From a virus: a stretch of DNA of 64,000 bases. This document shows positions 1 to 64,000 of the stretch, piece after piece. How positions within the stretch are numbered: position 1 is the stretch's first letter; every line of letters begins with the position of its first letter. The notes beneath the pieces are model-generated. The model saw only the letters and a list, made by a program, of their open reading frames with translations. It had not been told where the DNA came from and ran no database searches. The stretch is from IMG/VR virus record IMGVR_UViG_3300032086_003078, positions 1-64,000 of that record, one strand, 5' to 3'. A program made the position numbers and the translations under genes.

Positions 1-2
1 CC

Positions 3-716
3 CAAGGTGTTATCGTCTTTACATTTAAGCCAACCGACACCCAAGAGCAGATCGACACCAATCTCAAGTTCGTTAAGTATCTTGACGAGAACTCAGAACC
101 AATCCAAGCCGCTATTCAAAAAGAGTGGGACGATATCTTGGATGAGTTTGAAAAAGAGATGCCTCTAGTAAAGGAGCCACCAAAACAAGAATCTCTAAAA
201 TCAATTCTTCGAAACCTAATTAAAGAAGCCATGGAAGACGAAGAATACGAAGGTGTAGAACCAATTGACTACAAGGGCGAGCACTCCGCTCCAATGGCGG
301 AAGATGGTGCTCCTCTATGGAACCTAGCAGACAAAGGTGTTTATCCAGAAGATGTTTATGGTCCTAATGGTCGCAGTTGGTATGGAACTGGTGATGTTCT
401 AGACTGGGATGCTTATGATATTATTCGTGGAGCCTATGGACGACGGGACAAGCAACTAACAATCTACCGAGCAGTTCCAAAAGGCATACGAGGCATTAAT
501 CGTGGCGACTGGGTTACGATTGTAAGGCAATATGCTAAAGACCACGGCGAGAGTGCTCTCAACGGCGAGTATGATATTCTAAAGAAATCAGTAACTGCCC
601 GAGATATTTTCACTGACGGCAACTCTTGGTTAGAGTGGGGATACGACCCACAGCCACGAGTTCCCTATTCAGAACGAGAAGACTGGGAAAGATACCCAGG
701 GAAGAAGAAAAAATGA
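3..716 (+). CDS. 5'-partial protein with C-terminal ADP-ribosyltransferase-like domain and an internal leader-like motif
   Basis: Frame is open from position 3, so the listed TTG start at 138 is probably internal. Internal ESLKSILRNLIKEAME resembles the neighbouring leaders. C-terminal LTIYRAVP...GDWVT...YAKDHG...EWGY resembles ART-fold domains of phage polyvalent proteins. Confidence 0.55.
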   Translation, partial: QGVIVFTFKPTDTQEQIDTNLKFVKYLDENSEPIQAAIQKEWDDILDEFEKEMPLVKEPPKQESLKSILRNLIKEAMEDEEYEGVEPIDYKGEHSAPMAEDGAPLWNLADKGVYPEDVYGPNGRSWYGTGDVLDWDAYDIIRGAYGRRDKQLTIYRAVPKGIRGINRGDWVTIVRQYAKDHGESALNGEYDILKKSVTARDIFTDGNSWLEWGYDPQPRVPYSEREDWERYPGKKKK

Positions 717-898
717 AAATCACAATGAATGAATTAAGAAAAGTGGTCCGCCAAGTAGTGGAGCAAAAGAAAAAAGAAAAGGGCTGGCTTGACATGTTTG
801 TCGATGCCATTACTACAGCAGCACCCCTCGGGCAAGTTGACTTGCTAAAGAGGGGGATGGATTCTATTGAAAAACCCAAGGCTAAAAAGAAAAAATGA
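713..898 (+). CDS. Small protein with MKIT-type leader (MKITMNELRKVVRQVVE)
   Basis: ATG at 713 overlaps the upstream TGA; leader matches those at 3692/4003/4341. Confidence 0.7.
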   Translation: MKITMNELRKVVRQVVEQKKKEKGWLDMFVDAITTAAPLGQVDLLKRGMDSIEKPKAKKKK

Positions 899-1383
899 AA
901 AAACTCCTAACAGAGTGGCGGAAGTATATCAAAGAGGTTGAGAAGATTGCTGATATAGCAACCGACCAAAGCGAAATACAAAAGAGCCTAGATTACTTTT
1001 ATAAAGAACATGCTCCCAGCAAAGCCAAGCGACAAGACCTTGGTGATTTTAAGGGACACCAAATAGCACTCTTTACAGGTGGTGAGTTCGGTAAAGACGA
1101 ACTAATGTTTGTGGTTGATAAAGACGACAGACCTATTGCCTATGTTGCGACCAATCCACACGAAGATGCTTATGCTATTGGGAATGTCCGCAAAGTCAAG
1201 GGTGGAGGCTTTTATATCACCGACCTTTACAACTTCCTAGTTGATAGGTATGGAACTCTGTATAGCGACTCCAAGCAGACAACTGCTGGCGAGAGCATTT
1301 GGAAGAGGCTACAACAAGACCCAGCCCTCAAAGTTGAGGAACCAAGCAAAGAGACAGGCAACCGCTGGCGAGCAACAAAATGA
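895..1383 (+). CDS. Leader-bearing GNAT acetyltransferase-like protein
   Basis: Leader MKKLLTEWRKYIKE; RKVKGGGFYITDLY (acetyl-CoA-loop-like) and LYSDSKQTTAGESIWKRL resemble phage GNAT domains. Confidence 0.6.
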   Translation: MKKLLTEWRKYIKEVEKIADIATDQSEIQKSLDYFYKEHAPSKAKRQDLGDFKGHQIALFTGGEFGKDELMFVVDKDDRPIAYVATNPHEDAYAIGNVRKVKGGGFYITDLYNFLVDRYGTLYSDSKQTTAGESIWKRLQQDPALKVEEPSKETGNRWRATK

Positions 1384-1889
1384 AAAAACTCCTAACAGAA
1401 TGGCGGAAGTTTTTGAATGAATCAAGTATCTTCGATAAGAAGTTGATTTATCGTGGGATGACTATTGATACAGGAAATGCTGCCTTGGCTTCCCAAATAA
1501 GAAAGTTAGCCCGAGGACAAAAGGCAACAATCAGCGAAAAAGAAGCGGGAGATATAATCATTTCCAGCCTCAAGTCGGGCAATGTCGGCGAATCGTGGAC
1601 AACAAATATTGATGTTGCTTCCAATTTCGCAGATGTCTGGGATGCGAAGAATAGAGGTCCAAAACTCCATGTAATATTTACAGCCGCTGTCCCAAAAGAT
1701 TTTGGCTATGACCCTCAATCTGCGGAAGAAGAGCCCGATATGTTTTCAGACGAAAGCGAAGTAAGAATACCTAAAGGCGAAGAGATTGAGATTACCTCGG
1801 CTTCGGTGTTTATTGCTGATAAGAAGCCAAGCAAAAACTGGACGAAATTTAAGAAGGTCGCTCATAAGCCGGGTATTGTGAGGGCATAA
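1380..1889 (+). CDS. Leader-bearing ADP-ribosyltransferase-like protein (R-S-E type)
   Basis: Leader MKKLLTEWRKFLNE; LIYRGM (R), ESWTTNIDVASNFA (STS-like) and DESEVRIP (ExE) in the canonical order. Confidence 0.65.
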   Translation: MKKLLTEWRKFLNESSIFDKKLIYRGMTIDTGNAALASQIRKLARGQKATISEKEAGDIIISSLKSGNVGESWTTNIDVASNFADVWDAKNRGPKLHVIFTAAVPKDFGYDPQSAEEEPDMFSDESEVRIPKGEEIEITSASVFIADKKPSKNWTKFKKVAHKPGIVRA

Positions 1890-1893
1890 ATAA

Positions 1894-2358
1894 ATGAAAA
1901 AACTCCTAATAGAGTGGCGGAAGTTTTTGAAAGAAGAATCTTACATCACCCCTGGGCAAGAGTATGTGGGGCTGATTTTAGATGATGATGCTGTTAAACT
2001 TTTACAATCAAAGATGCCTGAAGTTCCCCAAGGCTGGACCCCAAGGATGCATCATATGACTGTTAAGTTTGGGAGAGAAGGGGTTCCAAATCGCTACAAA
2101 GGTCGCAACAAAGTAAAGGTTGTGGGACTAGCCCAGGACGATAAAGTGTGGGCAGCCAGAGTTGAGACCGATGTTCCTACTCAAAACGACATTCCTCACA
2201 TTACAATTGCTACAGCACCTGGAGTAAGGCCAAATCAATCTAATGATTTTTCTATGGAAGATTACAAACCTATTCCTCCTTTTGAGTTGGAGGGAGAAGT
2301 AAAAGAAAATATACAGACCAACTTCAAAAAAGAAGACCCAAGATTGAGCCATAAATAA
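1894..2358 (+). CDS. Leader-bearing 2H phosphoesterase
   Basis: Leader MKKLLIEWRKFLKEE; two HxT motifs (HHMTV, PHITI). Confidence 0.75.
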   Translation: MKKLLIEWRKFLKEESYITPGQEYVGLILDDDAVKLLQSKMPEVPQGWTPRMHHMTVKFGREGVPNRYKGRNKVKVVGLAQDDKVWAARVETDVPTQNDIPHITIATAPGVRPNQSNDFSMEDYKPIPPFELEGEVKENIQTNFKKEDPRLSHK

Positions 2359-2384
2359 AACAACCTTCTCAAACTATTTAATAT

Positions 2385-2876
2385 ATGGATAGAGAAAGGG
2401 AAGCCTGGAAAAATATTAAGGATAATGCTACAAGCGATTATCACTATGCCGAGGTGTTTGATGCTACACCAACAACCAAGCCAAACTACATTTCAGCAAC
2501 CTTATGGACTACACTAGTTGCCGTTCTTGTGTGTTCGGTGTTCGCAGGTTTCCTGCTCTATCTTTACAATGAGAGCAATATAGAAGAGACCCTCTCAATG
2601 GCCGTCAGCCGTGCGATTATCTCTTTGGAGCAAACCATAGAACTCCAAAGCAAAGAGATTACGAAACTGAAGGCAGAGAACAAGAAGATACACGATTACC
2701 TACAACTTTGGACCCCGCTAGATTTACAACGACTTCAGCGGAAACATAAAAATAAAACACCAACAGAGGACGACCTACTAGACCTTGGTCCTGAAATCAT
2801 TATCAATGGTCGAGCATTACCTCCTCTCAGAAGACTTAACTTGGAGGACGGATTATGCTTACCTTCCTTGGAATAA
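2385..2876 (+). CDS. Single-pass membrane protein with coiled coil
   Basis: Hydrophobic LWTTLVAVLVCSVFAGFLLYLY followed by a heptad-rich segment. Confidence 0.6.
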   Translation: MDREREAWKNIKDNATSDYHYAEVFDATPTTKPNYISATLWTTLVAVLVCSVFAGFLLYLYNESNIEETLSMAVSRAIISLEQTIELQSKEITKLKAENKKIHDYLQLWTPLDLQRLQRKHKNKTPTEDDLLDLGPEIIINGRALPPLRRLNLEDGLCLPSLE

Positions 2877-3658
2877 TTGTTTTAGTAATTTTTGTCCACG
2901 AATTGGGACATTATCTTGCTGCCCGAGCAATGGGTGTCGCAGTTGATAGTTTTTCAATTGGCTTCGGTAAAGTGCTCCTTAAAAAGAAGATGTGGGGAAC
3001 TGAATGGCGATTGTCGCTCCTACCTTTTGGCGGCTATATTATGCCCCGTGGCGAGCAGGATTATTACAACAAAGATGACGACCCAGAATCATTTTGGGCT
3101 GTTGCTCCTTGGCGACGAGGTGTAATCGCTGTAATGGGTCCAGTATTCAACTTGTTGCTTCCCTGGCCTCTATACTTTATGTTCCTTGTGGGACAGCCGT
3201 TCCCCGATGTTGTTGTGCCTGATGGTGCCGAACCAGCAAGGATTGGAGTTATGGATGCGGCTTACTACTCACACAAGATTTCCACCAACTTCTACAAGAA
3301 GATTTGGACTGCCGTCAATACACCAAGAGAACAGCCAATGTCTATCAAAGATGTCGGCGGTCCTGTAGCAGTCTATGAATTCACGGAAAATGCAAAAAAA
3401 AGAAGTCAAGAAACTGGAGACTGGGGGTTCCTTGTAGATTGGATTGTGTTCTTCTCAATTAACCTCGGTGTAATCAACCTATTACCGATCCCAGTATTAG
3501 ACGGCGGACATATAGCCATGGCTGGTTATGAGACTGTAACAAGGAGAAGATTATCAATACTTGCTCGTCGAAGACTAAACTATGTTGGTCTATATCTAGT
3601 AGGTGCTATATTTTTGCTAGCTATACTTTCAGATGCCTCCAGACTTTTTGGAATTTAG
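2855..3658 (+). CDS. rseP: Site-2 intramembrane metalloprotease (M50, RseP-like, no PDZ domain)
   Basis: HELGH zinc motif, FSIGFG, PFGGY, GPVFN and NLLPIPVLDGGH motifs; multiple TM segments. Confidence 0.9.
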   Translation: MLTFLGIIVLVIFVHELGHYLAARAMGVAVDSFSIGFGKVLLKKKMWGTEWRLSLLPFGGYIMPRGEQDYYNKDDDPESFWAVAPWRRGVIAVMGPVFNLLLPWPLYFMFLVGQPFPDVVVPDGAEPARIGVMDAAYYSHKISTNFYKKIWTAVNTPREQPMSIKDVGGPVAVYEFTENAKKRSQETGDWGFLVDWIVFFSINLGVINLLPIPVLDGGHIAMAGYETVTRRRLSILARRRLNYVGLYLVGAIFLLAILSDASRLFGI

Positions 3659-3691
3659 AAACTATTTATAAAGACCTTTAGGGGGAATAAA

Positions 3692-4000
3692 ATGAAAATC
3701 ACAAAATCACAACTTCGTCAAATCATTAAAGAAGAAATTCAAAATGAATATAATACAATGAAGGTGAGTTCTGGTAAAAGACCAGTACAGCGACAAGCGT
3801 CAAGCAAGACACCACTAGAGAGAGCAGGTCGAGGCAAATACTTCGCTGCTGTCGCCGCTTTTAAAAGGTTCATGGAAGAAAACCCAGATGCTGACAGAGA
3901 CATGCTTGGTAATGAATTAGTGAATAATCCACCAGGCGGCAGTTTGCAGGGGTATGAAGAAAGAGTCACACAAATGCTAAGGAACCTCGCTGCGAGATAA
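3692..4000 (+). CDS. Leader-bearing hypothetical protein
   Basis: MKITKSQLRQIIKEE leader; GGGGGA SD upstream. Confidence 0.75.
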   Translation: MKITKSQLRQIIKEEIQNEYNTMKVSSGKRPVQRQASSKTPLERAGRGKYFAAVAAFKRFMEENPDADRDMLGNELVNNPPGGSLQGYEERVTQMLRNLAAR

Positions 4001-4002
4001 AA

Positions 4003-4344
4003 ATGAAGATCACAAAATCACAACTACGACAAATTATCAAAGAAGAAATGGAAGCCATGATGGGCGACGTCCAGGTCGGCGATGAAGTAGATGTCATCGG
4101 CGGTGTTATGGTCGGAGCAGTCGGAGAGATAGTAGCAATGGGTTCAGAAGACGGCAAGCAGATTGTCGTTCTTAATCTACTCCGCCCAGCCGCTGACGAA
4201 AATTACAAAGATCTTGGACCCCAAGTCATAATTCAGCCTGACTTTATTGAAAAGCGAACTGATCTTTTTGCTAAGAGAATGGGGCGCAAAGCAGAGAACC
4301 CTGGACGTGGACCAATGAAATACTACGGAGTCAAAGACGTATGA
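4003..4344 (+). CDS. Leader-bearing KOW-motif protein
   Basis: MKITKSQLRQIIKEE leader followed by VQVGDEVDVIGGVMVGAVGEIV (KOW-like). Confidence 0.7.
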   Translation: MKITKSQLRQIIKEEMEAMMGDVQVGDEVDVIGGVMVGAVGEIVAMGSEDGKQIVVLNLLRPAADENYKDLGPQVIIQPDFIEKRTDLFAKRMGRKAENPGRGPMKYYGVKDV

Positions 4345-4685
4345 AAATCACAAAAACACAACTACGACAAATTATCAAAGAAGAGCTTCTTAAGGAAGCT
4401 GAATTTACAATTCCTGACGAGCAAGGTCTAGAGAAAGAATACAATAAGATTAGAAGAGTATTCAAGATAGCAAAATCTGGGAAATTCAATAAAGACTTGA
4501 CCGATCAGGTTCAAAATGCGGCAGTTGAATATAAAAGAGAAATATATGAAATTGAAAAAGTTTCCGCCGAACTCGATAACTGGAAGAGGTTACTTGAGAA
4601 TACTCAAAAATTGTTCTATTTTATGAGTCGAGGCGGTGATCTACCAGCATTTCAAGAGATGTCTGACGATCCACGGGACGACTGA
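4341..4685 (+). CDS. Leader-bearing helical hypothetical protein
   Basis: MKITKTQLRQIIKEELLKE leader. Confidence 0.75.
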   Translation: MKITKTQLRQIIKEELLKEAEFTIPDEQGLEKEYNKIRRVFKIAKSGKFNKDLTDQVQNAAVEYKREIYEIEKVSAELDNWKRLLENTQKLFYFMSRGGDLPAFQEMSDDPRDD

Positions 4686-4686
4686 G

Positions 4687-5079
4687 GTGAAAATCACCAG
4701 AGATCAAATCCGTGAGATGGTGAAGAGGCAACTTGACGAACGTTGCCAGAAGGGCTACAAGACCCACGAAACTCGCAAAACCAAAAAGATGTTCGGCAGA
4801 ACATACAGAAACTGCGTTAAGGCAGAATCTGAGGAGCCTGTTGAGGACGAGACACTAGAAGAACGTGCCGCCATCCCTATGGAAGATATTATGCGTGCGG
4901 AAGACATTATCAAAAAGCACCTAGAAGAAATGTTTGATGAGATCGGCAGAGATGGTCTGCCTGATAATTTCTCAACAGATATTCTTGTAGAGCCAATCGT
5001 GAAGAAGTATATCAGCGGACGCCGTGCTGACAGAAAACCAAGATTCAACAAAATAACTGGTCGAATGACCCGTCGTTAA
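4687..5079 (+). CDS. Leader-bearing protein with a CxKGY...NCVK motif
   Basis: GTG at 4687 gives MKITRDQIREMVKRQLDE; CQKGYKTH...KKMFGRTYRNCVK resembles the CWKGY...PNCV motif of T4-like phage proteins. Confidence 0.65.
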   Translation: MKITRDQIREMVKRQLDERCQKGYKTHETRKTKKMFGRTYRNCVKAESEEPVEDETLEERAAIPMEDIMRAEDIIKKHLEEMFDEIGRDGLPDNFSTDILVEPIVKKYISGRRADRKPRFNKITGRMTRR

Positions 5080-5095
5080 GATAATCTAAAAACCC

Positions 5096-5123
5096 TTTAC
5101 AACTAAAATATACCTGCTACAAT
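5096..5123 (+). promoter_or_regulatory. sigma70-like promoter
   Basis: TTTACA-16 nt-TACAAT with TG extension; AGGAGG SD before the ATG at 5155. Confidence 0.65.
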
Positions 5124-5154
5124 AGTTCTGGAAAACTATAGGAGGAGTTCGTCT

Positions 5155-8100
5155 ATGGTACGGCTCGCACATTTTGGTGATACACACATCAAGAACCTCA
5201 AATACCACTATGAATATCGCAAGGTGTTTGAACAAGCCTACGAGATGCTACGGGAGCAGAAGGTTGATTACATTATCCACTGCGGCGACCTAGCCCATAC
5301 AAAGACACAACTCTCACCAGAGTATTTCGAGTTGGCTACAGAGTTCCTAAAGAACCTAGCCGACATCGCTCCAACCCATATCATCCTTGGGAACCACGAC
5401 GGCAACCTACGGAATAGCAGCCGCCAAGACGCCATCAGTCCAATCGTTGATGCGCTCGACCACCCTGACCTTCACCTACACAAGTTTTCAGGGGAAGTAA
5501 AATTAGATGATAACATTACACTAAATGTTCTATCAGTCTTTGACGAGACCAACTGGACTGACCCAACAGATACAGACAGGATTAACATTGCCCTGTATCA
5601 TGGAGCAGTCAATAACAGCCGAACAGACCTTGGCTGGATTATGGACCACGGCGACCATGACGTTTCAGTCTTTGATAAATTTGATTATGCGTTCCTTGGA
5701 GATATTCACAAGACTAATCAGTGTCTCAATGACTCAGGCACCATTCGCTATTGCGGTTCTACTATCCAGCAGAATCACGGCGAGACAAACGACAAGGGCT
5801 TTTTGATTTGGGATATTGAGGACAAGACCAATTATGAGGTCAATCACCACGTCCTAGAAAACCCCAAACCCTTTATGACGATTGAACTCACACAAAAGGG
5901 CAATATGCCTCGCAACCTAAACGTGCCCGAAGGTGCTCGTCTTCGCATTGTTACGCACCACAAGGTTTCGCTAGACAAGATCCGCCGTGTGATGGATATT
6001 GCGAAGAGCAGGTTCAAGCCAGAGAGTTTGTCGTTCGTCAACAAAGCAGGGCTAAAGCGGGACAGCGTGAATGTCGATGACCTTGGCAACACAGAGAACC
6101 TACGAGACCCAGCCGTCCAAGAGCGACTTATTCGGGAATACCTAAAAGAATATGAACCCGACACCAAAACACTAGAGCGAGTATTCCAACTTAACTCTCG
6201 CTACGACGCTCAAGTCAATGGCGAAGACGCTGGACTACGCAATGTGAATTGGTCCCTAAAGAGTATGGAGTTCGACAACCTCTTTAACTACGGAGAAGGC
6301 AATAGTGTTAATTTTGAAAAGCTTAGCGGCGTTGTCGGTATCTTTGGTAAAAACTATTCAGGCAAGAGTTCTATTATCGATAGTATGCTCTACACTGTTT
6401 ATAATTCGATCAGTAAGAACAATCGTAAGAACCTAAACATTATCAACCAGAACAAGCCCGCAGGCTGCGGACGAGTTGAGATTGACGTTGCGGGCAAAAC
6501 CTACATCATTGAGCGGAAGTCAGAGAAATACACTAAGAAGCTTCACGGGGAAGAAACAGAAGAAGCCAAGACCGATGTAGAGTTTTCAGTGATTGACCCA
6601 GCCACTGACGAAGAAGTCAGCCTAAACTCGTTGGACCGCAACGGCACAGATAAGGCAATCCGTAAAATCTTTGGAAGCCTTGATGACTTCTTGCTTACAA
6701 GTATGTCTAGTCAAATGGGGGCAATGACTTTCATCAACGAGGGCTCAACCAAGCGCAAGGAAATCCTAGCCAAGTTCTTGGACCTCGACCAGTTTGAGAA
6801 GAAGTTTAAGCTTGCGAAGAACGACAGTATAGAAACCCGTGCTCTTTTAAAGAAGCTGGAAGACAACACTTTTGATGACGATATTGCTAATCTTCAGGAA
6901 CAACTAGCTACAAACGAAGAACAAAAGACAGAACAAGAAAACTCTTGTAAAAAGTTTAAAGACAAGTTAAACAAAATCACAGAACGTGTCGATGAAATAC
7001 AAGACCTCTTTGCGTCCGCTCCAGTTGAGATTATCAACATCAAGAAAGAGAACAAGCGTCTTACGACAGCAACTGCTGAACTAGAAGAATGCGAACTACG
7101 AATTGCGGGAGCACAAAAGAAAAAAGAAATACTTCTAGAAAAACTAACCAAGATTAATGATTTCTTGGAAGAGTATGATAGCGAAGCATTAGACGCTCAA
7201 ATCGCTGAAGTCCTATTAATCAAAGAAGAGATTAGAGATGTAGAGACAAAACTTACGATTGAGAACCGCAACAGGAAGAACTACGAGAAGCGTGTTAAGC
7301 TTTTGGGAGAAGTTCCTTGTGGTCCAGAGTTTTCACATTGTAAGTTTATTAAGGACGCCTACAAGAGCAAGTCAAAGCTCACCGACGTTCGCATTACAAT
7401 CCACAATCTAGAAACAGAGCTTCGTCAGCACAATGAAAAGCTTGATGAAATGAATGTTGATAGTTTGCGTTCTCAAAAGGAAAAGCACGATAAACTCCTA
7501 GAGAAACAAAGAGATTTGTCAACTGAAGCAACCAGCCTTGATTTGCTGGTAGAAAAAACAAACAATGAAATTAATACGCTTACTAATGATATCAAAGATG
7601 CTACCGACCGCATCCAAATCTACGAAGACAACAAAGAAGCTATTGAAAATCGTGAAGGACTTATTCAAGAACAGTCCGATTTAGGGGAACAAAAAATCCT
7701 AACAGAGAATGAGCTAGTTATTTGTGAATCTAAGATTATGGACTTCATTAAGCAGCACGGCGGCATTGAACAACAGATTGCGAACCTCCAAGATAAGAAG
7801 CAAGAATTGGAAGACCTTCGCACAGAGTATTCAGCCTATGACTTGTTTATGCGTTGTACTCACAGCAACGGCATCAGTTATGATGTAGTGAAGCGTATGC
7901 TACCTCTTATCAATGAAGAGGTCAGCACTGTTCTATCTAACGTCACTGACTTTGAGATTTTCTTCGAGGCAGAAAAGAATAAACTAGACATTTTTATTAA
8001 GCACCCCAAATACGAAGCACGACCTTTGGAAATGGCTTCAGGTGCTGAAAAGACTTTGGCGGCTATCGCTATCCGCATCGCTCTAACCAATGTATCAACT

Positions 8101-8307
8101 CTACCCAAGAGTTCGCTAATGGTACTTGATGAGCCCGGTACAGCATTGGATGCTGAAAACCTTGAGGGCTTTACAAGGATTTTGGAAATGATTAAGGGAT
8201 ACTATAAAACTATTCTTTTAATCACTCACGTCCAAGACCTCAAAGACCACGCTGATATGACGATTGATATTGACCACGTAGATGGCTACGCAAAAGTAGT
8301 ACAATAA
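5155..8307 (+). CDS. sbcD-sbcC: Mre11/SbcD nuclease - Rad50/SbcC ATPase fusion (gp47-gp46-like)
   Basis: Phosphoesterase motifs DTH, GD, GNHD, GDIH; Walker A GKNYSGKS; long coiled coil; central CGPEFSHC; signature ASGAEK; Walker B VLDEP; ITH. Confidence 0.95.
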   Translation: MVRLAHFGDTHIKNLKYHYEYRKVFEQAYEMLREQKVDYIIHCGDLAHTKTQLSPEYFELATEFLKNLADIAPTHIILGNHDGNLRNSSRQDAISPIVDALDHPDLHLHKFSGEVKLDDNITLNVLSVFDETNWTDPTDTDRINIALYHGAVNNSRTDLGWIMDHGDHDVSVFDKFDYAFLGDIHKTNQCLNDSGTIRYCGSTIQQNHGETNDKGFLIWDIEDKTNYEVNHHVLENPKPFMTIELTQKGNMPRNLNVPEGARLRIVTHHKVSLDKIRRVMDIAKSRFKPESLSFVNKAGLKRDSVNVDDLGNTENLRDPAVQERLIREYLKEYEPDTKTLERVFQLNSRYDAQVNGEDAGLRNVNWSLKSMEFDNLFNYGEGNSVNFEKLSGVVGIFGKNYSGKSSIIDSMLYTVYNSISKNNRKNLNIINQNKPAGCGRVEIDVAGKTYIIERKSEKYTKKLHGEETEEAKTDVEFSVIDPATDEEVSLNSLDRNGTDKAIRKIFGSLDDFLLTSMSSQMGAMTFINEGSTKRKEILAKFLDLDQFEKKFKLAKNDSIETRALLKKLEDNTFDDDIANLQEQLATNEEQKTEQENSCKKFKDKLNKITERVDEIQDLFASAPVEIINIKKENKRLTTATAELEECELRIAGAQKKKEILLEKLTKINDFLEEYDSEALDAQIAEVLLIKEEIRDVETKLTIENRNRKNYEKRVKLLGEVPCGPEFSHCKFIKDAYKSKSKLTDVRITIHNLETELRQHNEKLDEMNVDSLRSQKEKHDKLLEKQRDLSTEATSLDLLVEKTNNEINTLTNDIKDATDRIQIYEDNKEAIENREGLIQEQSDLGEQKILTENELVICESKIMDFIKQHGGIEQQIANLQDKKQELEDLRTEYSAYDLFMRCTHSNGISYDVVKRMLPLINEEVSTVLSNVTDFEIFFEAEKNKLDIFIKHPKYEARPLEMASGAEKTLAAIAIRIALTNVSTLPKSSLMVLDEPGTALDAENLEGFTRILEMIKGYYKTILLITHVQDLKDHADMTIDIDHVDGYAKVVQ

Positions 8308-8365
8308 AATCAATAAAAAGTTACTTTTTAGTAACCTTCCAAACTATATACTATAGGAGGAAAAA

Positions 8366-8524
8366 ATGAAGGTATTAAGGATTAATCAAGACACGCACAA
8401 TGCTCTAAAGGAGTATTGTAAAAGAAATGGATTAAAGTTAAACGCCTTCGTAGAAATAATCCTCCGCAAGAAGTTAAAAAGTTTGGAGGAACAAGAAAGT
8501 GAAAGAGACCAAGACTTGTACTAG
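8366..8524 (+). CDS. Ribbon-helix-helix-like small DNA-binding protein (52 aa, not in ORF track)
   Basis: AGGAGG SD; MKVLRINQDTHNALKEYCKRNGLKLNAFVEIILRKKL has a strand-helix-G-helix pattern; overlaps the HNH gene start. Confidence 0.65.
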   Translation: MKVLRINQDTHNALKEYCKRNGLKLNAFVEIILRKKLKSLEEQESERDQDLY

Positions 8525-9182
8525 GTGTAAAGTAGAGAAGCCAATGACTAAAGAGTATTTTTATACGGCTCCTCTACACAGGCAGAAAACAGGGTTCAGG
8601 TCCCAGTGTCGTGACTGTTATGCTCTTTATCGTCAAGAAAATAGAGAGAAGATAAGAAAGTCAAATAAAGCAACTTACGACAAGAACTATGCTAGCAAAT
8701 ACAGTGCTAGAAGAAAAGAGTATGTTAAAACGGAGCACGCTAGAGAAGTCAATAGGAAATGGAAAGAAAAAAACAAAGATAGGCTCTTGGAACATAAAAG
8801 AAAGTATATGAGAGAATACTATGGGAGAAGGCTTAAAGAAGAGCCAGAGTTGCGACTACGATTTAATGTATCTAGAAATGTTCGCTTCGCCATAAAAAGA
8901 AGCCAAGGCTCAAAGCGTGGTAAAAGCACTTTTGATTATTTACCCTATACACCAGAAGAGTTAAGGCAGCATTTAGAACTACAGTTTGACGATAATATGA
9001 ACTGGGAAAACTATGGAGCATATTGGGACATAGACCACATTTATCCTCAATCAAAACTTCCTTATGATAGTTTAGAGCACCCAAACTTTACAAAATGTTG
9101 GTCCCTTGATAATCTACAACCACTAGAGAAAAAAGAGAACATAAGAAAAGGAAATAAGACCATTGACGGAAACAAAAAATAA
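8499..9182 (+). CDS. HNH homing endonuclease with N-terminal zinc finger
   Basis: CxxC pairs (CTRC, CRDC); HLELQF..MNWENYG..WDIDHIYP...NLQPL...EN.RKGN HNH core. Confidence 0.85.
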   Translation: MKETKTCTRCKVEKPMTKEYFYTAPLHRQKTGFRSQCRDCYALYRQENREKIRKSNKATYDKNYASKYSARRKEYVKTEHAREVNRKWKEKNKDRLLEHKRKYMREYYGRRLKEEPELRLRFNVSRNVRFAIKRSQGSKRGKSTFDYLPYTPEELRQHLELQFDDNMNWENYGAYWDIDHIYPQSKLPYDSLEHPNFTKCWSLDNLQPLEKKENIRKGNKTIDGNKK

Positions 9183-9191
9183 TATTATTAT
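9163..9191 (+). promoter_or_regulatory. Promoter with conserved TTGACGGAAACAAAAAA box
   Basis: TTGACG-17 nt-TATTAT; the same box recurs at 10088, 46138 and 52983. Confidence 0.6.
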
Positions 9192-9217
9192 GTGCCCGCA
9201 AAGTGCGGAACAAAAGG

Positions 9218-9246
9218 TTGACATTTAGTGCTAGGTGAGGTATAGT
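9218..9246 (+). promoter_or_regulatory. Near-consensus sigma70 promoter
   Basis: TTGACA-17 nt-TATAGT. Confidence 0.75.
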
Positions 9247-9260
9247 TGTATCAAATGAAG

Positions 9261-9328
9261 TTACCCCGCTCGTAGCGGGTGGGGCTGGAAACAGCCAGTT
9301 AGGTGGGGTGGTTGCCTAACACCTTTTT
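9261..9328 (+). ncRNA. Structured 5' leader or small RNA (three hairpins, possible pseudoknot, U-tract)
   Basis: GC-rich island with stems cccgct/agcggg, ggctg-GAAA-cagcc and gttaggt/gcctaac, followed by accttttt. Confidence 0.55.
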
Positions 9329-9342
9329 AGGGAAAACAAAGA

Positions 9343-9921
9343 ATGAACAACATTGAGGACATTAAAAACAAATGGGAGAACGCAAGGCTTCTAGAAGAAC
9401 TACCAGAAGACGAGCAATATTCTATGAGTCAATTGTTAGAAAATGAAGCAAGACATATTCTATCTACTTACCAAGATGTAAATGAAAGTCAATTAGCATA
9501 CATTTGTTTTCCTTTAATTCGCAGGATATTCCAATCATTAGGTTTTTTTGAAGAAGGTGATTGCCCACTCACTTTCACATACGAAACAAGTGCTCTTCCC
9601 GCATTTACCTACTTCAAGCCAGACGAAGAAGAATCAAGTGTTGCAACAACTCAGGTTTATGATTTTGAATCCTCGCCAAGCAAAGAAGTAGTTGAGAAAA
9701 TCTGTTCTAATTGTTATTATTCTCTGGATGCGGAAGTTGGACTAACAGCAGAACTCGCTGAAAGATTCAGAAACGAACTTAACGAGAAACACAAAGGAAA
9801 ACATCTTATTTTTGGAGATCCAATTATGATGAGAGAAGAAGACGGCGAAAGGATTTATTCTTATCGTTGTGCGGTTTTACCGGGAGGTTCAAGATTACAC
9901 GAAGGAGGATATAAAGAATGA
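9343..9921 (+). CDS. Truncated paralog of the major capsid protein
   Basis: KWENARLLEEL...SMSQLLENEA...CFPLIRRIF and YYSLDAEVGLTAELAE match MCP KWQKTGLLEGL...SMARLLENQA...AFPIVRRVF and YHNLDAEVELTSILSE. Confidence 0.8.
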   Translation: MNNIEDIKNKWENARLLEELPEDEQYSMSQLLENEARHILSTYQDVNESQLAYICFPLIRRIFQSLGFFEEGDCPLTFTYETSALPAFTYFKPDEEESSVATTQVYDFESSPSKEVVEKICSNCYYSLDAEVGLTAELAERFRNELNEKHKGKHLIFGDPIMMREEDGERIYSYRCAVLPGGSRLHEGGYKE

Positions 9922-10082
9922 AAGCCGGTGACTTGGTAAAAGCACACAATAAAGCACAAACTATTGGGGTTGTTATGTGTGTTGAGGCATCCCGTATACA
10001 GGTTCTTGCCGAGGGCGAAATGTGCTGGTGGTGGGAACATAATGCGACGATTATTTCAGAGGTTGTAAGTGAAAGTCGGTGA
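9918..10082 (+). CDS. Small KOW/SH3-like protein (54 aa, not in ORF track)
   Basis: AGGAGG SD; MKAGDLVKAH...IGVVM...RIQVL...VVSESR. Confidence 0.7.
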   Translation: MKAGDLVKAHNKAQTIGVVMCVEASRIQVLAEGEMCWWWEHNATIISEVVSESR

Positions 10083-10273
10083 TGATTTTGACGGAAACAA
10101 AAAATAAGATTATAAAACATCCGTACATTAGAGTAGAATATGAATGGGAAGTTCTAGAAGAGAACATTCCAGGCAAAGAAGTTTACCCTCCAATGACAGC
10201 ACTTCACGATGTTATGTTTATGAGGCTCCGAAGATTGAGCGACGGATTTATTTATGAAACTAGACAAAAATAA
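10079..10273 (+). CDS. Hypothetical protein (start uncertain)
   Basis: Fills the gap between + strand genes but overlaps a predicted promoter. Confidence 0.35.
   Translation: MMILTETKNKIIKHPYIRVEYEWEVLEENIPGKEVYPPMTALHDVMFMRLRRLSDGFIYETRQK
10088..10116 (+). promoter_or_regulatory. Promoter with conserved TTGACGGAAACAAAAAA box
   Basis: TTGACG-17 nt-TATAAA. Confidence 0.6.
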
Positions 10274-10757
10274 AATAGTTAAACAAATGACCGACTATGT
10301 TGTTGATGTTTTGGAGGAGAGGAGACCTGAGTTTTCAGGAATGCCAGTCTGTCCTTTTGTAAAACCAGACAGAATAACAGACCAGCTTTATATGGATGTT
10401 TTTGATAATACTCGTGACACACTTGTAGAAACGATCTTGAGGTTTGTTAAGTCAGGGAAAAGAAGCGCCCTGTTCGCACAGCCTAACGTTGATATTGGCA
10501 GCGAGGAAACAAAAGGATACCAAGAGTTTATAAACATTGTACTAGAAGAAAGTGGAAATGGGGATATTCTAGCTTTGTGTTTCAACCCTAATGATGATTT
10601 GGAGGTGGATGGTTATAACCCAAGATCAAGAGCGCCTTATTTTTTGATAAACATGGCATATAGGGATCATCTATCTAAGTCGCATCATATTCTACGAGAA
10701 ACAAAATACTATGATAACCTGCCCCCAAGCTATAAAAAGTACCTGAATGTAAAATGA
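10254..10757 (+). CDS. Hypothetical protein with CPF motif (DUF1415-like)
   Basis: MPVCPFVK near the N-terminus; FNP and RSRAPY later. Confidence 0.5.
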   Translation: MKLDKNKIVKQMTDYVVDVLEERRPEFSGMPVCPFVKPDRITDQLYMDVFDNTRDTLVETILRFVKSGKRSALFAQPNVDIGSEETKGYQEFINIVLEESGNGDILALCFNPNDDLEVDGYNPRSRAPYFLINMAYRDHLSKSHHILRETKYYDNLPPSYKKYLNVK

Positions 10758-11383
10758 AAATACTAATCAGTTCTTGTGTGTTTGGAAACAGAGTGAGGTG
10801 GAATGGTAGCAATCGCCGCTCTGAAGAGATACACGAGTGGGCTGAAGCCAACGGCTTTGAACTTGTTCCAATATGTCCAGAGCACGAGCTTTTTGGCACC
10901 CCACGAAAGCCAATCAGGCTCCGTCAAAAAGATGACGAAGTTTTGGGAATTATGGGCAACCAAGAAGTTTTCGGGCAACTAAAAGATAAATGCGATGAAA
11001 TCGCAGAAAGACACAACGATGTAGTTGGCTTCATTGGAATATCTAATTCACCTTCCTGCGGCTTATCTACAGGTGTAAAAGACAGAGGTTCAACAATAAA
11101 AGCACCTATGCATCAGAGCCTTGACTGTCCAACAACAGAGATAAGCTCAATGAATACGGAAGCAAATTGCAATACATTTTTAAAAAGAGTAAGAAAATAC
11201 GAGAACGACAAGAAGATAAAGAAACTTCACGACCTTGCTGTGTTGAGAGGGTCAAGTACATACCAAGATCCTGAGACCGGCTTCTTGGTTATGACGAGCC
11301 AGTATCTAAGTTCCAAAGGGTCTTGTTGCGAAACAGGCTGCCGCCACTGCCCTTGGGGAAAAGTAAGAAAGAACGGGAAATGA
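10754..11383 (+). CDS. DUF523/TudS-like Fe-S protein fused to a C-terminal Cys-rich DUF5522-like domain
   Basis: ILISSC..G..VRWNG, PICPE, GTPR, SPSCG (DUF523); YQDPETG...CCETGCRHCPW (DUF5522-like). Confidence 0.75.
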   Translation: MKILISSCVFGNRVRWNGSNRRSEEIHEWAEANGFELVPICPEHELFGTPRKPIRLRQKDDEVLGIMGNQEVFGQLKDKCDEIAERHNDVVGFIGISNSPSCGLSTGVKDRGSTIKAPMHQSLDCPTTEISSMNTEANCNTFLKRVRKYENDKKIKKLHDLAVLRGSSTYQDPETGFLVMTSQYLSSKGSCCETGCRHCPWGKVRKNGK

Positions 11384-11577
11384 AAATAGGCGATTTAGTA
11401 CAAAGCAATATCTTTTTAAAGACAGGTTCAGGACCATACGGACTTATAGTAGGAGAGTACCCAACACCAGGCTACTGGAATGTCAAATGGACTACCGCAG
11501 ACTGGGACCTCTCATATCAGCTTGCCGCAATGTACGAAGTGCATGAGAGAGATTTGGTGGTAGTTTCAGAATCATGA
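11380..11577 (+). CDS. Small KOW/SH3-like protein
   Basis: MKIGDLVQ...GLIVGE...WNVKW...VVSES; ATGA overlap with the upstream gene. Confidence 0.7.
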   Translation: MKIGDLVQSNIFLKTGSGPYGLIVGEYPTPGYWNVKWTTADWDLSYQLAAMYEVHERDLVVVSES

Positions 11578-11777
11578 GAGCAGGCGACCTCGTAAGATTC
11601 AGGGAATGTATTTGGCATATCGAGCCTAAAAAATATACTGATTGGAAAGTTGGACTTTTAATGGAGTATGTTTCCTGGACGAAGATAGCAAAGATACTTT
11701 ACGAGGGAGAGATATATACTGCTCGTGCTTGCGATGTTCAACTCCACAAGCGAGCCAAAAGAGAACGCCAGAACTAA
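11574..11777 (+). CDS. Small KOW/SH3-like protein
   Basis: MRAGDLVRF...VGLLME...AKILYEGE. Confidence 0.7.
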   Translation: MRAGDLVRFRECIWHIEPKKYTDWKVGLLMEYVSWTKIAKILYEGEIYTARACDVQLHKRAKRERQN

Positions 11778-11805
11778 TTACTCTTACTAAGGAGGTGTTA
11801 ATATT

Positions 11806-11991
11806 ATGCAAGAGAAACTTGATAATATACTTGGAAAATGGGCATCTCGCAAACTTATTGTTTGGGGCACAGCCACGGTTTTTTTAGCAGTCGGTTCTTT
11901 AACTAGTGGCGACTGGGTTGCTGTTTCACTAGCATATATCGGACTTCAGGGCGCTGCTGATATTGCTGCGACTTGGAGGCACGGCAAGTGA
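11806..11991 (+). CDS. Holin-like two-TM protein
   Basis: 61 aa; SRKL motif followed by two hydrophobic helices; AGGAGG SD; late-type motif ACTAATTA at 11773. Confidence 0.55.
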   Translation: MQEKLDNILGKWASRKLIVWGTATVFLAVGSLTSGDWVAVSLAYIGLQGAADIAATWRHGK

Positions 11992-12302
11992 AAGGACTTT
12001 GGTACAAGATGAAAAGCAGCGCTTGGTCACTTGCTTTCTTGGTTGTTATGGTCCTTGGTATGGCTTGGTTTGTTTATAATATTTTGCGTCCCACCAAAAA
12101 CAAGACTCAATACTTGGAAGGTGTTCAAGGAAAAATTAACGCTGCTATAAAAGAAAACCAAATCCGTGCTAAACTAGAGAAAGATAAGATTGGGGCAATC
12201 AAGAAGATTTACGATCAAAAACTTAAGGAAACAAAAGAAATACAAGATCGTGAAGAAAGATTGAAAGCCCTAATTAGATTGCACGAAGAACTAGATTTAT
12301 AA
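11988..12302 (+). CDS. N-terminal TM + coiled-coil protein (i-spanin-like topology)
   Basis: GGAGG SD, GTG at 11988; AWSLAFLVVMVLGMAWFVY followed by a charged coiled coil. Confidence 0.55.
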   Translation: MKGLWYKMKSSAWSLAFLVVMVLGMAWFVYNILRPTKNKTQYLEGVQGKINAAIKENQIRAKLEKDKIGAIKKIYDQKLKETKEIQDREERLKALIRLHEELDL

Positions 12303-12315
12303 GGAGACTAGTAAA

Positions 12316-13452
12316 ATGGTAGATATCCCTACACTAGACATTGAAGATTACGACCCAGACCTCAATGAGGAACAGGAGACGGTTGAAGATAAATCGGGTG
12401 GTGCCCTAACTTACGCTATTGTTGGCGCAGGTCAAGGTGGTGGTCGTATGGCTAAAGCCTTTTATGATATGGGCTACACAAAGACCGTTGCTGTGAATAC
12501 AGCCCGCTCTGACCTTAATGGTCTAGATATCCCAGAGAACCAAAAGTTCTTGGTCGATGAACACGGCGAGCAGGGTGCTGGCAAAGACCAAGCCAAAGCC
12601 GAAGCAGCCATCGAGCGTAAAGAACAAGAAGTGTTCAACAAGTTCCGTGAAGTATTCGGCAGCAACGTTGATCGCATTTTGATTTGTCTTGGTGTTTCGG
12701 GCGGCTCTGGCGGCGGCACAGTCAATACTCTTATCAAGGTAGCCAAGAAGTACTTCACCTACATCGGCGTTGAGAACGTTGATGAGCGTGTTGGTGTGAT
12801 TGCTTCCCTTCCAACTGCTGGTGAGTCTGCTTCCCCAACCGTAGCCAAGAACGCTCACACTCGCATTACCCAACTTTGCGGGCTCGCAGAAAAAGGAAAG
12901 ATCGCTCCACTCATTATGGTGGATAACGAAAAGATCAAAAAACTATATCCAAAACTCACAGTCAAGAAGTTCTGGACCACAATCAACAACACAGTCGCTG
13001 GCTTGTTCCACGTCTTCAACGTTCTAGCAAACCAAGACTCAGAATACACAACCTTTGATGCTACAGATTACGACAGTATCATGAAGCAGCCAGGCTGTAT
13101 GATTATGGGTGTTACCAGTGTCAAGAACCTTGAGAACGAAACTGCTGTCTCAAGTGCTCTCAAGAAGAACCTAGAGAAAACACTTCTCGCTGAAGGTTTC
13201 GACCTAACAACTGCTACAGGTGCTGCTTGTATTGTTGTTGGTAGCGAAGAGATCTTTGAAGAGACTGTTGGTTTGATGGACAACATTGAGTTCGGCTTCG
13301 ATACTTTAGCTGCTTTGACTGGTGGTGCTATGGTTCACCGTGGTATCTACGAGGACGACAAGAAAGACAAGCTCGTAACTTACACATTGGTCAGCGGTCT
13401 TAAGCGACCAGCCAAGCGAATTGAAGGACTAAAGAAATTCCTAAAGAAGTAA
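12316..13452 (+). CDS. FtsZ/tubulin-family GTPase
   Basis: VGAGQGGGRM (T1), AVNT, GAGKD (T3), GGSGGG signature (T4), VDN, TFDATD (T7-like). Confidence 0.92.
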   Translation: MVDIPTLDIEDYDPDLNEEQETVEDKSGGALTYAIVGAGQGGGRMAKAFYDMGYTKTVAVNTARSDLNGLDIPENQKFLVDEHGEQGAGKDQAKAEAAIERKEQEVFNKFREVFGSNVDRILICLGVSGGSGGGTVNTLIKVAKKYFTYIGVENVDERVGVIASLPTAGESASPTVAKNAHTRITQLCGLAEKGKIAPLIMVDNEKIKKLYPKLTVKKFWTTINNTVAGLFHVFNVLANQDSEYTTFDATDYDSIMKQPGCMIMGVTSVKNLENETAVSSALKKNLEKTLLAEGFDLTTATGAACIVVGSEEIFEETVGLMDNIEFGFDTLAALTGGAMVHRGIYEDDKKDKLVTYTLVSGLKRPAKRIEGLKKFLKK

Positions 13453-13453
13453 A

Positions 13454-13837
13454 ATGAGATTACTGGTTACAACATTATTATTGTTTTCCCTCAATGCTAC
13501 TGCTGGCGAGGTCACTGAATTCAAACCTCGCCCAGCAGCAGTTGAGGAAGGCAGCGACACTTATGTCGGCATTCTATTGAGCGAAGAAGACTTCCGCAAA
13601 CTCCTACAAGACAAGATCGACACCAATGCAAAAGTTGCAGAGTGCGATGTGGATAAAAAGGTTTGCACTCAACTCCAAGAGCAGTACAAACTATCCATCA
13701 AAAGTCTTCAGGAAACAATCCAAAAAGAAAACACTTGGTTTAAAAGAAACAAGGGCTCCCTTGGCCTATTGACTGGTGTTGTTATTGGAGTAGGGACTTC
13801 CATCGCTATTGTAAGGGCGGTACAGCCTAGCCAATGA
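13454..13837 (+). CDS. Exported coiled-coil protein with C-terminal TM
   Basis: Signal peptide MRLLVTTLLLFSLNATA; coiled coil; C-terminal LGLLTGVVIGVGTSIAIV. Confidence 0.6.
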   Translation: MRLLVTTLLLFSLNATAGEVTEFKPRPAAVEEGSDTYVGILLSEEDFRKLLQDKIDTNAKVAECDVDKKVCTQLQEQYKLSIKSLQETIQKENTWFKRNKGSLGLLTGVVIGVGTSIAIVRAVQPSQ

Positions 13838-14250
13838 ATAAAAAGAAAGACTATACATATATTGCTTCTATTGAAAAAGCAATTGCTGAAAAGTATGGAA
13901 AAGAAACAGTACAAGATTTTCGTAACTATTGGCACGAAGAAAAAGAAAAAGAATACTTGAACCAACTCAAGAGTATGAGAATAAAAAGAGATAAGTTTGC
14001 TTCAAATAAAGAAGAGTTGATTGTTGGCGATGTTCGCATATCCAAAAAAAGAAATACACAAAAAGAAGATCGCACCTGTCCTGTTTGTAAAACATATTCA
14101 TTTTCCAGGAAGGACGACCTATATATGAATAGGTTTAAATGCTGCCATGATTGCTATATAGACTTTGTATTTGGTCGAGAGCAAGAATGGAAAGACGGCA
14201 ACAGACCAACAGAAGAGCATATTGAAAATGCTTTAAGGAGACGAAAATAA
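13834..14250 (+). CDS. Zinc-binding hypothetical protein
   Basis: CPVC...CCHDC. Confidence 0.65.
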   Translation: MNKKKDYTYIASIEKAIAEKYGKETVQDFRNYWHEEKEKEYLNQLKSMRIKRDKFASNKEELIVGDVRISKKRNTQKEDRTCPVCKTYSFSRKDDLYMNRFKCCHDCYIDFVFGREQEWKDGNRPTEEHIENALRRRK

Positions 14251-14816
14251 TGGCTACTGTCCTAGACGTAATTAGAGGTTTGAATCAAGCTGCTGCAAAT
14301 GCTGGTGATTATGGTGGTGAATATGATGAAGATCAAAAGATTGGACTCAAGAGGGAAGAAGGTCACCCCATCCTAGATAGTCGTCTTATGGATGGTTTTA
14401 GGGTTCGTTTCTCTGGACCTAAAATGATTATCACTTATCAAAGCGAAATGCGTGTTGAAGAATTACACCCAAGAAACCAGTTCGAAAACGAAATCAACGC
14501 AAAGTTTGCAGACATCGTTAAGTTCCTAAAGAAGGAATATAAAAACATTACTAAAAACACTGTATCCCTAACAGAAGACTCCGATCCAGATATTTTAGTT
14601 CAAACAACATCACGTAAACATACATGGGTCCAGGCAACCAAGCAGTACGGCATAGGTGGTCTTGATGGTGTTGAGTCTAATCGTAAAGACTCTGAAAGAA
14701 CTGCCGACGCTAATAAGAGTTCTCATAAGAAGTTCTTGGACTTTTTAGAACAAGAAACAAACAAGAGATCTCCAAACGACAAGGCAAAGAAGAACCCAGA
14801 AACACCAGAGGCATAA
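14250..14816 (+). CDS. Hypothetical protein upstream of the terminase
   Basis: AGGAG SD; abuts terL. Confidence 0.65.
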   Translation: MATVLDVIRGLNQAAANAGDYGGEYDEDQKIGLKREEGHPILDSRLMDGFRVRFSGPKMIITYQSEMRVEELHPRNQFENEINAKFADIVKFLKKEYKNITKNTVSLTEDSDPDILVQTTSRKHTWVQATKQYGIGGLDGVESNRKDSERTADANKSSHKKFLDFLEQETNKRSPNDKAKKNPETPEA

Positions 14817-16388
14817 ATGTCTTTGAATAAGAAGGAGATGATGGCGGAGATAGTCCGCTGTGGTAAAGACCCTGCCTTCTTCTGTAAAAAGTATGCTAAG
14901 ATCTCTCACCCAATGAGAGGATCGATTCCGTTTGATCTTTATGACTTCCAGGAGGAGGCATTAAAAGATTTCAAAGAGAACCGATTTAGCGTTATTCTAA
15001 AAGCCCGTCAGTTAGGTATCTCCACAACCGTGGCTGCTTATGTTGCTTGGTTAATGCTTTTCCACAAAGACAAGAATGTTCTTGTCGTAGCAACCAAGCT
15101 AGGCACCGCAGCCAACCTTGTAAAGAAAATCAAGGCAATACATAAAAACTTACCAGCATGGTTGAAAATATCTGATATTGCTATTGACAACAGGAACTCT
15201 TTTGAGTTAACTAATGGCTCTCAAGTAAAGGCTTCATCAACTTCTGGCGATGCTGGTCGTTCAGAGGCATTGTCCCTACTTGTAATTGACGAGGCTGCTT
15301 TCGTCGAAGGTATTGACGAACTGTGGGCTGGTCTTTATCCTACTCTGTCAACTGGTGGTCGCTGTATCGCCCTCTCTACACCAAACGGTGTTGGTAACTG
15401 GTTCCACAGGACCTATACGGAGGCAGAAGAGAAAAAGAATGACTTTCATACTATCAAACTGCCCTGGAATGTACACCCAGAGCGAGACCAGGCTTGGTTT
15501 GAAAAAGAGACAAGAAATATGTCTCGCCGTGAAATCGCACAGGAGCTTGAGTGTAACTTTAATGCTTCAGGTGATACTGTAATTCACGGGGACGATCTAA
15601 AAAGAATTATTGAAAACTCTTACGAACCAAATCATAAAACTGGGTTTGATCGAAATTATTGGATCTGGAAGGAACCAGATCCGCATAGAGAGTACCTTTT
15701 AGTTGCCGACGTCGCAAGAGGAGACGGGTCAGATTTCAGCGTCGCTCACATCTTTGAGGTTGAAACCATGGAACAGGTTGCAGAGTATCAAGGAAAATTA
15801 ACACCCGATATGTTTGCACCTCTACTATATTCAATGGCATCAGAATATAATGATGCTTTGTTAGTCATAGAGAACAACTCTTTGGGTATCGGAGTGTTAA
15901 GCAGGTTGCAAGATTTAGACTATAAAAATTTATATTATAGTATAAAATCAACACATGAGTATGTTGACGAAGTCTCCGCTCAGGCACTGGGAGGTGTTGC
16001 TGGTTTCACAATGTCTATGAAAACCAGACCACTTGTTATTGCGAAGTTTGAGGAATTCGTGAGAAATAAACTAATTACTATTAATTCCATTCGCCTCGCA
16101 AACGAGATGAAGACATTTGTATGGCACAACGGAAGACCACAAGCCATGAGGAGCTATAACGACGACCTAGTAATTGCGGCTTGTATCGGTTGCTGGGTAA
16201 GAGGGACAGCCCTGACGGCAAACCAACGGGAGGCAGATTATAAAATGGCATTATTAAACAATATTTCTGTTTCCACTACTTCGTTAAACACAAAGATTGA
16301 AGGACAGCACGGCTTTCGAGGTCAAAAAACTACATTTACTGGCAATGATGGTAGAGTACATAACCTCGACTGGATAATTAAAGGATAA
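14817..16388 (+). CDS. terL: Terminase large subunit (T4 gp17-like)
   Basis: LYDFQ, KARQLGIST (Walker A), VIDEAAF (Walker B), STPNG, ADVARG...DFS, DDLV nuclease motifs. Confidence 0.97.
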   Translation: MSLNKKEMMAEIVRCGKDPAFFCKKYAKISHPMRGSIPFDLYDFQEEALKDFKENRFSVILKARQLGISTTVAAYVAWLMLFHKDKNVLVVATKLGTAANLVKKIKAIHKNLPAWLKISDIAIDNRNSFELTNGSQVKASSTSGDAGRSEALSLLVIDEAAFVEGIDELWAGLYPTLSTGGRCIALSTPNGVGNWFHRTYTEAEEKKNDFHTIKLPWNVHPERDQAWFEKETRNMSRREIAQELECNFNASGDTVIHGDDLKRIIENSYEPNHKTGFDRNYWIWKEPDPHREYLLVADVARGDGSDFSVAHIFEVETMEQVAEYQGKLTPDMFAPLLYSMASEYNDALLVIENNSLGIGVLSRLQDLDYKNLYYSIKSTHEYVDEVSAQALGGVAGFTMSMKTRPLVIAKFEEFVRNKLITINSIRLANEMKTFVWHNGRPQAMRSYNDDLVIAACIGCWVRGTALTANQREADYKMALLNNISVSTTSLNTKIEGQHGFRGQKTTFTGNDGRVHNLDWIIKG

Positions 16389-16391
16389 AAC

Positions 16392-18269
16392 ATGGCTGAT
16401 AATAACAACAACAATGCAAATAATCCAAGAAACAATCAGTCTCCTTTATTTAAGAGACTCACAAGGTTGTTTAGTGGTCCAATTGTAAATTATGACCGAC
16501 CATCTGTCATCAGAGGAACACGCAGAGACGTCAAGAAGTATACTTTTACTTCCTCAACAGGCAGAGAGTTTAAAAAGAAAGAGTATCATAACCCTTTTAG
16601 TGGTCTGAGTAATAAAGTCCTATATCAGAGAAACAAGCAAGTAAGATATACAGACTTCGAACAGATGGAGTATATGCCAGAGATTGCTTCTGCTATTGAT
16701 ATTTATGCTGACGAGATAACAACCTCAACTGCGTTTAATCCACTAGTAAACATTGATTGTCAAAATAGGGAAATAAAAGACATAGTAAGCACCTTGCTTT
16801 ATAATGTACTAAATGTTGAGTCAAACTTATTTGGCTGGTCTAGAAGCATGTGTAAATACGGTGACTATTATTTATATCTTGACATCGATGATAAGATGGG
16901 TATCACAAATGCGATACCGCTTCCAGTCCGTGAAATAGAAAGGATCGAAGGAACAGATCCAACTAATCCAAACTATATCCAATATTTTTGGCAAGGAGCC
17001 GAAGGGAATAAAGGCGTAACTTTTGAGAACTGGCAAATTTCACACTTCCGTGTTCTAGGAAATGATAAGTATGTTCCCTACGGAACCTCAGTCCTGGAAC
17101 CATCACGACGCATTTGGCGACAGCTTACACTTCTAGAAGATGCGATGATGGCTTATCGTATCGTCCGATCGCCCGAGCGCCGAGTATTCTACATTGATGT
17201 CGGCAATATTGCAGCGGAAGACGTAGAACAATATATCGAACAAGTCAAGACCCAGATGAAAAGAAACCAGGTTGTAGACGAAGATTCTGGTCGTGTGGAT
17301 TTACGTTACAATGCGATGAGTGTTGATGAAGATTATTATATACCAGTTCGTGGTGCTAGTAATAATACTAGGATTGAGACTTTAGCTGGCGGTCAGTTCA
17401 CTGGGGACATTGATGATGTTAATTACCTTCGTGATAAACTGTTTTCAGCACTAAAGGTACCAAAAGCTTATTTGGCACAGTCTGACGCCCAGGAAGACAA
17501 AACAACATTGTCACAAAAAGACATTCGTTTTGCTAGAACAATACAAAGATTACAAAGAGTCGTAGTCGCTGAATTAGAGAAGATTGCTATTATTCATCTT
17601 TATACACTAGGCTACAGGGATTCTGATTTGCTCTCGTTCAAGTTGTCACTTAACAATCCATCAAAAATAGCTGAACTACAAGAGCTAGAGCATATGAGAC
17701 TTAAGTTTGATGTCGCAGGGTCTGCGACTGAAGGATACTTCTCTAAGCAGTGGGTATACCGAAACATCTTCAAGGCATCAGAAGAGGAAATCGAAAGAAT
17801 ACAAGTCGAGCAGTTTTCAGATGCTTTACACGCCGCCGCTTTGGAGCAGACAGCTACACCGCCAGAAGAAGGCGGCGGAGGTGATTTAGGTGGCGACCTT
17901 GGAGGCGATGATTTAGGTGGCGACCTTGGCGACGAAGAAGTTGGAGAAGAACCAGCAGATGAAGGACCACTTTTGGCTGAGCCTGAGATAGAGCCAGGTC
18001 AAAGAAATGACAATGGTTACATGAGAGTTAAGCGCCCAAAATGGAAAGAAGGAGCCTTTAGAAGAAGTGCCCTAGCAGCTTCTGGAACTAATTTAGCATC
18101 ATCGTCACATAGAAACCTATTTAAAGGGTGGAGCGGTCAGATGTCTCCATTATCTAGAGGAATAGTTGGCGAAGGAACAAACCCAGAAGAACAAATGTTG
18201 TTTGACACTGAAAACAGCATCAAGAAACTTATAGAGCAATTGGAAACTAAAAATGAAGGTCAAGCATAA
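16392..18269 (+). CDS. gp20: Portal protein (T4 gp20-like)
   Basis: PEIASAIDIYADE, LLEDAMMAYRIVRSPERRVFYIDVGN, EDYYIP, IETLAGG, LFSALKVP. Confidence 0.97.
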   Translation: MADNNNNNANNPRNNQSPLFKRLTRLFSGPIVNYDRPSVIRGTRRDVKKYTFTSSTGREFKKKEYHNPFSGLSNKVLYQRNKQVRYTDFEQMEYMPEIASAIDIYADEITTSTAFNPLVNIDCQNREIKDIVSTLLYNVLNVESNLFGWSRSMCKYGDYYLYLDIDDKMGITNAIPLPVREIERIEGTDPTNPNYIQYFWQGAEGNKGVTFENWQISHFRVLGNDKYVPYGTSVLEPSRRIWRQLTLLEDAMMAYRIVRSPERRVFYIDVGNIAAEDVEQYIEQVKTQMKRNQVVDEDSGRVDLRYNAMSVDEDYYIPVRGASNNTRIETLAGGQFTGDIDDVNYLRDKLFSALKVPKAYLAQSDAQEDKTTLSQKDIRFARTIQRLQRVVVAELEKIAIIHLYTLGYRDSDLLSFKLSLNNPSKIAELQELEHMRLKFDVAGSATEGYFSKQWVYRNIFKASEEEIERIQVEQFSDALHAAALEQTATPPEEGGGGDLGGDLGGDDLGGDLGDEEVGEEPADEGPLLAEPEIEPGQRNDNGYMRVKRPKWKEGAFRRSALAASGTNLASSSHRNLFKGWSGQMSPLSRGIVGEGTNPEEQMLFDTENSIKKLIEQLETKNEGQA

Positions 18270-19083
18270 TAAGAAAAGAAATACAGCGTTTCTATTTGAA
18301 GCCCTTGTCAGAGAGTTGACAAAATCTGTTATTGAAAAAGATAAAGATAGAACTGCCAAAGTTAAGAATATACTGAAAGAGCACTTTCAATCAAGTTCAA
18401 TTTTAGGAAAAGAACTAGATTGCTATCAAGCTCTAAGTGAAGAATCTGGCTTAGATCAATACACCGCAGAGAAGCTAGTCTTTCGTGCCAAGAAGGCATA
18501 TGATGACCTAGATCAAAAAAAGGTATTTGAGGCACAATCTAGCGTTATTTCTAAAATAAACAAACTTCTAGGAAAAGAAGTTTATAACACTTTCATTCCA
18601 AACTATCAATCACTTGCATCTATAACTCAAATTTTCAACGAAAAGATTCCAGTTAAAACTAGAGTCTTGATGGAACAAAAGGTTATTGAGAAACTGACTG
18701 ATTCCGAAAGAACTACTGAAGATGTAAAACCAATTGATTCTTTGGTAGTCAAGTCTTTCACAGACACCTTTAATAATACATATTCAGATCTATTAGAGGA
18801 ACAAAAGGAACTACTAACAAAGTACATTACTTCATTTGACAATAATGGGGTTGAATTTAGACTTTTTGCAGGGAGAGAACTGCAAAGACTTTATGGATGC
18901 ATAGAGGAATCTCTAACTCTAAAAGAAGTTTCAGAAGATCCAGAGATGATAGAAAACACTAAACGAGTGTTGGATAAAATAAACGAACTTAATGTTTCTA
19001 AGTTGAGCGAAAAAGATATACTAAAAGTATTAAAGTTGCAGAACTTAGTAAGCGAGTACACAAAAAATGCCAATCAAGATTAA
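18253..19083 (+). CDS. Head-module hypothetical protein
   Basis: KHNKKRNTAFLFEAL N-terminus; lies between portal and protease. Confidence 0.7.
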   Translation: MKVKHNKKRNTAFLFEALVRELTKSVIEKDKDRTAKVKNILKEHFQSSSILGKELDCYQALSEESGLDQYTAEKLVFRAKKAYDDLDQKKVFEAQSSVISKINKLLGKEVYNTFIPNYQSLASITQIFNEKIPVKTRVLMEQKVIEKLTDSERTTEDVKPIDSLVVKSFTDTFNNTYSDLLEEQKELLTKYITSFDNNGVEFRLFAGRELQRLYGCIEESLTLKEVSEDPEMIENTKRVLDKINELNVSKLSEKDILKVLKLQNLVSEYTKNANQD

Positions 19084-19615
19084 AATAGGGGATACAACCC
19101 AAAAAGAATCCAAACCAGTTCAGGCTTCGATTCCACTTAAAATAACAAAAACCTTAGATGGTAATCTGATTATTGACGACCATCAATACCTTGACATAAT
19201 CGTGTCTCCCTCTGAAGCTAAAATAATAACTATGCCAAAGCCATTTGTTGAAAAAGACGTGTATGATTATCAGAAAGATTTCATGTATAGCCTTTTCAAG
19301 GGAGGCGTCTCAGAAGCTTCTTCTCCAACTGGAGGTCCTCGTTTTGGCATGGTAGAGACCAGTTTTCCAAAGGAAGGCGACGTCAATACTCTTCAGGCAG
19401 TGTTGTATCAAATTTCAAGCTACGTTAATAAGACAGCCCACGATGAAGATATAGCTAGAGAATATGATGAAAATATAGAAGACCGTTTCACAGACCCCGA
19501 CGCAAAGGATTCTACCGAATACGGCGCAGTCCCTCCATATCAGGACACCCCAGAAGGCTCATCAAATCAAGCCGACCCAACTTATACATTTGCGGGATAC
19601 GGCTACTACTACTAA
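19067..19615 (+). CDS. Hypothetical protein
   Basis: Coupled ORF in the head operon. Confidence 0.65.
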   Translation: MPIKIKIGDTTQKESKPVQASIPLKITKTLDGNLIIDDHQYLDIIVSPSEAKIITMPKPFVEKDVYDYQKDFMYSLFKGGVSEASSPTGGPRFGMVETSFPKEGDVNTLQAVLYQISSYVNKTAHDEDIAREYDENIEDRFTDPDAKDSTEYGAVPPYQDTPEGSSNQADPTYTFAGYGYYY

Positions 19616-19959
19616 TGTCTCTCGTATATTTTATTCTGTGTTCCTACGGAATCACACAGATTTTAGCATTCGCTAAAATATTCGAACCTATTCGTCCAAA
19701 ACATCACTTCTTCCACTGCCCAATGTGTATTGGCTTCTGGGTTGGGGTATTGTTAGTGATACTAAACCCTTACACCGAACTATTTACATATAATGTTAGT
19801 TTGGTGAATGCTTTTCTATTAGGAGCGCTTTCATCAGCAACATCATACGCTTTATGTATGATAATAACAGATGGAGGTATCCGACTTGAACAACGAACGA
19901 AAGGGAGCTTGGACGCAAAAGTGGATGTTGCGACCCGTAGCAAACTGCTGTCGTGGTAG
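19615..19959 (+). CDS. Small membrane protein with CxxC-W motif (DUF1360-like)
   Basis: FHCPMCIGFWVG between hydrophobic helices. Confidence 0.65.
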   Translation: MSLVYFILCSYGITQILAFAKIFEPIRPKHHFFHCPMCIGFWVGVLLVILNPYTELFTYNVSLVNAFLLGALSSATSYALCMIITDGGIRLEQRTKGSLDAKVDVATRSKLLSW

Positions 19960-19999
19960 CAGTATCGTGCGGGTAGCGCCCGCATTCCAAAGGAGATAA
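19886..19999 (+). CDS. Overlapping 37-aa peptide (MNNERKGAWTQKWMLRPVANCCRGSS...)
   Basis: GGAGG at 19873-19877, 8 nt before TTG 19886; different frame from the membrane gene; stops 3 nt before the protease ATG. Confidence 0.5.
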   Translation: MNNERKGAWTQKWMLRPVANCCRGSSIVRVAPAFQRR

Positions 20000-20002
20000 A
20001 AA

Positions 20003-20596
20003 ATGACTAAGAAATACGTACTACAAGAGTTTATGAACCTAGATTACAGCGACGATCTTCTCACAGAAGAAGAGCGTGAAGGTAATCGCCAAGGGATACA
20101 CCTTATTGTAGCAGGGAAGATACAGGCTGCCGGCAAAAAGAACGGCAACGGGCGTATTTACCCCCGACCAATCCTCGAAAGAGAGATGAAGAACTACGAA
20201 AAGCTTGTTCGTGAGGGTCGTGCTATTGGTGAACTAGACCACCCAGACAGTTCAGTCGTAGAATTGAAGAATGCTAGCCATCTAATCACACAAGTGTGGT
20301 GGGAAGGTGACGATGTCATGGGCAAAATGAAGATTTTGGATACTCCAGCGGGTCAGATCGCCAAACAACTAGTAGAAGGTGGCGTTCAGTTAGGTATTTC
20401 AAGTCGTGGTCTTGGCTCAACTCGCCAACAAGGCGGAGTTACCATGGTTGAAGACGATTTCCAACTACTTTGCTTCGACTTGGTATCAGAACCAAGCACA
20501 ACAGGTGCCTTTTTGGTTGCTGAAAGTCAAGTTAAGACACACTTAACCAAGGCTGACCGAATCAATCGTGCCTTGAACGACATTTTGGGCGACTAA
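20003..20596 (+). CDS. gp21: Prohead core protease (T4 gp21-like)
   Basis: NGNGRIYP, AIGELDHP, LGISSRGLGS, FDLVSEPS. Confidence 0.96.
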   Translation: MTKKYVLQEFMNLDYSDDLLTEEEREGNRQGIHLIVAGKIQAAGKKNGNGRIYPRPILEREMKNYEKLVREGRAIGELDHPDSSVVELKNASHLITQVWWEGDDVMGKMKILDTPAGQIAKQLVEGGVQLGISSRGLGSTRQQGGVTMVEDDFQLLCFDLVSEPSTTGAFLVAESQVKTHLTKADRINRALNDILGD

Positions 20597-20598
20597 TA

Positions 20599-21615
20599 AT
20601 GGCTGGCGCTGGATTTGCAGTAGATAACAACAGTGGCGGATATGCTTTTAAAGTAGATCCCGACGGAAACGTTAAAGTTGGAGACGAATCCAGTGATCTT
20701 CTAGAGATTACAGGCACCCTTAATGTAAATGGTCCTACTGTATTTAACGAAGCGGGTTCTACCACTGGAGATTTTCGTGTAGAGAGCAACGCATCAGAGA
20801 ATATGCTCTTTGTTGATGCAAGTTCTAATCGCATCGGTATTGGTACAGCCTCGCCACTTTTTACAATTGATGTCCAAGAACGAACAGGTATTGAAGCCTG
20901 TCTTCGCCTAAAAGGTACTGGCGATGTTGGAATCCGACTCCAAGCTGATAGCGACGGCGCTGGGGGAGAAAATGATAATCCTTACATAGATTTTTATCAA
21001 GACACGGCAAATTCTAACACCCGTGCTCAGAGACTAGCTTCGATCGGCATGGAAGGCGATGCAGGAGCAACCTTTACAGATTCTCTGGATAATACTTTTT
21101 TTATGGATGCGGCATATCCAACTACCCTAGGTTCCAATCTACGAACACTTCAGCTTGCTAACGATTCCAAAAACAATGGACATAAGGCTCGCATCACACT
21201 TGAGGGAAATAATGGCTATGTCGGCATTCACACAAATGCCCCAACAACACCTCTAGAAATTGAGGGCACAACTAAATCTACAGAATATGCTACTGCTGTT
21301 GGGACACAGGACCTTGGAACTGGAACAAGCAGCACATTATCTTTAGACGCTGGTATTATGCTTTTGGACGCTGACTCCATCAACGGAACTGATATGGGTG
21401 GCTATGAAGTTCACACCCTAAACATTCCTAACGGCTCTACAAGCGGACAAAGACTTACCATCATCGCCCAGAGCACAACAAACAGTACAACTATTATGCC
21501 TGCTGGAAGTATTAACGGCTCCTTCGGAAGCCTTAGTGATGCTAGCGGCACAACAGCATTAGAATTCGTATGGATTTCCGAAGGCAGTATTTCAGCCTGG
21601 TATCAAGTGAGTTAA
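20599..21615 (+). CDS. Virion fibre/decoration protein
   Basis: G/T/S-rich beta repeats (RIGIGTASP, YVGIHTNAPTTPLEI). Confidence 0.6.
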   Translation: MAGAGFAVDNNSGGYAFKVDPDGNVKVGDESSDLLEITGTLNVNGPTVFNEAGSTTGDFRVESNASENMLFVDASSNRIGIGTASPLFTIDVQERTGIEACLRLKGTGDVGIRLQADSDGAGGENDNPYIDFYQDTANSNTRAQRLASIGMEGDAGATFTDSLDNTFFMDAAYPTTLGSNLRTLQLANDSKNNGHKARITLEGNNGYVGIHTNAPTTPLEIEGTTKSTEYATAVGTQDLGTGTSSTLSLDAGIMLLDADSINGTDMGGYEVHTLNIPNGSTSGQRLTIIAQSTTNSTTIMPAGSINGSFGSLSDASGTTALEFVWISEGSISAWYQVS

Positions 21616-21627
21616 GAAGGGAAACAA

Positions 21628-22023
21628 ATGAAAAAATCGGAACTCAAAAATATTATTAAAGAATGTGTCCGTGAGGTAATCTTTGAAGAAGGTATGCTAT
21701 CAGGCATCATCTCAGAGGTTGTACGAGGCATGGGAACAACCTTGGTACAGGAAGCTAGAACAGCACCTGTCTCACAACCATCAAAAGCCTTTTCGGAGAG
21801 CAAAAAGCAAGTTCTTGATGCTATTGGTAAGAACTCCTACGAAGATGTGAAGAAGAAGTTCTCTAACCCAGAACTTTTTGAAGGTACCCGACCTATCGCT
21901 GAATCTAAGAGCGCTAAGGGCGGAGCACTATCTGGCGTAGCACCTAGTGACCCAGGTGTAGACATTTCAAATATTCCCGGCTTTGGAAGCTGGTCTGCTG
22001 TTGCGAGCGCAACAAGAAAGTAA
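21628..22023 (+). CDS. Head-module protein with leader-like N-terminus
   Basis: MKKSELKNIIKECVREV resembles the MKIT leader family. Confidence 0.65.
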   Translation: MKKSELKNIIKECVREVIFEEGMLSGIISEVVRGMGTTLVQEARTAPVSQPSKAFSESKKQVLDAIGKNSYEDVKKKFSNPELFEGTRPIAESKSAKGGALSGVAPSDPGVDISNIPGFGSWSAVASATRK

Positions 22024-22030
22024 TTTAAAA

Positions 22031-22309
22031 ATGAGAAAAAACAAAAGAAATAAACAACTAATTGAACCTTGTGTTACCGTTCGAGCGGAAGATCATAGAG
22101 GCGATCCAGAAAGAATGATACGGAAGTTTCGCAAACTCGTAAAAAACGAAGGAATCATTGAGGAATGCCGCAGTCGAAGTTATTTTGTATCTGAAAGTGA
22201 AATCAGAAGGCAAAGAAAAGAAGACAAACAAAGACTGATTGACAAGGTAAATAGAAGAAGAGATGAACTACTTAAGCCTAGGGACAGGTTTATAAAGAGG
22301 AGAAAATAG
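22031..22309 (+). CDS. rpsU: Ribosomal protein bS21 homolog
   Basis: VTVR...DPERMIRKFRKLVKNEGIIEECRSRSYFVSESEIRRQRK matches the bS21 pattern; ATG 22031 is the likely start. Confidence 0.8.
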   Translation: MRKNKRNKQLIEPCVTVRAEDHRGDPERMIRKFRKLVKNEGIIEECRSRSYFVSESEIRRQRKEDKQRLIDKVNRRRDELLKPRDRFIKRRK

Positions 22310-22310
22310 T

Positions 22311-22754
22311 ATGGCGATTTCCCCAGATACTACGAATTATCAAATAACTTCAGGGCATCGACCTGGTCTTGCAAGTGTAGGTCAGTACCAATCAGCAGGA
22401 CATCCCTATGTAACAGGGTCAGAAACACTCAATGATGGTGCGGAACATCAGATTACCTTCCCCACTGTCACTAAGTCTATAACTGTAATTAATAGACCAT
22501 CTGGATCAGGTGACGCTCCTGACATAAGAGTTCATTTTGCAGCTACAGGGAGTGGAAACGTAGTAGGAGGTCAACACTATATTCTGCTTACTTCGAACAA
22601 AGACAGTATGACAATGAATGTCAAATGTAGCCGACTTTATATTTCAAGGGATGATGCGACTGCCGGCGCTGCTTCTTATACGGTGTTTGCAGAGTGTACG
22701 GGGATTGATCCAATAGAGATGTATCCTCTAACTGGTTCTGGTATAACTGAGTAA
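22311..22754 (+). CDS. Putative virion beta-rich protein (paralog of 55518-55940)
   Basis: PGLASVGQYQSAGHPYVTGS...FPTVTK...LYI...TGI. Confidence 0.65.
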   Translation: MAISPDTTNYQITSGHRPGLASVGQYQSAGHPYVTGSETLNDGAEHQITFPTVTKSITVINRPSGSGDAPDIRVHFAATGSGNVVGGQHYILLTSNKDSMTMNVKCSRLYISRDDATAGAASYTVFAECTGIDPIEMYPLTGSGITE

Positions 22755-22773
22755 ATAGAAGAGGGAGATTGTC

Positions 22774-24345
22774 ATGGGCGGATTTAAGCCATCTAGAAGT
22801 GATATAGCAGGTAGCACAGTTGTAGGGTCAGACAAGGATGTCGATTCACATCAGTTTACTGGCTCCGTTGACATTACTGGTTCCCTTCTAATTAACGGGG
22901 TTCAAATTACACAAAACGGCGGCGGTGGCGGCGGTGGCAGCCCTGGTGGATCAAATACTCAAATACAATACAATGATGGAGGTGCTTTTGGTGGAGCCTC
23001 TTCTTTAGTTTATGATGATGTTAATAATCATGTTGGCATCGGGGTTACAGACCCAGATGTTATCTTAGAGGTTCTTGACACCTCCACACAACAAAAGTGG
23101 TCTTATGATGCAGATAGTTTTGCAACTCTGACTGTTGAAGATGATAGTAATACTACACTAGCAACTGGAGAAAACGGAAACATAACACTTCATGCTGGAC
23201 CAGCAGGCGACATTTTTCTAGTAGCAGATGGGGGACAGGTCAACCTTCAAAACCCCGCTGGAACTAATAAATTAGCATTTGATGTTGAAAATGCAGGTGG
23301 ACTAGCATATATTTCTAATGTAAGAAATAACGATTTAATCTTTAGAGTTGGCACAAATGTCAAAGAGGTCTTCCGACTTGACCAAAGCGAAGGTGCTTTG
23401 TTGATGTCTGGTAACTTTGCTGAACCAGGCGGCTTCGCCCCAATTCACTTTAGAGACACAGCAACTAGCATTCACTCACCAGGTTCTAACCGACTAGCCA
23501 TAACTGCTCCAACCTTGGAAGTCACAGGGACACTGAGCGTTGAGAAAGATACTGATGCAACCGCAATTGTTGGCAGAGCTAACGTTGGTGCAGTGCCTGG
23601 TGGCGCCTCTGATTATGCTTATTTTTCTCATATAGACCAAGCTGGTGTTAACACTTACGCTTTGGAACAAAGAGCCAACGGGACTACCAGTGTTAATGCA
23701 CCATCAGGCGGTCAGATTTATTTTCGCCTTGGTAATGTCTCAACTGCTATGATAATTGATGGTACCAGCAACAACAATATTGGCATCAATGGAACACCAT
23801 CTGCAAGACTTCACGTACAGACAAATTCGCCTGAAAAAGACGTATTCCGTTGCGACGGCGACGAAGACCATATCTTGTTTGTATCTGGATCAGGGCGTGT
23901 GGGTATTCTCTCCGCAGCCCCAGCCCAAACACTTTCAGTTAGCGGTAGCGCTGCTTTTTCTGGCACATACGGCTCAACAGCGGTTGAGACAGTAAGCACA
24001 AGCCTTAGTACACTTACAGCAACTGATGGTGTGGCTATTATTGATTTGACTTCCGCAGCAACTAACACAAGCTTTGCTTTCTTTATAAACAACGGAACAT
24101 ACATTGGGCAAGAAAAAATTGTTTATGTAAAAACAATTGTTGGTGCTGATGGAAACAATTCAAACGATGCTGCACTACAGGGAAGCAATATTGATAGCCC
24201 CCTTGGAAACGCAAATGGGACACTATCCCTTAGTGCGTCTGATCAAGGCGAAGGCTTTTTTGGCATGAACCGTGGAGCAGCAAGGCTTTTGTGGGATGGC
24301 ACTGACTGGGCACCAATATCAGTAACAAACCTTAACTGGTCGTAG
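22774..24345 (+). CDS. Virion fibre protein
   Basis: HQFTGSVDITGS, Gly run, PGGSNTQIQYNDGGAFGG and VGIG repeats typical of phage fibres. Confidence 0.7.
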   Translation: MGGFKPSRSDIAGSTVVGSDKDVDSHQFTGSVDITGSLLINGVQITQNGGGGGGGSPGGSNTQIQYNDGGAFGGASSLVYDDVNNHVGIGVTDPDVILEVLDTSTQQKWSYDADSFATLTVEDDSNTTLATGENGNITLHAGPAGDIFLVADGGQVNLQNPAGTNKLAFDVENAGGLAYISNVRNNDLIFRVGTNVKEVFRLDQSEGALLMSGNFAEPGGFAPIHFRDTATSIHSPGSNRLAITAPTLEVTGTLSVEKDTDATAIVGRANVGAVPGGASDYAYFSHIDQAGVNTYALEQRANGTTSVNAPSGGQIYFRLGNVSTAMIIDGTSNNNIGINGTPSARLHVQTNSPEKDVFRCDGDEDHILFVSGSGRVGILSAAPAQTLSVSGSAAFSGTYGSTAVETVSTSLSTLTATDGVAIIDLTSAATNTSFAFFINNGTYIGQEKIVYVKTIVGADGNNSNDAALQGSNIDSPLGNANGTLSLSASDQGEGFFGMNRGAARLLWDGTDWAPISVTNLNWS

Positions 24346-24426
24346 TAGAGAAACATTTCTAGTCGTTTACATTTTTAATCTACTATTTATTTTTGATGTA
24401 ATATCATCAATTAAGGGGATTAATCT

Positions 24427-25407
24427 ATGTCTACTATGTTAGAACAAGCAATCGTTGACGCAAAGGCTCTTCGTGAAGCCGCTGTTAAAAGTGCTGAAGC
24501 CGCTATCGTCGAAAAATACAACGACGAAGTAAAAGATGCTGTAAGCAAACTTTTGGAACAAGATGATGAAATGGATCTTGGGATGGATTCTGGCGCAGAG
24601 GCAGAGATTGATACTACTGCTATGGAGCAAGTCCCAATGGCTCATCTTTCAGATGAAGACGAAGACATCGTTGTCGTAGACCTTGATGACATTATTGCCG
24701 CTGCTGAGTCCGAAGAGGGCGACGAGCTTGATGAGCCTATGCTTGATAGAGAAGAGATAGCAGATGAAATTGGACTTCCTCTTGAGGACGACTTGCCTGC
24801 TAATCGTGATGACGAAATAGAAATTGAGGAAGACAGGCTAGTTGACCTATTCAAAGAAATGTTGACTGTAGACGTCCCCCAAATTGAGCTTGACCGAGCC
24901 CAAGAGGAAATTGCAAACGAAAACAATGATAGAGTAGAGCAAGATGAAGATCCTGACTCTTTCTATACTGACGGAATGGACAAGGAAGATGTTGAAAATC
25001 TCCGCCGCTCCGAAGAACAAAACGAAAGCCTCCAGAAGGAAAATGCTGAACTCAAGCAACTTCTAGGGCAAGTAAAAGAAAAACTACAAGAAATAAACTT
25101 GCAAAACGCAAGGTTATTATATGCGAACCGTGTGCTTGGAGATTCCTCCTTGAATGAGCAGCAAAAAGCTAAAATTGCTGAGTTAGTTTCTGGAGCACGT
25201 TCGGTAGAAGAAGCGAAGATGGTCTATGAGACTCTTCAAAAGACAATGGCGGGTATTCAAAAGAGCGCCCCACAATCGTTGTCTGAAGCTGTAACTAAGA
25301 GATCATCTGTCATTCTTAGTGGGAATCGTACAGAGGAACGCACTACCGAATCCAGTCCAACATATAGTCGTTGGGCAACTCTCGCAGCAATAAACAAGAC
25401 AAAATAA
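24427..25407 (+). CDS. Prohead scaffold protein (gp22-like)
   Basis: Acidic coiled-coil protein directly upstream of the MCP with many LxE sites. Confidence 0.8.
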   Translation: MSTMLEQAIVDAKALREAAVKSAEAAIVEKYNDEVKDAVSKLLEQDDEMDLGMDSGAEAEIDTTAMEQVPMAHLSDEDEDIVVVDLDDIIAAAESEEGDELDEPMLDREEIADEIGLPLEDDLPANRDDEIEIEEDRLVDLFKEMLTVDVPQIELDRAQEEIANENNDRVEQDEDPDSFYTDGMDKEDVENLRRSEEQNESLQKENAELKQLLGQVKEKLQEINLQNARLLYANRVLGDSSLNEQQKAKIAELVSGARSVEEAKMVYETLQKTMAGIQKSAPQSLSEAVTKRSSVILSGNRTEERTTESSPTYSRWATLAAINKTK

Positions 25408-25427
25408 TATTTTAAGGAGAAATAAAA

Positions 25428-27179
25428 ATGTCTGTAATTAACACACTCACCGAAGGCATTAGACAACGCTCTCTTGCCAATGAAGGTGAAGCTCTTCTTG
25501 AGAAGTGGCAGAAGACTGGACTCCTCGAAGGACTTGACGACCACAAAGCTGGTTCGATGGCTCGCCTTCTTGAGAACCAAGCCGCTCAGCTTCTTAAGGA
25601 ACAATCTACAATGGCTGCCGGCGATGTCGAAGGTTTTGCCTCTGTTGCTTTCCCAATCGTTCGTCGTGTATTCGGCAACCTTATCGCACAAGACCTAGTC
25701 TCAGTGCAACCAATGTCTCTACCAAGTGGACTCATTTTCTTCCTTGACTTTGTGTTCTCTGTTGATGGTGGCATGGTTGATCCAACAGACGGCACCGACG
25801 GCTTCCGCCTAGGTCAGAGACAAGACACCTCTGTTTACGGTGGTGGCAAAGTTGGTTCTGGCATCATTGATGGCGTCGATCTAGGTGGCAACAACGGTCA
25901 GCTTTCTGCTTACAGCTTGAATAACGGCTACTCTAGTCCAACAGGCTCTCAGACAGGTGTCGTTGAAGTTCTCGCCTCTGGTACTTTCGGCGACGTAGCT
26001 TCTATTCACGACTGGGCCGACGTTCTTCACAGTGATCCAGTATTTACCTCTGGTACATCTGGTTACCTCGTTGGTAAAATTCCAACACCTTCTAGCCTTA
26101 ACAAGGATGACTTGGTAGCTGTTACCTTGTCTAGTTCTCTTGGTAACGCTGGTCTATTTGACGGCGGCGCTCGAAGCTGTTTCCAAGTACGTCGCTTGAC
26201 ACAGTTCTCTGGTACAGCCGAAGACCACCTACTAGTTGTTTTGGCTCAGCCAACAATAGCTACTGCTGATGACGCACACACAATTCTTAGTGCTGCTGCC
26301 GGTGAGGTTGGTTCTAGCACCTTCCCAATTGTTGATGGCTTCAACAACGGCGGCGCTATTGGTTCTATAGTTGGTGAGGCAACTTGGGGTCTTGAAGCCC
26401 AAGCCGGCATCCCAGAAATCGACATCAAGGTTGATTCTACTGCCGTAACAGCTATCACCAAGAAGCTTAAGGCTAAGTGGTCTCCAGAGCTAGCTCAAGA
26501 CTTGAATGCTTACCACAACCTCGACGCTGAAGTTGAGTTGACAAGCATCCTTTCTGAGCAAGTTGCTCTTGAAATCGACCAAGAAATCCTTGAAGATCTC
26601 GTCAAGGGTGCTACCGCTGGTACATTGTACTGGTCTCGCAGCCCAGGTAAGTTCCTCAACCGTGAAACAGGTCGTCGTCTTGTCGGCACCACATACCCTG
26701 ACTTCACAGGTACTGTCTCCGAATGGTACGAAACACTTCTTGAAACAGTCAACGAAGTAAGTGCTCGTATTCACCGTAAGACACTTCGTGGCGGCGCAAA
26801 CTTTGTTGTTTGCTCTCCAGAAATGGCTAACATTCTTGAATTCACAAGCGGCTTCCGTGCCAACGTCAACGTTGATGCTGACGGCTCTTGGGGTGCTATG
26901 AATGTCGGTTCTATTAGCCGTAAGATGGACATTATTGTCGATCCTTACTTTACCCGTAACTTGCTCCTTGTCGGTCGTAAGGGCTCTAGCTTCCTCGAAA
27001 GTGGATATGTTTACGCTCCTTACGTCCCACTACAAGTCACACCAACCATCTTTGGTACAGAAGATTTCGTGCCCCGCAAGGGCGTCATGACTCGCTATGC
27101 CAAGAAGATGGTGCGTCCTGACATGTACGGACTAGTTATTTGTCAAGATTTGGTCTCTAACGTCGATCATGCGTCGTAA
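25428..27179 (+). CDS. gp23: Major capsid protein (T4 gp23-like)
   Basis: LLENQ, VRRVFGNLIAQDLVSVQPMSLPSGLIF, KLKAKWSPELAQDL.AYH.LDAE.EL, YAPYVPL, GVMTRY. Confidence 0.98.
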   Translation: MSVINTLTEGIRQRSLANEGEALLEKWQKTGLLEGLDDHKAGSMARLLENQAAQLLKEQSTMAAGDVEGFASVAFPIVRRVFGNLIAQDLVSVQPMSLPSGLIFFLDFVFSVDGGMVDPTDGTDGFRLGQRQDTSVYGGGKVGSGIIDGVDLGGNNGQLSAYSLNNGYSSPTGSQTGVVEVLASGTFGDVASIHDWADVLHSDPVFTSGTSGYLVGKIPTPSSLNKDDLVAVTLSSSLGNAGLFDGGARSCFQVRRLTQFSGTAEDHLLVVLAQPTIATADDAHTILSAAAGEVGSSTFPIVDGFNNGGAIGSIVGEATWGLEAQAGIPEIDIKVDSTAVTAITKKLKAKWSPELAQDLNAYHNLDAEVELTSILSEQVALEIDQEILEDLVKGATAGTLYWSRSPGKFLNRETGRRLVGTTYPDFTGTVSEWYETLLETVNEVSARIHRKTLRGGANFVVCSPEMANILEFTSGFRANVNVDADGSWGAMNVGSISRKMDIIVDPYFTRNLLLVGRKGSSFLESGYVYAPYVPLQVTPTIFGTEDFVPRKGVMTRYAKKMVRPDMYGLVICQDLVSNVDHAS

Positions 27180-27231
27180 GAATCGGTAAGTCGATGACAT
27201 AATCTTTGTTCGAATGAATAAAGATATAGGG

Positions 27232-27259
27232 AACCCCGTCCTTGTGGCGGGGTTTTCTT
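27232..27259 (+). terminator. Intrinsic terminator after the MCP
   Basis: aaccccgtc-cttgt-ggcggggtt followed by ttctt. Confidence 0.8.
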
Positions 27260-27315
27260 ATTAGTGGGATAAAATAAGAAAGTCTAAAACTATTTATACA
27301 AAGCGAGGAAGTTAG

Positions 27316-28566
27316 ATGCCAACTAATCTACAACCAGTTAGCACCACAAGTGCTGTTGTTCTGCCTTCGACAGGGACCCACTCCGATGTAGAGTCTGCTT
27401 TGTCTTATGGTGTGTATACCACAGATGCATTCATTAGTGGTGCAGTAGATCAAGTATCTTATACCTACAATAAGTTAGGTGGTAGAGTTCTTGATTTAGA
27501 AATAACACCAGAAATAGTTTATAATGCATATGAAGAAGCGTGCTTAGAGTATTCTTACTTGGTAAACACACACCAAGCTAAGAATGTCCTTTCTGACATG
27601 CTAGGTAACACTACAGGGTCTTTTGACCAGGACGGTGAGTTTACTGAATATGCTAATGGCACAGATGTAAAGCCAAATTTGAAATTTCCTCGTTTTCAGC
27701 TTGGGTATGCCACCCATGTTGGGCGTGGGAGTAGCGTCCATGCCGGCATAGGTGCATCACAAACAGTTTATTCTGCTTCTTTTGTTCCTCGAAACGACGT
27801 TCAAGACTATGATCTTCAGGCAATCATATATTCTGCCTCATTAGAAGCAGATTCACCATTCCAAGATGCCGTAGGCAGAAGTGCAATAACAATACAGAGA
27901 GTGTACTATCGGACACCACAGACAATGTGGAGCTTTTTTGGAGGATATTCCATAGGGGCAGTTGGCAACCTGTCAACTTATGGGATGTATGCGGATGATA
28001 GTGCATTTCAGCTAGTACCAGCATGGCAAAATGTCCTACAGGCTTATGCTTTTGAAGAAGACATGAATGTCCGTGCATCACATTACTCTTTTAGGATCAA
28101 TAATAATAAACTAAGAATTTTCCCAACCCCTGACGGACTAAATCCCGATAGATTTTGGGTAGACTTTAGAGTATCTGAAGACGCTTTCCAGGAAGAGTTT
28201 GATAGAAAATATGGTGCTGATGGTGTTAATAATATGAATACACTTCCATTTCCAAATGTACCATATAAAAATATCAATAGCATTGGCAAGCAGTGGATTA
28301 GAAGATTCGCTCTATCTCTATCTAAAGAAACTCTGGGACAAGTTCGTTCAAAGTTGGCTAGTATACCAATACCTGGAAACGAGGTAACCCTAAACGGACC
28401 ATCTTTAATATCAGAAGCAAAAGACGAGCAAAATGCTCTCAGGGATGAATTGAAGACTGTTCTTGATGAGATGGCTTATGGTGCCCTCATGGAAGGTGAT
28501 GCACAATTGCAAAACAACTTGTCTGAAGTAATCAAACATGTGCCAACTGGCATATACGTAGGATAA
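27316..28566 (+). CDS. Neck/head-tail adaptor (gp13-like)
   Basis: KLGG.VLDLEI, WIRRFAL...KE.LG.VRSK...IPG..VTLNG; synteny. Confidence 0.8.
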   Translation: MPTNLQPVSTTSAVVLPSTGTHSDVESALSYGVYTTDAFISGAVDQVSYTYNKLGGRVLDLEITPEIVYNAYEEACLEYSYLVNTHQAKNVLSDMLGNTTGSFDQDGEFTEYANGTDVKPNLKFPRFQLGYATHVGRGSSVHAGIGASQTVYSASFVPRNDVQDYDLQAIIYSASLEADSPFQDAVGRSAITIQRVYYRTPQTMWSFFGGYSIGAVGNLSTYGMYADDSAFQLVPAWQNVLQAYAFEEDMNVRASHYSFRINNNKLRIFPTPDGLNPDRFWVDFRVSEDAFQEEFDRKYGADGVNNMNTLPFPNVPYKNINSIGKQWIRRFALSLSKETLGQVRSKLASIPIPGNEVTLNGPSLISEAKDEQNALRDELKTVLDEMAYGALMEGDAQLQNNLSEVIKHVPTGIYVG

Positions 28567-28570
28567 TTAG

Positions 28571-29086
28571 ATGGCTTCACGAAACAGATGGACTCAACCT
28601 AGCTCGCCACCACCACCTCTTTTTGTTGGAAAAGCAGAGCGTGACTTTGTTAAGCAAATAAATGACGAAATAATAGAACACGTCATAGGTCAGCAGTTAT
28701 TGTATTTTCCAATCGATAGAAATAGAACAAATTATAATGAACTATATGGAGAAGCAATAGACAAGACTTTTCTTCCTCCTATTAGAGTTTATAGCTTGGT
28801 AGAGTTCAATGGTTCTGATAGAAAACAGGAAGAATATGGCTTTGACAACCTCTATAACATAACAGTTCACTTTCACAAAAGAAGATTGACACAAGATCAA
28901 AATTTATTTGCTCGTCTCGGAGATTTCGTGCAATATGATGGAATGTACTTTGAGATAGTAGATATTTCTGAACCAAGATATCTGTTCGGACAGGACAGTG
29001 ATTTTGCCGACGGCACTTCTTTGGAAATCTCAGCAGTCTGTAGACAAGCTAGAAAAGGTTTATTCAATCCTGGAAAAAACATTTGA
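28571..29086 (+). CDS. Head closure protein (gp14-like)
   Basis: GQQLLYFP...LYGEA..KTF, GDFV.Y....FEI; synteny. Confidence 0.75.
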   Translation: MASRNRWTQPSSPPPPLFVGKAERDFVKQINDEIIEHVIGQQLLYFPIDRNRTNYNELYGEAIDKTFLPPIRVYSLVEFNGSDRKQEEYGFDNLYNITVHFHKRRLTQDQNLFARLGDFVQYDGMYFEIVDISEPRYLFGQDSDFADGTSLEISAVCRQARKGLFNPGKNI

Positions 29087-29098
29087 GGAAAATAGCCA

Positions 29099-29989
29099 AT
29101 GCCTAAGAGAACAGATTTAAATGAAAAATTAGAGTCTGAATATCCTTTCTCACCGTCTACTCTGGAGAGTATCGATAAAGCTCTTTATAATTTTATAAAC
29201 GATGATCTAAATGTATCCTGTGACACTAACAGTGGCTTCAAGAAAGTACCAATAATCTTTGCTACTCCAGAAAGGGCATTTCAAATAAAAGACATACCAG
29301 ATGAGGGCAGCATCAGAACGGATGGTAGGGTCCTAGAGTACCCCTTGATTTCGATTATTCGAACCAATCTTGTAAAGAACCCTCAAAACAAAGCAAAATA
29401 CGGAGTACACATACCTCCATACTACGATTTCTATAAAAAGGGTGGCTCTATCCCAATAGCTAGAAGGGTGGTACAGGACAAAACAAGAAACTTTGCCAAT
29501 GCTGAGGCTAAAAAAAGGTTCGGAGCAAGTACAAACGAAAATTATGACAACTTTCCGTTCCAAAATAAAGAGGTTGTGTATGAAACATTGTATGCACCAA
29601 TGCCTACCTATGTCGAAGTCAACTATGACATTAAAATGATCTCTAACTACCAGCAACAAATGAACCAAATGCTGGCTCCTTTCCTAGCCAGGTTCTCAAC
29701 GCCAGCCGTTTTTAACATTTATCATGAAAAAAACACATATGAGGCTTTTGTGGAGCAAAACTTTAACAACGAGAGCAATAATGCGGGATTACAGACCGAC
29801 GAAAGGATCTTTAGGACCACTGCTAATATTAAAGTTTTGGGATATCTTGTCGGGGAGCAGGAAAATCAAGAGACACCCGCTGTAATTGTCCGTGAATCTG
29901 CTGCGAAAGTTACTATTGGCAGAGAAAGAGTTGTTGTTGGTGACGAACCAGAATTTCACGCAGGAAGAAAAGATAAATATAGACGATAA
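29099..29989 (+). CDS. Tail terminator/sheath stabiliser (gp15-like)
   Basis: KVPIIFATPER, YPLISI.R, P.YVEVNY; position before the sheath. Confidence 0.7.
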   Translation: MPKRTDLNEKLESEYPFSPSTLESIDKALYNFINDDLNVSCDTNSGFKKVPIIFATPERAFQIKDIPDEGSIRTDGRVLEYPLISIIRTNLVKNPQNKAKYGVHIPPYYDFYKKGGSIPIARRVVQDKTRNFANAEAKKRFGASTNENYDNFPFQNKEVVYETLYAPMPTYVEVNYDIKMISNYQQQMNQMLAPFLARFSTPAVFNIYHEKNTYEAFVEQNFNNESNNAGLQTDERIFRTTANIKVLGYLVGEQENQETPAVIVRESAAKVTIGRERVVVGDEPEFHAGRKDKYRR

Positions 29990-30088
29990 TCTAGTAGGGA
30001 GTTTGGAAATACGACCTACTATTTATTATTGGTGTTTAGTGTATAAACCCTGCGAATATTTTATGCTAACCGAGGAGAAAACATTTCG

Positions 30089-33000
30089 ATGGCTGATAAC
30101 TCTTCCAGAAAATTTAAGTTTATATCACCTGGTGTCTTCATTAAGGAGATCGACAACTCAGAGCTTCCTGCTGTACCAGCAGAAGTTGGTCCTCTTCTAA
30201 TAGGAAGAGCCAGGAAAGGTCCGGCTAACAAGCCAGTTCAAATAACCTCATACTCTGACTTCGTTCAGACTTTTGGTAACCCATCTGCTGGTAATGAAGG
30301 TGGTGATGTTTGGCGTGTTGGTGATTTTAATGCTCCAACCTATGCTCCTTTTGCAGCAAAAGCGTGGCTTGCTAGCAGCAATCCAATTACTTATATCAGA
30401 GCGCTTGGTGATGAGTCAGAAGGATATACTGCTGCAACTGGTCGAGCCGGGTGGAACCTAGATGCTACACAAGGGACGTCTTTAGCTCAAGGTGGTGCCT
30501 ATGGTCTTCTTGTTTTCCCAAGTGGCAGTGGAACTGAGAATTTGACTGGTACTCTTGCAGCACAGTTTTACTGCCAAGACAGCCGAGTTCTTTTGTCGGG
30601 TAGTGTTAGAGGTACTGATAATGGCGGTTCGTTTGGTTCTACCCTGATTGATTTGGGTACAAACCTAGATAGCATTCCTTTGGTGTTTACTGGTAGCGAT
30701 ATGAACCATAAAGAGTTTGTTAGTTTTAACGAAAGCAAACCAAATTATATTCGTAGGGTTCTCAATACAGACCCAACAGTCACAAACAGTACAATTACAA
30801 ACAGTGAAACTCAAACATTTTATCAAGGCGGAAAGTACTTTCTTGGAGAAACATACGAGAACCGTATTGGTGAGGGTTCTTCTACATCACTAGGTCTTTT
30901 GAATGTTGGCGGTGGTGTTAGTAAATATTATGGTGCCATTGTTCCAATGGTAACTAAAACTGCTGCTACAACATTTACTAACGATCAGGCTAATTTCTTG
31001 GGCGCAGCAAGAAAAGCATCTACAGGATGGTTCTTCTCTCAAGACCTCGGATCAAACCCAGCCGCATACGCACACAAGAACATGCAGAGGTTGTTCCGTA
31101 TTGAAGCATTAACCGCTGGTGAAAACTTCAATAGAGATGTAAAGATTTCTATCGCAAACATTAAAGCAGGCAGAGGAGACTTCCAACCTTATGGCAGCTT
31201 CTCTCTTCTAGTTCGTTCCTTGAATGACACTGATAACAATCAAGTTATCTTGGAAAGATATGACAACTTGAACTTGAATCCTGCTTCTCCAAATTATATC
31301 GCTGCTCGAATTGGTGATAAATATCAAGTCTATTCTCAGGCAGAGAAGAGATCCACAGAATACGGTGAATTTGAAAATAGATCAAATTATATTAGAGTTG
31401 TAATGGATCCTGATATCGCTGCTGGTATTGGTGAGACTAGGTTGCTACCTTTTGGTGTTTTTGGACCACCTAAATATCGAGACGTAACAATTACCTCTGG
31501 TTCAACAGGTTTGCAAAATCTTGCTTCAATACCCGATGGAGACCCAGTAACAGCGGCAGGTCCACTTTCTGCTCTAACCATGATTGCTCCTGGCGCTTCA
31601 GCATCTTTTGGCGCTGACGGTCACGATATTCAAGATAAAGGAACATATGTTGCTGCACCTCTTCTTATGAGATATGCTGATGATCGAGCCAGAGGGGATG
31701 TTCTTACAACTAAATTTACAGGTTCAATTAAATTCCCAGCACCTGTTTGCAGAGCCAGTTCTTTACAAGGTTCTCCAAGGTCTCTAGATAACACATTCTG
31801 GGGTGTCTGGACTGGTAAAGCCTGGAACAACGCTCAATATAATCATGAGATGTCTGACTATCTTAGACCAAGAAACTTTGACGCATCTAGCGAGTCTTCT
31901 GTTTATGATCCAGCACAGGATGTTGATGGTGAGACCACAAATAGTGGCTCTAGCCCTCTTGTTCTTTCATACGCATTCTCTCTTGATGATGTTGCTGGAA
32001 CTCTCAATGGCACCGCACTTAGCGGCGCTGCTACTTGGGCCAGCGGTAACAGAGCCGGCTCAACTAGTATTAGTGCAAACTACAGCTACACTGGCACACT
32101 AGATGCAGGTATAGATAGGTTCACCACAGTTCTTGCTGGTGGGTCTGATGGCTATAATAAAACTGAGCGTGATCCATTTGCAAACAAAGATATGGATGGG
32201 AAAACAGAACAAACATCTTATGGGTTGTTCTCCCTACGCAAGGCTGTAAACATTGCATCTGATCCCGAAGTGGTCCAGATGAATGCAATATCAATTCCAG
32301 GCGTTTGGGCTCCAGGAGTAACAAATTATGTTCTTGACACAGCAGAGTCAAGAGGTGATGCTCTTGCAGTGGTTGATTTGCAGTACGGCTGGACTCCTCA
32401 AGCCGAAACAAATGACGATCCAGTTACAGCAAACGCAGGAAACACTCCAAAAGCTGCTGCTGATGCTCTTGCTAATAGAAGCATAAACAACAGTTACGGT
32501 GCTGCATACTATCCATGGGTACGCATCTATGATGATAACTCAGATAGATCTTTGTGGGCTCCACCTAGCGTCGCAGCTTTGGGTGTTCTATCTAACACAG
32601 ATAGGCTTCGTGCCCCATGGTTCGCTCCCGCTGGATTCACCAGAGGTGGGCTTTCTGAGGGTGCTGCTGGTATTCCTGTTACAGATGTAACTCGTCGCTT
32701 GACTTCTGACGATAGAGACTTGTTGTATGACAACAACATTAACCCTATCGCCAAGTTCCCTGCTGAAGGAATTGTTGTTTTCGGTCAAAAGACCTTACAA
32801 CAGACAGCATCAGCCCTTGATCGAATCAATGTTCGTCGCTTGATGATCTACTTGAAGCGTGAAATTTCATTCATCGCCTCAAGACTATTGTTCGGTCCAA
32901 ATACCTCAGTAACCTGGGATACCTTCAAGGGGCAGGCTCTTCCAATCCTTAGAGATGTGAAGACAGATTTTGGTATTGAAGACTTCAAGTTGATTTTGGA

Positions 33001-33136
33001 CGAATCTACCACTACGCCTGACTTGGTTGACAGAAACATAATCTATGCTAAGTTGCTAGTAAAACCAACTCGTGCAGTTGAGTACTTTGCTATTGACTTC
33101 GTAGTCACAAATAGTGGAGCATCTTTCGAGGATTAA
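30089..33136 (+). CDS. gp18: Contractile tail sheath protein
   Basis: SPGVFIKEID, YGAAYYPWV, PWFAPAGFTRG, INPI, FGQKTLQ, DRINVRRL. Confidence 0.96.
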   Translation: MADNSSRKFKFISPGVFIKEIDNSELPAVPAEVGPLLIGRARKGPANKPVQITSYSDFVQTFGNPSAGNEGGDVWRVGDFNAPTYAPFAAKAWLASSNPITYIRALGDESEGYTAATGRAGWNLDATQGTSLAQGGAYGLLVFPSGSGTENLTGTLAAQFYCQDSRVLLSGSVRGTDNGGSFGSTLIDLGTNLDSIPLVFTGSDMNHKEFVSFNESKPNYIRRVLNTDPTVTNSTITNSETQTFYQGGKYFLGETYENRIGEGSSTSLGLLNVGGGVSKYYGAIVPMVTKTAATTFTNDQANFLGAARKASTGWFFSQDLGSNPAAYAHKNMQRLFRIEALTAGENFNRDVKISIANIKAGRGDFQPYGSFSLLVRSLNDTDNNQVILERYDNLNLNPASPNYIAARIGDKYQVYSQAEKRSTEYGEFENRSNYIRVVMDPDIAAGIGETRLLPFGVFGPPKYRDVTITSGSTGLQNLASIPDGDPVTAAGPLSALTMIAPGASASFGADGHDIQDKGTYVAAPLLMRYADDRARGDVLTTKFTGSIKFPAPVCRASSLQGSPRSLDNTFWGVWTGKAWNNAQYNHEMSDYLRPRNFDASSESSVYDPAQDVDGETTNSGSSPLVLSYAFSLDDVAGTLNGTALSGAATWASGNRAGSTSISANYSYTGTLDAGIDRFTTVLAGGSDGYNKTERDPFANKDMDGKTEQTSYGLFSLRKAVNIASDPEVVQMNAISIPGVWAPGVTNYVLDTAESRGDALAVVDLQYGWTPQAETNDDPVTANAGNTPKAAADALANRSINNSYGAAYYPWVRIYDDNSDRSLWAPPSVAALGVLSNTDRLRAPWFAPAGFTRGGLSEGAAGIPVTDVTRRLTSDDRDLLYDNNINPIAKFPAEGIVVFGQKTLQQTASALDRINVRRLMIYLKREISFIASRLLFGPNTSVTWDTFKGQALPILRDVKTDFGIEDFKLILDESTTTPDLVDRNIIYAKLLVKPTRAVEYFAIDFVVTNSGASFED

Positions 33137-33175
33137 TTGAGATGCTACTACTTACTATAAGGAGCTAAAAAACAA

Positions 33176-33745
33176 ATGGCAAGTCTATTTTGGACCAATT
33201 CAAAAAGCGAACCAAAACGCAGGTACCGATTTGAACTGAGTTTTTCTTCTCGTGGTGACGAGACCAGGGGTTCTATTCCAGTCTGGACTGTGAAGACCGC
33301 TGCTAAGCCTCGTGCATCAGTCAATGTAGTAGAACATCAGTACATCGATCACACATTCAAGTACCCTGGAAGAGTAACCTGGGAAACCATCCAGGTAACA
33401 TTGGTTGATCCTGTCAACCCTGACTTGTCATACTCTTTCCTTGATGTTCTAGGCGCTGCTGGTTACAAGTATCCAACCGACGCTGCTCTCTCTAAGAACA
33501 GCTTGAGCAAAGATGCTTTCAGAAGAGCCATTGGTTCTGTGTTCCTTAAGCAGCTTGACGACCAAGGTAGACCAATCGAAGAGTGGGAACTTATCAACCC
33601 ATTCATCACCAGCATTGACTTTGGTGGAACTTTGAGCTATGAAGATGACATGATGAATGAGATCACCATTGAACTAGCGTTCGATTGGGCTCAGTTGAAC
33701 TTCACAACTCAAGGCGTCCCTAGTAGCACAGGACAGGGCGCATAA
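33176..33745 (+). CDS. gp19: Tail tube protein
   Basis: EPKRRYRF, KYPGRVTWE, EEWEL.N.F, LAFDWA; follows the sheath. Confidence 0.88.
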   Translation: MASLFWTNSKSEPKRRYRFELSFSSRGDETRGSIPVWTVKTAAKPRASVNVVEHQYIDHTFKYPGRVTWETIQVTLVDPVNPDLSYSFLDVLGAAGYKYPTDAALSKNSLSKDAFRRAIGSVFLKQLDDQGRPIEEWELINPFITSIDFGGTLSYEDDMMNEITIELAFDWAQLNFTTQGVPSSTGQGA

Positions 33746-33802
33746 AAAATAAACAAATTTTCAATAGTGTAATACTATTAGAAAAAAGAAAGGTTATAAA
33801 AT

Positions 33803-34666
33803 ATGAGTAGAAACCAGAATAGACTGGGAATTGAAGAAGAAAAATTCTTACAGGACGAGACACCCGCACCTTTCACAGGTCAGGAGTCTGGTCCTGCTTT
33901 TAATTGGTCTGTACCAACAGAACTAGTTGAACTACCTAGCAAGGGTCTGTTTTACCCAGCAAATCACCCTCTTCATAAACAAGAGACTGTTGAGATTCGC
34001 TACATGACAGCGAAAGAAGAAGATTTGCTAACTTCTAGAGCACTTCTCAGAGAAGGCGTAGCATTAGACCGTATGCTTGCTAATCTCCTTGTAGATAGAA
34101 GCATTGATATCGGCACTTTGCTCCTCGGCGACAAAAATGCACTTTTAGTAGCTGCCAGAAGAACAGGGTACGGACCAGAGTATGAGACCTCTGTCACCTG
34201 TCCTTCGTGCGAAGAGAAATCAGAATTCTCTTTTGATATCTCTGAACCAAAGTCTGTTGAGTTTGAAGAGCAAGCCAATGCATGGGGTGTCTCTTATAGC
34301 GATGAGGGACATGTCAACATTAAGTTACCCATGACAAAGGCTGTAGTTACTTGTCGTTTGTTGACCTCAGAGGATGAAGTGAGGCTAGCAAAAGAGTTGC
34401 AGCGCAAAGAGAAGAAAAAAATAACATCCTCATCTACTACCGATACTCTAAGGGCAATTATCGTCGCAGTAAATGGAGACTCAGACAGAGTGACCCTAGA
34501 GTCTTTCATACAGGCTATGCCAGCTAGAGATGGTAGAACATTTCGAATGATTTATGGAGATATTACTCCAAACATTGATTTAACCCAATTTTTTGAATGT
34601 GGCAATTGCGGTCATGGAGCGGACCTGGAGGTTCCGCTGGGTATTGACTTTTTTTGGCCTGGGTGA
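33803..34666 (+). CDS. Tail assembly chaperone / baseplate hub assembly protein (gp26-like)
   Basis: VELPSKG.FY, MTAKEEDLL, two CxxC pairs, ends DFFWPG. Confidence 0.8.
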   Translation: MSRNQNRLGIEEEKFLQDETPAPFTGQESGPAFNWSVPTELVELPSKGLFYPANHPLHKQETVEIRYMTAKEEDLLTSRALLREGVALDRMLANLLVDRSIDIGTLLLGDKNALLVAARRTGYGPEYETSVTCPSCEEKSEFSFDISEPKSVEFEEQANAWGVSYSDEGHVNIKLPMTKAVVTCRLLTSEDEVRLAKELQRKEKKKITSSSTTDTLRAIIVAVNGDSDRVTLESFIQAMPARDGRTFRMIYGDITPNIDLTQFFECGNCGHGADLEVPLGIDFFWPG

Positions 34667-34862
34667 TGACTATATCGAAGCTGTATACGAACAACTCTTC
34701 CAATTGAAATATTATGGCGGTTGGAGCTTCTTTGAATCATACAATCTGCCTGTAAGTGTTCGAATGTGGTTTTTAGAGCGATTGATAAAGCAAAAGCAAG
34801 ACGAGAATGAGGCAAGCAAGAAAGCATCATCCTCTTCTCGTGGCAAATCCTTTAGAACGTGA
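34650..34862 (+). CDS. Downstream chaperone segment (gp51/gpT-like), probably reached by frameshift
   Basis: YEQLFQLKYYGGWSFFESYNLPVSVRMWFL; no SD-linked start; overlaps a T7 run at 34649-34655. Confidence 0.6.
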   Translation, partial: FFGLGDDYIEAVYEQLFQLKYYGGWSFFESYNLPVSVRMWFLERLIKQKQDENEASKKASSSSRGKSFRT

Positions 34863-34907
34863 TAATATTATTTAGATACTATTTAATAGACGAGCTTTTA
34901 TGAGGGT

Positions 34908-35255
34908 TTGTTCTTGAAGATTGATTTTGAAAATGAGATTCTCGATTTATCTGACTTTAAGAAGTTAGATGAGAATGAAGTAATTAATGAAAACATTCTA
35001 AACGTCTTTGCTGCATGGCTTCAGTACCTCTTGTCTAAGATGTACAAAGGGCGTCGAATTCCTGTTCGTGTTCGAGGAAACAGAATAGAGGTTGAAAGAT
35101 TCACTGATGCCTTGGTGAACGAAAAAAAGTATATGGATCTTATCAAGAAGTATGGTCTTGATGACCCCATGACATACAAGCAAAAAGCTAAACTTGATTT
35201 GGCTATCAAGAGATTCGAAAGAGAGTCAGGCATTACTTGGCCTATACGTCGCTGA
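34908..35255 (+). CDS. Hypothetical tail-module protein
   Basis: GAGG SD before a TTG start; late-type motif at 34878. Confidence 0.65.
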   Translation: MFLKIDFENEILDLSDFKKLDENEVINENILNVFAAWLQYLLSKMYKGRRIPVRVRGNRIEVERFTDALVNEKKYMDLIKKYGLDDPMTYKQKAKLDLAIKRFERESGITWPIRR

Positions 35256-35268
35256 AGGTAATTAAGTA

Positions 35269-37500
35269 ATGGCACGAGACCCATCAGAGATAAAACGTGT
35301 AACTGATGCTATTGCAGCCGAAACCGCTGCACTAGATAGAGCAGCAAAAGCTCAAGAGAGAATGAATGCTGCCAAAGATCAGGGTAGCGACAGTTACAAG
35401 AAAGCCAAGCAGGACTATGACGACGCCACTGCTGCTGCGAAAAAGTACGGAAAAGAAATAGATAACATAAGGGGCAAAGCAGCAGAAGCTGGCGATGCGG
35501 TTACTACATTTGGTGCTGCAATTGCTTCAATGTCTCAAGAAGTAACCAGAAACATAGACATGGTTGCTGGGACAAGCATTACAAATCTTACTAGTGGCGT
35601 AGCTGGTCTCGCTGGGGAGATTAATAAGTATACTGTTGCTTTGGCTGATATGCAAACCGAAAGCCGACGAGCTACAGGCTTTCAACAAAGATATAATAGA
35701 GAATTCGTTCAGCTTAAAGGGCTTTTCCAAGCCATGGGTATCCCCATGGCAAACCTACAAAAAGCACAATTAGCACTCAACAAAGAGTTTGGAGCTTTTG
35801 ACTTCCTGTCTGGAAATGCCCGACTTAACTTAACTACTTTAGTCGGACATTTTGGAGAGCTTGGCGCAGAGGCTGGCACAACAGCTAAAGCCATGGATTT
35901 GATGATGTTTTCATTCCACAAGAGCTATCAGTCAGCCAATGTGGCTCTTGCTGAAATGCAAGAATTTAGGAAAGAAGTCGGTCTTGGCATGGAGCAGTTA
36001 TTGCAAAACTTCAATCAAATGGCTCCTGCTCTTGCAAGATTCGGAAATGCTGGAAAAGAGGTCTTTAAAGATCTTCAACGTTTTTCAAGGCAGTTCAACG
36101 TTGAAATTAAGAGCGCTTTTGATATTCAAGACCAGCTAGACACTTACAGGGGTGCATCAGAGATTGTAGGTAAGCTCCAGGCTCAGTTTGGGATGAGTCT
36201 AAACGCTGTTGAATTGATGAGGCAGCATGACCCGAGAAAGCGCCTTGAAATGGTTCAAAACGAGTTCTTTAGGCAAGGGCTTACTATGGAGAGTATCGGC
36301 TATCGAGGGAGGCAAATGATAGCCGAAATCTTTACTAAAGGTGACGTGGACGCCGCCCAGAGAATATTCAGAAGGGGCATGGACTTAAGAGCCGCTCAAG
36401 AAGATGTTGGAAGAGCAGATGACATGGGTGCCAAAGGTTTTGGTAAACGTTCCGATGAGATGACTGCACTTAATGAAATGCTTATGGATAGTCTACAAAG
36501 AATTTTTGGCGGACACGAAGCTATTCTAGACGTCCAGTTAGCTATCTTGAGAGGGATGCAAAATAATATTGACTCTATTGCCCAGGCAACTGTTGGCGTT
36601 GCTGGTGCCAGATCAGGATTGGACCTAGCAGCATACGGTATCAGCGGTTATGTCGGTATCAAAGGGCTAACAGCCTTATTTAGGAATAAAGGTGTCGGCG
36701 GCGTAGTTGAGCAGATGGCTAAGGCTCCAGGTAGGATCGGGACCATCGGAAAAATACTCGCTGCTGTTGGTCTCGGCGGCGCTGCTGCCACCACAGTCAT
36801 GACTAAAGGAGGTGGAGCGCAAGAGTTAGCGAAACAACTAGCAAAAGCATCAACTAAAGGACAGAGAATCCCAGTTGCAGGAACCAGACCCAACACAGTA
36901 ATTAATCCAAGAACAGGCGCTGACATCCAAAAAGGCGGCAATGCATTTAGAAAGATATTCGGGAAAAATAATGTCAATCCCATTCAGGCAAATCCTGGTA
37001 ACATTCCTGTAAATACTGCTTCACGCACCGCCGCTAAAGTCGCTGGAAAAGCAATAACAGGTGGTCTTAAGATGATCCCAGTCCTTGGAGCAGGAGCGAG
37101 TCTTTATGATGCATATCATAGGTTCCAACGAGGTGACAATATAGGGGCGGCAATGGAATTAGGGATGGCGGGTGTTAACCTGTTTGGCGGTAGCTTGGTT
37201 AGCACACTTGGACGAGCGGCTGTTACGAACGCTCTTGGATATGGTGGAATCATGGCTTATGATGCTTACGGAAATCCAACTCTTGCTACGCCTGCCACAC
37301 AAGCGCCTGCTATGAATGTACCACCAGGAATTGACCCAGCCATTTTCAATGACCCCGCAGCCGCTCAAGGTCAAGGAGGAGTTCCAGGTGTGGTATATGT
37401 TGATGAGATGGTTTTGCCAATAACCTTCCAAGACAAAGATGGAACTCTTACAAAAACTGTAACCAGAGTCTTTAATCAAGAGCTTAGGTTTAATCAGTAG
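35269..37500 (+). CDS. Tape measure protein
   Basis: 743 aa, Ala-rich and helical with Gly-rich hydrophobic C-terminal segments; follows the chaperone genes. Confidence 0.75.
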   Translation: MARDPSEIKRVTDAIAAETAALDRAAKAQERMNAAKDQGSDSYKKAKQDYDDATAAAKKYGKEIDNIRGKAAEAGDAVTTFGAAIASMSQEVTRNIDMVAGTSITNLTSGVAGLAGEINKYTVALADMQTESRRATGFQQRYNREFVQLKGLFQAMGIPMANLQKAQLALNKEFGAFDFLSGNARLNLTTLVGHFGELGAEAGTTAKAMDLMMFSFHKSYQSANVALAEMQEFRKEVGLGMEQLLQNFNQMAPALARFGNAGKEVFKDLQRFSRQFNVEIKSAFDIQDQLDTYRGASEIVGKLQAQFGMSLNAVELMRQHDPRKRLEMVQNEFFRQGLTMESIGYRGRQMIAEIFTKGDVDAAQRIFRRGMDLRAAQEDVGRADDMGAKGFGKRSDEMTALNEMLMDSLQRIFGGHEAILDVQLAILRGMQNNIDSIAQATVGVAGARSGLDLAAYGISGYVGIKGLTALFRNKGVGGVVEQMAKAPGRIGTIGKILAAVGLGGAAATTVMTKGGGAQELAKQLAKASTKGQRIPVAGTRPNTVINPRTGADIQKGGNAFRKIFGKNNVNPIQANPGNIPVNTASRTAAKVAGKAITGGLKMIPVLGAGASLYDAYHRFQRGDNIGAAMELGMAGVNLFGGSLVSTLGRAAVTNALGYGGIMAYDAYGNPTLATPATQAPAMNVPPGIDPAIFNDPAAAQGQGGVPGVVYVDEMVLPITFQDKDGTLTKTVTRVFNQELRFNQ

Positions 37501-37547
37501 CAAAAAGCATCTCAGCAACTAAATAAGTTTGTAGGAGATATACCACT

Positions 37548-38423
37548 ATGTCAACAGCTAATGGAAAATTCGGTTCTTCTGGAATGCATGGAATGCTGCT
37601 GTACATACAGCATGTTCCAACTGGTCTTATAGTGGAGTTTCCCGCATTTTTAGAAAACTTCAGTGATCAGTATTCATCACACTGGAACAAGGAGCATGTT
37701 TTTGGTCGCATGGACCCAATTTCAACGTTTTCTCACACTGAAAGAAATTTATCTCTTGCGTGGCATGTTCCTGCTGAATCTTTCGAGGACGCACAAAGAA
37801 ACTTAACAAAAGTAAACAAATTAATGTCTTTTTTGTATCCTCTATATGACTCCACATCTGCTGGTGGTGCAACAGCTATGAATATGGGACCGCTTTTGAG
37901 ACTTAAGTTTGGAAACCTAGTCCAGTCTGCCAATGGCGGTGGTTTATTAGGTTGGGTTAACGGCTTTACTTTTGATCCAATGTTAGAATATGGTATGTTT
38001 CACAAAAAGTCTGACAAAGCAGCTACTGCGGGGAACAACACCTCAGCAGTACCAACAGCGGACGTAGAATATTATCCAAAAACATACAGACTAAACTGTG
38101 AATTGAATGTTTTACACGAGCATAAGCTTGGTTTTGAACCAAATAAGACATCAGGTTCCAAGAGTAAGTTTTCTTTACGATCTAGCAACGGCAAAGGCAA
38201 CCAAAATAATTTTCCATATGAAGTGGGTAATGCACCACCACATACAGGCATTCTTAGCGCTCAGTGGAATTCAGAAAACAAAGGACCAGTAGAAGCCTCG
38301 GATCCAAATTACCAACGTGCCCTTGATCTAGCTATTCGCAGTAATTCTACACTTGGCGGGAGAGACAGGATCAGTGCTGCCGTAAACCAGACTATCTTAT
38401 TCCCTTCCAAAGAGGAGAAGTAA
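37548..38423 (+). CDS. Baseplate tube-initiator-like protein
   Basis: FSDQYSSHW....FGRMDPI.TF..TER.LSL, PLLRLKFGNL; follows the TMP. Confidence 0.65.
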   Translation: MSTANGKFGSSGMHGMLLYIQHVPTGLIVEFPAFLENFSDQYSSHWNKEHVFGRMDPISTFSHTERNLSLAWHVPAESFEDAQRNLTKVNKLMSFLYPLYDSTSAGGATAMNMGPLLRLKFGNLVQSANGGGLLGWVNGFTFDPMLEYGMFHKKSDKAATAGNNTSAVPTADVEYYPKTYRLNCELNVLHEHKLGFEPNKTSGSKSKFSLRSSNGKGNQNNFPYEVGNAPPHTGILSAQWNSENKGPVEASDPNYQRALDLAIRSNSTLGGRDRISAAVNQTILFPSKEEK

Positions 38424-38765
38424 ATGACATACTCAAGGTACACTCGCCGTGAAATTTTTTTGAATGAAGATGAAGGATATAGAAAACAATTCTTTATCGA
38501 CAGGGACATAGAACAAACTTTTCAGTATGAAATGCCAAAAATATCCTTCCCTTCGGAGGAAGTAATAGCTAGTCTCAATAATGTCCTGCAAGTCTGGGGA
38601 TCGACAGATAAGCTTTATAATATTTCGAACAAATACTATGGTTCGCCAAATTATTGGTGGGTTATAGCGTGGTATAACGAAAAAGCATCTGAAGCAGAAT
38701 TCAAGACAGGCGATCAGTATTATATACCACTGCCGCTAGACCAAGTATTGAGCTATATTGAATAG
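38424..38765 (+). CDS. Baseplate wedge protein (gp53/LysM-like)
   Basis: DKLYNISNKYYGSPNYWWVIAWYN...GD..YIP. Confidence 0.75.
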   Translation: MTYSRYTRREIFLNEDEGYRKQFFIDRDIEQTFQYEMPKISFPSEEVIASLNNVLQVWGSTDKLYNISNKYYGSPNYWWVIAWYNEKASEAEFKTGDQYYIPLPLDQVLSYIE

Positions 38766-38774
38766 AGGAAATGA

Positions 38775-41700
38775 ATGACTACACCTCCAGTCAAGGACGA
38801 TAAATATTGGAATAATGGAGAGGGTATTCATGACCCCGAAAATCCATATAATAGTCAAGACAACCTACCAGGATCCGACAATTACGATCGGGAACTGGCT
38901 GCGATTGATGCTAACATAAGAAGACTAAGAAAGGACTTAAAAACAAGTCCTGCTAAAGAAGCAGCAGCATTAACTAAAGCTATCCAAGCATTCGAAAAAA
39001 ACGCTTACACTCGCCGCCAAGAAAGAGCGGGAAAAGAGACAGATTTACAAAGAAAAAAGAGAGAAAGAGCAGAATTCGAGGATTCACCTTCTCGCCGCCG
39101 TGAAAGAGCGGTTCAGGCACAAAAAGATTTTCGAGATCTTAGTGATGAAAAGAGACTTCAATATTTTGATTCCTTGGTGCCACTAGCGGGTGGTTATGTT
39201 AGGGACAAGAAAAATAATCTTTATTATGCGCTTGTCTATAAATCAGATCCAAACAGAATGTCTCCCAGAATTGAAATGTCTGAGGATGACACTGATAAAC
39301 TATTAAAAGCAATTGTTAAGGCATTAAGCAGTGAAGGGGCGGATTTATACAAGCTTTTTAAAACAGGCGAATGGCCTGGTAGATACGATGGCGACGGTCT
39401 TTACCGCACCACAGAACAAAATAGTAAAGCCCAGGTTCAGGTTGCCGAGGAGTCTCAAAAAGCAACACAAGAGCCACCTCCGCAATTACCAAAGTATATT
39501 CAGAACATACAAGCTCTTCTTATCAATGATATTGATACTATCTCTGAGAATTTTAGAAGATTTGATGCTAAGAACGGCGGAGTAAATAGTAAAGATATTT
39601 TAGCACTTGATAATCAATTTGAAGCAGGTGCTTTTATGAACAGAATGTCTGGATTTGCGACTCCTCACGGAATGATGTCTAGTTTCATACATGCAACACC
39701 AGCGCAGCTTAGTCTTTTGGTGCCAACAATGCGATTTTTCATGGTTGATTCTGAGGGCAAAGAAGAGGAAATATATTTTAGCGATTATGGTGATGCAGAG
39801 CACATAAAGAAGATGGCGAAAATAAGACGTGATGGTTCAATTTATGAGTTTTTTGGTTCCAAGGCACAAAAAGGCGCACAAGCTGGAATAAGCAGTTTCG
39901 AATGGTCCATAAATACACTACACGAAGGACACTTCACATTTGACGCAACTTTAGACCTTTATTTTGGCTCTTTGGCTGAGTTAGCAAATAAAAATTATTT
40001 ACAGTTTATATTCCCAACAGGACTTGAGGAACCCGAAGCACTTAAAGTTCAGGACCCGTACAGAAAACAATTTAGAGAAGCCGCAGGCGAAACGCCACGA
40101 GAAAAAATAACAAAAGAAATCGCTGAACTGTCTAAAACACTTAGTAAAAGCGAGGCAGAGATCAAGAAAGTATCTTTGTCTAAAAATCAGCGAGCCTCAG
40201 TGAAAAGAAACTATAGGAATTTGAAAGTTCTTTGTGGATGGGCTCTCCCCGCTGGCAACGAAGCTCAGATGAAGAAGTTGTTTCCGAATGATAACCGTGG
40301 AAATCGCTATAAAAGCTTCATGGCTGGAATAAAAGCAACTACAAGGGCATATCTTCTAACATATAAAACACATAACATCAATTTTACACAAGAAGGTCCA
40401 ACCACGCTTACGGTTGATTATACAGCGAGCTTATTGTCATATCTAAAAAATTCTAGTTCTGATATTTTTGGATCAAGTAATTTTTCAAAAAACTCTAGAA
40501 TGTGGGACCTAACAAAAGTCTCCATAGATGGCTTCAAGATGTACAAGGGGTCCATCGTTGATTCAAAAGGTGCCGACGCAAATTCTAGTAAAAAAGACAA
40601 AGCGATATATCAAGTAGGGAGACAAGTATCAGCACTAGAGCTAGACGAGGATGCTGCCTTTAGTCCGTATATAAAGAATGCAGCAAAGACCCGTTTTATC
40701 GACGACCAAGGAGAGGTGAGTATCAGGCTCAGTATGGGCGGACTCTACATGGCAGCAGATTTAGTTAGGAAGCAGCTAGCTTTGCAAGAGATGAATAATG
40801 CCAAACCAGACAGCCGAAGAGTTACACAACTTAGACGTATGGGTACAATCATATCCCTTCTTAGCGAGAGAATACGCATGAAACAAAAGAGGGCTCTTTA
40901 TGCTTCTTTTTTGGAGACCATGGTAAAAGAAAAAGATAGGATTTTCAAAGCTAGGGTTGTTTTAGCACCAGACGCACAGACAAAAGTAAAGATATTATAC
41001 AATCAAAAAGAAATAGAGAAAAGAGATCGCAAAAGAGAGATGCGAAATGAAACTGATGTTGCGAAGCAAGAGAAAATAAAAGAACAAAAACAAAAAGAGC
41101 AAGATCTCGGAATGTCTCTTTTTGCACCAGAGGACCCTCCTTTGCCACCAGAACAGAACGAAATTGATGTTTATTATATGCGTCTCGGGGACATAATAAA
41201 AACAGCCTGTGAAAACGCTGAGATGAGAGATGACATTACGTTTGTATTGGGTAATCACGAGACAAAGACAGGGTTTAGATATTCTATCTACGATATCCCA
41301 GTAACCGTAGGAACCTTCGGGCAACTTTTTTACGACAATATTGTCAATATTGGTGCAACACAGTTTCCAATTCAGGAATTTGTTAATTTGCTTCTAAAAT
41401 ATATAACCAACATGTTTAATAGGGACCCAAGTTCCTCTGAAAAGATAAGCTTTCAATCTTCACAGGTTACAACAAAGACAACTGTTGGAGATTTTACAAA
41501 AAAACAGGAGAGACTTTCTGTTTCTGACTTGAGAAAGATAGGCAACGGAGAGTTGGATCCAGGTGTCAGGACAAAATTCAAGCTTCATCACTACTATACT
41601 ATTTCAACCAAAAATACGGACAAGGATAGGCTTGTCGGGGATAGGAAAAAAGATGAGAGTGAGGGCATTTATCACTATGTAATAGGTTCTGACACTGGTC

Positions 41701-42032
41701 TGGCAAAAAGATTTAATTTCAAAGCGTCAGAGATACCTTTTTATACAGAAATGAACATTGAAGCAGGAACAGATTTTTCAGTCAACAGGTCAGTTTTTCT
41801 GCCGCAGAATGTATCAATAGATATGGTAGGCAATGGCATCCACAAAGTTGGAGACATGATTTTTGTCGATTCTGACCCAGCGATGGGTTCTTATGCTGGT
41901 CCTGTTTTGGGTATCGGTGGTTACTATAGGATTGTCTCCATTAATAATAAAATTCAGGCTGGTCAAACATATAGTTCTGTGTTAGAGTGTCTTCTAGTGA
42001 AGAAAGACCCCAGAGGCACTGGAGGCGAATAA
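38775..42032 (+). CDS. Large baseplate hub-like protein
   Basis: 1085 aa; C-terminal VSIDMVGN..HKVGDMIFV...GGYYRIVSINNKI resembles hub proteins; synteny. Confidence 0.55.
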   Translation: MTTPPVKDDKYWNNGEGIHDPENPYNSQDNLPGSDNYDRELAAIDANIRRLRKDLKTSPAKEAAALTKAIQAFEKNAYTRRQERAGKETDLQRKKRERAEFEDSPSRRRERAVQAQKDFRDLSDEKRLQYFDSLVPLAGGYVRDKKNNLYYALVYKSDPNRMSPRIEMSEDDTDKLLKAIVKALSSEGADLYKLFKTGEWPGRYDGDGLYRTTEQNSKAQVQVAEESQKATQEPPPQLPKYIQNIQALLINDIDTISENFRRFDAKNGGVNSKDILALDNQFEAGAFMNRMSGFATPHGMMSSFIHATPAQLSLLVPTMRFFMVDSEGKEEEIYFSDYGDAEHIKKMAKIRRDGSIYEFFGSKAQKGAQAGISSFEWSINTLHEGHFTFDATLDLYFGSLAELANKNYLQFIFPTGLEEPEALKVQDPYRKQFREAAGETPREKITKEIAELSKTLSKSEAEIKKVSLSKNQRASVKRNYRNLKVLCGWALPAGNEAQMKKLFPNDNRGNRYKSFMAGIKATTRAYLLTYKTHNINFTQEGPTTLTVDYTASLLSYLKNSSSDIFGSSNFSKNSRMWDLTKVSIDGFKMYKGSIVDSKGADANSSKKDKAIYQVGRQVSALELDEDAAFSPYIKNAAKTRFIDDQGEVSIRLSMGGLYMAADLVRKQLALQEMNNAKPDSRRVTQLRRMGTIISLLSERIRMKQKRALYASFLETMVKEKDRIFKARVVLAPDAQTKVKILYNQKEIEKRDRKREMRNETDVAKQEKIKEQKQKEQDLGMSLFAPEDPPLPPEQNEIDVYYMRLGDIIKTACENAEMRDDITFVLGNHETKTGFRYSIYDIPVTVGTFGQLFYDNIVNIGATQFPIQEFVNLLLKYITNMFNRDPSSSEKISFQSSQVTTKTTVGDFTKKQERLSVSDLRKIGNGELDPGVRTKFKLHHYYTISTKNTDKDRLVGDRKKDESEGIYHYVIGSDTGLAKRFNFKASEIPFYTEMNIEAGTDFSVNRSVFLPQNVSIDMVGNGIHKVGDMIFVDSDPAMGSYAGPVLGIGGYYRIVSINNKIQAGQTYSSVLECLLVKKDPRGTGGE

Positions 42033-42035
42033 AAA

Positions 42036-43544
42036 ATGGCTTACCAACCAGATCAAGACCCATATCGGTTTTCGGATAAATACACTTATGGATCGAATCG
42101 ATCTGGGGCGAAAGAAATTTTCAAAGAAAGAGTTCGATATGACACAAAGTTCGACTTATTTTATGGTGATAGAAAAACTTTTTCAACATGGACCAAAGAT
42201 CGTTTTTACGGCATTGTTAATACAAAGGGCAATACGGTAATTCCAGACCAGAGAAGGCTGAAGTCTCTTAGGTTCTCTGGAGACTCAGGTCGCCAGTTGT
42301 TTGCTCTTGATTTTGTTGCTGATGCGTGGAATGATTTATCTCTTCGTTTGATAGAATTATCTAATAAGAACCTCATATTCAAAAACAGCCCATGGGCTAA
42401 TCCTACTGTTTTCAGAGCCTGGCAGCCTTCACAAGATGCTTACGATATTTATCTTAGAGAGGAAATATACCCTATATTTGCAAATGAATATATGCAAACT
42501 TATGGAAATGATCTACAGGTTAAAGACTTCCATACTTTTTTGGCAAAGTTTGATGATTTTGCAAAAAACGTTGTAAGTAAAGCCGGTCCTCTAACCCGCT
42601 CAGGGATGATAGAGGGCTATAGTTCTCCAAACTACATGTCTGGTCTTATAATAGAGATTTCAGATGATGATTATGATGATGACTATAATAAGACTTCAAA
42701 GTTTCTGGATGATAATTTTGATCTTATTTCCGCAGTTGTCACACAGTATGGTTTCTCAATTGATAAAAACATACCCTGGAGGTTGGTGGCAGATGTCTCA
42801 AATCCTGCTATGCAAGAATACATGGCAGGGGTGCCAATCGTTGGCTTTGATATCGAGCAAAGTTATGATTATGTGTGTAAGCCCGCTCAGCTTGGCAATG
42901 AGGTACCACCAATCGCATTTGGTTATTCTCAAATACCAGGGCTAGAGAATGTAAAAAGACATATAGCGTTTTATAAAATCCCTGGAGGTGAATTTGTCCC
43001 AGGGTATGCAAGATATAAGCAAAGTCGAGGAGATTCTTCAATTGCAGACAATTGGACTTCAATTTTAGACTCTTTGTCTACTGAGGAAGTTTATTCAACG
43101 ATGTTCCTCTTGGATTTTATTGAGACATGGACTTCAGATATAGACACGCTGCAACAATATCTTGTATATTTTTATAATTTCTATGTTTCAGCGAGACCCT
43201 CAGTTTTGGCTCAAAGACCATCAACGCAGACTTGCCCTCCTCTGAACTACTCTGTTGAGCGCCGACCAATAAGTCTCGACGATTTTAACAGGATGTATGG
43301 AAATCCTTGGAAATTAAAAACATTCTATGTCCTGAGGAACATCGAAAGAGACAATAATTTGAGTGTCGCAGCGATGTCTAAGGCAGTGCAAGATTTTTAT
43401 AATATTTACAATTTATCCGCACCTGAAAATGATACAGAGGCTTATCGTCGTGCATTGACTTATATTCAAGGTGAATATATAGGACCTGCTGACACCGACC
43501 CATTAACAATGGAATATGTCTACGATATAATCTTATCGAAATGA
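42036..43544 (+). CDS. Hypothetical (probably structural) protein
   Basis: 502-aa ORF at the end of the tail operon. Confidence 0.6.
   Translation: MAYQPDQDPYRFSDKYTYGSNRSGAKEIFKERVRYDTKFDLFYGDRKTFSTWTKDRFYGIVNTKGNTVIPDQRRLKSLRFSGDSGRQLFALDFVADAWNDLSLRLIELSNKNLIFKNSPWANPTVFRAWQPSQDAYDIYLREEIYPIFANEYMQTYGNDLQVKDFHTFLAKFDDFAKNVVSKAGPLTRSGMIEGYSSPNYMSGLIIEISDDDYDDDYNKTSKFLDDNFDLISAVVTQYGFSIDKNIPWRLVADVSNPAMQEYMAGVPIVGFDIEQSYDYVCKPAQLGNEVPPIAFGYSQIPGLENVKRHIAFYKIPGGEFVPGYARYKQSRGDSSIADNWTSILDSLSTEEVYSTMFLLDFIETWTSDIDTLQQYLVYFYNFYVSARPSVLAQRPSTQTCPPLNYSVERRPISLDDFNRMYGNPWKLKTFYVLRNIERDNNLSVAAMSKAVQDFYNIYNLSAPENDTEAYRRALTYIQGEYIGPADTDPLTMEYVYDIILSK
43503..43531 (+). promoter_or_regulatory. sigma70-like promoter for the replication module
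   Basis: TTAACA-17 nt-TATAAT inside the 3' end of the upstream gene. Confidence 0.55.
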
Positions 43545-43551
43545 GGCTAAG

Positions 43552-44772
43552 TTGTTATTTCAGACTCTTGACGATAAAACCGAGTGCGTCGGCATTTACG
43601 CCGATAGTCAGCTAATCTTCGACCCTGACGGCTTCCCACCAGAACTCACCCAAACTTGGAAATACGCTCCTTACCTGCGAGACCTCGATATTGAGTATAT
43701 TTCGCTGTACCTTGAGGGCGGCAAGATTGGGGACGCAATCCCAGAATACCTAAAGGACGACTGGGAAGACGTATCTAAGAAGATTATGGCTTTCAGGCGC
43801 TCTTTGAGCATTTCCCAAGTGGATACCTACGAGAACTGCTTCTTTGACTTGGTGCCCGAAAGGTTCCTAGTTGAGTTTTGCGAGGTAAAAAATAAAATAA
43901 CTGAATACGTCGCCAAGAACGTACAAAAGCCCGAAAGGTATGAGTTCTATAAGCACGTATCTATGATGCTAGAAGATATAAGCAACCAGAAGGTCAGCAT
44001 AGACGCCCAGCGAGTATCATCATACCTACAAAGCCCAAAACTAAAGAACCATGCCAAGAACATTTTATCAGCGGCTCCATACGTTCGTTATAACCAGTTC
44101 GGCACGAAAACAGGCAGGCTCACAACCAAAAAGGGAAGTTTCCCAATCCTAACGATGAGCAAAGAGTTCCGTTCAGCGGTTAAGCCACAGAATGACTGCT
44201 TTGTAGAACTAGATTTCAACGGAGCAGAAGTTCGCACTTTGCTCGGGCTTCTTGGCAAGGAGCAGCCAGAGGGCGACGTACACGATTTCCACCTTCAGGA
44301 AATCTTTACAAAAATCAACACCCGTGACCAAGCCAAGATTGCCTTTTTCGCTTGGTTGTACGGCTCAAAAACAGCCGCCGACCAGCAAGAAATGACCAAA
44401 CTAGCGGAGTTCTACGAAAAGGACCGACTACTCAAAGAATATTGGGACGGAACAACAGTTAGAACGCCATTTAAAAAGCAAATACCCGACACAAGCGAAC
44501 ATCACGCCCTGAACTACTTGGTCCAATCAACAGCCGCAGAACTCACTCTAAAGCAGGCTCTAAAGATAGAGTATCTTCTACGGAAACAGTCACAAGGCTC
44601 ACACATCGCTTTCCTAATCCACGATGCTATTGTGATTGACATGAAAAACGAGGATGCGAACCTACTTAAATCAATGGTTGCACTTATGGGTTCCACGAAT
44701 TTCGGCAAATTCAGGGTAAACATAAAAAGAGGTAAAACTCTCGGTTCTATGAAGGATATACGACTTGGATAA
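43552..44772 (+). CDS. polA: Minimal family A DNA polymerase (no recognisable exonuclease domain)
   Basis: TKTGRL, motif A LDFNGAEVR, motif B RDQAK..FFAWLYG, NYLVQSTAA, motif C IHDAIV. Confidence 0.85.
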   Translation: MLFQTLDDKTECVGIYADSQLIFDPDGFPPELTQTWKYAPYLRDLDIEYISLYLEGGKIGDAIPEYLKDDWEDVSKKIMAFRRSLSISQVDTYENCFFDLVPERFLVEFCEVKNKITEYVAKNVQKPERYEFYKHVSMMLEDISNQKVSIDAQRVSSYLQSPKLKNHAKNILSAAPYVRYNQFGTKTGRLTTKKGSFPILTMSKEFRSAVKPQNDCFVELDFNGAEVRTLLGLLGKEQPEGDVHDFHLQEIFTKINTRDQAKIAFFAWLYGSKTAADQQEMTKLAEFYEKDRLLKEYWDGTTVRTPFKKQIPDTSEHHALNYLVQSTAAELTLKQALKIEYLLRKQSQGSHIAFLIHDAIVIDMKNEDANLLKSMVALMGSTNFGKFRVNIKRGKTLGSMKDIRLG

Positions 44773-45634
44773 AGTTATTGGTTTAGGGAAGCTCGGCTGT
44801 GCTATCGCAGAAGAACTAACAGCCTACCCAGAATACAGAATTTACAAGATTGACGGCGATATTGACGAGCGAGGAAGCTTGTCTATCGGCGAATATGGTG
44901 ATATGGCCTCTTTTGAGGCAAATGTTGACAGTGATGAAGTGAGCGTTTATCTCCGATCTATCAAAAAAGGGGATGAAGTCCTGTTTGTCCTACAGGGCGG
45001 AGAACCAATCTCAGGTGCAACATTGAAAATATTGGAAACAATCAAGGATGTGAACCTAAACATCCTTTATATCTGTCCCGATCGACAAATGATTTCAGAG
45101 ACCCAGAAGAGGGATGATAAGATAGCTTTTATGATTTTGCAGGAATATGCTCGCTCAGGCAAGTTTCAGAACATGTTCTTGGTCGATAAAACAAAAGTCG
45201 AAGAATTAGCAGGACACGTCCCAATAAATGAATATGAAAAGACAATATCCTACTTCATATCTTATGTTGTTGCCATGATAAACTTTTTCAAAAATACTAA
45301 ACCAATCTTGGCAAACCCAATTAGTCCTCCTAATATTGCAAGACTTGTTGCTTATGGTGTTTCATCCCTAGATGAAGGAAATAGTGCGATCAACTTGCTC
45401 TTCCCTTTGGCGGAAACAAAAGACATTCATTTTTATTACGGCATACCAAAAAAAGAACTATCTGAAGATGCAACCCTAGTCAAGCGTATTAAAGAGCACG
45501 TCAAAAGTTATAAGACCGAAGACGTCTCCACCAGTTTTTCAGTCTATGAGACAACGCTTGAGTCTAAGATGGTTCTTTGTGTTGCCTACTCTTCTAAGAT
45601 CCAAGATCTAGTGCTAGGTAAAAACACTCCTTGA
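44765..45634 (+). CDS. Degenerate FtsZ/tubulin-like protein
   Basis: VIGLGKLGCAIA (T1-like), GGEPISGA (eroded T4 loop), LVDK; coupled to polA. Confidence 0.55.
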   Translation: MDKVIGLGKLGCAIAEELTAYPEYRIYKIDGDIDERGSLSIGEYGDMASFEANVDSDEVSVYLRSIKKGDEVLFVLQGGEPISGATLKILETIKDVNLNILYICPDRQMISETQKRDDKIAFMILQEYARSGKFQNMFLVDKTKVEELAGHVPINEYEKTISYFISYVVAMINFFKNTKPILANPISPPNIARLVAYGVSSLDEGNSAINLLFPLAETKDIHFYYGIPKKELSEDATLVKRIKEHVKSYKTEDVSTSFSVYETTLESKMVLCVAYSSKIQDLVLGKNTP

Positions 45635-45678
45635 TAAACTATATATTAGTGCTTATTTGATCGAGGAAACATTTGTAA

Positions 45679-46119
45679 ATGGCGAATAAAAGAGGGGCTT
45701 TGCTAGCATCGTTCATAATGACCGATAGCGAAGAACAAATACAAGAAGAAGTTGAATATATTGTCAATAATATTGAGATTACTAACAATCTCATTTTTTT
45801 GCTAGAGGAAAAAGAGAATCCTCTTAAAAAAATTATTACATACAATGCAGTTGTCGAAAAAGGAAAGTCTTTTAATGAAAGGCTTTTCACAATGCGTATG
45901 CATCGCAAGAAGCAGACCAACACCCTCTACACAATCAACGCCCTCAATGCTGCTGTAGCTTCCCAGCACGAAGGCAAAACAGGAAAAGACCTAAAACTAG
46001 ACTGGACCCAGTATGAGAATTCCATTCTATTGACTGCTGGAAAAGAACTAAAAGTCCACTCAGTACAAGTCAGTAAAATCTTCAAAATTGAAGACGAACC
46101 AGTAGAAGACGACCAATAA
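45679..46119 (+). CDS. Hypothetical protein
   Basis: HRKKQTNTLYTINALN; late-type motif at 45638. Confidence 0.65.
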   Translation: MANKRGALLASFIMTDSEEQIQEEVEYIVNNIEITNNLIFLLEEKENPLKKIITYNAVVEKGKSFNERLFTMRMHRKKQTNTLYTINALNAAVASQHEGKTGKDLKLDWTQYENSILLTAGKELKVHSVQVSKIFKIEDEPVEDDQ

Positions 46120-46169
46120 GTCTAAGCCGTTCATTTCTCGACGGAAACAAAAAAACATCAATAAAAAGC

Positions 46170-46197
46170 TTTACACGCCCTAGACGTGTGATACTAT
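46170..46197 (+). promoter_or_regulatory. sigma70-like promoter upstream of the SSB gene
   Basis: TTTACA-16 nt-TACTAT with TG extension; an extra CGACGGAAACAAAAAA box lies at ~46138-46155. Confidence 0.65.
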
Positions 46198-46233
46198 ATG
46201 TTCAAGGTCAACTAACCAGTAAAGGAGAAAAAC

Positions 46234-47004
46234 ATGGGTATTGACTTAAACAAAATGCGGCAGAAGCACGCCGCCCTTACTAACCGAGGTGGAGATACCT
46301 CTGACAACTTTTGGAAGCCAGACGAAGGGACACATCAGATCCGCCTAGTCTGCCCTCCCAACGGTGACCCCTTCTTTGAAGCATATTATCACTACGGCAT
46401 GGGATCTGAAGGAAAGACCACTGTTCTCAGCCCACGGACTAACGGTGATGCTGACCCAATCGCCGAGTGGGGGACCAAGCTCTGGAACGAGGGTACCGAT
46501 GGCTCCAAGGAAGCAGCCAAGCGCTTCTGGCCTAAGATGCGAGTATTCGCTCCTGTCGTCGTCCGTGGAGAAGAGGACAAGGGTGTTCGCTGGTGGGGCT
46601 TTTCCCGCACCACCTACCAAGCGCTCCTCGATGTAGTTCTTGACCCCGAGTACGGTGATATTACAGACCCAGAAAAGGGCACCGATATCCGTATTGATTA
46701 CGGCAAGAAGCAGGGACAATCTTTCCCAACGACCGATGTCCGCCCAATGCGCCGAACCAGCACCTTGGCTGATTCCGAAGAGAATGTCAACACTCTTCTA
46801 GAGAGCATCAAGTCGGCTGACGATGTATTTGATGTTGCATCATATGAAGAATGCGAGAAGGTTCTCAATGAGACTCTTGGCGGTGCTGACACCACAAGCA
46901 CTAATGAGACAACTCGCTACGACAACACCGCAACCACGACTAACAACAGTGGTATGGAAGGTGTTAGCGACATCGAGTCAGCATTTGACGATCTACTGGC
47001 GTAG
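46234..47004 (+). CDS. Single-stranded DNA-binding protein (gp32-like)
   Basis: FWKP..G...IRL, YGDITDPEKG.D, acidic tail ending AFDDLLA. Confidence 0.85.
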   Translation: MGIDLNKMRQKHAALTNRGGDTSDNFWKPDEGTHQIRLVCPPNGDPFFEAYYHYGMGSEGKTTVLSPRTNGDADPIAEWGTKLWNEGTDGSKEAAKRFWPKMRVFAPVVVRGEEDKGVRWWGFSRTTYQALLDVVLDPEYGDITDPEKGTDIRIDYGKKQGQSFPTTDVRPMRRTSTLADSEENVNTLLESIKSADDVFDVASYEECEKVLNETLGGADTTSTNETTRYDNTATTTNNSGMEGVSDIESAFDDLLA

Positions 47005-47015
47005 TTGACCGCCAA

Positions 47016-47060
47016 ACCCGCAGGGAGGCACGGGGTACAGGTGCCTCTCCACTTTTGGAG
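47016..47060 (+). promoter_or_regulatory. Structured RNA element between ssb and recA
   Basis: gaggcac/gtgcctc stem whose ggggt loop can pair with upstream accc; alternative ctcca/tggag stem covers the recA SD. Confidence 0.5.
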
Positions 47061-47065
47061 ATAAA

Positions 47066-48136
47066 ATGACAAAGAAGTCTGCAAACAGTCTTGTAAGTGA
47101 TCTACGCACAGAACTAAACAAGGCAGCTAAAGAAAACATTGCGTATGATCTGCATGGGGACAACCCAACAGATGTAAAGACCTGGATCTCTACTGGATCA
47201 ACTCTGCTTGATTATATTATCTCTAACCGCCGAGACGGTGGTATTCCTGTCGGCAAACTCACCACGATTGCTGGCGAGTCTGCCAGCGGCAAGAGTCTCA
47301 TCGTCACACAGATTTTGGCGAACACACAAAAGATGGGAGGGGTTGCTGTATATATTGATACAGAGAACGCAGCCTCTCCAGACTTTATGGAGCAGTTGGG
47401 ACTTGACACCAAGAACAGCTTCTTGTATGTTCAGCCTGGTACGGTTGAGGAAGTTTTTGAGACAATTGAGCGGCTGATTGGACGTATCCGTGAAAAAGCA
47501 CCTGATCGCTTGGTTTGTATTGTGTGGGACAGCGTTGCCGGCACACCAGTCAAAGCGGAGGTTGAGGGCGACTATGACCCTAACAGTCGTATCGGTCTGA
47601 CAGCCAAGGCACTAGCCAAAGGTATGCGGAAAGTCACAGAGACGCTCGGCAAGGAACAGATTGCCATGGTCTTTACTAACCAGTTGAAGACCAATATCGG
47701 TGTGATGTTCGGAGACAACCGAGTTGAGCCAGGCGGCAAGGCTCTGCCCTACCATGCTTCCAGCCGTATCTGGCTTACCCAGCACAAGGGCAAAGCTAAC
47801 GGTCAGATCCTCAACGAGAAGAAGCAGGTCATTGGTTTTCATACCAGCGCCAAAACAATGAAGTCTCGCTTCGGACCATCACCAAGGAGTTGTGAGTTTG
47901 ATGTATTATTTGACCTTGCTAACGACCGTGTTGGCGTTGATGATGAAGGTTCCTGGCTTAGTGCTATCGCTGGTACGCCTGGGTGTGTTCGCAGCGGTGC
48001 TTGGTATACTATCAACGTTGACGGCGAAGATAAGAAGTTCCAAGCTAAAGAGTTTTTGAACCTACTGGAAGATAAGAAATTCCGTGCAAGAGTTCTTGAC
48101 ATTCTAGAAGATGAGTATAGAATAGGGAAGAAGTAG
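47066..48136 (+). CDS. recA: RecA/UvsX recombinase
   Basis: ISTGS..LD, GESASGKS, YIDTE, VWDSVA, FTNQ, PGGKALPYHAS. Confidence 0.96.
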   Translation: MTKKSANSLVSDLRTELNKAAKENIAYDLHGDNPTDVKTWISTGSTLLDYIISNRRDGGIPVGKLTTIAGESASGKSLIVTQILANTQKMGGVAVYIDTENAASPDFMEQLGLDTKNSFLYVQPGTVEEVFETIERLIGRIREKAPDRLVCIVWDSVAGTPVKAEVEGDYDPNSRIGLTAKALAKGMRKVTETLGKEQIAMVFTNQLKTNIGVMFGDNRVEPGGKALPYHASSRIWLTQHKGKANGQILNEKKQVIGFHTSAKTMKSRFGPSPRSCEFDVLFDLANDRVGVDDEGSWLSAIAGTPGCVRSGAWYTINVDGEDKKFQAKEFLNLLEDKKFRARVLDILEDEYRIGKK

Positions 48137-48144
48137 GGAATGAA

Positions 48145-48576
48145 ATGGAATACGACCCGACAAGTGAGATCCGCAACAAGTTTCTCAAACTGGCTCTCCG
48201 CCGCATCGACGGAGAAGAATACAGCGACCACATTCAGCATCGCCACGCTGCTGTTATTGTAAAAGCGGGTCGAGTACTTTCAATCGGCAGAAACCGAAAC
48301 AAGACGCATCCTGACTCAGTTGGAATTGACAATGATGGCGAAGCCTTCACTAGAACTATCCATGCTGAGATGGATGCGATCTTGCGGGTAAAAAACAAAT
48401 CACACTTAAAAGGTGCGACCATATATGTTGCTCGCAAGGGAAGAAACGAAAAAGCGGGGATGTCCTGTCCCTGTAAGATGTGTCAGAAACTGATTAACAA
48501 GCATGGACTGAAAAAAGCAGTCTTTACAACTGAGTACGGCACAGGTACATTAGAGTTTGAGGGAGAAGAGAAATGA
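48145..48576 (+). CDS. Zinc-dependent cytidine/dCMP deaminase-family protein
   Basis: HAE and PCKMC motifs. Confidence 0.85.
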   Translation: MEYDPTSEIRNKFLKLALRRIDGEEYSDHIQHRHAAVIVKAGRVLSIGRNRNKTHPDSVGIDNDGEAFTRTIHAEMDAILRVKNKSHLKGATIYVARKGRNEKAGMSCPCKMCQKLINKHGLKKAVFTTEYGTGTLEFEGEEK

Positions 48577-49529
48577 AGCGACTTTTGATTATTGACGGAC
48601 AGAATATGTTTATTCGAAACTATGTTATGTCCCCACAACTGGATATCAATGGAAATCCTATTGGAGGGCTAACTGGTTTTATGAGGTCCCTTCAAAAAGA
48701 GGTCCGTCGAGCAAAGCCTGATCGAGTTGTAGTCTGCTGGGAAGGTCCTGGCGGCTCTCAAAAACGACGGGAAAAAAACAAAAACTATAAACTTGGTCGT
48801 AAGGCTCCCAAGCTGAACCGTGAGTATGAATTTTCAACTCCAGAAGAGGAAAGAGAAAACAAATATGAGCAACTGCTGCGATTGACAGAATACCTAGAAA
48901 ACCTGCCAATCCTTCAGATGTCCCTTGAGAATGTCGAAGCTGATGACATTATTGCATGGTTGTGTCACTGCAATGAGTACGCTGAATGGCAAAAAGTTAT
49001 TGTATCTAACGACCAAGATTTTCTTCAGTTGTGCGATGACAAGACCATCTTGTTGCGACCTGGCAAAAACGAACAAGTTCTCAATAAGAATAAAGTCTTG
49101 GAAGAATATGGTATTCATCCTCGCAACTTTGCCTGGGCTCGTGCCATCGTAGGTGACAAGTCTGACAACCTTGCTGGCGTTAAGGGCTTGGGACTGAAGA
49201 CGGTTTCTAAAAGATTTCCTTTCCTTTCGGAAAATAAAGACTATGGTCTTGATGATATTCTGACGCACGCAAAAAATAATAATTCTAAAATCAAGGCTTA
49301 TCAAAGCGTTGTAGACAATGAAGAAATTATTGCTTCAAATTACGAAATTATGCAGCTATATACCTCTACCATCTCGTCACAAGGAGTTCAAAAGCTCAAA
49401 TATGCGGTTAAGAATGACGGGGTCACTCTCAACCGTTCCGAAATTAGAAAAATGCTCCTAAAAGACGGAATTGGTACTCTAAACATAGATGAGCTTATGG
49501 TATTATTGAACTCTCATAGGAAAAAATGA
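48573..49529 (+). CDS. 5'-3' exonuclease / flap endonuclease (T4 RNase H-like)
   Basis: LIIDG.N, NYK.GR, EADDII, SNDQDF.Q, GDKSDNLAGVKGLG.KT. Confidence 0.93.
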   Translation: MKRLLIIDGQNMFIRNYVMSPQLDINGNPIGGLTGFMRSLQKEVRRAKPDRVVVCWEGPGGSQKRREKNKNYKLGRKAPKLNREYEFSTPEEERENKYEQLLRLTEYLENLPILQMSLENVEADDIIAWLCHCNEYAEWQKVIVSNDQDFLQLCDDKTILLRPGKNEQVLNKNKVLEEYGIHPRNFAWARAIVGDKSDNLAGVKGLGLKTVSKRFPFLSENKDYGLDDILTHAKNNNSKIKAYQSVVDNEEIIASNYEIMQLYTSTISSQGVQKLKYAVKNDGVTLNRSEIRKMLLKDGIGTLNIDELMVLLNSHRKK

Positions 49530-49582
49530 GAGTTTGCTTTATATTTTCGTTTTATAGGTTATAGTAGAGACAAGGAAAACAA

Positions 49583-51112
49583 ATGACCGAACAACAATTT
49601 GATACATTCAGCAAGTTCGGAAAGTCCTTCCAAGAAAAATTAGTAAAAACCATTCTATTTGATCGCAACTTTGCGAACCAAATGGAAGAGGTTCTTGATA
49701 CGAACTATTTGGAACTGAAATACCTACAGGTCTTTGTTGACCTTTTGTTCCAACACAAGCAAGCTTATCCGCACCCAACTTATGAAGCAATGGTCTCGGT
49801 GGTGCGGACTCAAACAGAAGATTATTCTGATAGCATCATTAAGCAAGTTATTGAGTTCATGGCTCGCATCAAAAGCAATGCCATTGGAGATGAGGACGAA
49901 GAGTATGTGAAGGAGAAGTCGCTTGACTTCTGTAAAAAACAGAAACTAAAAGAAGCAATTCTTAAATCGGTGGACCTTCTTCAATCACAGAGTTTTGATC
50001 AGATTCAAAAAGTCATCAATGATGCTATGAACTTGGGCGCTGATAACGATCACGGTCACGATTATCATCAAGATGTCTTGGATCGCTTTGAACTCAAGAT
50101 GAGAAACCCAGTATCAACAGCCTGGGATGAAATCGATGACATTACAAAAGGTGGTTTGGGGAAACGAGAACTTGGCGTCGTTGTGGCTCCAACTGGTGCT
50201 GGTAAGTCAATGGCTCTCGCCCACCTTGGTGCAATGGCGGTAGTAAAAGGGAAAACAGTAGTTCATTATACACTAGAGTTAGCAGATACAGTGGTGGGTC
50301 AGCGTTATGACTCGTGCATTACTGGAATTGAGCTAAAAAATCTAATGAATATGAAAGACACAATCATGATGGCTGTCGAGCACATCCCAGGCAAGCTTAT
50401 CATCAAGGAGTATCCAACTAAGTCTGCCTCTACTCGTACCTTGTCTACTCACCTAGAAAAGTTGCGACAAAAAGGTATCAACCCTGATATGATTATTGTG
50501 GATTATGCTGACCTTCTCAAACCAACAGCAACAGGCTTCAAATCACAAGAATTGCGCCATAGCTTAGGGAATCTCTACGAAGAGTTGCGAGGAATCGCTC
50601 AAACGTGGGATATTCCAGTATGGACGGCATCCCAGACAAATCGCAGCGGATTGAACGCTGAGGTAATCACTATGGAATCGATTAGTGAAGCATTTAGCAA
50701 ATGCTTTGTAGCCGATTTTATCTGTTCTATCTCTCGCACGATTGAGGATAAGACCGAGAACAAAGGTCGCATGTTTGTCGCCAAAAACCGTAACGGCATT
50801 GACGGCATTGTCTATCCAATGGAAATTGACACTTCAAAGGTCCATCTTCGGGTACTCCCACCAGGAGAAGATTCCTCCATTGACGCTGTCGTTATGAAGA
50901 CTAAGCAAGAACAAGACGAGCATTTGCGAAAGAAATATAGAAAATATCAAGAAGAGCGAAGAAAAGCTGCCGAAGAAGCAGAACAGAAAGCGAAAAAAGA
51001 AGAAGAGAAGCAGACTGCTAAAAACATCAGCAGTACGCTTCGAGAATTGAATAGGGAGCTAAAACAAAAATTGGTTAACGAAGAACAAAAACAACAAGGA
51101 ACAACAGTATGA
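49583..51112 (+). CDS. dnaB: Replicative DnaB-like helicase (gp41-like)
   Basis: APTGAGKS, YTLE, IVDYADL, WTASQTNR, KNRNG. Confidence 0.93.
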   Translation: MTEQQFDTFSKFGKSFQEKLVKTILFDRNFANQMEEVLDTNYLELKYLQVFVDLLFQHKQAYPHPTYEAMVSVVRTQTEDYSDSIIKQVIEFMARIKSNAIGDEDEEYVKEKSLDFCKKQKLKEAILKSVDLLQSQSFDQIQKVINDAMNLGADNDHGHDYHQDVLDRFELKMRNPVSTAWDEIDDITKGGLGKRELGVVVAPTGAGKSMALAHLGAMAVVKGKTVVHYTLELADTVVGQRYDSCITGIELKNLMNMKDTIMMAVEHIPGKLIIKEYPTKSASTRTLSTHLEKLRQKGINPDMIIVDYADLLKPTATGFKSQELRHSLGNLYEELRGIAQTWDIPVWTASQTNRSGLNAEVITMESISEAFSKCFVADFICSISRTIEDKTENKGRMFVAKNRNGIDGIVYPMEIDTSKVHLRVLPPGEDSSIDAVVMKTKQEQDEHLRKKYRKYQEERRKAAEEAEQKAKKEEEKQTAKNISSTLRELNRELKQKLVNEEQKQQGTTV

Positions 51113-52980
51113 GTAATCAAGACCTATCAACACAAATTTTATCAGACATCACAGTCTACATGAAGTACGCTCGCTACTTGCCTGAAAAGCAACGACGAGA
51201 AACTTGGGATGAACTGGTAACTCGCAACTTGGAGATGCACGTAAAGAAGTATCCCGAACTCAAGGGCGAGATTGTTGAAACTTATAGAAACGTTTTCGAC
51301 AAGAAGGTGTTGCCTTCAATGCGCTCAATGCAGTTTGCAGGTAAGCCCATCGAAATCTCACCAAACCGTGTTTTCAACTGTGCTTATGCTCCAGTGGATG
51401 ATTGGCGAGTTTTCGGCGAGATTATGTTTTTGCTTCTCGGCGGCACAGGCGTTGGCTACTCTGTCCAGCAGCATCACGTCGATGAATTGCCAGAAATCCG
51501 CAAACCCAACCCTAACCGTTCAAGGAGGTACCTAGTAAATGACAGTATTGAAGGATGGGCTGATGCCGTCAAATATCTTATCCGCAGCTACTTTTATGGT
51601 GGCTCAAAGCTACGATTTGATTTTAGCGATATTCGCCCTAAAGGTGCTCGCCTTGTAACTTCTGGCGGAAAGGCTCCAGGACCACAGCCACTAAAAGAGT
51701 GCCTGGTCAAAGTAGAGGGTGTTCTCGCAGAAAAGAATGACGGAGACAAGCTTTCAGCTATTGAAGTCCACGATATTGTTTGCCACATTGCTGACGCTGT
51801 TTTGGCTGGTGGTATTCGCCGTGCTGCTCTCATCTCCTTATTTTCTGCAAGCGATAACGAGATGATCTCAGCCAAGGCTGGCAACTGGTGGGAGACCAAC
51901 CCACAGCGTGGTCGAGCTAACAACTCTGCTGTACTTTTGCGGCACAAAGTAACAAAATCATTCTTCCTAGACCTATGGAAGCGAGTAGAGGCATCCAATG
52001 CTGGAGAACCAGGCATCTACCTTTCTAACGACAAAGACTGGGGAACCAACCCTTGCTGTGAAATCGGACTACGACCATTCCAGTTCTGTAACCTCACAGA
52101 AGTCAATGTCAGCAACATCAAGGACCAAAAGGACCTTGAGGATCGAGTTCGTGCTGCTGCCTTTATCGGCACACTCCAAGCAGGCTACACAGATTTTCAC
52201 TATCTCCGCCCAGTTTGGCAACGAACCACAGAAAAGGACGCTCTCATTGGCGTCTCAATGACTGGGATCGCCTCAGGACGAGTCCTACAAGATGATATTG
52301 ATTTGGTTGCTGCCGCCAATGTCGTCAAGGAAGAGAATGCCCGTGTCGCTCAGTTGATCGGCATTAACAAGGCTGCTCGCACAACCTGCGTCAAGCCAGC
52401 AGGAACAACCAGCCTAGCACTCGGCACTTCCAGCGGTATTCACGCTTGGCACAACGACTACTACATTCGTCGTATCCGTGTCGGCAAGAATGAGCCAATC
52501 TACTGGCACCTCGCTATTCACCACCCAGAACTAGTAGAAGACGAGTACTTCCGCCCACACGATACAGCCGTAATCTCGGTTCCACAAAGGGCACCTGAAG
52601 GCTCTATCTTCCGCACCGAAAGTGCTTTCCAACTTTTGCGGAGAATCAAAAAAATCACTAGTGAATGGGTCAAGGCAGGACACCGCTCAGGTCAAAACGG
52701 GCACAATGTCTCAGCAACCATTTCGCTCCGTGAAAACGAGTGGGTAGATGCCGGCGAGTGGATGTGGGACAACCGAAATGCTTACAATGGTCTTTCAGTT
52801 CTTCCCTACGATGGTGGCTCTTACCAGCAGGCTCCCTTTGAAGACTGCACCAGAGAACACTACGAGACAATGCTTAACACCCTTAAGGATGTGGATCTAA
52901 CTCAAATTGAAGAGACAGAAGATAACACAGACCTTAAGGACCAGGCGGCTTGTGCTGGTGGTGCTTGCGAAATCACCTGA
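51109..52980 (+). CDS. nrdJ: Class II (B12-dependent) ribonucleotide reductase
   Basis: FNC, GGIRRAA, TNPCCEI, FCNLTE, TCVKPAGT, C-terminal CAGGAC. Confidence 0.93.
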   Translation: MSNQDLSTQILSDITVYMKYARYLPEKQRRETWDELVTRNLEMHVKKYPELKGEIVETYRNVFDKKVLPSMRSMQFAGKPIEISPNRVFNCAYAPVDDWRVFGEIMFLLLGGTGVGYSVQQHHVDELPEIRKPNPNRSRRYLVNDSIEGWADAVKYLIRSYFYGGSKLRFDFSDIRPKGARLVTSGGKAPGPQPLKECLVKVEGVLAEKNDGDKLSAIEVHDIVCHIADAVLAGGIRRAALISLFSASDNEMISAKAGNWWETNPQRGRANNSAVLLRHKVTKSFFLDLWKRVEASNAGEPGIYLSNDKDWGTNPCCEIGLRPFQFCNLTEVNVSNIKDQKDLEDRVRAAAFIGTLQAGYTDFHYLRPVWQRTTEKDALIGVSMTGIASGRVLQDDIDLVAAANVVKEENARVAQLIGINKAARTTCVKPAGTTSLALGTSSGIHAWHNDYYIRRIRVGKNEPIYWHLAIHHPELVEDEYFRPHDTAVISVPQRAPEGSIFRTESAFQLLRRIKKITSEWVKAGHRSGQNGHNVSATISLRENEWVDAGEWMWDNRNAYNGLSVLPYDGGSYQQAPFEDCTREHYETMLNTLKDVDLTQIEETEDNTDLKDQAACAGGACEIT

Positions 52981-52982
52981 CC

Positions 52983-53011
52983 TTTACGGAACCAAAAAAC
53001 TAGAATATAAT
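52983..53011 (+). promoter_or_regulatory. Promoter with TTTACGGAACCAAAAAA box
   Basis: TTTACG-17 nt-TATAAT. Confidence 0.65.
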
Positions 53012-53033
53012 ACTTAACCGAAAGGAATGTATT

Positions 53034-53267
53034 ATGAGTAAAGATTTAAATCATATCATGCCCTCATATGCATCCAGGGGGCTATGTAAGCGGGAAGACA
53101 AAAACAAGGTACAACATCGTTGGGTACCTAGCGGTCAGTCCCGTGCTCTCCCTGGAATGCATGTGGGGGTTGAGTGCTATTGCAAACATTGTGGAGAGCG
53201 AGAGTGGGGCACTGTTGCTCGTCAAGAATTTGTTTTATTATCTGAATCTTGGGAGGAGTTAAGTTGA
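53034..53267 (+). CDS. Small zinc-ribbon protein
   Basis: C...H.W...CKHC. Confidence 0.6.
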   Translation: MSKDLNHIMPSYASRGLCKREDKNKVQHRWVPSGQSRALPGMHVGVECYCKHCGEREWGTVARQEFVLLSESWEELS

Positions 53268-53515
53268 AACCTTTAAATAGAAGACTACTTATAGAGATTA
53301 ATAAGGAGGAAACACATCAGGGAGCTTTCTACGTGCCTGTAGAAGAAAAGGTAGAAGAATTTGTTACTGCCACAGTTCTTTCTTGTGCTGATGACTGTTC
53401 GCAAGACTTCACGGGAAAGAATGTTGTTCTTCACTCCTTCGGTGTAGAACAAGTAACTGTTCGAGGCGAAACCTATACTTTTATCGGCGAAAATCACCTG
53501 ATCTGTGCGGAATAA
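53264..53515 (+). CDS. groES: GroES-like co-chaperonin
   Basis: GGAGG SD before TTG 53264; KPLNRRLLI...ATVLS...VTVRGETYTFIGENHLI. Confidence 0.75.
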   Translation: MKPLNRRLLIEINKEETHQGAFYVPVEEKVEEFVTATVLSCADDCSQDFTGKNVVLHSFGVEQVTVRGETYTFIGENHLICAE

Positions 53516-53516
53516 A

Positions 53517-54215
53517 ATGAATATATTCAATCCATGGCGAAAGTTTTTGTTACAAGAATCAGGATTCAACAGAATCATGAATATTTTGCAAGGTAAAGTG
53601 ACATCAGTAGATACTGTCGGTTTCTTAACTGGCGAAAACCCCATGGCTCAAAAGATGTCATCTAAGGAGAATCGAGCCCTCAACAAGGAGTTGATGGCTT
53701 GGATGCGTGATCGTGGCTACGGTCCCATTCGCATTCGTGGTAAGTTTGGCAACAAAGAGCGCTCTATGATTATTCCAAACATTACTAGGGAAGATATGGT
53801 AGAGGCGGGCAAAACATTCAATCAAGAGTCTGTAATCTGGGGGAAGAGAACCGAAAAAGATAAGTTTATTTTCGAATATATTGAGGGCGACAAGACTATT
53901 CAGAAAAGAGATGTTGTTCTTTTTGATAAAGATGTTCAAGCAAGGGAAGATTACTACTCGCAAGAGAGACAATCAGCCGGGCGTAAATTTTATATTCCAT
54001 TTTTTGATGATGAGTATGAGATGGAAGAAGGTCAGGAATCAGAATATGATTTGCCTGAATTGACCGAGAGGCAAATCGCCAAACACAAAGAACTTATCCA
54101 GGAAATCAATCACCGCCTGAAACTCTCTTTAGACGGATTGAGAACAGAGAAGTCTCGCTGGCAGCAGCGGCAGATCGCTCGTCTAAGACTTCGGGAACTA
54201 AAGAAGAAACTATGA
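53517..54215 (+). CDS. Leader-bearing protein (DUF3293-like core)
   Basis: MNIFNPWRKFLLQE leader; GFLTGENP...N...L...G...E.S....FNQESV. Confidence 0.6.
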   Translation: MNIFNPWRKFLLQESGFNRIMNILQGKVTSVDTVGFLTGENPMAQKMSSKENRALNKELMAWMRDRGYGPIRIRGKFGNKERSMIIPNITREDMVEAGKTFNQESVIWGKRTEKDKFIFEYIEGDKTIQKRDVVLFDKDVQAREDYYSQERQSAGRKFYIPFFDDEYEMEEGQESEYDLPELTERQIAKHKELIQEINHRLKLSLDGLRTEKSRWQQRQIARLRLRELKKKL

Positions 54216-54724
54216 AATCATTTGAACAAAGCTTTCGAGAGTTCCTAACAGAGGCTGAACTGGGACAATATGTGGATGGTGGTCAGGTCACCTTGTTCCA
54301 CTATACTAAGCACCCAGAGGATTCCTTGGTTTTGGACCCAAAATACTTTGCGGATCGTGCGACTCGTAGTGCCTTTAGTAGAAATGAGTACGAGATCAGC
54401 CAGGTCCCAAGAACTTTTTATTATGTAGATCCCAAGCAGAGGGAGACATTCTTCGGTGCAGGGGTCCCACTTTTTACCACAAAAGTCCCCGCTAGTAAAA
54501 TATATGATCTAAAGAATGACCCTGAAGGATACAAAGAAAAGAATAGACATCCAGTTTACGGCTTAAGGAAAGGCGAAGAATGGAATACACTATTAGAGGA
54601 TATCCGTGAGGATTACGACGGAATTTTTTATTCCACCAACAGGTTCGATGTGGTCGCTTGGTTTCAGCCCATCGAAGTTAACAAGGTTTCCCAAGAGGAG
54701 CAAGCTCGCCTAGAAAACGAGTAG
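54212..54724 (+). CDS. Leader-bearing protein, possible ART-like fold
   Basis: MKSFEQSFREFLTE leader resembles the T4 capsid-targeting sequence; LFHYT...RTFYY...IYDL...YDGIFY. Confidence 0.55.
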   Translation: MKSFEQSFREFLTEAELGQYVDGGQVTLFHYTKHPEDSLVLDPKYFADRATRSAFSRNEYEISQVPRTFYYVDPKQRETFFGAGVPLFTTKVPASKIYDLKNDPEGYKEKNRHPVYGLRKGEEWNTLLEDIREDYDGIFYSTNRFDVVAWFQPIEVNKVSQEEQARLENE

Positions 54725-54736
54725 AAAGGCATATAA

Positions 54737-55033
54737 ATGAGATTTCAGGACGATTCATACAGCATTGAGGTCGGCACCTTTGTTATGAATAATCATCATG
54801 GGCTGTTGAGAATGGGCGTTGTAGAAGACATGCGTATCACTGAAGAGGGGTGGGCTATGTATAAAGTAAACTTCCTAGAAGATGAAATATATCAGCGCAA
54901 TAAAACGTTTCATAGTGAGATCTCTGGTAGAGACGAGTTTCAGTACGAACACAGAAGGGATCAACTTGTTAAAGTAAACCCTCAGTGGCTGCAAAATGTT
55001 GTAAATGCCTACGAGGAGATTCAAAATGTCTGA
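54737..55033 (+). CDS. Hypothetical SH3/KOW-like protein
   Basis: IEVGTFV...MGVVED...YKVNF. Confidence 0.55.
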   Translation: MRFQDDSYSIEVGTFVMNNHHGLLRMGVVEDMRITEEGWAMYKVNFLEDEIYQRNKTFHSEISGRDEFQYEHRRDQLVKVNPQWLQNVVNAYEEIQNV

Positions 55034-55376
55034 AGATAATAATATAAAAGAAGAGGTTGCGGATGATCTCATCCCAAAGCCACCACCAAAACTAGCACCA
55101 AGAGGGATTACCAGCTTCACAGTTTATCGCCAACAGGATGAAACAGGTGTATCAGGTGAGGGTGTCGTAATCGAGGGTGTTGTTATGGCTACGGGTCAAT
55201 GCGTTGTACACTGGCTCTATCCGCCACCCCGTGGAGGTATTGCCATCTTTGATAGTATGAGCGACTTTGTGAAGGTTCATATTGAACCCCACCCAGCGAA
55301 TCAAACTATTATAACTTATCAGGATGGCACTAAAGATGTGTATGGCGAGAAGCCAGAAGAAGAAAGCACTGATTAG
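55026..55376 (+). CDS. Hypothetical protein
   Basis: GAGGAG SD before ATG 55026; R..D.TGVSG.GVV.EGV....G.CVVHW. Confidence 0.65.
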   Translation: MSEDNNIKEEVADDLIPKPPPKLAPRGITSFTVYRQQDETGVSGEGVVIEGVVMATGQCVVHWLYPPPRGGIAIFDSMSDFVKVHIEPHPANQTIITYQDGTKDVYGEKPEEESTD

Positions 55377-55404
55377 AGAATATTAATACTATATATTCTA
55401 ATTG

Positions 55405-55459
55405 GAATCCCTGCCAAGGCAGGTGGCTGAGCAGGGAGATGGTGCCCTGCTCTTTTTTT
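55405..55459 (+). terminator. Two-hairpin element ending in an intrinsic terminator (possible small RNA)
   Basis: cctgc-caag-gcagg; gagcaggg/ccctgctc followed by T7; ACTATATA motif at 55388. Confidence 0.7.
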
Positions 55460-55517
55460 GCGTTATAGTTTTTTTGGTAGCTAATTAAATATACAAAGAA
55501 GCAAGGAGCTAAGCATA

Positions 55518-55940
55518 GTGTCGGATTATTTTCAATACCCTCCTGGTCTTGGTAATGTTTCTTCTTACCAAGTTTCTGGTAAGCCCTTCGCCCAAGGTAA
55601 TTTGACCGCACCAGCTTCAAGTGGTACTCCAATAAAGGTAACCTTTCCTTCTGTTACAAACTGGGTTAAGGTCTTACCAGTCACTGGGTCTAGTTCTACT
55701 CATTTACGCATAGGATTCTCAGAAAATGGTGTTAAGGGCACAAATTATTTTAGATATTTGGCTGGGAATAATTTTAACCATGAACTGGCTTCTGCTGCGC
55801 CACTACAACTAAAAGTGACAGAATTATATTTTCTTGGAGATGATACAGCAACAGTCAATTTTGATGTCGTTGCTGGTCTTACGGGCATAAATGTCGATCA
55901 GATTTCGAATAATTGGTCTGGCTCAGTTGGCGTGGGCTAA
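55518..55940 (+). CDS. Putative virion protein, paralog of 22311-22754
   Basis: PGLGNVSSYQVSGKPF...FPSVTN...ELYF...GLTGI; AGGAG SD. Confidence 0.7.
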   Translation: MSDYFQYPPGLGNVSSYQVSGKPFAQGNLTAPASSGTPIKVTFPSVTNWVKVLPVTGSSSTHLRIGFSENGVKGTNYFRYLAGNNFNHELASAAPLQLKVTELYFLGDDTATVNFDVVAGLTGINVDQISNNWSGSVGVG

Positions 55941-55945
55941 AAAAC

Positions 55946-55973
55946 TTTACTTTTCTCAGAACTAGTCTATAAT
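55946..55973 (+). promoter_or_regulatory. sigma70-like promoter
   Basis: TTTACT-16 nt-TATAAT. Confidence 0.6.
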
Positions 55974-55997
55974 AAACATATAGAAGAGGAGAGATAA

Positions 55998-56210
55998 ATG
56001 AAAGTCGGAGATCTTGTCAACTTCACAGACCGCAGCCACAGCCTTTATCGCAAGTATTCCAAAGGTCCAGGTGTCATCGTAGACATTGATTATATTGCCA
56101 AATACAACCGAATGTCCCGCCACAAATATCTTGGAGCAAAGGTCACAGTCCAGTTCCCAGGGCTAGACAAACCATCAGTCGTTACAGAATATTCACTACA
56201 AGCAATCTAA
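55998..56210 (+). CDS. Small KOW/SH3-like protein
   Basis: MKVGDLVNF...GVIVDI...VTVQF. Confidence 0.7.
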   Translation: MKVGDLVNFTDRSHSLYRKYSKGPGVIVDIDYIAKYNRMSRHKYLGAKVTVQFPGLDKPSVVTEYSLQAI

Positions 56211-56223
56211 AGAAAGGTTTTAG

Positions 56224-59200
56224 ATGACTAACCGAATTGAAAGCAAAATCCCTTTTGTGGGATTACACGCCCACTCAGGGCTTTCTCCGTTTGACGGACT
56301 AGGAATGCCTGGCGAGCATATGGACTTCGCCTATGAAAACGGAATGAATGCCCACGCTCTCACAGACCACGGGCATATGAACGGACTGTCGTTTCAGGTC
56401 GAACATTTGAAGAAAATGCGAGCAGACGGCAAAGAGTTCCGAGCCTTGTATGGCTGTGAATCCTACTTCATCCGCTCACACAAGAAGTGGCGGCAGATGT
56501 ACGAGGAGCACAAGGCTAATCAAAAGCGCCAAAAGAAAGAAGAGTTTGGCATGGTCATCGAGGACGAGGATCGAGGCAAGAAGCGTAATCCGCTCAACAA
56601 CCGCCGCCACCTCGTGATGATCGCCCAAAATCAGACAGGTCTAAACAACTTGTTCCAACTGGTATCGGATAGCTATCAGCCTGAGAACTTTTACCGCTAC
56701 CCTCGTATGGACTTTGAGATGCTGGATAAGTATAACGAGGGGCTAATCATCAGCAGCGCCTGTATGTCAGGTCCATTGTTCGAAGACTTTTGGAAGAATA
56801 GAGACAAGAGCCCTGACCACGTGCTTGCAGCGATGCGGGACACGATCGCCCAGTTCAAGGAGATCTTCGGAGACAGGTTTTACGGGGAAGTCCAGTGGAA
56901 TGATATTAAGGAGCAGCACGAGGGTAACAACCTCATTATCCAAGCCTGCATGGAAATGGGTGTTGAGGTTATCAGCACGGCGGACAGCCACTACCCACGA
57001 CCTGACTTGTGGAAAGACCGAGAGATGTATAAGCGCATCGGCTGGGGCGGCAAGATCCCAGAGTGGGCGGACCCTGATAGTCTTCTGCCAGCATCGGTTG
57101 ACGAGGTGGGCTACGAGTTGTACCCGAAGAATGGCGACCAAATGTGGGAGTCTTACAAAAAGTATTCGGGCAAGCACAACATCGAGTATGACGATACTTT
57201 TATCCGTGATAGTATTGAGCGCACACATCACATCGCCTTTGATCGCTGTGAAGACTTCCTGCCCGATAGCACTGTCCGACTCCCAGAGTTTGTTGTGCCC
57301 GAGGGCAAGACAGCCATCCAGGCCTTGACTTCTGACGCTCTCAAGGGGATGAAAAGTAAGAATCTTACGAGCCCTGAGTATGTTGATCGCCTGAAATATG
57401 AACTCAATATTATCAACGAGCGTGGCTTCGCTCAATACTTCTTGACGATGAAAGCCATCTCAGACAAAGCCCAAGAGGAAATGCTGGTCGGACTAGGACG
57501 AGGCTCAGCCGCTGGTTCACTCTTATCTTATGTGCTAGATATCACACAAGTGGACCCTATCAAATATCAGTTGCAGTTTGAGAGGTTCCTAACCAAGGGC
57601 GGCAGCGGCTACCCTGATATCGACTTTGACGTTGAAGAGCCAATGCTTTTGAAGGAGCAACTGGCAGAAGAGTGGGGACCGACTACAGTTGTACCGATCA
57701 GCAACTTCAACACGCTCCAACTTCGATCGCTCATCAAGGACATCGGTAAGTTTTATGGTATTCCGTTCACCGAAGTCAACAAGGTGACTAGCGTGATGAT
57801 GAGCGAAGCCACTCCAAAAGCCAAGGCAGCCAGGGGGCAAACTGCTGGCGTCTACACTCCAACATTTGACGAGGTAAAAGAATATAGTGAAACACTCCAA
57901 GACTTCTTTGACAAGTACCCAGAGGTTGCTACTCACGTTGATAACCTCTTCGGCAATATGCGGAGTATTTCTCGGCACGCTGGTGGGGTTGTGGTGGCAG
58001 AAAACCTTGACCGCCATATGCCCCTAATCAACTCTGGCGGTGTCATCCAAACGCCGTGGAGTGAAGGGCAAAACGTCAGGCACCTGGAGCCGCTCGGCTT
58101 TATTAAGTTTGACCTGCTTGGCTTGTCAACTCTCCGTATGATTTCGGGAGCCATTCGTCACATCCTCAAGCGTCACCAAGGCATTGAGGAGCCAACCTTC
58201 GAGCAGGTGAGAGATTATTATAATATTCACCTCCACCCAGACGTGATCGATTTTGATAATCAAGAAGTCTGGCGTGAGGTATTCCACAAAGGTAAGTGGG
58301 CTGGCATCTTCCAGATGACTAACGGCGGAGCCCAGCGGTTCTGCCAAGAAGCCCAGCCAACTTCACTTTTGGACTTCGCAGCAGTCACCGCTATTTTCCG
58401 CCCCGGACCACTTAGCGCCAAGGCTCACAGTCTGTATGTTGCGAACAAGTCTAACCCTAGCCAAGTACACTACGAGCACCCAATCATCAAAGAAGTGCTC
58501 GGAGATACATACGGCTTGCTGGTCTTCCAGGAGCAGTTGGCTATGCTCGCTCACAAGTTGGGCGACAACATCTCGCTGGATGAGGGCAACCTTCTCCGCA
58601 AAGTCTTGACGAAAAAGGGAACAGGCAAAGATAAAGTCAAAGACAAATTATATAAAAAGTTTGTCAAGGGCTGTAACAACCACGGACTAAGTGAAGATGT
58701 TGCCAAGAATCTCTGGTCCAAGATGGAGTTTTTCTCAGGCTACGGCTTTAACCTGTCTCACGCTGTCTCCTACGGTGCCGTGTCCTTCCAGTGCGCTTGG
58801 TTGAGCTACTACTATCCAGTTGAATGGATGGCTGCCTTCCTCGATAAGGAGCCAGAAGACAAGAAAGCAGGAGCGATCAACACTGCCAAGTCCTTTGGTT
58901 TTGAGATTGTCCCGCCAAGCATTAACAAGTCAGGACGAGTCTGGGAAATTGCTGAAGATGGCAAGACTCTGATTCAACCTCTTGCTGGTATCAAAGGTCT
59001 TGGCGATAGTGCTATCGATCAAATCGTTACTAACCGACCCTTCAGCAGTATTGAAGAGTTCTTATTCAACGAGAACATCACATACTCCAAGCTAAATAAG
59101 AAGGCGCTAGATGTTCTGGTTAGGAGCAAAGCCCTTGATGAATTGATGGATGATAGGTTCACGGGACTAAAGCATTTCTGGTCTGCCGTCGCAGTTGACC

Positions 59201-59634
59201 GCCCACGCAAGGAAAAGAACCTAGTGGAAAATATTGAGTTGTATGCGCCAGAGGGAGACTTCTCCGAAGAAGAGAAGTTGGAACACTTCGCTTCGCTCAC
59301 AGGCATTTTCCCAATCCACGAGATTATGCCGCAGGAAATCCAAGACAACCTAATGAACCGAGGTTGCCCTCCTATCAGCGAGTATGACCCCGACCTACAA
59401 CTGGTCTGGTTCATTCCAAGGGAAGTAAAAGTAAAGAAGACCAAGAACGGCAAGGAATACTGGATTATCCACACCACCGACAGCAATGCCCACGATGCTC
59501 GCATCCGTTGTTGGGGAGTGAAAGAAAACGATAGGATCTCCCTTAACAAAGTGTATGTTGCTAACTTAGAATATAACGAGAAGTGGGGGTTCAGCACCCG
59601 CTCGATCAAAAAGTCATTTAGGAGGCTCACATGA
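56224..59634 (+). CDS. dnaE: DNA polymerase III alpha subunit (family C)
   Basis: PHP motifs LHAHS, TDHG, DSHY; GRGSAAGS, PDIDFD, HAGG, KFDLLGL, FQEQ, YGFNLSHA. Confidence 0.97.
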   Translation: MTNRIESKIPFVGLHAHSGLSPFDGLGMPGEHMDFAYENGMNAHALTDHGHMNGLSFQVEHLKKMRADGKEFRALYGCESYFIRSHKKWRQMYEEHKANQKRQKKEEFGMVIEDEDRGKKRNPLNNRRHLVMIAQNQTGLNNLFQLVSDSYQPENFYRYPRMDFEMLDKYNEGLIISSACMSGPLFEDFWKNRDKSPDHVLAAMRDTIAQFKEIFGDRFYGEVQWNDIKEQHEGNNLIIQACMEMGVEVISTADSHYPRPDLWKDREMYKRIGWGGKIPEWADPDSLLPASVDEVGYELYPKNGDQMWESYKKYSGKHNIEYDDTFIRDSIERTHHIAFDRCEDFLPDSTVRLPEFVVPEGKTAIQALTSDALKGMKSKNLTSPEYVDRLKYELNIINERGFAQYFLTMKAISDKAQEEMLVGLGRGSAAGSLLSYVLDITQVDPIKYQLQFERFLTKGGSGYPDIDFDVEEPMLLKEQLAEEWGPTTVVPISNFNTLQLRSLIKDIGKFYGIPFTEVNKVTSVMMSEATPKAKAARGQTAGVYTPTFDEVKEYSETLQDFFDKYPEVATHVDNLFGNMRSISRHAGGVVVAENLDRHMPLINSGGVIQTPWSEGQNVRHLEPLGFIKFDLLGLSTLRMISGAIRHILKRHQGIEEPTFEQVRDYYNIHLHPDVIDFDNQEVWREVFHKGKWAGIFQMTNGGAQRFCQEAQPTSLLDFAAVTAIFRPGPLSAKAHSLYVANKSNPSQVHYEHPIIKEVLGDTYGLLVFQEQLAMLAHKLGDNISLDEGNLLRKVLTKKGTGKDKVKDKLYKKFVKGCNNHGLSEDVAKNLWSKMEFFSGYGFNLSHAVSYGAVSFQCAWLSYYYPVEWMAAFLDKEPEDKKAGAINTAKSFGFEIVPPSINKSGRVWEIAEDGKTLIQPLAGIKGLGDSAIDQIVTNRPFSSIEEFLFNENITYSKLNKKALDVLVRSKALDELMDDRFTGLKHFWSAVAVDRPRKEKNLVENIELYAPEGDFSEEEKLEHFASLTGIFPIHEIMPQEIQDNLMNRGCPPISEYDPDLQLVWFIPREVKVKKTKNGKEYWIIHTTDSNAHDARIRCWGVKENDRISLNKVYVANLEYNEKWGFSTRSIKKSFRRLT

Positions 59635-59852
59635 GCAAAAAACTATTTCAAGCCGCTTTGTCGAAATACGAAGCACAACGTGACGAGGCACTAGCTGTTC
59701 TTGATGTTTATCTAAAGAGTTCAGTTGGGATCGGAGAACACTCGAATCTTCTAGAAGAAGTCACTAAATGGACGGAGACTTTGACGGAAGCAGAAGAAAA
59801 TATTGAAACTATTAAGCGCCACTTCAGCGCCGGAGGAAAAAACAATGGCTAA
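59631..59852 (+). CDS. Hypothetical helical protein
   Basis: AGGAGG SD; VGIGEH motif. Confidence 0.65.
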   Translation: MSKKLFQAALSKYEAQRDEALAVLDVYLKSSVGIGEHSNLLEEVTKWTETLTEAEENIETIKRHFSAGGKNNG

Positions 59853-60423
59853 TCATGTGACTTTCAGAGCTAATTTTGAACAAATCAACGAAGCAGCCCT
59901 AGAGAAGCTTCAAGAGCTATACAGCCGCTTCCAAGATAACGATTGTAATTTTGGAGATATGTTTGTAGATGGCGGAGAAGATTCACCAACTTATGAAGAA
60001 ACAAATAGTCGCAGTTGGTATATTGAAAATGTTGGAGCAAAGTGGTGCTACCTTGAGGAACATGATGAAGAAGGTATCTTTGGAACAAGTGCCTGGGATG
60101 CTCCAGAGTTAGGACTATGCTGGCTAGCCGAACAACTGGGAGACCTTGACCCAGAACTCTTAATGAATGTTTCCTATGAAGATGAAGGTCCAAACTTTGT
60201 CGGCTGGATGGTGTTCAGTGGTCCTGATCTATGGAGCGGCGGCATTGCGGAAACAGAAGATGAGGTTAGGGATATTGTCAGCCGATATTCCCCCGACACC
60301 AACCTTGATAATGAAGATGAATATTACGATGCCCTTTGGGAATCTATTGACGACTGGCAGCGAGATAACTTTAGGCAGACAGAAAAAGAAATCATTAACT
60401 CAAGGAGTTTTGAAGTTGATTGA
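59845..60423 (+). CDS. DUF1281/YubB ferredoxin-like protein
   Basis: GGAGG SD before ATG 59845; W..ENVGAKW, TSAWDAP, YEDEG.NFVG. Confidence 0.6.
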   Translation: MANHVTFRANFEQINEAALEKLQELYSRFQDNDCNFGDMFVDGGEDSPTYEETNSRSWYIENVGAKWCYLEEHDEEGIFGTSAWDAPELGLCWLAEQLGDLDPELLMNVSYEDEGPNFVGWMVFSGPDLWSGGIAETEDEVRDIVSRYSPDTNLDNEDEYYDALWESIDDWQRDNFRQTEKEIINSRSFEVD

Positions 60424-60988
60424 TGGAAAAGATTTAGTAAAAGACGAAGATTGCTTTGGTTGCGGTTGCAATCTAAAGCCAGCTTGCCCAGGATACTGGG
60501 ACGAAAAAAAGGAAGAAAATAATAATATGCGTGTAAGAGTCCAACGAGTTCACGAAAATGCTAAACTACCAAAACGAGCCCATGCAGATGATGCTGGCAT
60601 GGACTTGTTTTTTTGCCCACCGCCAAAACCAGAGCTAGATTCTCAGATTGAGACTGTACTACCTTTTGGCTCCTCGGTCCTCCCAACAGGACTAAAGATT
60701 GAAGTTCCTAAGGGTTATATGCTTGAGATCAAAAACAAGTCAGGCATTGCTTCAAAGCGAGGGTTGATTGTCGGCGCTTGTGTGGTTGACAGAGGGTATA
60801 CGGGAGAGATTTTTGTGAATCTTCACAACATTACCCATCGCAACCAGACCCTCCACGAGGGAGACAAAATCGCCCAGGCAGTTTTTGTAAAAGTCAGGAC
60901 TGACATTGAACTGATTGATTCAGATCACATCTACGACGAAGAGACCAGTCGAGCAGAAGGTGCTCTTGGCTCAACGGGAGACAGATAA
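60416..60988 (+). CDS. dut: Trimeric dUTPase (possible Cys-rich N-extension; alternative start 60527)
   Basis: DAGMDL, KSGIA, VVDRGYTGE, KIAQ, R.EGALGSTG motifs. Confidence 0.92.
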   Translation: MIDGKDLVKDEDCFGCGCNLKPACPGYWDEKKEENNNMRVRVQRVHENAKLPKRAHADDAGMDLFFCPPPKPELDSQIETVLPFGSSVLPTGLKIEVPKGYMLEIKNKSGIASKRGLIVGACVVDRGYTGEIFVNLHNITHRNQTLHEGDKIAQAVFVKVRTDIELIDSDHIYDEETSRAEGALGSTGDR

Positions 60989-60993
60989 AAAAA

Positions 60994-61021
60994 TTGACCT
61001 CTTTGTAACTTGTGATAATAT
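60994..61021 (+). promoter_or_regulatory. sigma70-like promoter
   Basis: TTGACC-16 nt-TAATAT with TG extension. Confidence 0.6.
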
Positions 61022-61040
61022 AAGATAGAAGGAGAGAGTT

Positions 61041-61268
61041 ATGGAAGTCGGTAAAAAAGTAAGGCTTACAGGCATCACACGCCATGGCAAGAATCGTGTT
61101 CGAGAACAGGGAGATGTTTGGGAAGTCATTCGCATGAACCCATCAGTATCTTTCAAAACAAATGCTCCTGGACCTTTTATGTTGCTCCAGGCAACCACCA
61201 CTATCAATATGCGGTGGGTCTCAACAATTAATGACGACAACTTCTCAGTAGAGGTGATTGATGAGTAA
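61041..61268 (+). CDS. Small SH3-like protein
   Basis: MEVGKKVRL...GKNRVRE.G..WEV. Confidence 0.65.
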   Translation: MEVGKKVRLTGITRHGKNRVREQGDVWEVIRMNPSVSFKTNAPGPFMLLQATTTINMRWVSTINDDNFSVEVIDE

Positions 61269-61473
61269 AAACGAATGGCGTAAAAATCTGAAGGTCGGCG
61301 ACCTCGTGAAGATGAAGTCAGGACATCTTGCGATTCTGACCGAGGTATATATGCGCCAAACTGGACCTAACGGCAGCGATTATCCGCACGTCAAAATACT
61401 ATATTGTGATGATCAGTCCGCCGGCGGGTGTAGTGCTTGGCGAGTTGCGGAGGTTCTCAATGAAGCCAGGTGA
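61258..61473 (+). CDS. Small KOW/SH3-like protein
   Basis: LKVGDLVKM...VLNEAR. Confidence 0.65.
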   Translation: MMSKNEWRKNLKVGDLVKMKSGHLAILTEVYMRQTGPNGSDYPHVKILYCDDQSAGGCSAWRVAEVLNEAR

Positions 61474-61654
61474 TCTAGTACGAATCTCAGACTGGGACAC
61501 CAAACTCAACCGAGGCTGGAATCCCATCGGGCTTGTTTTATCAGAGCCCGAAGTAAAGAATCACGGCACAACCTGTGTCCTTGTTGATTGGCTTGAGTCG
61601 CCAGACACTGAATATTACTCGGTTCACCACCTAGAAATAATTTCAAATTCATAA
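61460..61654 (+). CDS. Small KOW/SH3-like protein
   Basis: GGAGG SD; MKPGDLVRI...IGLVL...VLVDW...LEIIS. Confidence 0.7.
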   Translation: MKPGDLVRISDWDTKLNRGWNPIGLVLSEPEVKNHGTTCVLVDWLESPDTEYYSVHHLEIISNS

Positions 61655-61659
61655 GAAAA

Positions 61660-61687
61660 TTTACAAAAGAAAACTTTGTGGTACAAT
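61660..61687 (+). promoter_or_regulatory. sigma70-like promoter
   Basis: TTTACA-16 nt-TACAAT with TG extension. Confidence 0.65.
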
Positions 61688-61709
61688 AAACCAGCGTTAG
61701 GAGAACGTA

Positions 61710-62315
61710 ATGGAAATGATGTTTGAAGTCGCATCTCGAATCACTAATGAAATTAGCAAGAAAAGAATCAAAGCAAACATCTGGGAAGGGTCTCGGTTTG
61801 AGGTTCTAAAAGATTATACTTGTGATGAGATTGGAGAGTGGGGTGAGAGTTTAGTCTATGACGTAATGAACTCTGATCCTGAGGTGACAGTCACTCATGG
61901 CGGCAATACCATTCTTGAAGACGGTCATTATGATTTTTACATGACAGGTCCGTTTGGAAATCTTCGTGTAGAGCAAAAAACTGCCCGTCTCAACTCTGGA
62001 CCAGGCGGCACTTTTCAGCACGAGAGTTTGCGCCTTGACGGAACTTGTGAATCTTTTATTTTCCTTGATGTGTGTCCGAACGAAATGTTCTTGACTGTGA
62101 TTGCTTCTAATTCCATCAAGCACGGCGAGCGCCACTCGATCCTGAAGAGGACACCTCACCAGCGTGCGGAGAGTAAAAAATATAAGTTTGATCTTAGCCG
62201 TAAGATCTGTGAGAGCCGAGGCATTCCTGCTGGTATCACAATGCGTATTGATATCAATACTACACCAACAGAGGTACGAAACTTTATTAAGGAGAGACTA
62301 AGTGCAGTTTCCTAG
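61710..62315 (+). CDS. PD-(D/E)xK nuclease, putative restriction endonuclease
   Basis: GEWGE helix, YDF...VEQKTA catalytic pattern; adjacent to a methyltransferase. Confidence 0.6.
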   Translation: MEMMFEVASRITNEISKKRIKANIWEGSRFEVLKDYTCDEIGEWGESLVYDVMNSDPEVTVTHGGNTILEDGHYDFYMTGPFGNLRVEQKTARLNSGPGGTFQHESLRLDGTCESFIFLDVCPNEMFLTVIASNSIKHGERHSILKRTPHQRAESKKYKFDLSRKICESRGIPAGITMRIDINTTPTEVRNFIKERLSAVS

Positions 62316-63366
62316 CATGGAATCACAAGAAGAACTGCTTGATCTTCTAGAGGATGTTATCGATGCTACAAGCATTAAAGAAGTGGCATCGATGTTTAAC
62401 GTTGTTCCCAACACAGTAGAGAGGTGGTTTCTGCTTGGAGAAATACCACGGCAATACTATTTTGATTTAGCACAAATGACTGGCTTTGAAATAGACTATT
62501 CAAAACACAGCTTCAGAGATAAAGATCAGTTTTTTACCCCATCCGAAACTGCTACTTATTGTTATAATGTTTTGTGCCGTAAATTAGAAGAGCTTGGAGT
62601 TGACGAGACGAAAGTAAATTACGTAGAGCCATCGGCAGGCTCTGGTAACTTCTTGAATGTTTTGCCACCAGATCGCCGCACTGGGCTAGATATCGAACCT
62701 AGATCACCAGAGATTATTGAAGGCGATTATTTGTCATGGAAACCAGAAACTGATAATAATATTGTTATTGGAAACCCACCTTTTGGTCTTCGAGGGCATT
62801 TAGCTCTCCGCTTTATGAATCACTCAAGTAAATTTGCTGACTTTGTTGCTTTTATTTTGCCGCAATTATTTGAGAGCGATGGGAAAGGTTCACCCAAGAA
62901 AAGAGTCCAGGGGTACAACCTTATCCACTCAGAGAAGTTAGACACTTCTTTTGTCGATCCTGAGGGAAAGACTATCCCAGTGAATACAGTATTCCAGATT
63001 TGGTCGAAAGAGTTTTCAGACCCTTCATATGTTGTCGATACTTCGTCTTGTGACAAGCATTTAAAAGTCTATTCTTTGTCTGATGGCGGCACTCCTGGGA
63101 CTACAAGAAACAAGCCACTATTAGATAAGTGTGATGTGTACCTTCCATCTACATGTTTCGGCGAAGATAAGATGAAAGTTTATAAAAGCTTCGAAGATCT
63201 ACCAGGAAGAAAAGGATACGGTGTGGTATTTCTATCGAAGAAGAATGAAAATAAAAAAGTATTTGAGAATATTAACTGGGCGCAGCAAAGTTTTAAGTCT
63301 ACAAATTCCGCTTTCAACCTTAGAACTTCAATTATAAAAAAAGCATTTATTGACAATAAAAGTTGA
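62302..63366 (+). CDS. Amino (N6-adenine/N4-cytosine) DNA methyltransferase with N-terminal HTH
   Basis: DQFFTP, EPSAGSGNF (motif I), GNPPFG (motif IV); N-terminal IKEVASMFNVVPNTVERW HTH. Confidence 0.85.
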   Translation: MQFPSMESQEELLDLLEDVIDATSIKEVASMFNVVPNTVERWFLLGEIPRQYYFDLAQMTGFEIDYSKHSFRDKDQFFTPSETATYCYNVLCRKLEELGVDETKVNYVEPSAGSGNFLNVLPPDRRTGLDIEPRSPEIIEGDYLSWKPETDNNIVIGNPPFGLRGHLALRFMNHSSKFADFVAFILPQLFESDGKGSPKKRVQGYNLIHSEKLDTSFVDPEGKTIPVNTVFQIWSKEFSDPSYVVDTSSCDKHLKVYSLSDGGTPGTTRNKPLLDKCDVYLPSTCFGEDKMKVYKSFEDLPGRKGYGVVFLSKKNENKKVFENINWAQQSFKSTNSAFNLRTSIIKKAFIDNKS

Positions 63367-63390
63367 CAGACTCCTCTTCCGTGGTAATAT
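63363..63390 (+). promoter_or_regulatory. sigma70-like promoter
   Basis: TTGACA-16 nt-TAATAT with TG extension. Confidence 0.7.
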
Positions 63391-63407
63391 ACTAATGTAA
63401 GGAGAGA

Positions 63408-63605
63408 GTGATGAGCGACTTCAATATGTTTCACGGCGAGCGTGTCAAGTACGCAGGGTACCATCCCCTTTACCGTGGCTGCAAGGGTGTCGTTGTCGGC
63501 GGCGACCACCACAACATTCGTGTGGAGTGGGAAGGTCATGAAGACTATCCCCCCCGTCTTCACGAGGCGTGGGAAATTGTTTGGCTCGTAGATAGCGGAG
63601 AGTAG
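63408..63605 (+). CDS. Small KOW/SH3-like protein
   Basis: FHGERVKY...KGVVVG...IRVEW. Confidence 0.65.
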   Translation: MMSDFNMFHGERVKYAGYHPLYRGCKGVVVGGDHHNIRVEWEGHEDYPPRLHEAWEIVWLVDSGE

Positions 63606-63607
63606 TT

Positions 63608-63775
63608 ATGAAGATGAAAGAAGGCGATCTGGTTCGACACCTTGAGAATGGTCAAGCGGGAGTTATTGTTCTCTCTTGGGGCGTGATGGATGTCGTAGAG
63701 GTTCTTTGGAATGATGGTGAAGTCAGGGGACAGAACCTCTGCGAATTGGAGTTGATCAATGCAGCAAATAAATAG
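63608..63775 (+). CDS. Small KOW/SH3-like protein (55 aa, not in ORF track)
   Basis: MKMKEGDLVRH...GVIV...VEVLWNDG...LELIN; GGAG SD. Confidence 0.7.
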   Translation: MKMKEGDLVRHLENGQAGVIVLSWGVMDVVEVLWNDGEVRGQNLCELELINAANK

Positions 63776-63941
63776 GTTCGGTGTCGGTGCCCTAGTCAAT
63801 GTTGATAAGCATTACAACAAAACTTTGGGTATGATTGTCCGCCAAAGCCGTGGGTACAACTGGATTGTCAAACGTATGAACGACGGTCAAAATGTCCTAG
63901 CTCACGAAGACAATATGGAGGTGGTCAGTGAAGCCAGGTGA
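63759..63941 (+). CDS. Small KOW/SH3-like protein
   Basis: FGVGALVNV...GMIV...WIVK...MEVVSEAR. Confidence 0.65.
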   Translation: MQQINRFGVGALVNVDKHYNKTLGMIVRQSRGYNWIVKRMNDGQNVLAHEDNMEVVSEAR

Positions 63942-64000
63942 TTTGGTTCGGCACCGAGGGAACAAAAAAGTATACCTCATACTTAAAACCCGTAAGATCA
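63928..64000 (+). CDS. 3'-partial KOW/SH3-like protein
   Basis: GGAGG SD; GTG start giving MKPGDLVRHRGNKKVYLIL. Confidence 0.6.
   Translation, partial: MKPGDLVRHRGNKKVYLILKTRKI

Follow-up and report, generated by a model that had tools for sequence, protein, structure and literature searches.

T4 Alt is a head-packaged ADP-ribosyltransferase (ART), and the T-even internal proteins IPI–III, Ip4 and Ip5 bear a capsid targeting sequence (CTS). The cleavage site of the prohead protease gp21 is given as L/I-X-E in the relevant parts of two sources (PMC9026906; PMC12991175). Polyvalent proteins are a further precedent: in the sections of Iyer et al. 2017 (PMC5512222) that concern us, their ART, GNAT, 2H, ParB, NTase and kinase domains are predicted to be delivered from the head, GNAT typically adjoins ART, and degradation of defence nucleotides by head-delivered 2H domains is already proposed.

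The DNA we analysed (the window) is a stretch of 64,000 nucleotides, positions 1 to 64,000 of IMG/VR record IMGVR_UViG_3300032086_003078, an 88-kb, 48% complete record of an uncultured marine T4-like myophage. At 895–2358 on the + strand it holds three tightly packed ORFs that have a 14-residue N-terminus in common and are otherwise without similarity: ORF1 (895–1383, 162 aa), ORF2 (1380–1889, 169 aa) and ORF3 (1894–2358, 154 aa). ORF1 and ORF2 overlap by 4 nt (ATGA), and a 4-nt gap separates ORF2 from ORF3. As in the T-even CTS system, a short N-terminal peptide is common to unrelated small proteins, in a phage with a gp21-type protease, a T4-type portal, a T4-type capsid protein and hypervariable cargo loci; like T4 Alt, one of the cargos is a predicted R-S-E ART. 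The repertoire (ART, GNAT, 2H, ParB-like) and the predicted delivery with the DNA also resemble those of polyvalent proteins, as far as the cited sections describe them. There are differences, however. The window leader has 14 residues and another sequence than the T-even leaders, which have 10–19. T-even cargos are small basic inhibitors, whereas those of the window and its relatives appear to be folded enzymes (GNAT and 2H; CCA-adding enzyme, HAD phosphatase and NUDIX). A polyvalent protein is one polypeptide anchored to MuF, portal or MPTase, whereas the window has separate genes with their own leaders, and fused multi-domain forms with leaders at the joints occur in some relatives only.

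All three ORFs begin MKKLL[T/I]EWRK[Y/F][I/L]xE (consensus MKKLLxEWRKxhxE, 14 residues; leader B). This shared leader is real: 36–39 of 42 nt of leader DNA are identical among the three ORFs, and the sequence downstream is unrelated. The leader of ORF1 (MKKLLTEWRKYIKE, 895–936) ends in I-K-E, that of ORF2 (MKKLLTEWRKFLNE, 1380–1421) in L-N-E and that of ORF3 (MKKLLIEWRKFLKE, 1894–1935, read from sequence) in L-K-E, all on the + strand and all fitting the gp21 site (L/I)-x-E. When modelled, the leader is a four-turn amphipathic helix, spanning residues 2–14 and lying outside the domain in ORF1, and spanning residues 3–14 at pLDDT 45–59 in ORF2. Its terminal glutamate, E14, is nearly invariant in the alignment of ORF1 relatives and invariant in 27 of 27 ORF2 sequences, both alignments having been picked by cargo homology and not by leader. 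In the RB10 record, Ip4 begins MKTYQEFITE, and IpI and Ip5 both begin MKTFKEF...ITE; common to these and to the window leaders is the pattern M-K, hydrophobic-x-E-aromatic, then hydrophobic-x-E. Searched as words in the full-text literature, the leader peptides led to no paper.

Across related phages, the same ART cargo that carries a W-type leader here carries a Y-type leader (MNLLREYIRELLTE) elsewhere, and unrelated neighbouring genes within one phage carry that phage's own leader type. Leader-bearing CCA-adding enzymes, NUDIX and HAD_SAK_1 proteins are present in related arrays, and other cargos with leaders include ART-PolyVal, DnaJ and a metallopeptidase-like HExxH protein. Among the relatives with leaders are some large enzymes (500–840 aa), and CTS cargo seldom has that size. 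A leader is missing from most of the 2H relatives (at least 105 of 160, counted with a regular expression that overlooks some leaders). Several fused relatives contain internal leaders at their domain joints (P0166–P0169, P0246, L004:6447–8135 and the HAD-ART ORF of L007), which fits with a cut site.

The three genes had been described as a toolkit in tandem, a reading that did not survive comparison if a conserved unit is meant: 0 of 26 related viral loci hold two of the three cargos within 5–6 kb, and we reject a conserved GNAT-ART-2H operon. The close relative L016, whose GNAT gene is 97.7% identical at the nt level, has an ART-PolyVal cassette (Pfam, E 6.3e-15), a second GNAT-like gene and one further cassette in place of the ART and 2H genes, all between the same flanks. 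This sister cassette is polyvalent-like, as are single fusions of 2H relatives to Phage_Mu_F and to ART-PolyVal, although ART-PolyVal is of the H-Y-D type and ORF2 of the R-S-E type. Homology between the window and L016 cassettes is limited to the ~45-nt leader; because nothing else is homologous between cassettes, crossing-over probably takes place there. The conserved left flank of the slot is a 61-aa ORF with a second leader type (MKITMNELRKVV...) at 713–898, with 91% nt identity to L016 3356–3573. On the right, also with counterparts in L016, are a membrane or coiled-coil protein (2385–2876), an RseP-like M50 metalloprotease without PDZ domains (2855–3658; Pfam M50 E 6.3e-53; TIGR00054 151.8 bits against a cut-off of 147.55) and four small ORFs of the second leader type (MKITKxQLRQIIKEE) that start at 3692, 4003, 4341 and ~4684 within 3692–5079. 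All of these flanking genes are on the + strand.

The T4-type head machinery behind the idea of packaged cargo is present: Pfam identifies Portal_T4 (4.5e-81), Peptidase_S77 (5.6e-28) and Gp23 (7.9e-69), and because the phage has these genes, Alt-like or internal-protein-like packaging is reasonable. The proposed leader-cutting enzyme is the gp21-type prohead protease at 20003–20596 on the + strand (PF03420), which has 33.7% identity to the gp21 of T4 and the T-even phages across 82% of its length and whose N-terminal DLLTE is invariant in three homologues. Of 10 related records, 5 have an S77 protease, among them all 3 that are at least 90% complete, and every complete leader-bearing genome checked has one. 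Given the T4-type head genes, the match of the leader end to the gp21 site and the likeness to T-even internal-protein leaders, we infer that capsid targeting is the best reading of the three cargos. The leader would most likely work like a T-even CTS and carry the protein into the prohead scaffolding core, where the gp21-type protease would cut it off after the glutamate of (L/I)-x-E, and the mature enzyme would be ejected with the DNA. The ORF2 ART could then, like T4 Alt, modify a host macromolecule; ORF1 would be delivered as a GNAT-fold, acyltransferase-like cargo, and ORF3 would heal 2',3'-cyclic phosphate ends of RNA. Taken as one explanation, that 895–2358 is part of a hypervariable slot of independent leader–cargo cassettes in an uncultured marine T4-like myophage, and that these swappable cassettes use the leader as capsid address, with cleavage, ejection and three enzyme cargos, we cautiously favour it. 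It would probably represent a known phage strategy, head-loaded enzymes, in a new swappable-cassette form.

Several other observations bear on capsid targeting. Gene position gives it no support, since in G009 (203 kb, the one complete relative examined) the four leader-B genes and the head module are ~100 kb apart. There is no enrichment of the late-promoter motif of T4, TATAAATA, a consensus that may not be this lineage's: it has 3 matches against 2.4 expected, and the + strand has none ahead of the cassettes. The mature cargos have pI values of 5.95, 7.86 and 6.11 and are not basic like T4 internal proteins. No co-variation between protease N-terminus and leader dialect was found, G009 and G010 combining REFY/REYY-type protease N-termini with ENW-type cargo leaders. 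A predicted complex of the protease with ORF2 scored 0.00 in both runs, which had no controls, and it counts neither way. A post hoc pattern, LL..W[RQK].., gave 4 matches (the three leaders and the propeptide of the capsid protein) against 0.045 expected. With an independently built leader HMM, the capsid protein was absent from the 14 best matches and true leaders scored E 0.12–4.8; because the HMM failed to recover the capsid protein, the likeness of its propeptide to the leaders is a weak lead.

Turning to the cargos, the GNAT fold claimed for ORF1 (+ strand) was borne out. Its model (pLDDT 89.4) has 16 Foldseek matches in the PDB at E<=1e-3, those listed all being GNAT or GNAT-like domains, and VIA-align against 48,161 chains placed an acyl-CoA N-acyltransferase fold at residues 47–162 in 50 of the 50 best rows. 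ORF1 is without Pfam or NCBIfam match. The best structural match is the GNAT-like acetyl-CoA-binding domain of M. tuberculosis ICL2/Rv1916 (8g8k_A; Z 9.4, rmsd 2.8, 112 aligned), and the GNAT toxins AtaT and TacT2 reach Z 7.8 and 7.7. Sequence identity to these matches is 7–14%, and hundreds of other GNATs tie with them (229 chains at Z>=5); the matches do not allow a function to be transferred. In the modelled secondary structure, a strand and a helix are joined by the loop R99-K-V-K-G-G-G105 (1189–1209, + strand), where GNATs have their loop for the CoA pyrophosphate. It contains a well-placed candidate, K100-V-K-G103-G-G105, for motif A (Q/R-x-x-G-x-G/A); about one third of 34 relatives have other sequences there. 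From its model, ORF1 is probably an acyl-CoA-dependent acyltransferase, but catalysis is uncertain because the family does not conserve the GNAT CoA loop.

ORF2 (+ strand) had been called an R-S-E ART, and both its fold and its residues agree with this. The motifs are YRG (R25, codon 1452–1454), SWTT (S72, 1593–1595) and ESE (E125 and E127, 1752–1760), and all 27 aligned sequences (the query and 26 of 53 search matches) have R25, E71-S72-W73, E125 and E127. In the model (pLDDT 82.9), R25 lies in strand 20–30, S72 in strand 72–74, and E125-S-E127 before strand 127–129. Structure prediction with Foldseek, the check proposed for each cargo, thus gave a GNAT fold for ORF1 and an ART fold for ORF2, although Foldseek alone is weak for the latter: there are 0 PDB matches at E<=1e-3, the best being TreTu/TreX (E 4.7e-3, probability 0.99). 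VIA-align ranks TreX first (8s2m_B; Z 7.4, rmsd 3.2, 104 aligned), followed among others by PltA (6.5), heat-labile toxin LT (6.3), Scabin (6.2) and pertussis toxin (5.5), and ~40 of its best 50 rows are proteins that we take to belong to the ART superfamily. ORF2 is structurally closer to this CT/PT/TreX/Scabin group (5.5–7.4) than to the Alt/VIP2/C3 group (C3 3.3, Vis 4.7). With the Rhs toxins TreX/TreTu, the cholera, heat-labile and pertussis-like A subunits and Scabin, its best structural matches, it has in common R, S-T-S-like and E-x-E elements on strands 1, 2 and 5. Yet identity to these ARTs is 12–22%, no family HMM links them, Z is only 5.5–7.4, and unlike the Rhs ART toxins ORF2 has no delivery or immunity partner. 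Against curated ART families, including T4 Alt/VIP2, it has no Pfam match at E<=1 and no PHROG match at E<=0.1. The single NCBIfam row, for a fimbrial chaperone (E 0.032; 13.6 bits, cut-off 352), is at chance level, and a PDB sequence search with the ORF2 profile gave chance-level rows only. On the model and alignment, we infer that ORF2 is an R-S-E mono-ADP-ribosyltransferase with a full catalytic triad and the corresponding predicted activity.

For ORF3 (+ strand), the proposed 2H phosphoesterase with twin HxT motifs stands on firmer family ground. It matches PF08302, the Trl1 cyclic phosphodiesterase (CPDase) family, with 29.9 bits against a cut-off of 23, and so do all 12 close relatives and 67 of the 81 more distant sequences. 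The HxT residues (H54-M-T56 at 2053–2061 and H102-I-T104 at 2197–2205) provide H54, T56, H102 and T104, the sole four invariant columns among 81 diverse relatives whose mean column identity is 25%. Because the catalytic residues are invariant among relatives, the motifs of both ORF2 and ORF3 are more than chance. By sequence, ORF3 is a 2H phosphoesterase that resembles Trl1 CPDase in its twin HxT and its PF08302 score; it differs in being a minimal stand-alone domain of ~120–140 residues, of which only the second lobe (residues 65–119) aligns to PF08302. Among 36 longer relatives, 12 are fused to CCA-adding enzyme/poly(A) polymerase, 2 to HAD_SAK_1, 1 to AAA_33, 1 to Phage_Mu_F and 1 to ART-PolyVal. 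The fusions to CCA-adding enzyme, HAD_SAK_1 and P-loop kinase recall the phage 'Swiss Army Knife' RNA-repair proteins. Given the family's recurrent fusions with CCA-adding enzymes and RNA-repair phosphatases, we favour RNA-end healing: judged by its sequence family, ORF3 most likely opens the 2',3'-cyclic phosphate ends of cleaved RNA (tRNA), and is less likely to hydrolyse a cyclic or 2'-5' nucleotide signal.

The latter activity is what the first-pass annotation had in mind when it compared ORF3 with Acb1 (T4 gene 57B). Both are small phage proteins (~150 aa) of the 2H superfamily, and 2H enzymes can degrade the cyclic-oligonucleotide or 2'-5' signals of CBASS, type III CRISPR and related defences, as is proposed for head-delivered 2H domains in the cited part of the polyvalent-protein study (PMC5512222). 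The Phage_Mu_F and ART-PolyVal fusions would suit such a role, and in RB10 the Acb1 gene stands beside ipI/Ip5 and its first eight residues are like their leader; the accessible parts of the literature on Acb1 with capsid targeting, internal protein or virion contain no claim of a packaged Acb1. The analogy finds no family support, however: Pfam Acb1 (PF23474) matches RB10 57B at 2.7e-60, our positive control, and 0 of 81 ORF3 relatives at E<=0.01, no chain of the PDB sequences reached E below 0.2 with either of two ORF3 profiles, and the main fusions suggest RNA-end repair. We therefore regard an Acb1-like ORF3 as unlikely. Less probable still is that ORF2 and ORF3 are an RNA-repair pair in which the 2H enzyme opens the 2',3'-cyclic phosphate to a 2'-phosphate that the ART removes with NAD+, in the manner of KptA/Tpt1. 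The two genes adjoin in the window, Trl1-type CPDase yields a 2'-phosphate (PMC9503650, in the part consulted), HAD_SAK_1 is a neighbour or fusion partner of the ART family in 3 of 6 ART loci, and CCA-adding enzymes lie near the ART in 2 of 6. But ORF2 has the macromolecule-modifying R-S-E triad, its VIA score against Tpt1 (7yw2_A, Z 4.4) is below those of the R-S-E toxins, and the two genes occur together in 0 of 26 related loci, L016 having neither.

The alternatives to capsid targeting concern the leader itself. It is a doubtful alternative that the cargos are unpackaged and that the leader helix is an assembly or linker module, or an address to the membrane or a replication compartment; such a helix might assemble separately encoded RNA-repair and host-modifying enzymes into a non-covalent or leader-jointed 'Swiss Army Knife'. 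An amphipathic helix, leaders at domain joints and the distance of the G009 cassettes from the head genes would all suit this, as would the many leader cargos that are RNA-end enzymes fused elsewhere (CCA-adding, HAD_SAK_1, 2H, NUDIX, AAA_33 kinase). It accounts poorly for a conserved (L/I)-x-E that fits gp21 specificity, for the likeness to T-even CTS leaders, for the S77 protease in each complete leader-bearing genome checked, and for cargos unrelated to RNA (ART-PolyVal, DnaJ and the HExxH protein). Alternatively, the common 5' end might have no peptide function and be a recombination or translation-initiation cassette spread by gene conversion, the proteins being ordinary early or middle cytoplasmic enzymes. 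The near-identical leader DNA could indeed stem from recent duplication or gene conversion and not from peptide selection, and a likely cross-over site is what one would expect. We nevertheless consider this very improbable, given that the peptide is kept across phages in different codons and dialects, that the terminal glutamate is invariant in all 27 ART sequences, and that leaders also lie inside long ORFs, where initiation is not needed.

If the leader is a working capsid address, marine T4-type phages would load folded enzymes by a plug-in tag, among them an ADP-ribosyltransferase, an acyltransferase-fold protein and an RNA-end phosphodiesterase, and not small inhibitors only; near-identical phages would exchange cassettes by recombining at the leader. 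Such an address would link T-even internal proteins, polyvalent proteins and 'Swiss Army Knife' proteins, would provide a simple rule by which injected effectors of uncultured phages could be recognised from sequence, and the 14-residue tag might serve as a cargo-loading handle in cultured relatives. If it is not, the finding amounts to three correctly annotated accessory enzymes. It is tempting to go further, with more doubt than conviction, and suppose that these phages ship a ready-made RNA-repair and host-modification kit in the capsid (2H, ART and GNAT, and the HAD, CCA-adding and NUDIX enzymes of relatives), with a clip-off leader on each. Equally tentatively, some of these would be made as leader-jointed polyproteins and cut apart by the prohead protease, and the whole would be a disaggregated, protease-processed form of 'Swiss Army Knife' or polyvalent proteins. 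Such ready-made enzymes could reverse the tRNA or RNA damage caused by abortive-infection nucleases even in a cell that has stopped translating phage genes.

Beyond the slot, the same gene string begins upstream with an ORF at 3–716 (+ strand), truncated by the contig start, whose product is the C-terminal portion of a protein with a ParB-like nuclease domain (E 3.6e-34 to phrog_2579, 'ParB C-terminal domain'). At 53517–54724 (+ strand) are two ORFs with weaker leader-B-like starts (MNIFNPWRKFLLQE, MKSFEQSFREFLTE), the first of them DUF3293/SAM-lyase-like. Further ART-like domains had been suggested in the first ORF and in the ORF at 54212 and were not confirmed: neither has a Pfam or NCBIfam match, an hhalign hit to the ORF2 profile or BLASTP similarity to the L016 ART-PolyVal cassette. 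An ART-like identity of the first ORF is unproven, with indirect leads only. The nearest named Atlas cluster of this ORF is ART-PolyVal, at only 0.75. The ORF2 model, for its part, matches mycobacteriophage ParB-like nuclease-domain proteins in BFVD. No CCA-adding enzyme (PF01743), RNA ligase (PF09414) or tRNA gene was found in the window or in the 88-kb, 48% complete record. In the GenBank phage collection, positions 1–5200 have no DNA match and ORF2 and the ORF at 4003 have no protein match; ORF3 has a single match there, on an unannotated 595-kb uncultured phage.

Three plus-strand genes lie almost end to end at 895–2358: ORF1 (895–1383, 162 aa) overlaps ORF2 (1380–1889, 169 aa) by ATGA, and ORF3 (1894–2358, 154 aa) follows after a gap of 4 nt. 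Their products share an N-terminus, MKKLL[T/I]EWRK[Y/F][I/L]xE, which we call leader B. This likeness is partly at the DNA level, with 36–39 of 42 nt identical between the three genes and unrelated sequence beyond the leader. On balance, and with moderate confidence, we read this stretch as part of a T4-type capsid-cargo system in which the three leader-cargo cassettes are independent of one another and can be swapped. The first-pass annotation had called the cargos a GNAT, an R-S-E ADP-ribosyltransferase (ART) and a 2H phosphoesterase, and these calls are right: ORF1 by its fold, ORF2 by fold and triad, and ORF3 by Pfam PF08302 and its HxT motifs. Further ART-like domains that it had placed in the first ORF and at 54212 were searched for and not confirmed.

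The GNAT fold of ORF1 is firm in its predicted structure (pLDDT 89.4). Foldseek gave 16 PDB matches at E ≤ 1e-3, with M. tuberculosis ICL2/Rv1916, through its GNAT-like domain that binds acetyl-CoA, at the top (3e-5 to 2e-4) and ordinary GNATs next. VIA-align, a Foldseek-independent structure search of 48,161 chains, returned 229 chains at Z ≥ 5, and the best 50 of these 229 all have the acyl-CoA N-acyltransferase fold; Rv1916 and ICL2 score highest (Z 9.4), ahead of NatD (8.2), AtaT (7.8) and TacT2 (7.7). No GNAT HMM in Pfam or NCBIfam matched ORF1. Catalysis is not firm. The R99-K-V-K-G-G-G105 loop lies at the position of CoA pyrophosphate binding in GNATs, and other sequences replace it in about a third of the relatives in alignment A2 (ORF1 with 33 of the 99 relatives found).

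By predicted fold and motifs, ORF2 is an R-S-E ART, with ART matches of middling strength. A word-indexed search found 53 relatives at 54–97% identity, none of them with a Pfam domain, and ORF2 itself had no meaningful match among curated family HMMs (Pfam, PHROG, NCBIfam). When ORF2 was aligned with 26 of the 53 (alignment A1), R25 (YRG), E71-S72-W73, H97, E125 and E127 were invariant. The AlphaFold2 model (pLDDT 82.9, pTM 0.78) has R25 in the first strand, S72 in the next and E125-x-E127 opening a later one, positions that correspond to the canonical R / S-T-S / E-x-E layout. Foldseek returned no PDB match at E ≤ 1e-3; its best rows are the Rhs ART toxins TreTu (4.7e-3) and TreX (6.8e-3), at probability 0.99, and after them come the cholera toxin and heat-labile toxin A chains, PltA and a guanine-specific ART. 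In VIA-align the best row is TreX (Z 7.4, rmsd 3.2, 104 aligned), with PltA at 6.5, LT at 6.3, Scabin at 6.2 and pertussis toxin at 5.5; no row reaches Z 8, and each single match is modest. We take about 40 of the best 50 VIA-align rows to be members of the ART superfamily, the other 10 being unplaced. Our assignment is therefore based on the consistent match list and the invariant triad together, not on any single match. Among viral models in BFVD, nine matched at E ≤ 1e-3, including mycobacteriophage ParB-like nuclease-domain proteins.

ORF3 is, judging from its sequence, a Trl1-CPDase-type 2H phosphoesterase. It scores 29.9 bits against PF08302 (cut-off 23), a domain that all 12 close relatives also match, and its ESM Atlas neighbors are viral clusters with PF08302. 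When 1.84 billion representatives were searched with a profile, 1,963 relatives passed E ≤ 1e-3; family profiles searched against PDB sequences reached no solved structure. H54, T56, H102 and T104 are the sole invariant columns among 81 short relatives (mean column identity 25%). PF08302 is matched by 67 of the 81, 2_5_RNA_ligase2 by one and Pfam Acb1 by none.

Two roles had been suggested for this enzyme, degradation of defense nucleotides in the manner of Acb1 and healing of 2',3'-cyclic phosphate RNA ends. Part of PMC5512222 already proposes polyvalent 2H domains as defense-nucleotide degraders or RNases, and the 2H-KptA connection in RNA repair is reviewed in part of PMC9503650. We scanned 36 longer relatives, taken from the best 150 of the 1,963 and picked mostly for length beyond the domain. 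Twelve carry CCA-adding or poly(A)-polymerase domains, two carry HAD_SAK_1 (a 'Swiss Army Knife RNA repair' phosphatase), and AAA_33 (kinase-like), ART-PolyVal and Phage_Mu_F occur in one each. Because of the CCA-adding, HAD_SAK_1 and AAA_33 fusions, and because Acb1 is missing from the 81 short relatives, it seems more likely that the ORF3 cargo heals RNA ends than that it acts like Acb1.

The leader can be viewed as a movable unit with a putative cleavage site. Leader B ends in I-K-E, L-N-E or L-K-E, and T4 gp21 cleaves behind the Glu of L/I-X-E, according to parts of PMC9026906 and PMC12991175. In alignments selected by cargo, not by leader, all 27 ART relatives keep the leader Glu, and the GNAT and 2H families nearly always do. 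In the ORF1 and ORF2 models the leader forms a helix of its own at the N-terminus, placed with low confidence. One ART cargo is found behind several leaders (MKKLLTEWRKFLNE in the window, MKLLLENWREY... in the viral locus L003, MNLLREYIRELLTE in L004–L008), and unrelated neighboring genes of one phage use that phage's leader dialect. At least 105 of 160 2H relatives are leaderless by a regex that undercounts leaders. Fusion relatives (P0166–P0169, P0246, L004:6447–8135 and L007:5254–6453) have an internal leader at the domain joint; the L004 ORF consists of a CCA-adding enzyme, a leader (SLLREYIRGLLNE at 394–407) and an unknown domain, and the L007 ORF of HAD_SAK_1, a leader and an ART. The fusion ORFs of relatives are polyprotein-like, with a leader-like peptide at each domain joint.

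The T-even phage RB10 offers a comparison. Its internal proteins begin with MKTYQEFITE (Ip4), MKTFKEFTSTTTPVSTITE (IpI) and MKTFKEFATKTTITE (Ip5), and these leaders and leader B are alike in having M-K, hydrophobic-x-E-aromatic and then hydrophobic-x-E. T4 internal proteins are described in part of PMC3012670 as a diverse set with the capsid targeting sequence (CTS) as the sole common feature. Two results weaken the capsid-cargo reading: the mature ORF1–3 cargos are not basic, and the T4 late motif showed no enrichment. In RB10 (KM606999.1, 7312–8461), the Acb1 gene 57B directly adjoins ipI and Ip5. Its Acb1 domain (Pfam 2.7e-60) starts at residue 9, and the first eight residues, MMEFKDFS, resemble the CTS leader MKTFKEFT/A of ipI/Ip5; they may be a remnant capsid address, and a match this short is also open to chance.

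A second leader type, leader A (MKIT[K/M]xxLRQ[I/V][I/V]KE), begins small ORFs at 713, 3692, 4003, 4341 and ~4684. Two more leader-A-like starts occur, at 21628–22023 (MKKSELKNIIKE..., a part of the head module that comes after the protease gene and before the capsid gene) and at 72309–72611 of the whole record (...KARLKEIIKEE). ORFs at 53517 and 54212 have a weaker form of the leader-B start. The ORF at 53517–54215 matches DUF3293 (1.1e-9) and, below cut-off, an S-adenosylmethionine lyase family (3.6e-4), and may be a SAM-lyase-like anti-restriction cargo.

The three genes had been presented as an anti-defense toolkit in tandem. The enzymes are indeed adjacent, but they do not form a fixed unit: with family HMMs applied to ±5–6 kb, no two of the three cargos were found together in any of 26 related viral loci, each of which holds solely the cargo used to fetch it. 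The site is best described as a slot for cassettes rather than an operon committed to one task. In a close relative phage (locus L016), the GNAT gene has 97.7% DNA identity to the ORF1 gene and the flanks are those of the window, a 61-aa ORF on the left and a membrane protein and M50 protease on the right. The slot between them holds the GNAT gene together with three other cassettes, one ART-PolyVal (Pfam, 6.3e-15), one GNAT-like and more canonical than the first GNAT, and one unknown; the R-S-E ART and 2H are absent from it. Homology between cassettes is confined to the ~45-nt leader. Other leader-bearing neighbors in related loci include CCA-adding enzymes, NUDIX, DnaJ, an NTP_transf_2 protein and HAD_SAK_1, and a leader-bearing 1,216-aa ORF unites an ORF1-type GNAT domain with a Zeta/AAA_33 kinase. 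A complete 203-kb relative has just four leader-B genes, in a single cluster ~100 kb from its head genes.

A leader-B cassette at 2538–3362 of L016 encodes 274 aa with a HEIQH motif and no Pfam match, possibly a zinc metallopeptidase cargo. At 2385–3658 of the window, a membrane or coiled-coil protein is followed by an intramembrane metalloprotease of the M50 family, which is RseP-like but lacks PDZ domains (TIGR00054 above cut-off); the pair separates two leader-cassette arrays and is conserved in L016.

Head-packaged ARTs are familiar from T4 Alt and predicted to be common in myoviruses (part of PMC9503650). ART, GNAT, 2H, DdrB-like ParB, NTases and kinases are stock domains of virion-delivered polyvalent proteins, in which GNAT 'typically' stands beside ART (parts of PMC5512222). 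What sets the phages studied here apart is the delivery format, which uses single genes or leader-jointed polyproteins instead of polyvalent proteins; their cargos bear a T4-type putative clip-off address within a slot of exchanged cassettes.

Taken from the start of an 88,413-base record (completeness 48%, CheckV estimate), the 64-kb window has almost all its genes on the plus strand. Its T4-type head module comprises Portal_T4 (16392–18269, Pfam 4.5e-81), a gp21-type Peptidase_S77 prohead protease (20003–20596, 5.6e-28) and the Gp23 major capsid protein (25428–27179, 7.9e-69); PHROGs matches include terminase, tail sheath and tube, baseplate, UvsX, DnaB and RNR. The closest cultured capsid proteins are those of Microcystis phage Mel-JY01, Flavobacterium phage immuto and Rhodothermus phage RM378, and homologues of the ORF1–3 cargos come from marine metagenomes, Tara records included. 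The protease shows 33.7% identity over 82% of its length to T4 and other T-even counterparts and up to 51% to that of a Flavobacterium phage, and was found in five of ten related records, including all three that are at least 90% complete. Its N-terminus contains an invariant DLLTE, and its start is also leader-like, K..L.E[FY] (window 20003–20070; loci L031 and L032); by analogy with the discussion of T4 gp21, it may serve as a propeptide for targeting or for self-cleavage.

The capsid-protein propeptide (residues 22–35, window 25491–25532) contains ALLEKWQKTGLLE, similar to leader B. Across the 88-kb record, a post hoc pattern matches the three leaders and this site and nothing else, but an independently built leader HMM missed the site. 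A TubZ/PhuZ-like tubulin lies directly upstream of the terminase at 12316–13452 (Tubulin 4.5e-9, TubZ-like_C 4.7e-7), and a phage gene at 10754–11383 joins a 2-thiouracil desulfurase domain to DUF5522.

What the first reader, a model, noticed from the sequence alone, without database searches (positions are those of the whole stretch)
9343..9921. Miniature major-capsid-protein paralog under a host-type promoter: candidate decoy or assembly regulator
Seen: the 192-aa protein matches this phage's own 583-aa MCP in two blocks (N-terminal KW...LLE.L...SM..LLEN.A...FP..RR.F and Y..LDAEV.LT..L.E) and lacks nearly everything between and after. It lies 16 kb from the MCP behind TTGACA-17-TATAGT rather than the late motif. 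Known: capsid proteins trigger defences such as Lit (via the gp23 Gol peptide, which begins at the equivalent VRR region) and CapRel. Inference: an early-made, non-assembling capsid mimic that titrates capsid sensors, or that regulates or interferes with head assembly.
Basis: partly seen in the sequence, partly recalled or inferred. Interest (0 to 1): 0.8.

Follow-up and report, generated by a model that had tools for sequence, protein, structure and literature searches.

The report
Cut-down capsid-protein copy in marine phage
A marine T4-like phage carries a small, intact, mobile gene that copies only the leader and outer (peripheral) part of its head-shell protein, so it cannot build a shell and most likely acts as a soluble look-alike of newly made shell protein, though its job is untested.

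Summary
ORF 9343-9921 (192 aa) matches the phage's own gp23-type major capsid protein (MCP, 25428-27179) in two collinear blocks (BLASTP E 2e-10 and 7e-5; profile-profile E 5e-25 and 1e-10). A third, weak C-terminal block is also collinear.

Mapped on T4 gp23, the protein keeps the propeptide, N-arm, spine helix and probably the last P-domain strands. It lacks the insertion and axial domains, so it cannot close a capsomer.

It is not a remnant. It belongs to an undescribed family: at least 31 clusters of 165-219 aa, forming one clade apart from MCPs, with no Pfam or PHROG family. dN/dS is 0.1-0.3.

It is an optional, mobile gene. Copies 95-98% identical sit in phages whose MCP is 43% identical and whose other shared genes are 25-62% identical, in varying neighbourhoods, mostly among small accessory genes.

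The TTGACA-17-TATAGT promoter is real but unique to this genome. The conserved MCP cleavage motif is missing.

Function is untested. My reading is a soluble capsid mimic that competes for a partner of unassembled MCP (host sensor or factor 0.35; head-assembly modulator 0.3).

This scan noted similar cut-down capsid copies on other DNA before. The structure and complex predictors were closed.

The parts
9218..9246 (+). Sigma70-type promoter-like site, TTGACA-17-TATAGT.
   Evidence: 11/12 match; one of 3 sites at 11/12 or better in 64 kb, against 0.57 in shuffles. It is not conserved in the 8 related loci.
9253..9342 (+). 5' leader with three hairpins (about 9264-9281, 9283-9296, 9298-9320) followed by a T-run. 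Its left edge is also a recombination boundary of the mobile unit.
   Evidence: Fold: -32.6 kcal/mol, z -1.68, and 12 of 200 shuffles fold as well, so it is not significant alone. The terminator-like scan picks up 9298-9320. It is shared only with L001. RNA-library contigs change context at 9251-9254. No Rfam family matches.
9343..9921 (+). Mini capsid-protein gene, 192 aa plus stop. Its TGA overlaps the ATG of the next gene.
9346..9540 (+). Block 1 (aa 2-66): MCP propeptide and N-arm look-alike (KW..LLE.L, SQLLEN.A, FPLIRRIF).
   Evidence: BLASTP E 2e-10; hhalign E 5.3e-25. MCP P76/I77 correspond to T4 G97/M98 in the N-terminal region (passages).
9568..9609 (+). aa 76-89, LTFTYETSALPAFT: a family-wide motif (F.WDV...P.F in canonical members) aligned to the MCP stretch that leads into the first insertion-domain linker.
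   Evidence: The hhalign alignments place it slightly differently, so the exact register is unsure. P86 is nearly invariant in the 34 minis.
9631..9789 (+). Block 2 (aa 97-149): the return strand of the E-loop-equivalent linker, the short P-domain helix region and the spine helix (YYSLDAEVGLTAELAERF).
   Evidence: BLASTP E 7e-5; hhalign E 1.4e-10. Mini D129/E131 = MCP D366/E368 = T4 D285/D287. T4 residues 292, 306 and 307 lie in the spine helix (passages).
9790..9918 (+). C-terminal 43 aa (GKHLIFGDPIMM...YSYRCAVLPGGSRL): a mini-family signature, probably the last two P-domain strands.
   Evidence: Invariant in the A1 subfamily. It has a weak but collinear match to MCP 532-559: E 4e-4 to 5.5e-3 and 2.6e-4 with the canonical subgroup.
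25428..27179 (+). Full-length gp23-type major capsid protein, the protein that the mini resembles.
   Evidence: Pfam Gp23 E 7.9e-69. It aligns to T4 gp23 structures 5VF3, 8GMO and 7VS5 at E about 1e-27. It is the only full-length copy in the 88-kb record.
20003..20596 (+). gp21-type prohead protease. It is context only, showing that the MCP is expected to be processed.
   Evidence: PHROG 207, head maturation protease, E 6.4e-53.

Best explanation
The gene encodes a soluble, shell-incompetent derivative of the T4-type major capsid protein.

What it keeps: most of the propeptide (from MCP residue 18 on), the N-arm, the E-loop-equivalent linker stubs, the spine helix and probably the last P-domain strands.

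What it lacks: the insertion and axial domains, which hold subunits together within a capsomer; the first 17 or so MCP residues; and the conserved maturation-cleavage motif.

It belongs to an old, fast-evolving, optional family that moves horizontally between marine T4-like phages.

Proposed mechanism (inferred): it acts by mimicry. It displays the most conserved surfaces of newly made, unassembled MCP and competes for something that binds them. The same protein serves phages whose MCPs are only 43% identical, and it sits among sigma70-driven accessory genes. I therefore commit to a host-side target, either a sensor of new capsid protein or a host factor such as EF-Tu that the equivalent T4 region binds.

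Shown: homology, domain content, selection, mobility, optional presence, presence in RNA libraries.
Inferred: solubility, early timing, binding by mimicry, identity of the target.

Odds: about 0.6 for the generic claim (a non-assembling mimic that works by competition) and 0.35 for the host-side version.
For: Homology and domain content
- BLASTP and hhalign matches.
- Mapping to T4 gp23 through, checked against residue numbers in PMC9546572. The aligned letters at T4 A268, A275, H282, M284, D285, D287, G292, A94 and G97 fit the paper's numbering.

A real gene under selection
- 14 homologs down to 43% identity, with invariant motifs outside the MCP-like blocks.
- At least 31 full-span small representatives among the 150 listed hits.
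- dN/dS is 0.115-0.30 for pairs with dS of at least 0.08.
- The spine-helix peptide in the L008 allele is identical to the MCP's over 10 residues, yet only 34/66 bases agree. That points to protein-level constraint, not gene conversion.

One clade, evolving fast
- The 34 minis fall on one side of a branch, SH-aLRT 99. The mini end branches listed run from 0.41 to 5.17 changes per column (most of the 23 rows flagged as long are minis), against 0.004-0.96 for MCPs.

Mobility
- The mini is 95-98% identical in L001-L005. Other shared genes there are 25-62% identical to the window's.
- In the G006 phage (280.9 kb, 92% complete) the MCP is 43% identical.
- Flanks differ on both sides.
- RNA-library contigs break at 9338-9342 and 9922 and continue into other contexts.

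Optional presence
- Among records picked by their MCP, 1 of 19 IMG/VR records holds a mini, and 1 of 5 that are at least 86% complete.
- None in Mel-JY01, immuto or RM378.

Accessory, sigma70-type context
-.

Cleavage motif
- [LV][KR]E after LLENQA is present in 21/21 MCPs, about 7 of 34 minis, and not in this one.

Background from papers
- The T4 Gol region binds EF-Tu and is called the most conserved part of gp23 (PMC3014915, passages).
- CapRel recognises the MCP P-domain (PMC9712102, passages).
Against: - No experiment or structure bears on function. The structure and complex predictors were closed.
- Known capsid sensors are activated by binding MCP, so a look-alike might trigger them. 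CapRel's interface also includes an A-domain loop, which this protein lacks.
- One distant member (P0034, L099) lies 3 kb downstream of the MCP inside the structural module, as an assembly or virion protein would.
- The retained segments include all three T4 head-length mutation clusters and the scaffold-contacting N terminus. That fits a phage-side assembly role at least as well.
- The promoter is not conserved.
- RNA-library contigs do not prove transcription or timing.
- The host is unknown.
Confidence: 0.35

Rival explanations
1. Phage-side head-assembly modulator. The mini binds the scaffolding core, the portal or the P-domain edges of MCP. It either holds MCP back from off-pathway polymerisation or tunes inter-capsomer angles and head size. 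It works as an accessory factor, not a shell subunit.
For: - It keeps exactly the parts that, in T4, contact the scaffold (N terminus) and lie near the quasi-threefold inter-capsomer contacts. All three clusters of T4 head-length mutations (66/94/97, 268-287, 457-461) fall in retained segments (section 13 of PMC9546572; mapping).
- T4 portal whiskers touch Met98, His282 and Met284, which map to both blocks (passage).
- P0034 lies in the head module after the MCP.
- Ccm shows that a capsid-protein homolog can redirect assembly (abstract).
Against: - A 95%-identical mini occurs with MCPs only 43% identical. An interacting partner would be expected to co-vary with its MCP.
- It is optional and absent from 4 of 5 near-complete related genomes.
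- It usually sits among sigma70-driven accessory genes far from the head genes: 15.5 kb here, 168 kb in G006, 26 kb in G016.
- The short P-domain helix sequence is not conserved among minis.
Confidence: 0.3
2. Prohead-targeted internal protein. The MCP-like propeptide serves as an address that brings the mini onto the scaffolding core. It is then packaged and injected, like the T4 internal proteins.
For: - The propeptide motifs (KW..GLL..LLEN) are the best conserved part of the family.
- T4 head proteins use N-terminal targeting peptides removed by gp21 (passages of PMC5694885).
- The phage has a gp21-type protease.
- Other first-reader notes on this genome propose shared cleavable leaders (untested).
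Against: - The mini lacks the first 17 or so residues of the MCP. The alignment starts at MCP 18-20.
- It lacks the invariant [LV][KR]E site.
- Targeting alone would not need the spine helix or the C-terminal strands.
Confidence: 0.1
3. Weapon against co-infecting phages. The mini is a dominant-negative capsid fragment, made early, that poisons the head assembly of related competitors.
For: - It is mobile, optional and fast-evolving.
- Its N block is more like the MCPs of another lineage (45% over residues 2-63, L012 group) than like its own MCP (37%).
Against: It resembles the conserved motifs of all MCPs of the clade, its carrier's included, so self-poisoning would have to be avoided by some means not seen here. 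Nothing tests this idea.
Confidence: 0.1
4. gp24-like vertex protein, or a decaying remnant of a duplicated MCP gene.
For: No full-length gp24-like paralog is found in the own record or in G006. P0034 sits where T4 has gene 24 (the T4 gene order is recalled from memory).
Against: - Without an A domain it cannot fill a vertex.
- It is absent from most related genomes.
- It is intact in all 8 close relatives, with dN/dS of 0.1-0.3.
- It forms a wide family of conserved length.
Confidence: 0.04

Closest known systems
T4 gp23 major capsid protein (Pfam PF07068, HK97 fold; PDB 5VF3, 7VS5, 8GMO)
   Same: The propeptide motifs, N-arm, linker stubs, spine helix and probably the last P-domain strands are homologous and in the same order.
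   Different: It has no insertion domain, no A domain, no conserved cleavage motif and no first 17 residues. It is 192 aa against 583. It does not reach the Pfam model. It is optional and mobile.
T4 gp24 head vertex protein, the paralog of gp23
   Same: It is a second, diverged copy of the capsid protein in a T4-type phage (passages in PMC5694885 and PMC9546572).
   Different: gp24 is a full HK97-fold subunit that forms pentamers. The mini has lost the domains needed for that, and it is not next to the MCP here.
SaPIbov5 Ccm, the capsid-protein homolog of a phage satellite
   Same: It is a capsid-protein homolog used for something other than building the element's own normal shell (abstract of PMC8569155).
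   Different: Ccm is a full-length subunit that occupies pentamers and is carried by a satellite. The mini is a domain-deleted form carried by phages. No relative was found in 185,579 prokaryote species genomes by two pattern scans.
T4 Gol region of gp23 (Lit/EF-Tu exclusion)
   Same: The mini keeps the stretch aligned to T4 residues about 94-115 (FPLIRRIF and what follows). The review calls this the most conserved part of gp23 and says it binds EF-Tu (passage). The Gol coordinates themselves are recalled from memory, not taken from a call.
   Different: The central VSVQPM..P.G motif of that stretch is replaced in the mini. Binding to EF-Tu or Lit is untested.
Truncated 'cryptic' prohead-protease paralogs of giant phages (SPN3US)
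   Same: It is a cut-down paralog of a head-morphogenesis protein kept by large phages (passage of PMC5694885).
   Different: It derives from a different parent protein. The function of those paralogs is also unknown.

Membership tests
gp23-type major capsid protein (PF07068) | Matches the Pfam Gp23 model above its gathering score. | tested here: not met
   P0001 has no Gp23 hit at E up to 1. Among the 34 minis, 1 hits at E 0.005, whereas the MCP scores 233 bits.
gp23-type major capsid protein (PF07068) | Homologous N-terminal region and spine helix. | tested here: met
   (E 5.3e-25 and 1.4e-10).
gp23-type major capsid protein (PF07068) | Complete HK97 fold with an A domain (and, in T4-type proteins, an insertion domain) able to form capsomers. 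| tested here: not met
   MCP residues about 119-335 and about 390-530 have no counterpart. The whole protein is 192 aa.
gp24-type vertex protein | Full-length MCP paralog, late, next to the MCP gene, stoichiometric at vertices. | tested here: not met
   Length and domain content. It lies 15.5 kb from the MCP here, 168 kb in G006 and 26 kb in G016. Virion content is not testable here.
Ccm-type capsid-redirecting homolog | Encoded by a satellite or island in a cellular genome; a full capsid subunit. | tested here: not met
   It lies on phage contigs that carry their own head, tail and replication genes. No relative was found in the prokaryote genome scans. Those scans are pattern-based, so distant members could be missed.
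T4-type internal or targeted head proteins (CTS proteins) | Short N-terminal targeting peptide ending in a protease site (hydrophobic-x-E), removed by the gp21-type protease. | tested here: inconclusive
   The MCP's [LV][KR]E site is absent. However, LLE motifs inside the conserved propeptide remain, and cleavage cannot be tested here.
Gol-like EF-Tu-binding peptide | Binds EF-Tu domains II/III and enables Lit cleavage. | not testable with these tools
   There is only partial sequence correspondence.
Mini capsid-protein family defined here (alignment A3) | 165-220 aa; KW..GLL, LLEN, FP.IRR.F, F.W/Y(D/E)....P.F, D.EVE, ELN.K..GK..(V/I)F..P and a C-terminal (T)R(Y/C) motif in this order. | tested here: met
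   The family is one clade with SH-aLRT 99.

The most novel reading that the evidence does not exclude
A portable immune decoy. The mini is a peripheral-domain-only capsid look-alike, made before the real capsid protein, that occupies host sensors (or host factors) recognising the conserved N-terminal and P-domain surfaces of new capsid protein, without switching them on. It would be one case of a wider phage habit of carrying cut-down copies of virion proteins as accessory genes.
Probability: 0.2. Interest if true: 0.85.

Novelty: new variant of a known kind. Interest (0 to 1): 0.6.

Why it matters
Capsid-protein paralogs are known as shell parts (gp24) or as satellite tools (Ccm). This is different: a widespread, selected, horizontally moving family that keeps only the leader and peripheral domain of the T4-type capsid protein. 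It has no Pfam or PHROG family, and four literature searches found no paper describing it.

It offers a natural reagent for two open questions:
- What, in the host or the phage, reads the conserved N-terminal and P-domain surfaces of unassembled capsid protein?
- Do phages blunt capsid-sensing defences by mimicry?

If instead it tunes assembly, it isolates in one small protein the regions that set head length in T4.

Tried and rejected
As a result there is no fold, no docking and no contexts for most distant members.

Searches that found nothing useful
- Protein atlas: only the protein's own cluster, and no model.
- PDB by profile: only chance-level hits, E 0.11 and 0.66.
- INPHARED tblastn with P0001 and P0029: no match. 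Megablast of 8000-12000: no match.
- Rfam on 9000-10200: only chance-level hits.
- tRNA scan: none.
- IMG/VR scans for canonical minis: none confirmed, or all 80 kept loci were MCPs.
- The one metagenome scan gave 2 loci, of which only L099 was long enough to read a context.

Ideas tested and dropped
- Gene conversion between MCP and mini: rejected, since 32-34 of 66 bases agree where 10 residues are identical.
- Recent duplication of this phage's own MCP: rejected by the tree.
- Remnant or pseudogene: rejected.
- T4 late-promoter 8-mer: 0 hits in the window. I did not define this phage's late motif.

RNA libraries
- Contigs of 4 of 4 runs laid cover 9342-9922 and part of the leader. There is no cover of 8300-9036. 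This shows presence in RNA libraries only, not timing, strand or level.
- Supplementary figures of PMC9546572 (the mutation map) could not be seen.

Full report
1. What is there

ORF 9343..9921 on the + strand encodes 192 residues. The window is the first 64 kb of an 88.4-kb IMG/VR virus record judged 48% complete. It carries:
- a fused Mre11/Rad50-type gene (5155..8307);
- a portal, a gp21-type protease and a gp23-type MCP;
- a TubZ-like tubulin.

The MCP's best full-length match in cultured phages is Microcystis phage Mel-JY01 at 35.7%. Flavobacterium phage immuto and Rhodothermus phage RM378 follow. The DNA occurs in seawater, marine and estuary metagenomes, with holders spread over 12 studies.

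2. The resemblance is real

BLASTP of the mini against the MCP gives two collinear blocks:
- mini 2-66 against MCP 18-85: 37% identity, E 2e-10;
- mini 97-149 against MCP 336-386: 30% identity, E 7e-5.

A profile of 14 mini homologs against a profile of 21 MCPs gives probability 99%, E 5.8e-18. With 34 minis, the N block scores E 5.3e-25 and the middle block 1.4e-10.

A third match joins the mini's C terminus to MCP 532-559. It is weak (E 4e-4 to 5.5e-3; 2.6e-4 with six canonical members). It is, however, collinear and lies at the very end of both proteins.

3. Which parts of the capsid protein are kept

The MCP aligns to T4 gp23 structures at E about 1e-27. I checked the register against residue numbers printed in PMC9546572. 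The aligned T4 letters at 94, 97, 268, 275, 282, 284, 285, 287 and 292 are the residues the paper names (passages; section 13 read whole).

- Block 1 is most of the propeptide (from MCP residue 18) plus the N-arm. Mini P57 = MCP P76 = T4 G97.
- Block 2 is the return linker of the insertion domain (the E-loop equivalent), the short P-domain helix region and the spine helix. Mini D129/E131 = MCP D366/E368 = T4 D285/D287.
- The weak third block corresponds to the last P-domain strands around the P loop.
- Missing are the insertion domain (MCP about 119-335), the A domain (about 390-530) and the first 17 MCP residues.

According to the paper, the insertion domain sits on the neighbouring subunit of the same capsomer and the A domains meet at the capsomer axis. 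A protein without them cannot close a capsomer. This is an inference from homology, because the structure predictor was closed.

All three clusters of T4 head-length mutations lie in segments that the mini keeps: 66/94/97 (scaffold-contacting N terminus), 268-287, and 457-461 (P loop). For the third cluster this rests on the weak match.

4. It is a family, not a remnant

- A word-indexed search found 14 homologs at 43-97% identity. Invariant motifs lie outside the MCP-like blocks: ELNEKH.GKHLIF and YRC.V.
- An exhaustive profile search of 1.84 billion representatives gave 364 hits at E up to 1e-3. Of the 150 listed, at least 31 are proteins of 165-219 aa matched in one stretch over 150 or more of the 213 profile positions. 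Full MCPs (400-670 aa) are matched in two stretches.
- The 34 aligned minis share KW..GLL, LLEN, FP.IRR.F, F.W/YD....P.F, D.EVE, ELN.K..GK..VF..P and a C-terminal TRY-type motif.
- On a tree of these 34 minis, 35 MCPs trimmed to the retained segments, and two 335-aa intermediate forms, the minis fall on one side of a branch (SH-aLRT 99). The mini end branches listed run from 0.41 to 5.17 changes per column, against 0.004-0.96 for MCPs. This was a quick search, with warnings about long branches.
- Neither Pfam (1 of 34 hit Gp23 at 0.005) nor PHROGs (4 of 34 hit 'major head protein', with no family of their own) holds the family.
- Among eight close relatives, dN/dS is 0.115-0.30 for pairs with dS of at least 0.08.
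- One allele (L008) has ten spine-helix residues identical to the MCP, yet only 34 of 66 surrounding bases agree. The likeness is therefore kept at the protein level.

5. It is mobile and optional

The coding sequence is nearly identical in L001-L008, while both flanks differ.

Identity of the mini compared with the rest of the genome:
- In L001, L002 and L004/L005 the mini is 95-98% identical, but the other genes shared with the window are 25-62% identical.
- In G006 (280.9 kb, 92% complete) the mini is 95% identical, the MCP 43%, and the two genes are 168 kb apart.

Neighbourhood features:
- In six loci the next gene starts with the same first 15 bases as the mini, which looks like a recombination joint.
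- In five of eight loci a coiled-coil gene lies just upstream.
- Contigs from four RNA libraries match 9342-9922, stop at 9338-9342 and 9922, and run on into those other contexts.

Presence or absence in related genomes:
- Of 19 IMG/VR records picked only by their MCP, one (G016) has a mini. Of the five that are at least 86% complete, one has it.
- G016's copy lies 26 kb from the MCP among small genes between recombinase and helicase genes.
- Mel-JY01, immuto and RM378 have none.
- Two pattern scans of 185,579 prokaryote genomes found none.
- Against this pattern, the distant member P0034 lies 3 kb downstream of its MCP in the structural module.

6. Expression signals

- TTGACA-17-TATAGT at 9218 is an 11/12 match, one of three that good on this strand of the window (0.57 expected).
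- It is absent from all eight relatives. Only L001 shares the hairpin leader.
- Five of the relatives (six loci, two near-identical) have sigma70-like sites of 10/12 or better 350-1900 nt upstream, heading their small-gene operons.
- The leader fold is not significant by itself (z -1.68).
- Timing is thus suggested, not shown.

7. Processing

After LLENQA, all 21 MCPs have [LV][KR]E, a plausible gp21-type site. About 7 of 34 minis have it, and this mini does not. The mini therefore probably keeps its leader.

8. How it most likely works

The parts kept are the surfaces of unassembled MCP that are best conserved across the clade. The parts lost are those that lock a subunit into a capsomer. The generic reading is a soluble mimic that competes for a partner of new MCP (about 0.6).

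Which partner?
- Portability between phages with very different MCPs, optional presence, fast evolution and accessory-gene context point to a host-side target (0.35). That could be a sensor of capsid protein, or a factor such as EF-Tu, which the equivalent T4 region binds.
- The scaffold- and inter-capsomer-contact content, and the L099 context, point to a phage-side assembly role (0.3).
- Known sensors fire on binding, which is a real difficulty for a naive decoy.

9. Comparison and novelty

It is a homolog of gp23 but fails membership of the capsid family as a shell subunit. It is neither gp24-like nor Ccm-like.

Four literature searches found no description of such cut-down gp23 copies. Earlier notes of this scan report comparable mini copies of capsid and other virion proteins on other genomes. 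These are AI notes, which I used as leads only.

This is a new variant of a known kind (capsid paralog), with interest 0.6.

Noticed in passing
window 12316-13452: A TubZ/FtsZ-like tubulin gene (Pfam Tubulin 4.5e-9, TubZ-like_C 4.7e-7) lies in a T4-like phage just upstream of the packaging genes. It is 93-99% conserved in L006 and L008.
   Followed up: partly
window 5155-8307: A single 1050-aa ORF fuses an Mre11-type phosphoesterase (N terminus) with a Rad50/SMC-type ATPase. T4 has these as two genes, 47 and 46 (the T4 arrangement is recalled from memory).
   Followed up: no
window 9919-9940 and L001, L003-L007 just after the mini: In six related loci the gene after the mini (a 70-aa Cys-rich, zinc-ribbon-like ORF) begins with the same 15 bases as the mini itself. 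In L008 that gene lies before the mini. This looks like a short-homology joint for cassette shuffling.
   Followed up: partly
L002, L003, L004, L006, L007 upstream of the mini; also L001 1193-1702: ORFs of 104-237 aa all start with the same coiled-coil leader (MTDEIKELKKQVEELKKEN...) but continue differently. One sits directly before the mini in 5 of 8 loci.
   Followed up: no
proteins P0080 (337 aa) and P0104 (335 aa): These are intermediate forms: MCP-like proteins without the insertion domain but with a reduced A domain and the normal C terminus. P0080 also has an N-terminal Cys-rich extension. On the tree they group with the MCPs, not the minis.
   Followed up: partly
L093 1474-1818 and L097 1420-1827 (uncultured 484-kb phage LR756508): There are two separate small ORFs far from that phage's MCP. 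A 114-aa ORF resembles only the N block, and a 135-aa ORF resembles only the later part of the mini profile.
   Followed up: partly
L099 1425-3948: Two large Cys/His-rich ORFs (359 and 475 aa, resembling homing endonucleases by eye) are inserted between the MCP and the mini gene of that contig.
   Followed up: no
L227 7743-7994 and 8533-8757 (G016): The mini of G016 is flanked by two paralogous small genes that share an ...HLQHQL... C terminus. That copy of the mini lacks the D.EVE spine-helix start.
   Followed up: no
window 10754-11383: A 209-aa ORF has a 2-thiouracil desulfurase domain (1.7e-18) and DUF5522 (5.8e-19), an unusual enzyme for a phage accessory region. It is conserved in L006 and L008.
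   Followed up: no
window 20003 upstream and 47066 upstream: GC-rich hairpin clusters, like those in the mini's leader, occur in other intergenic regions.
   Followed up: no
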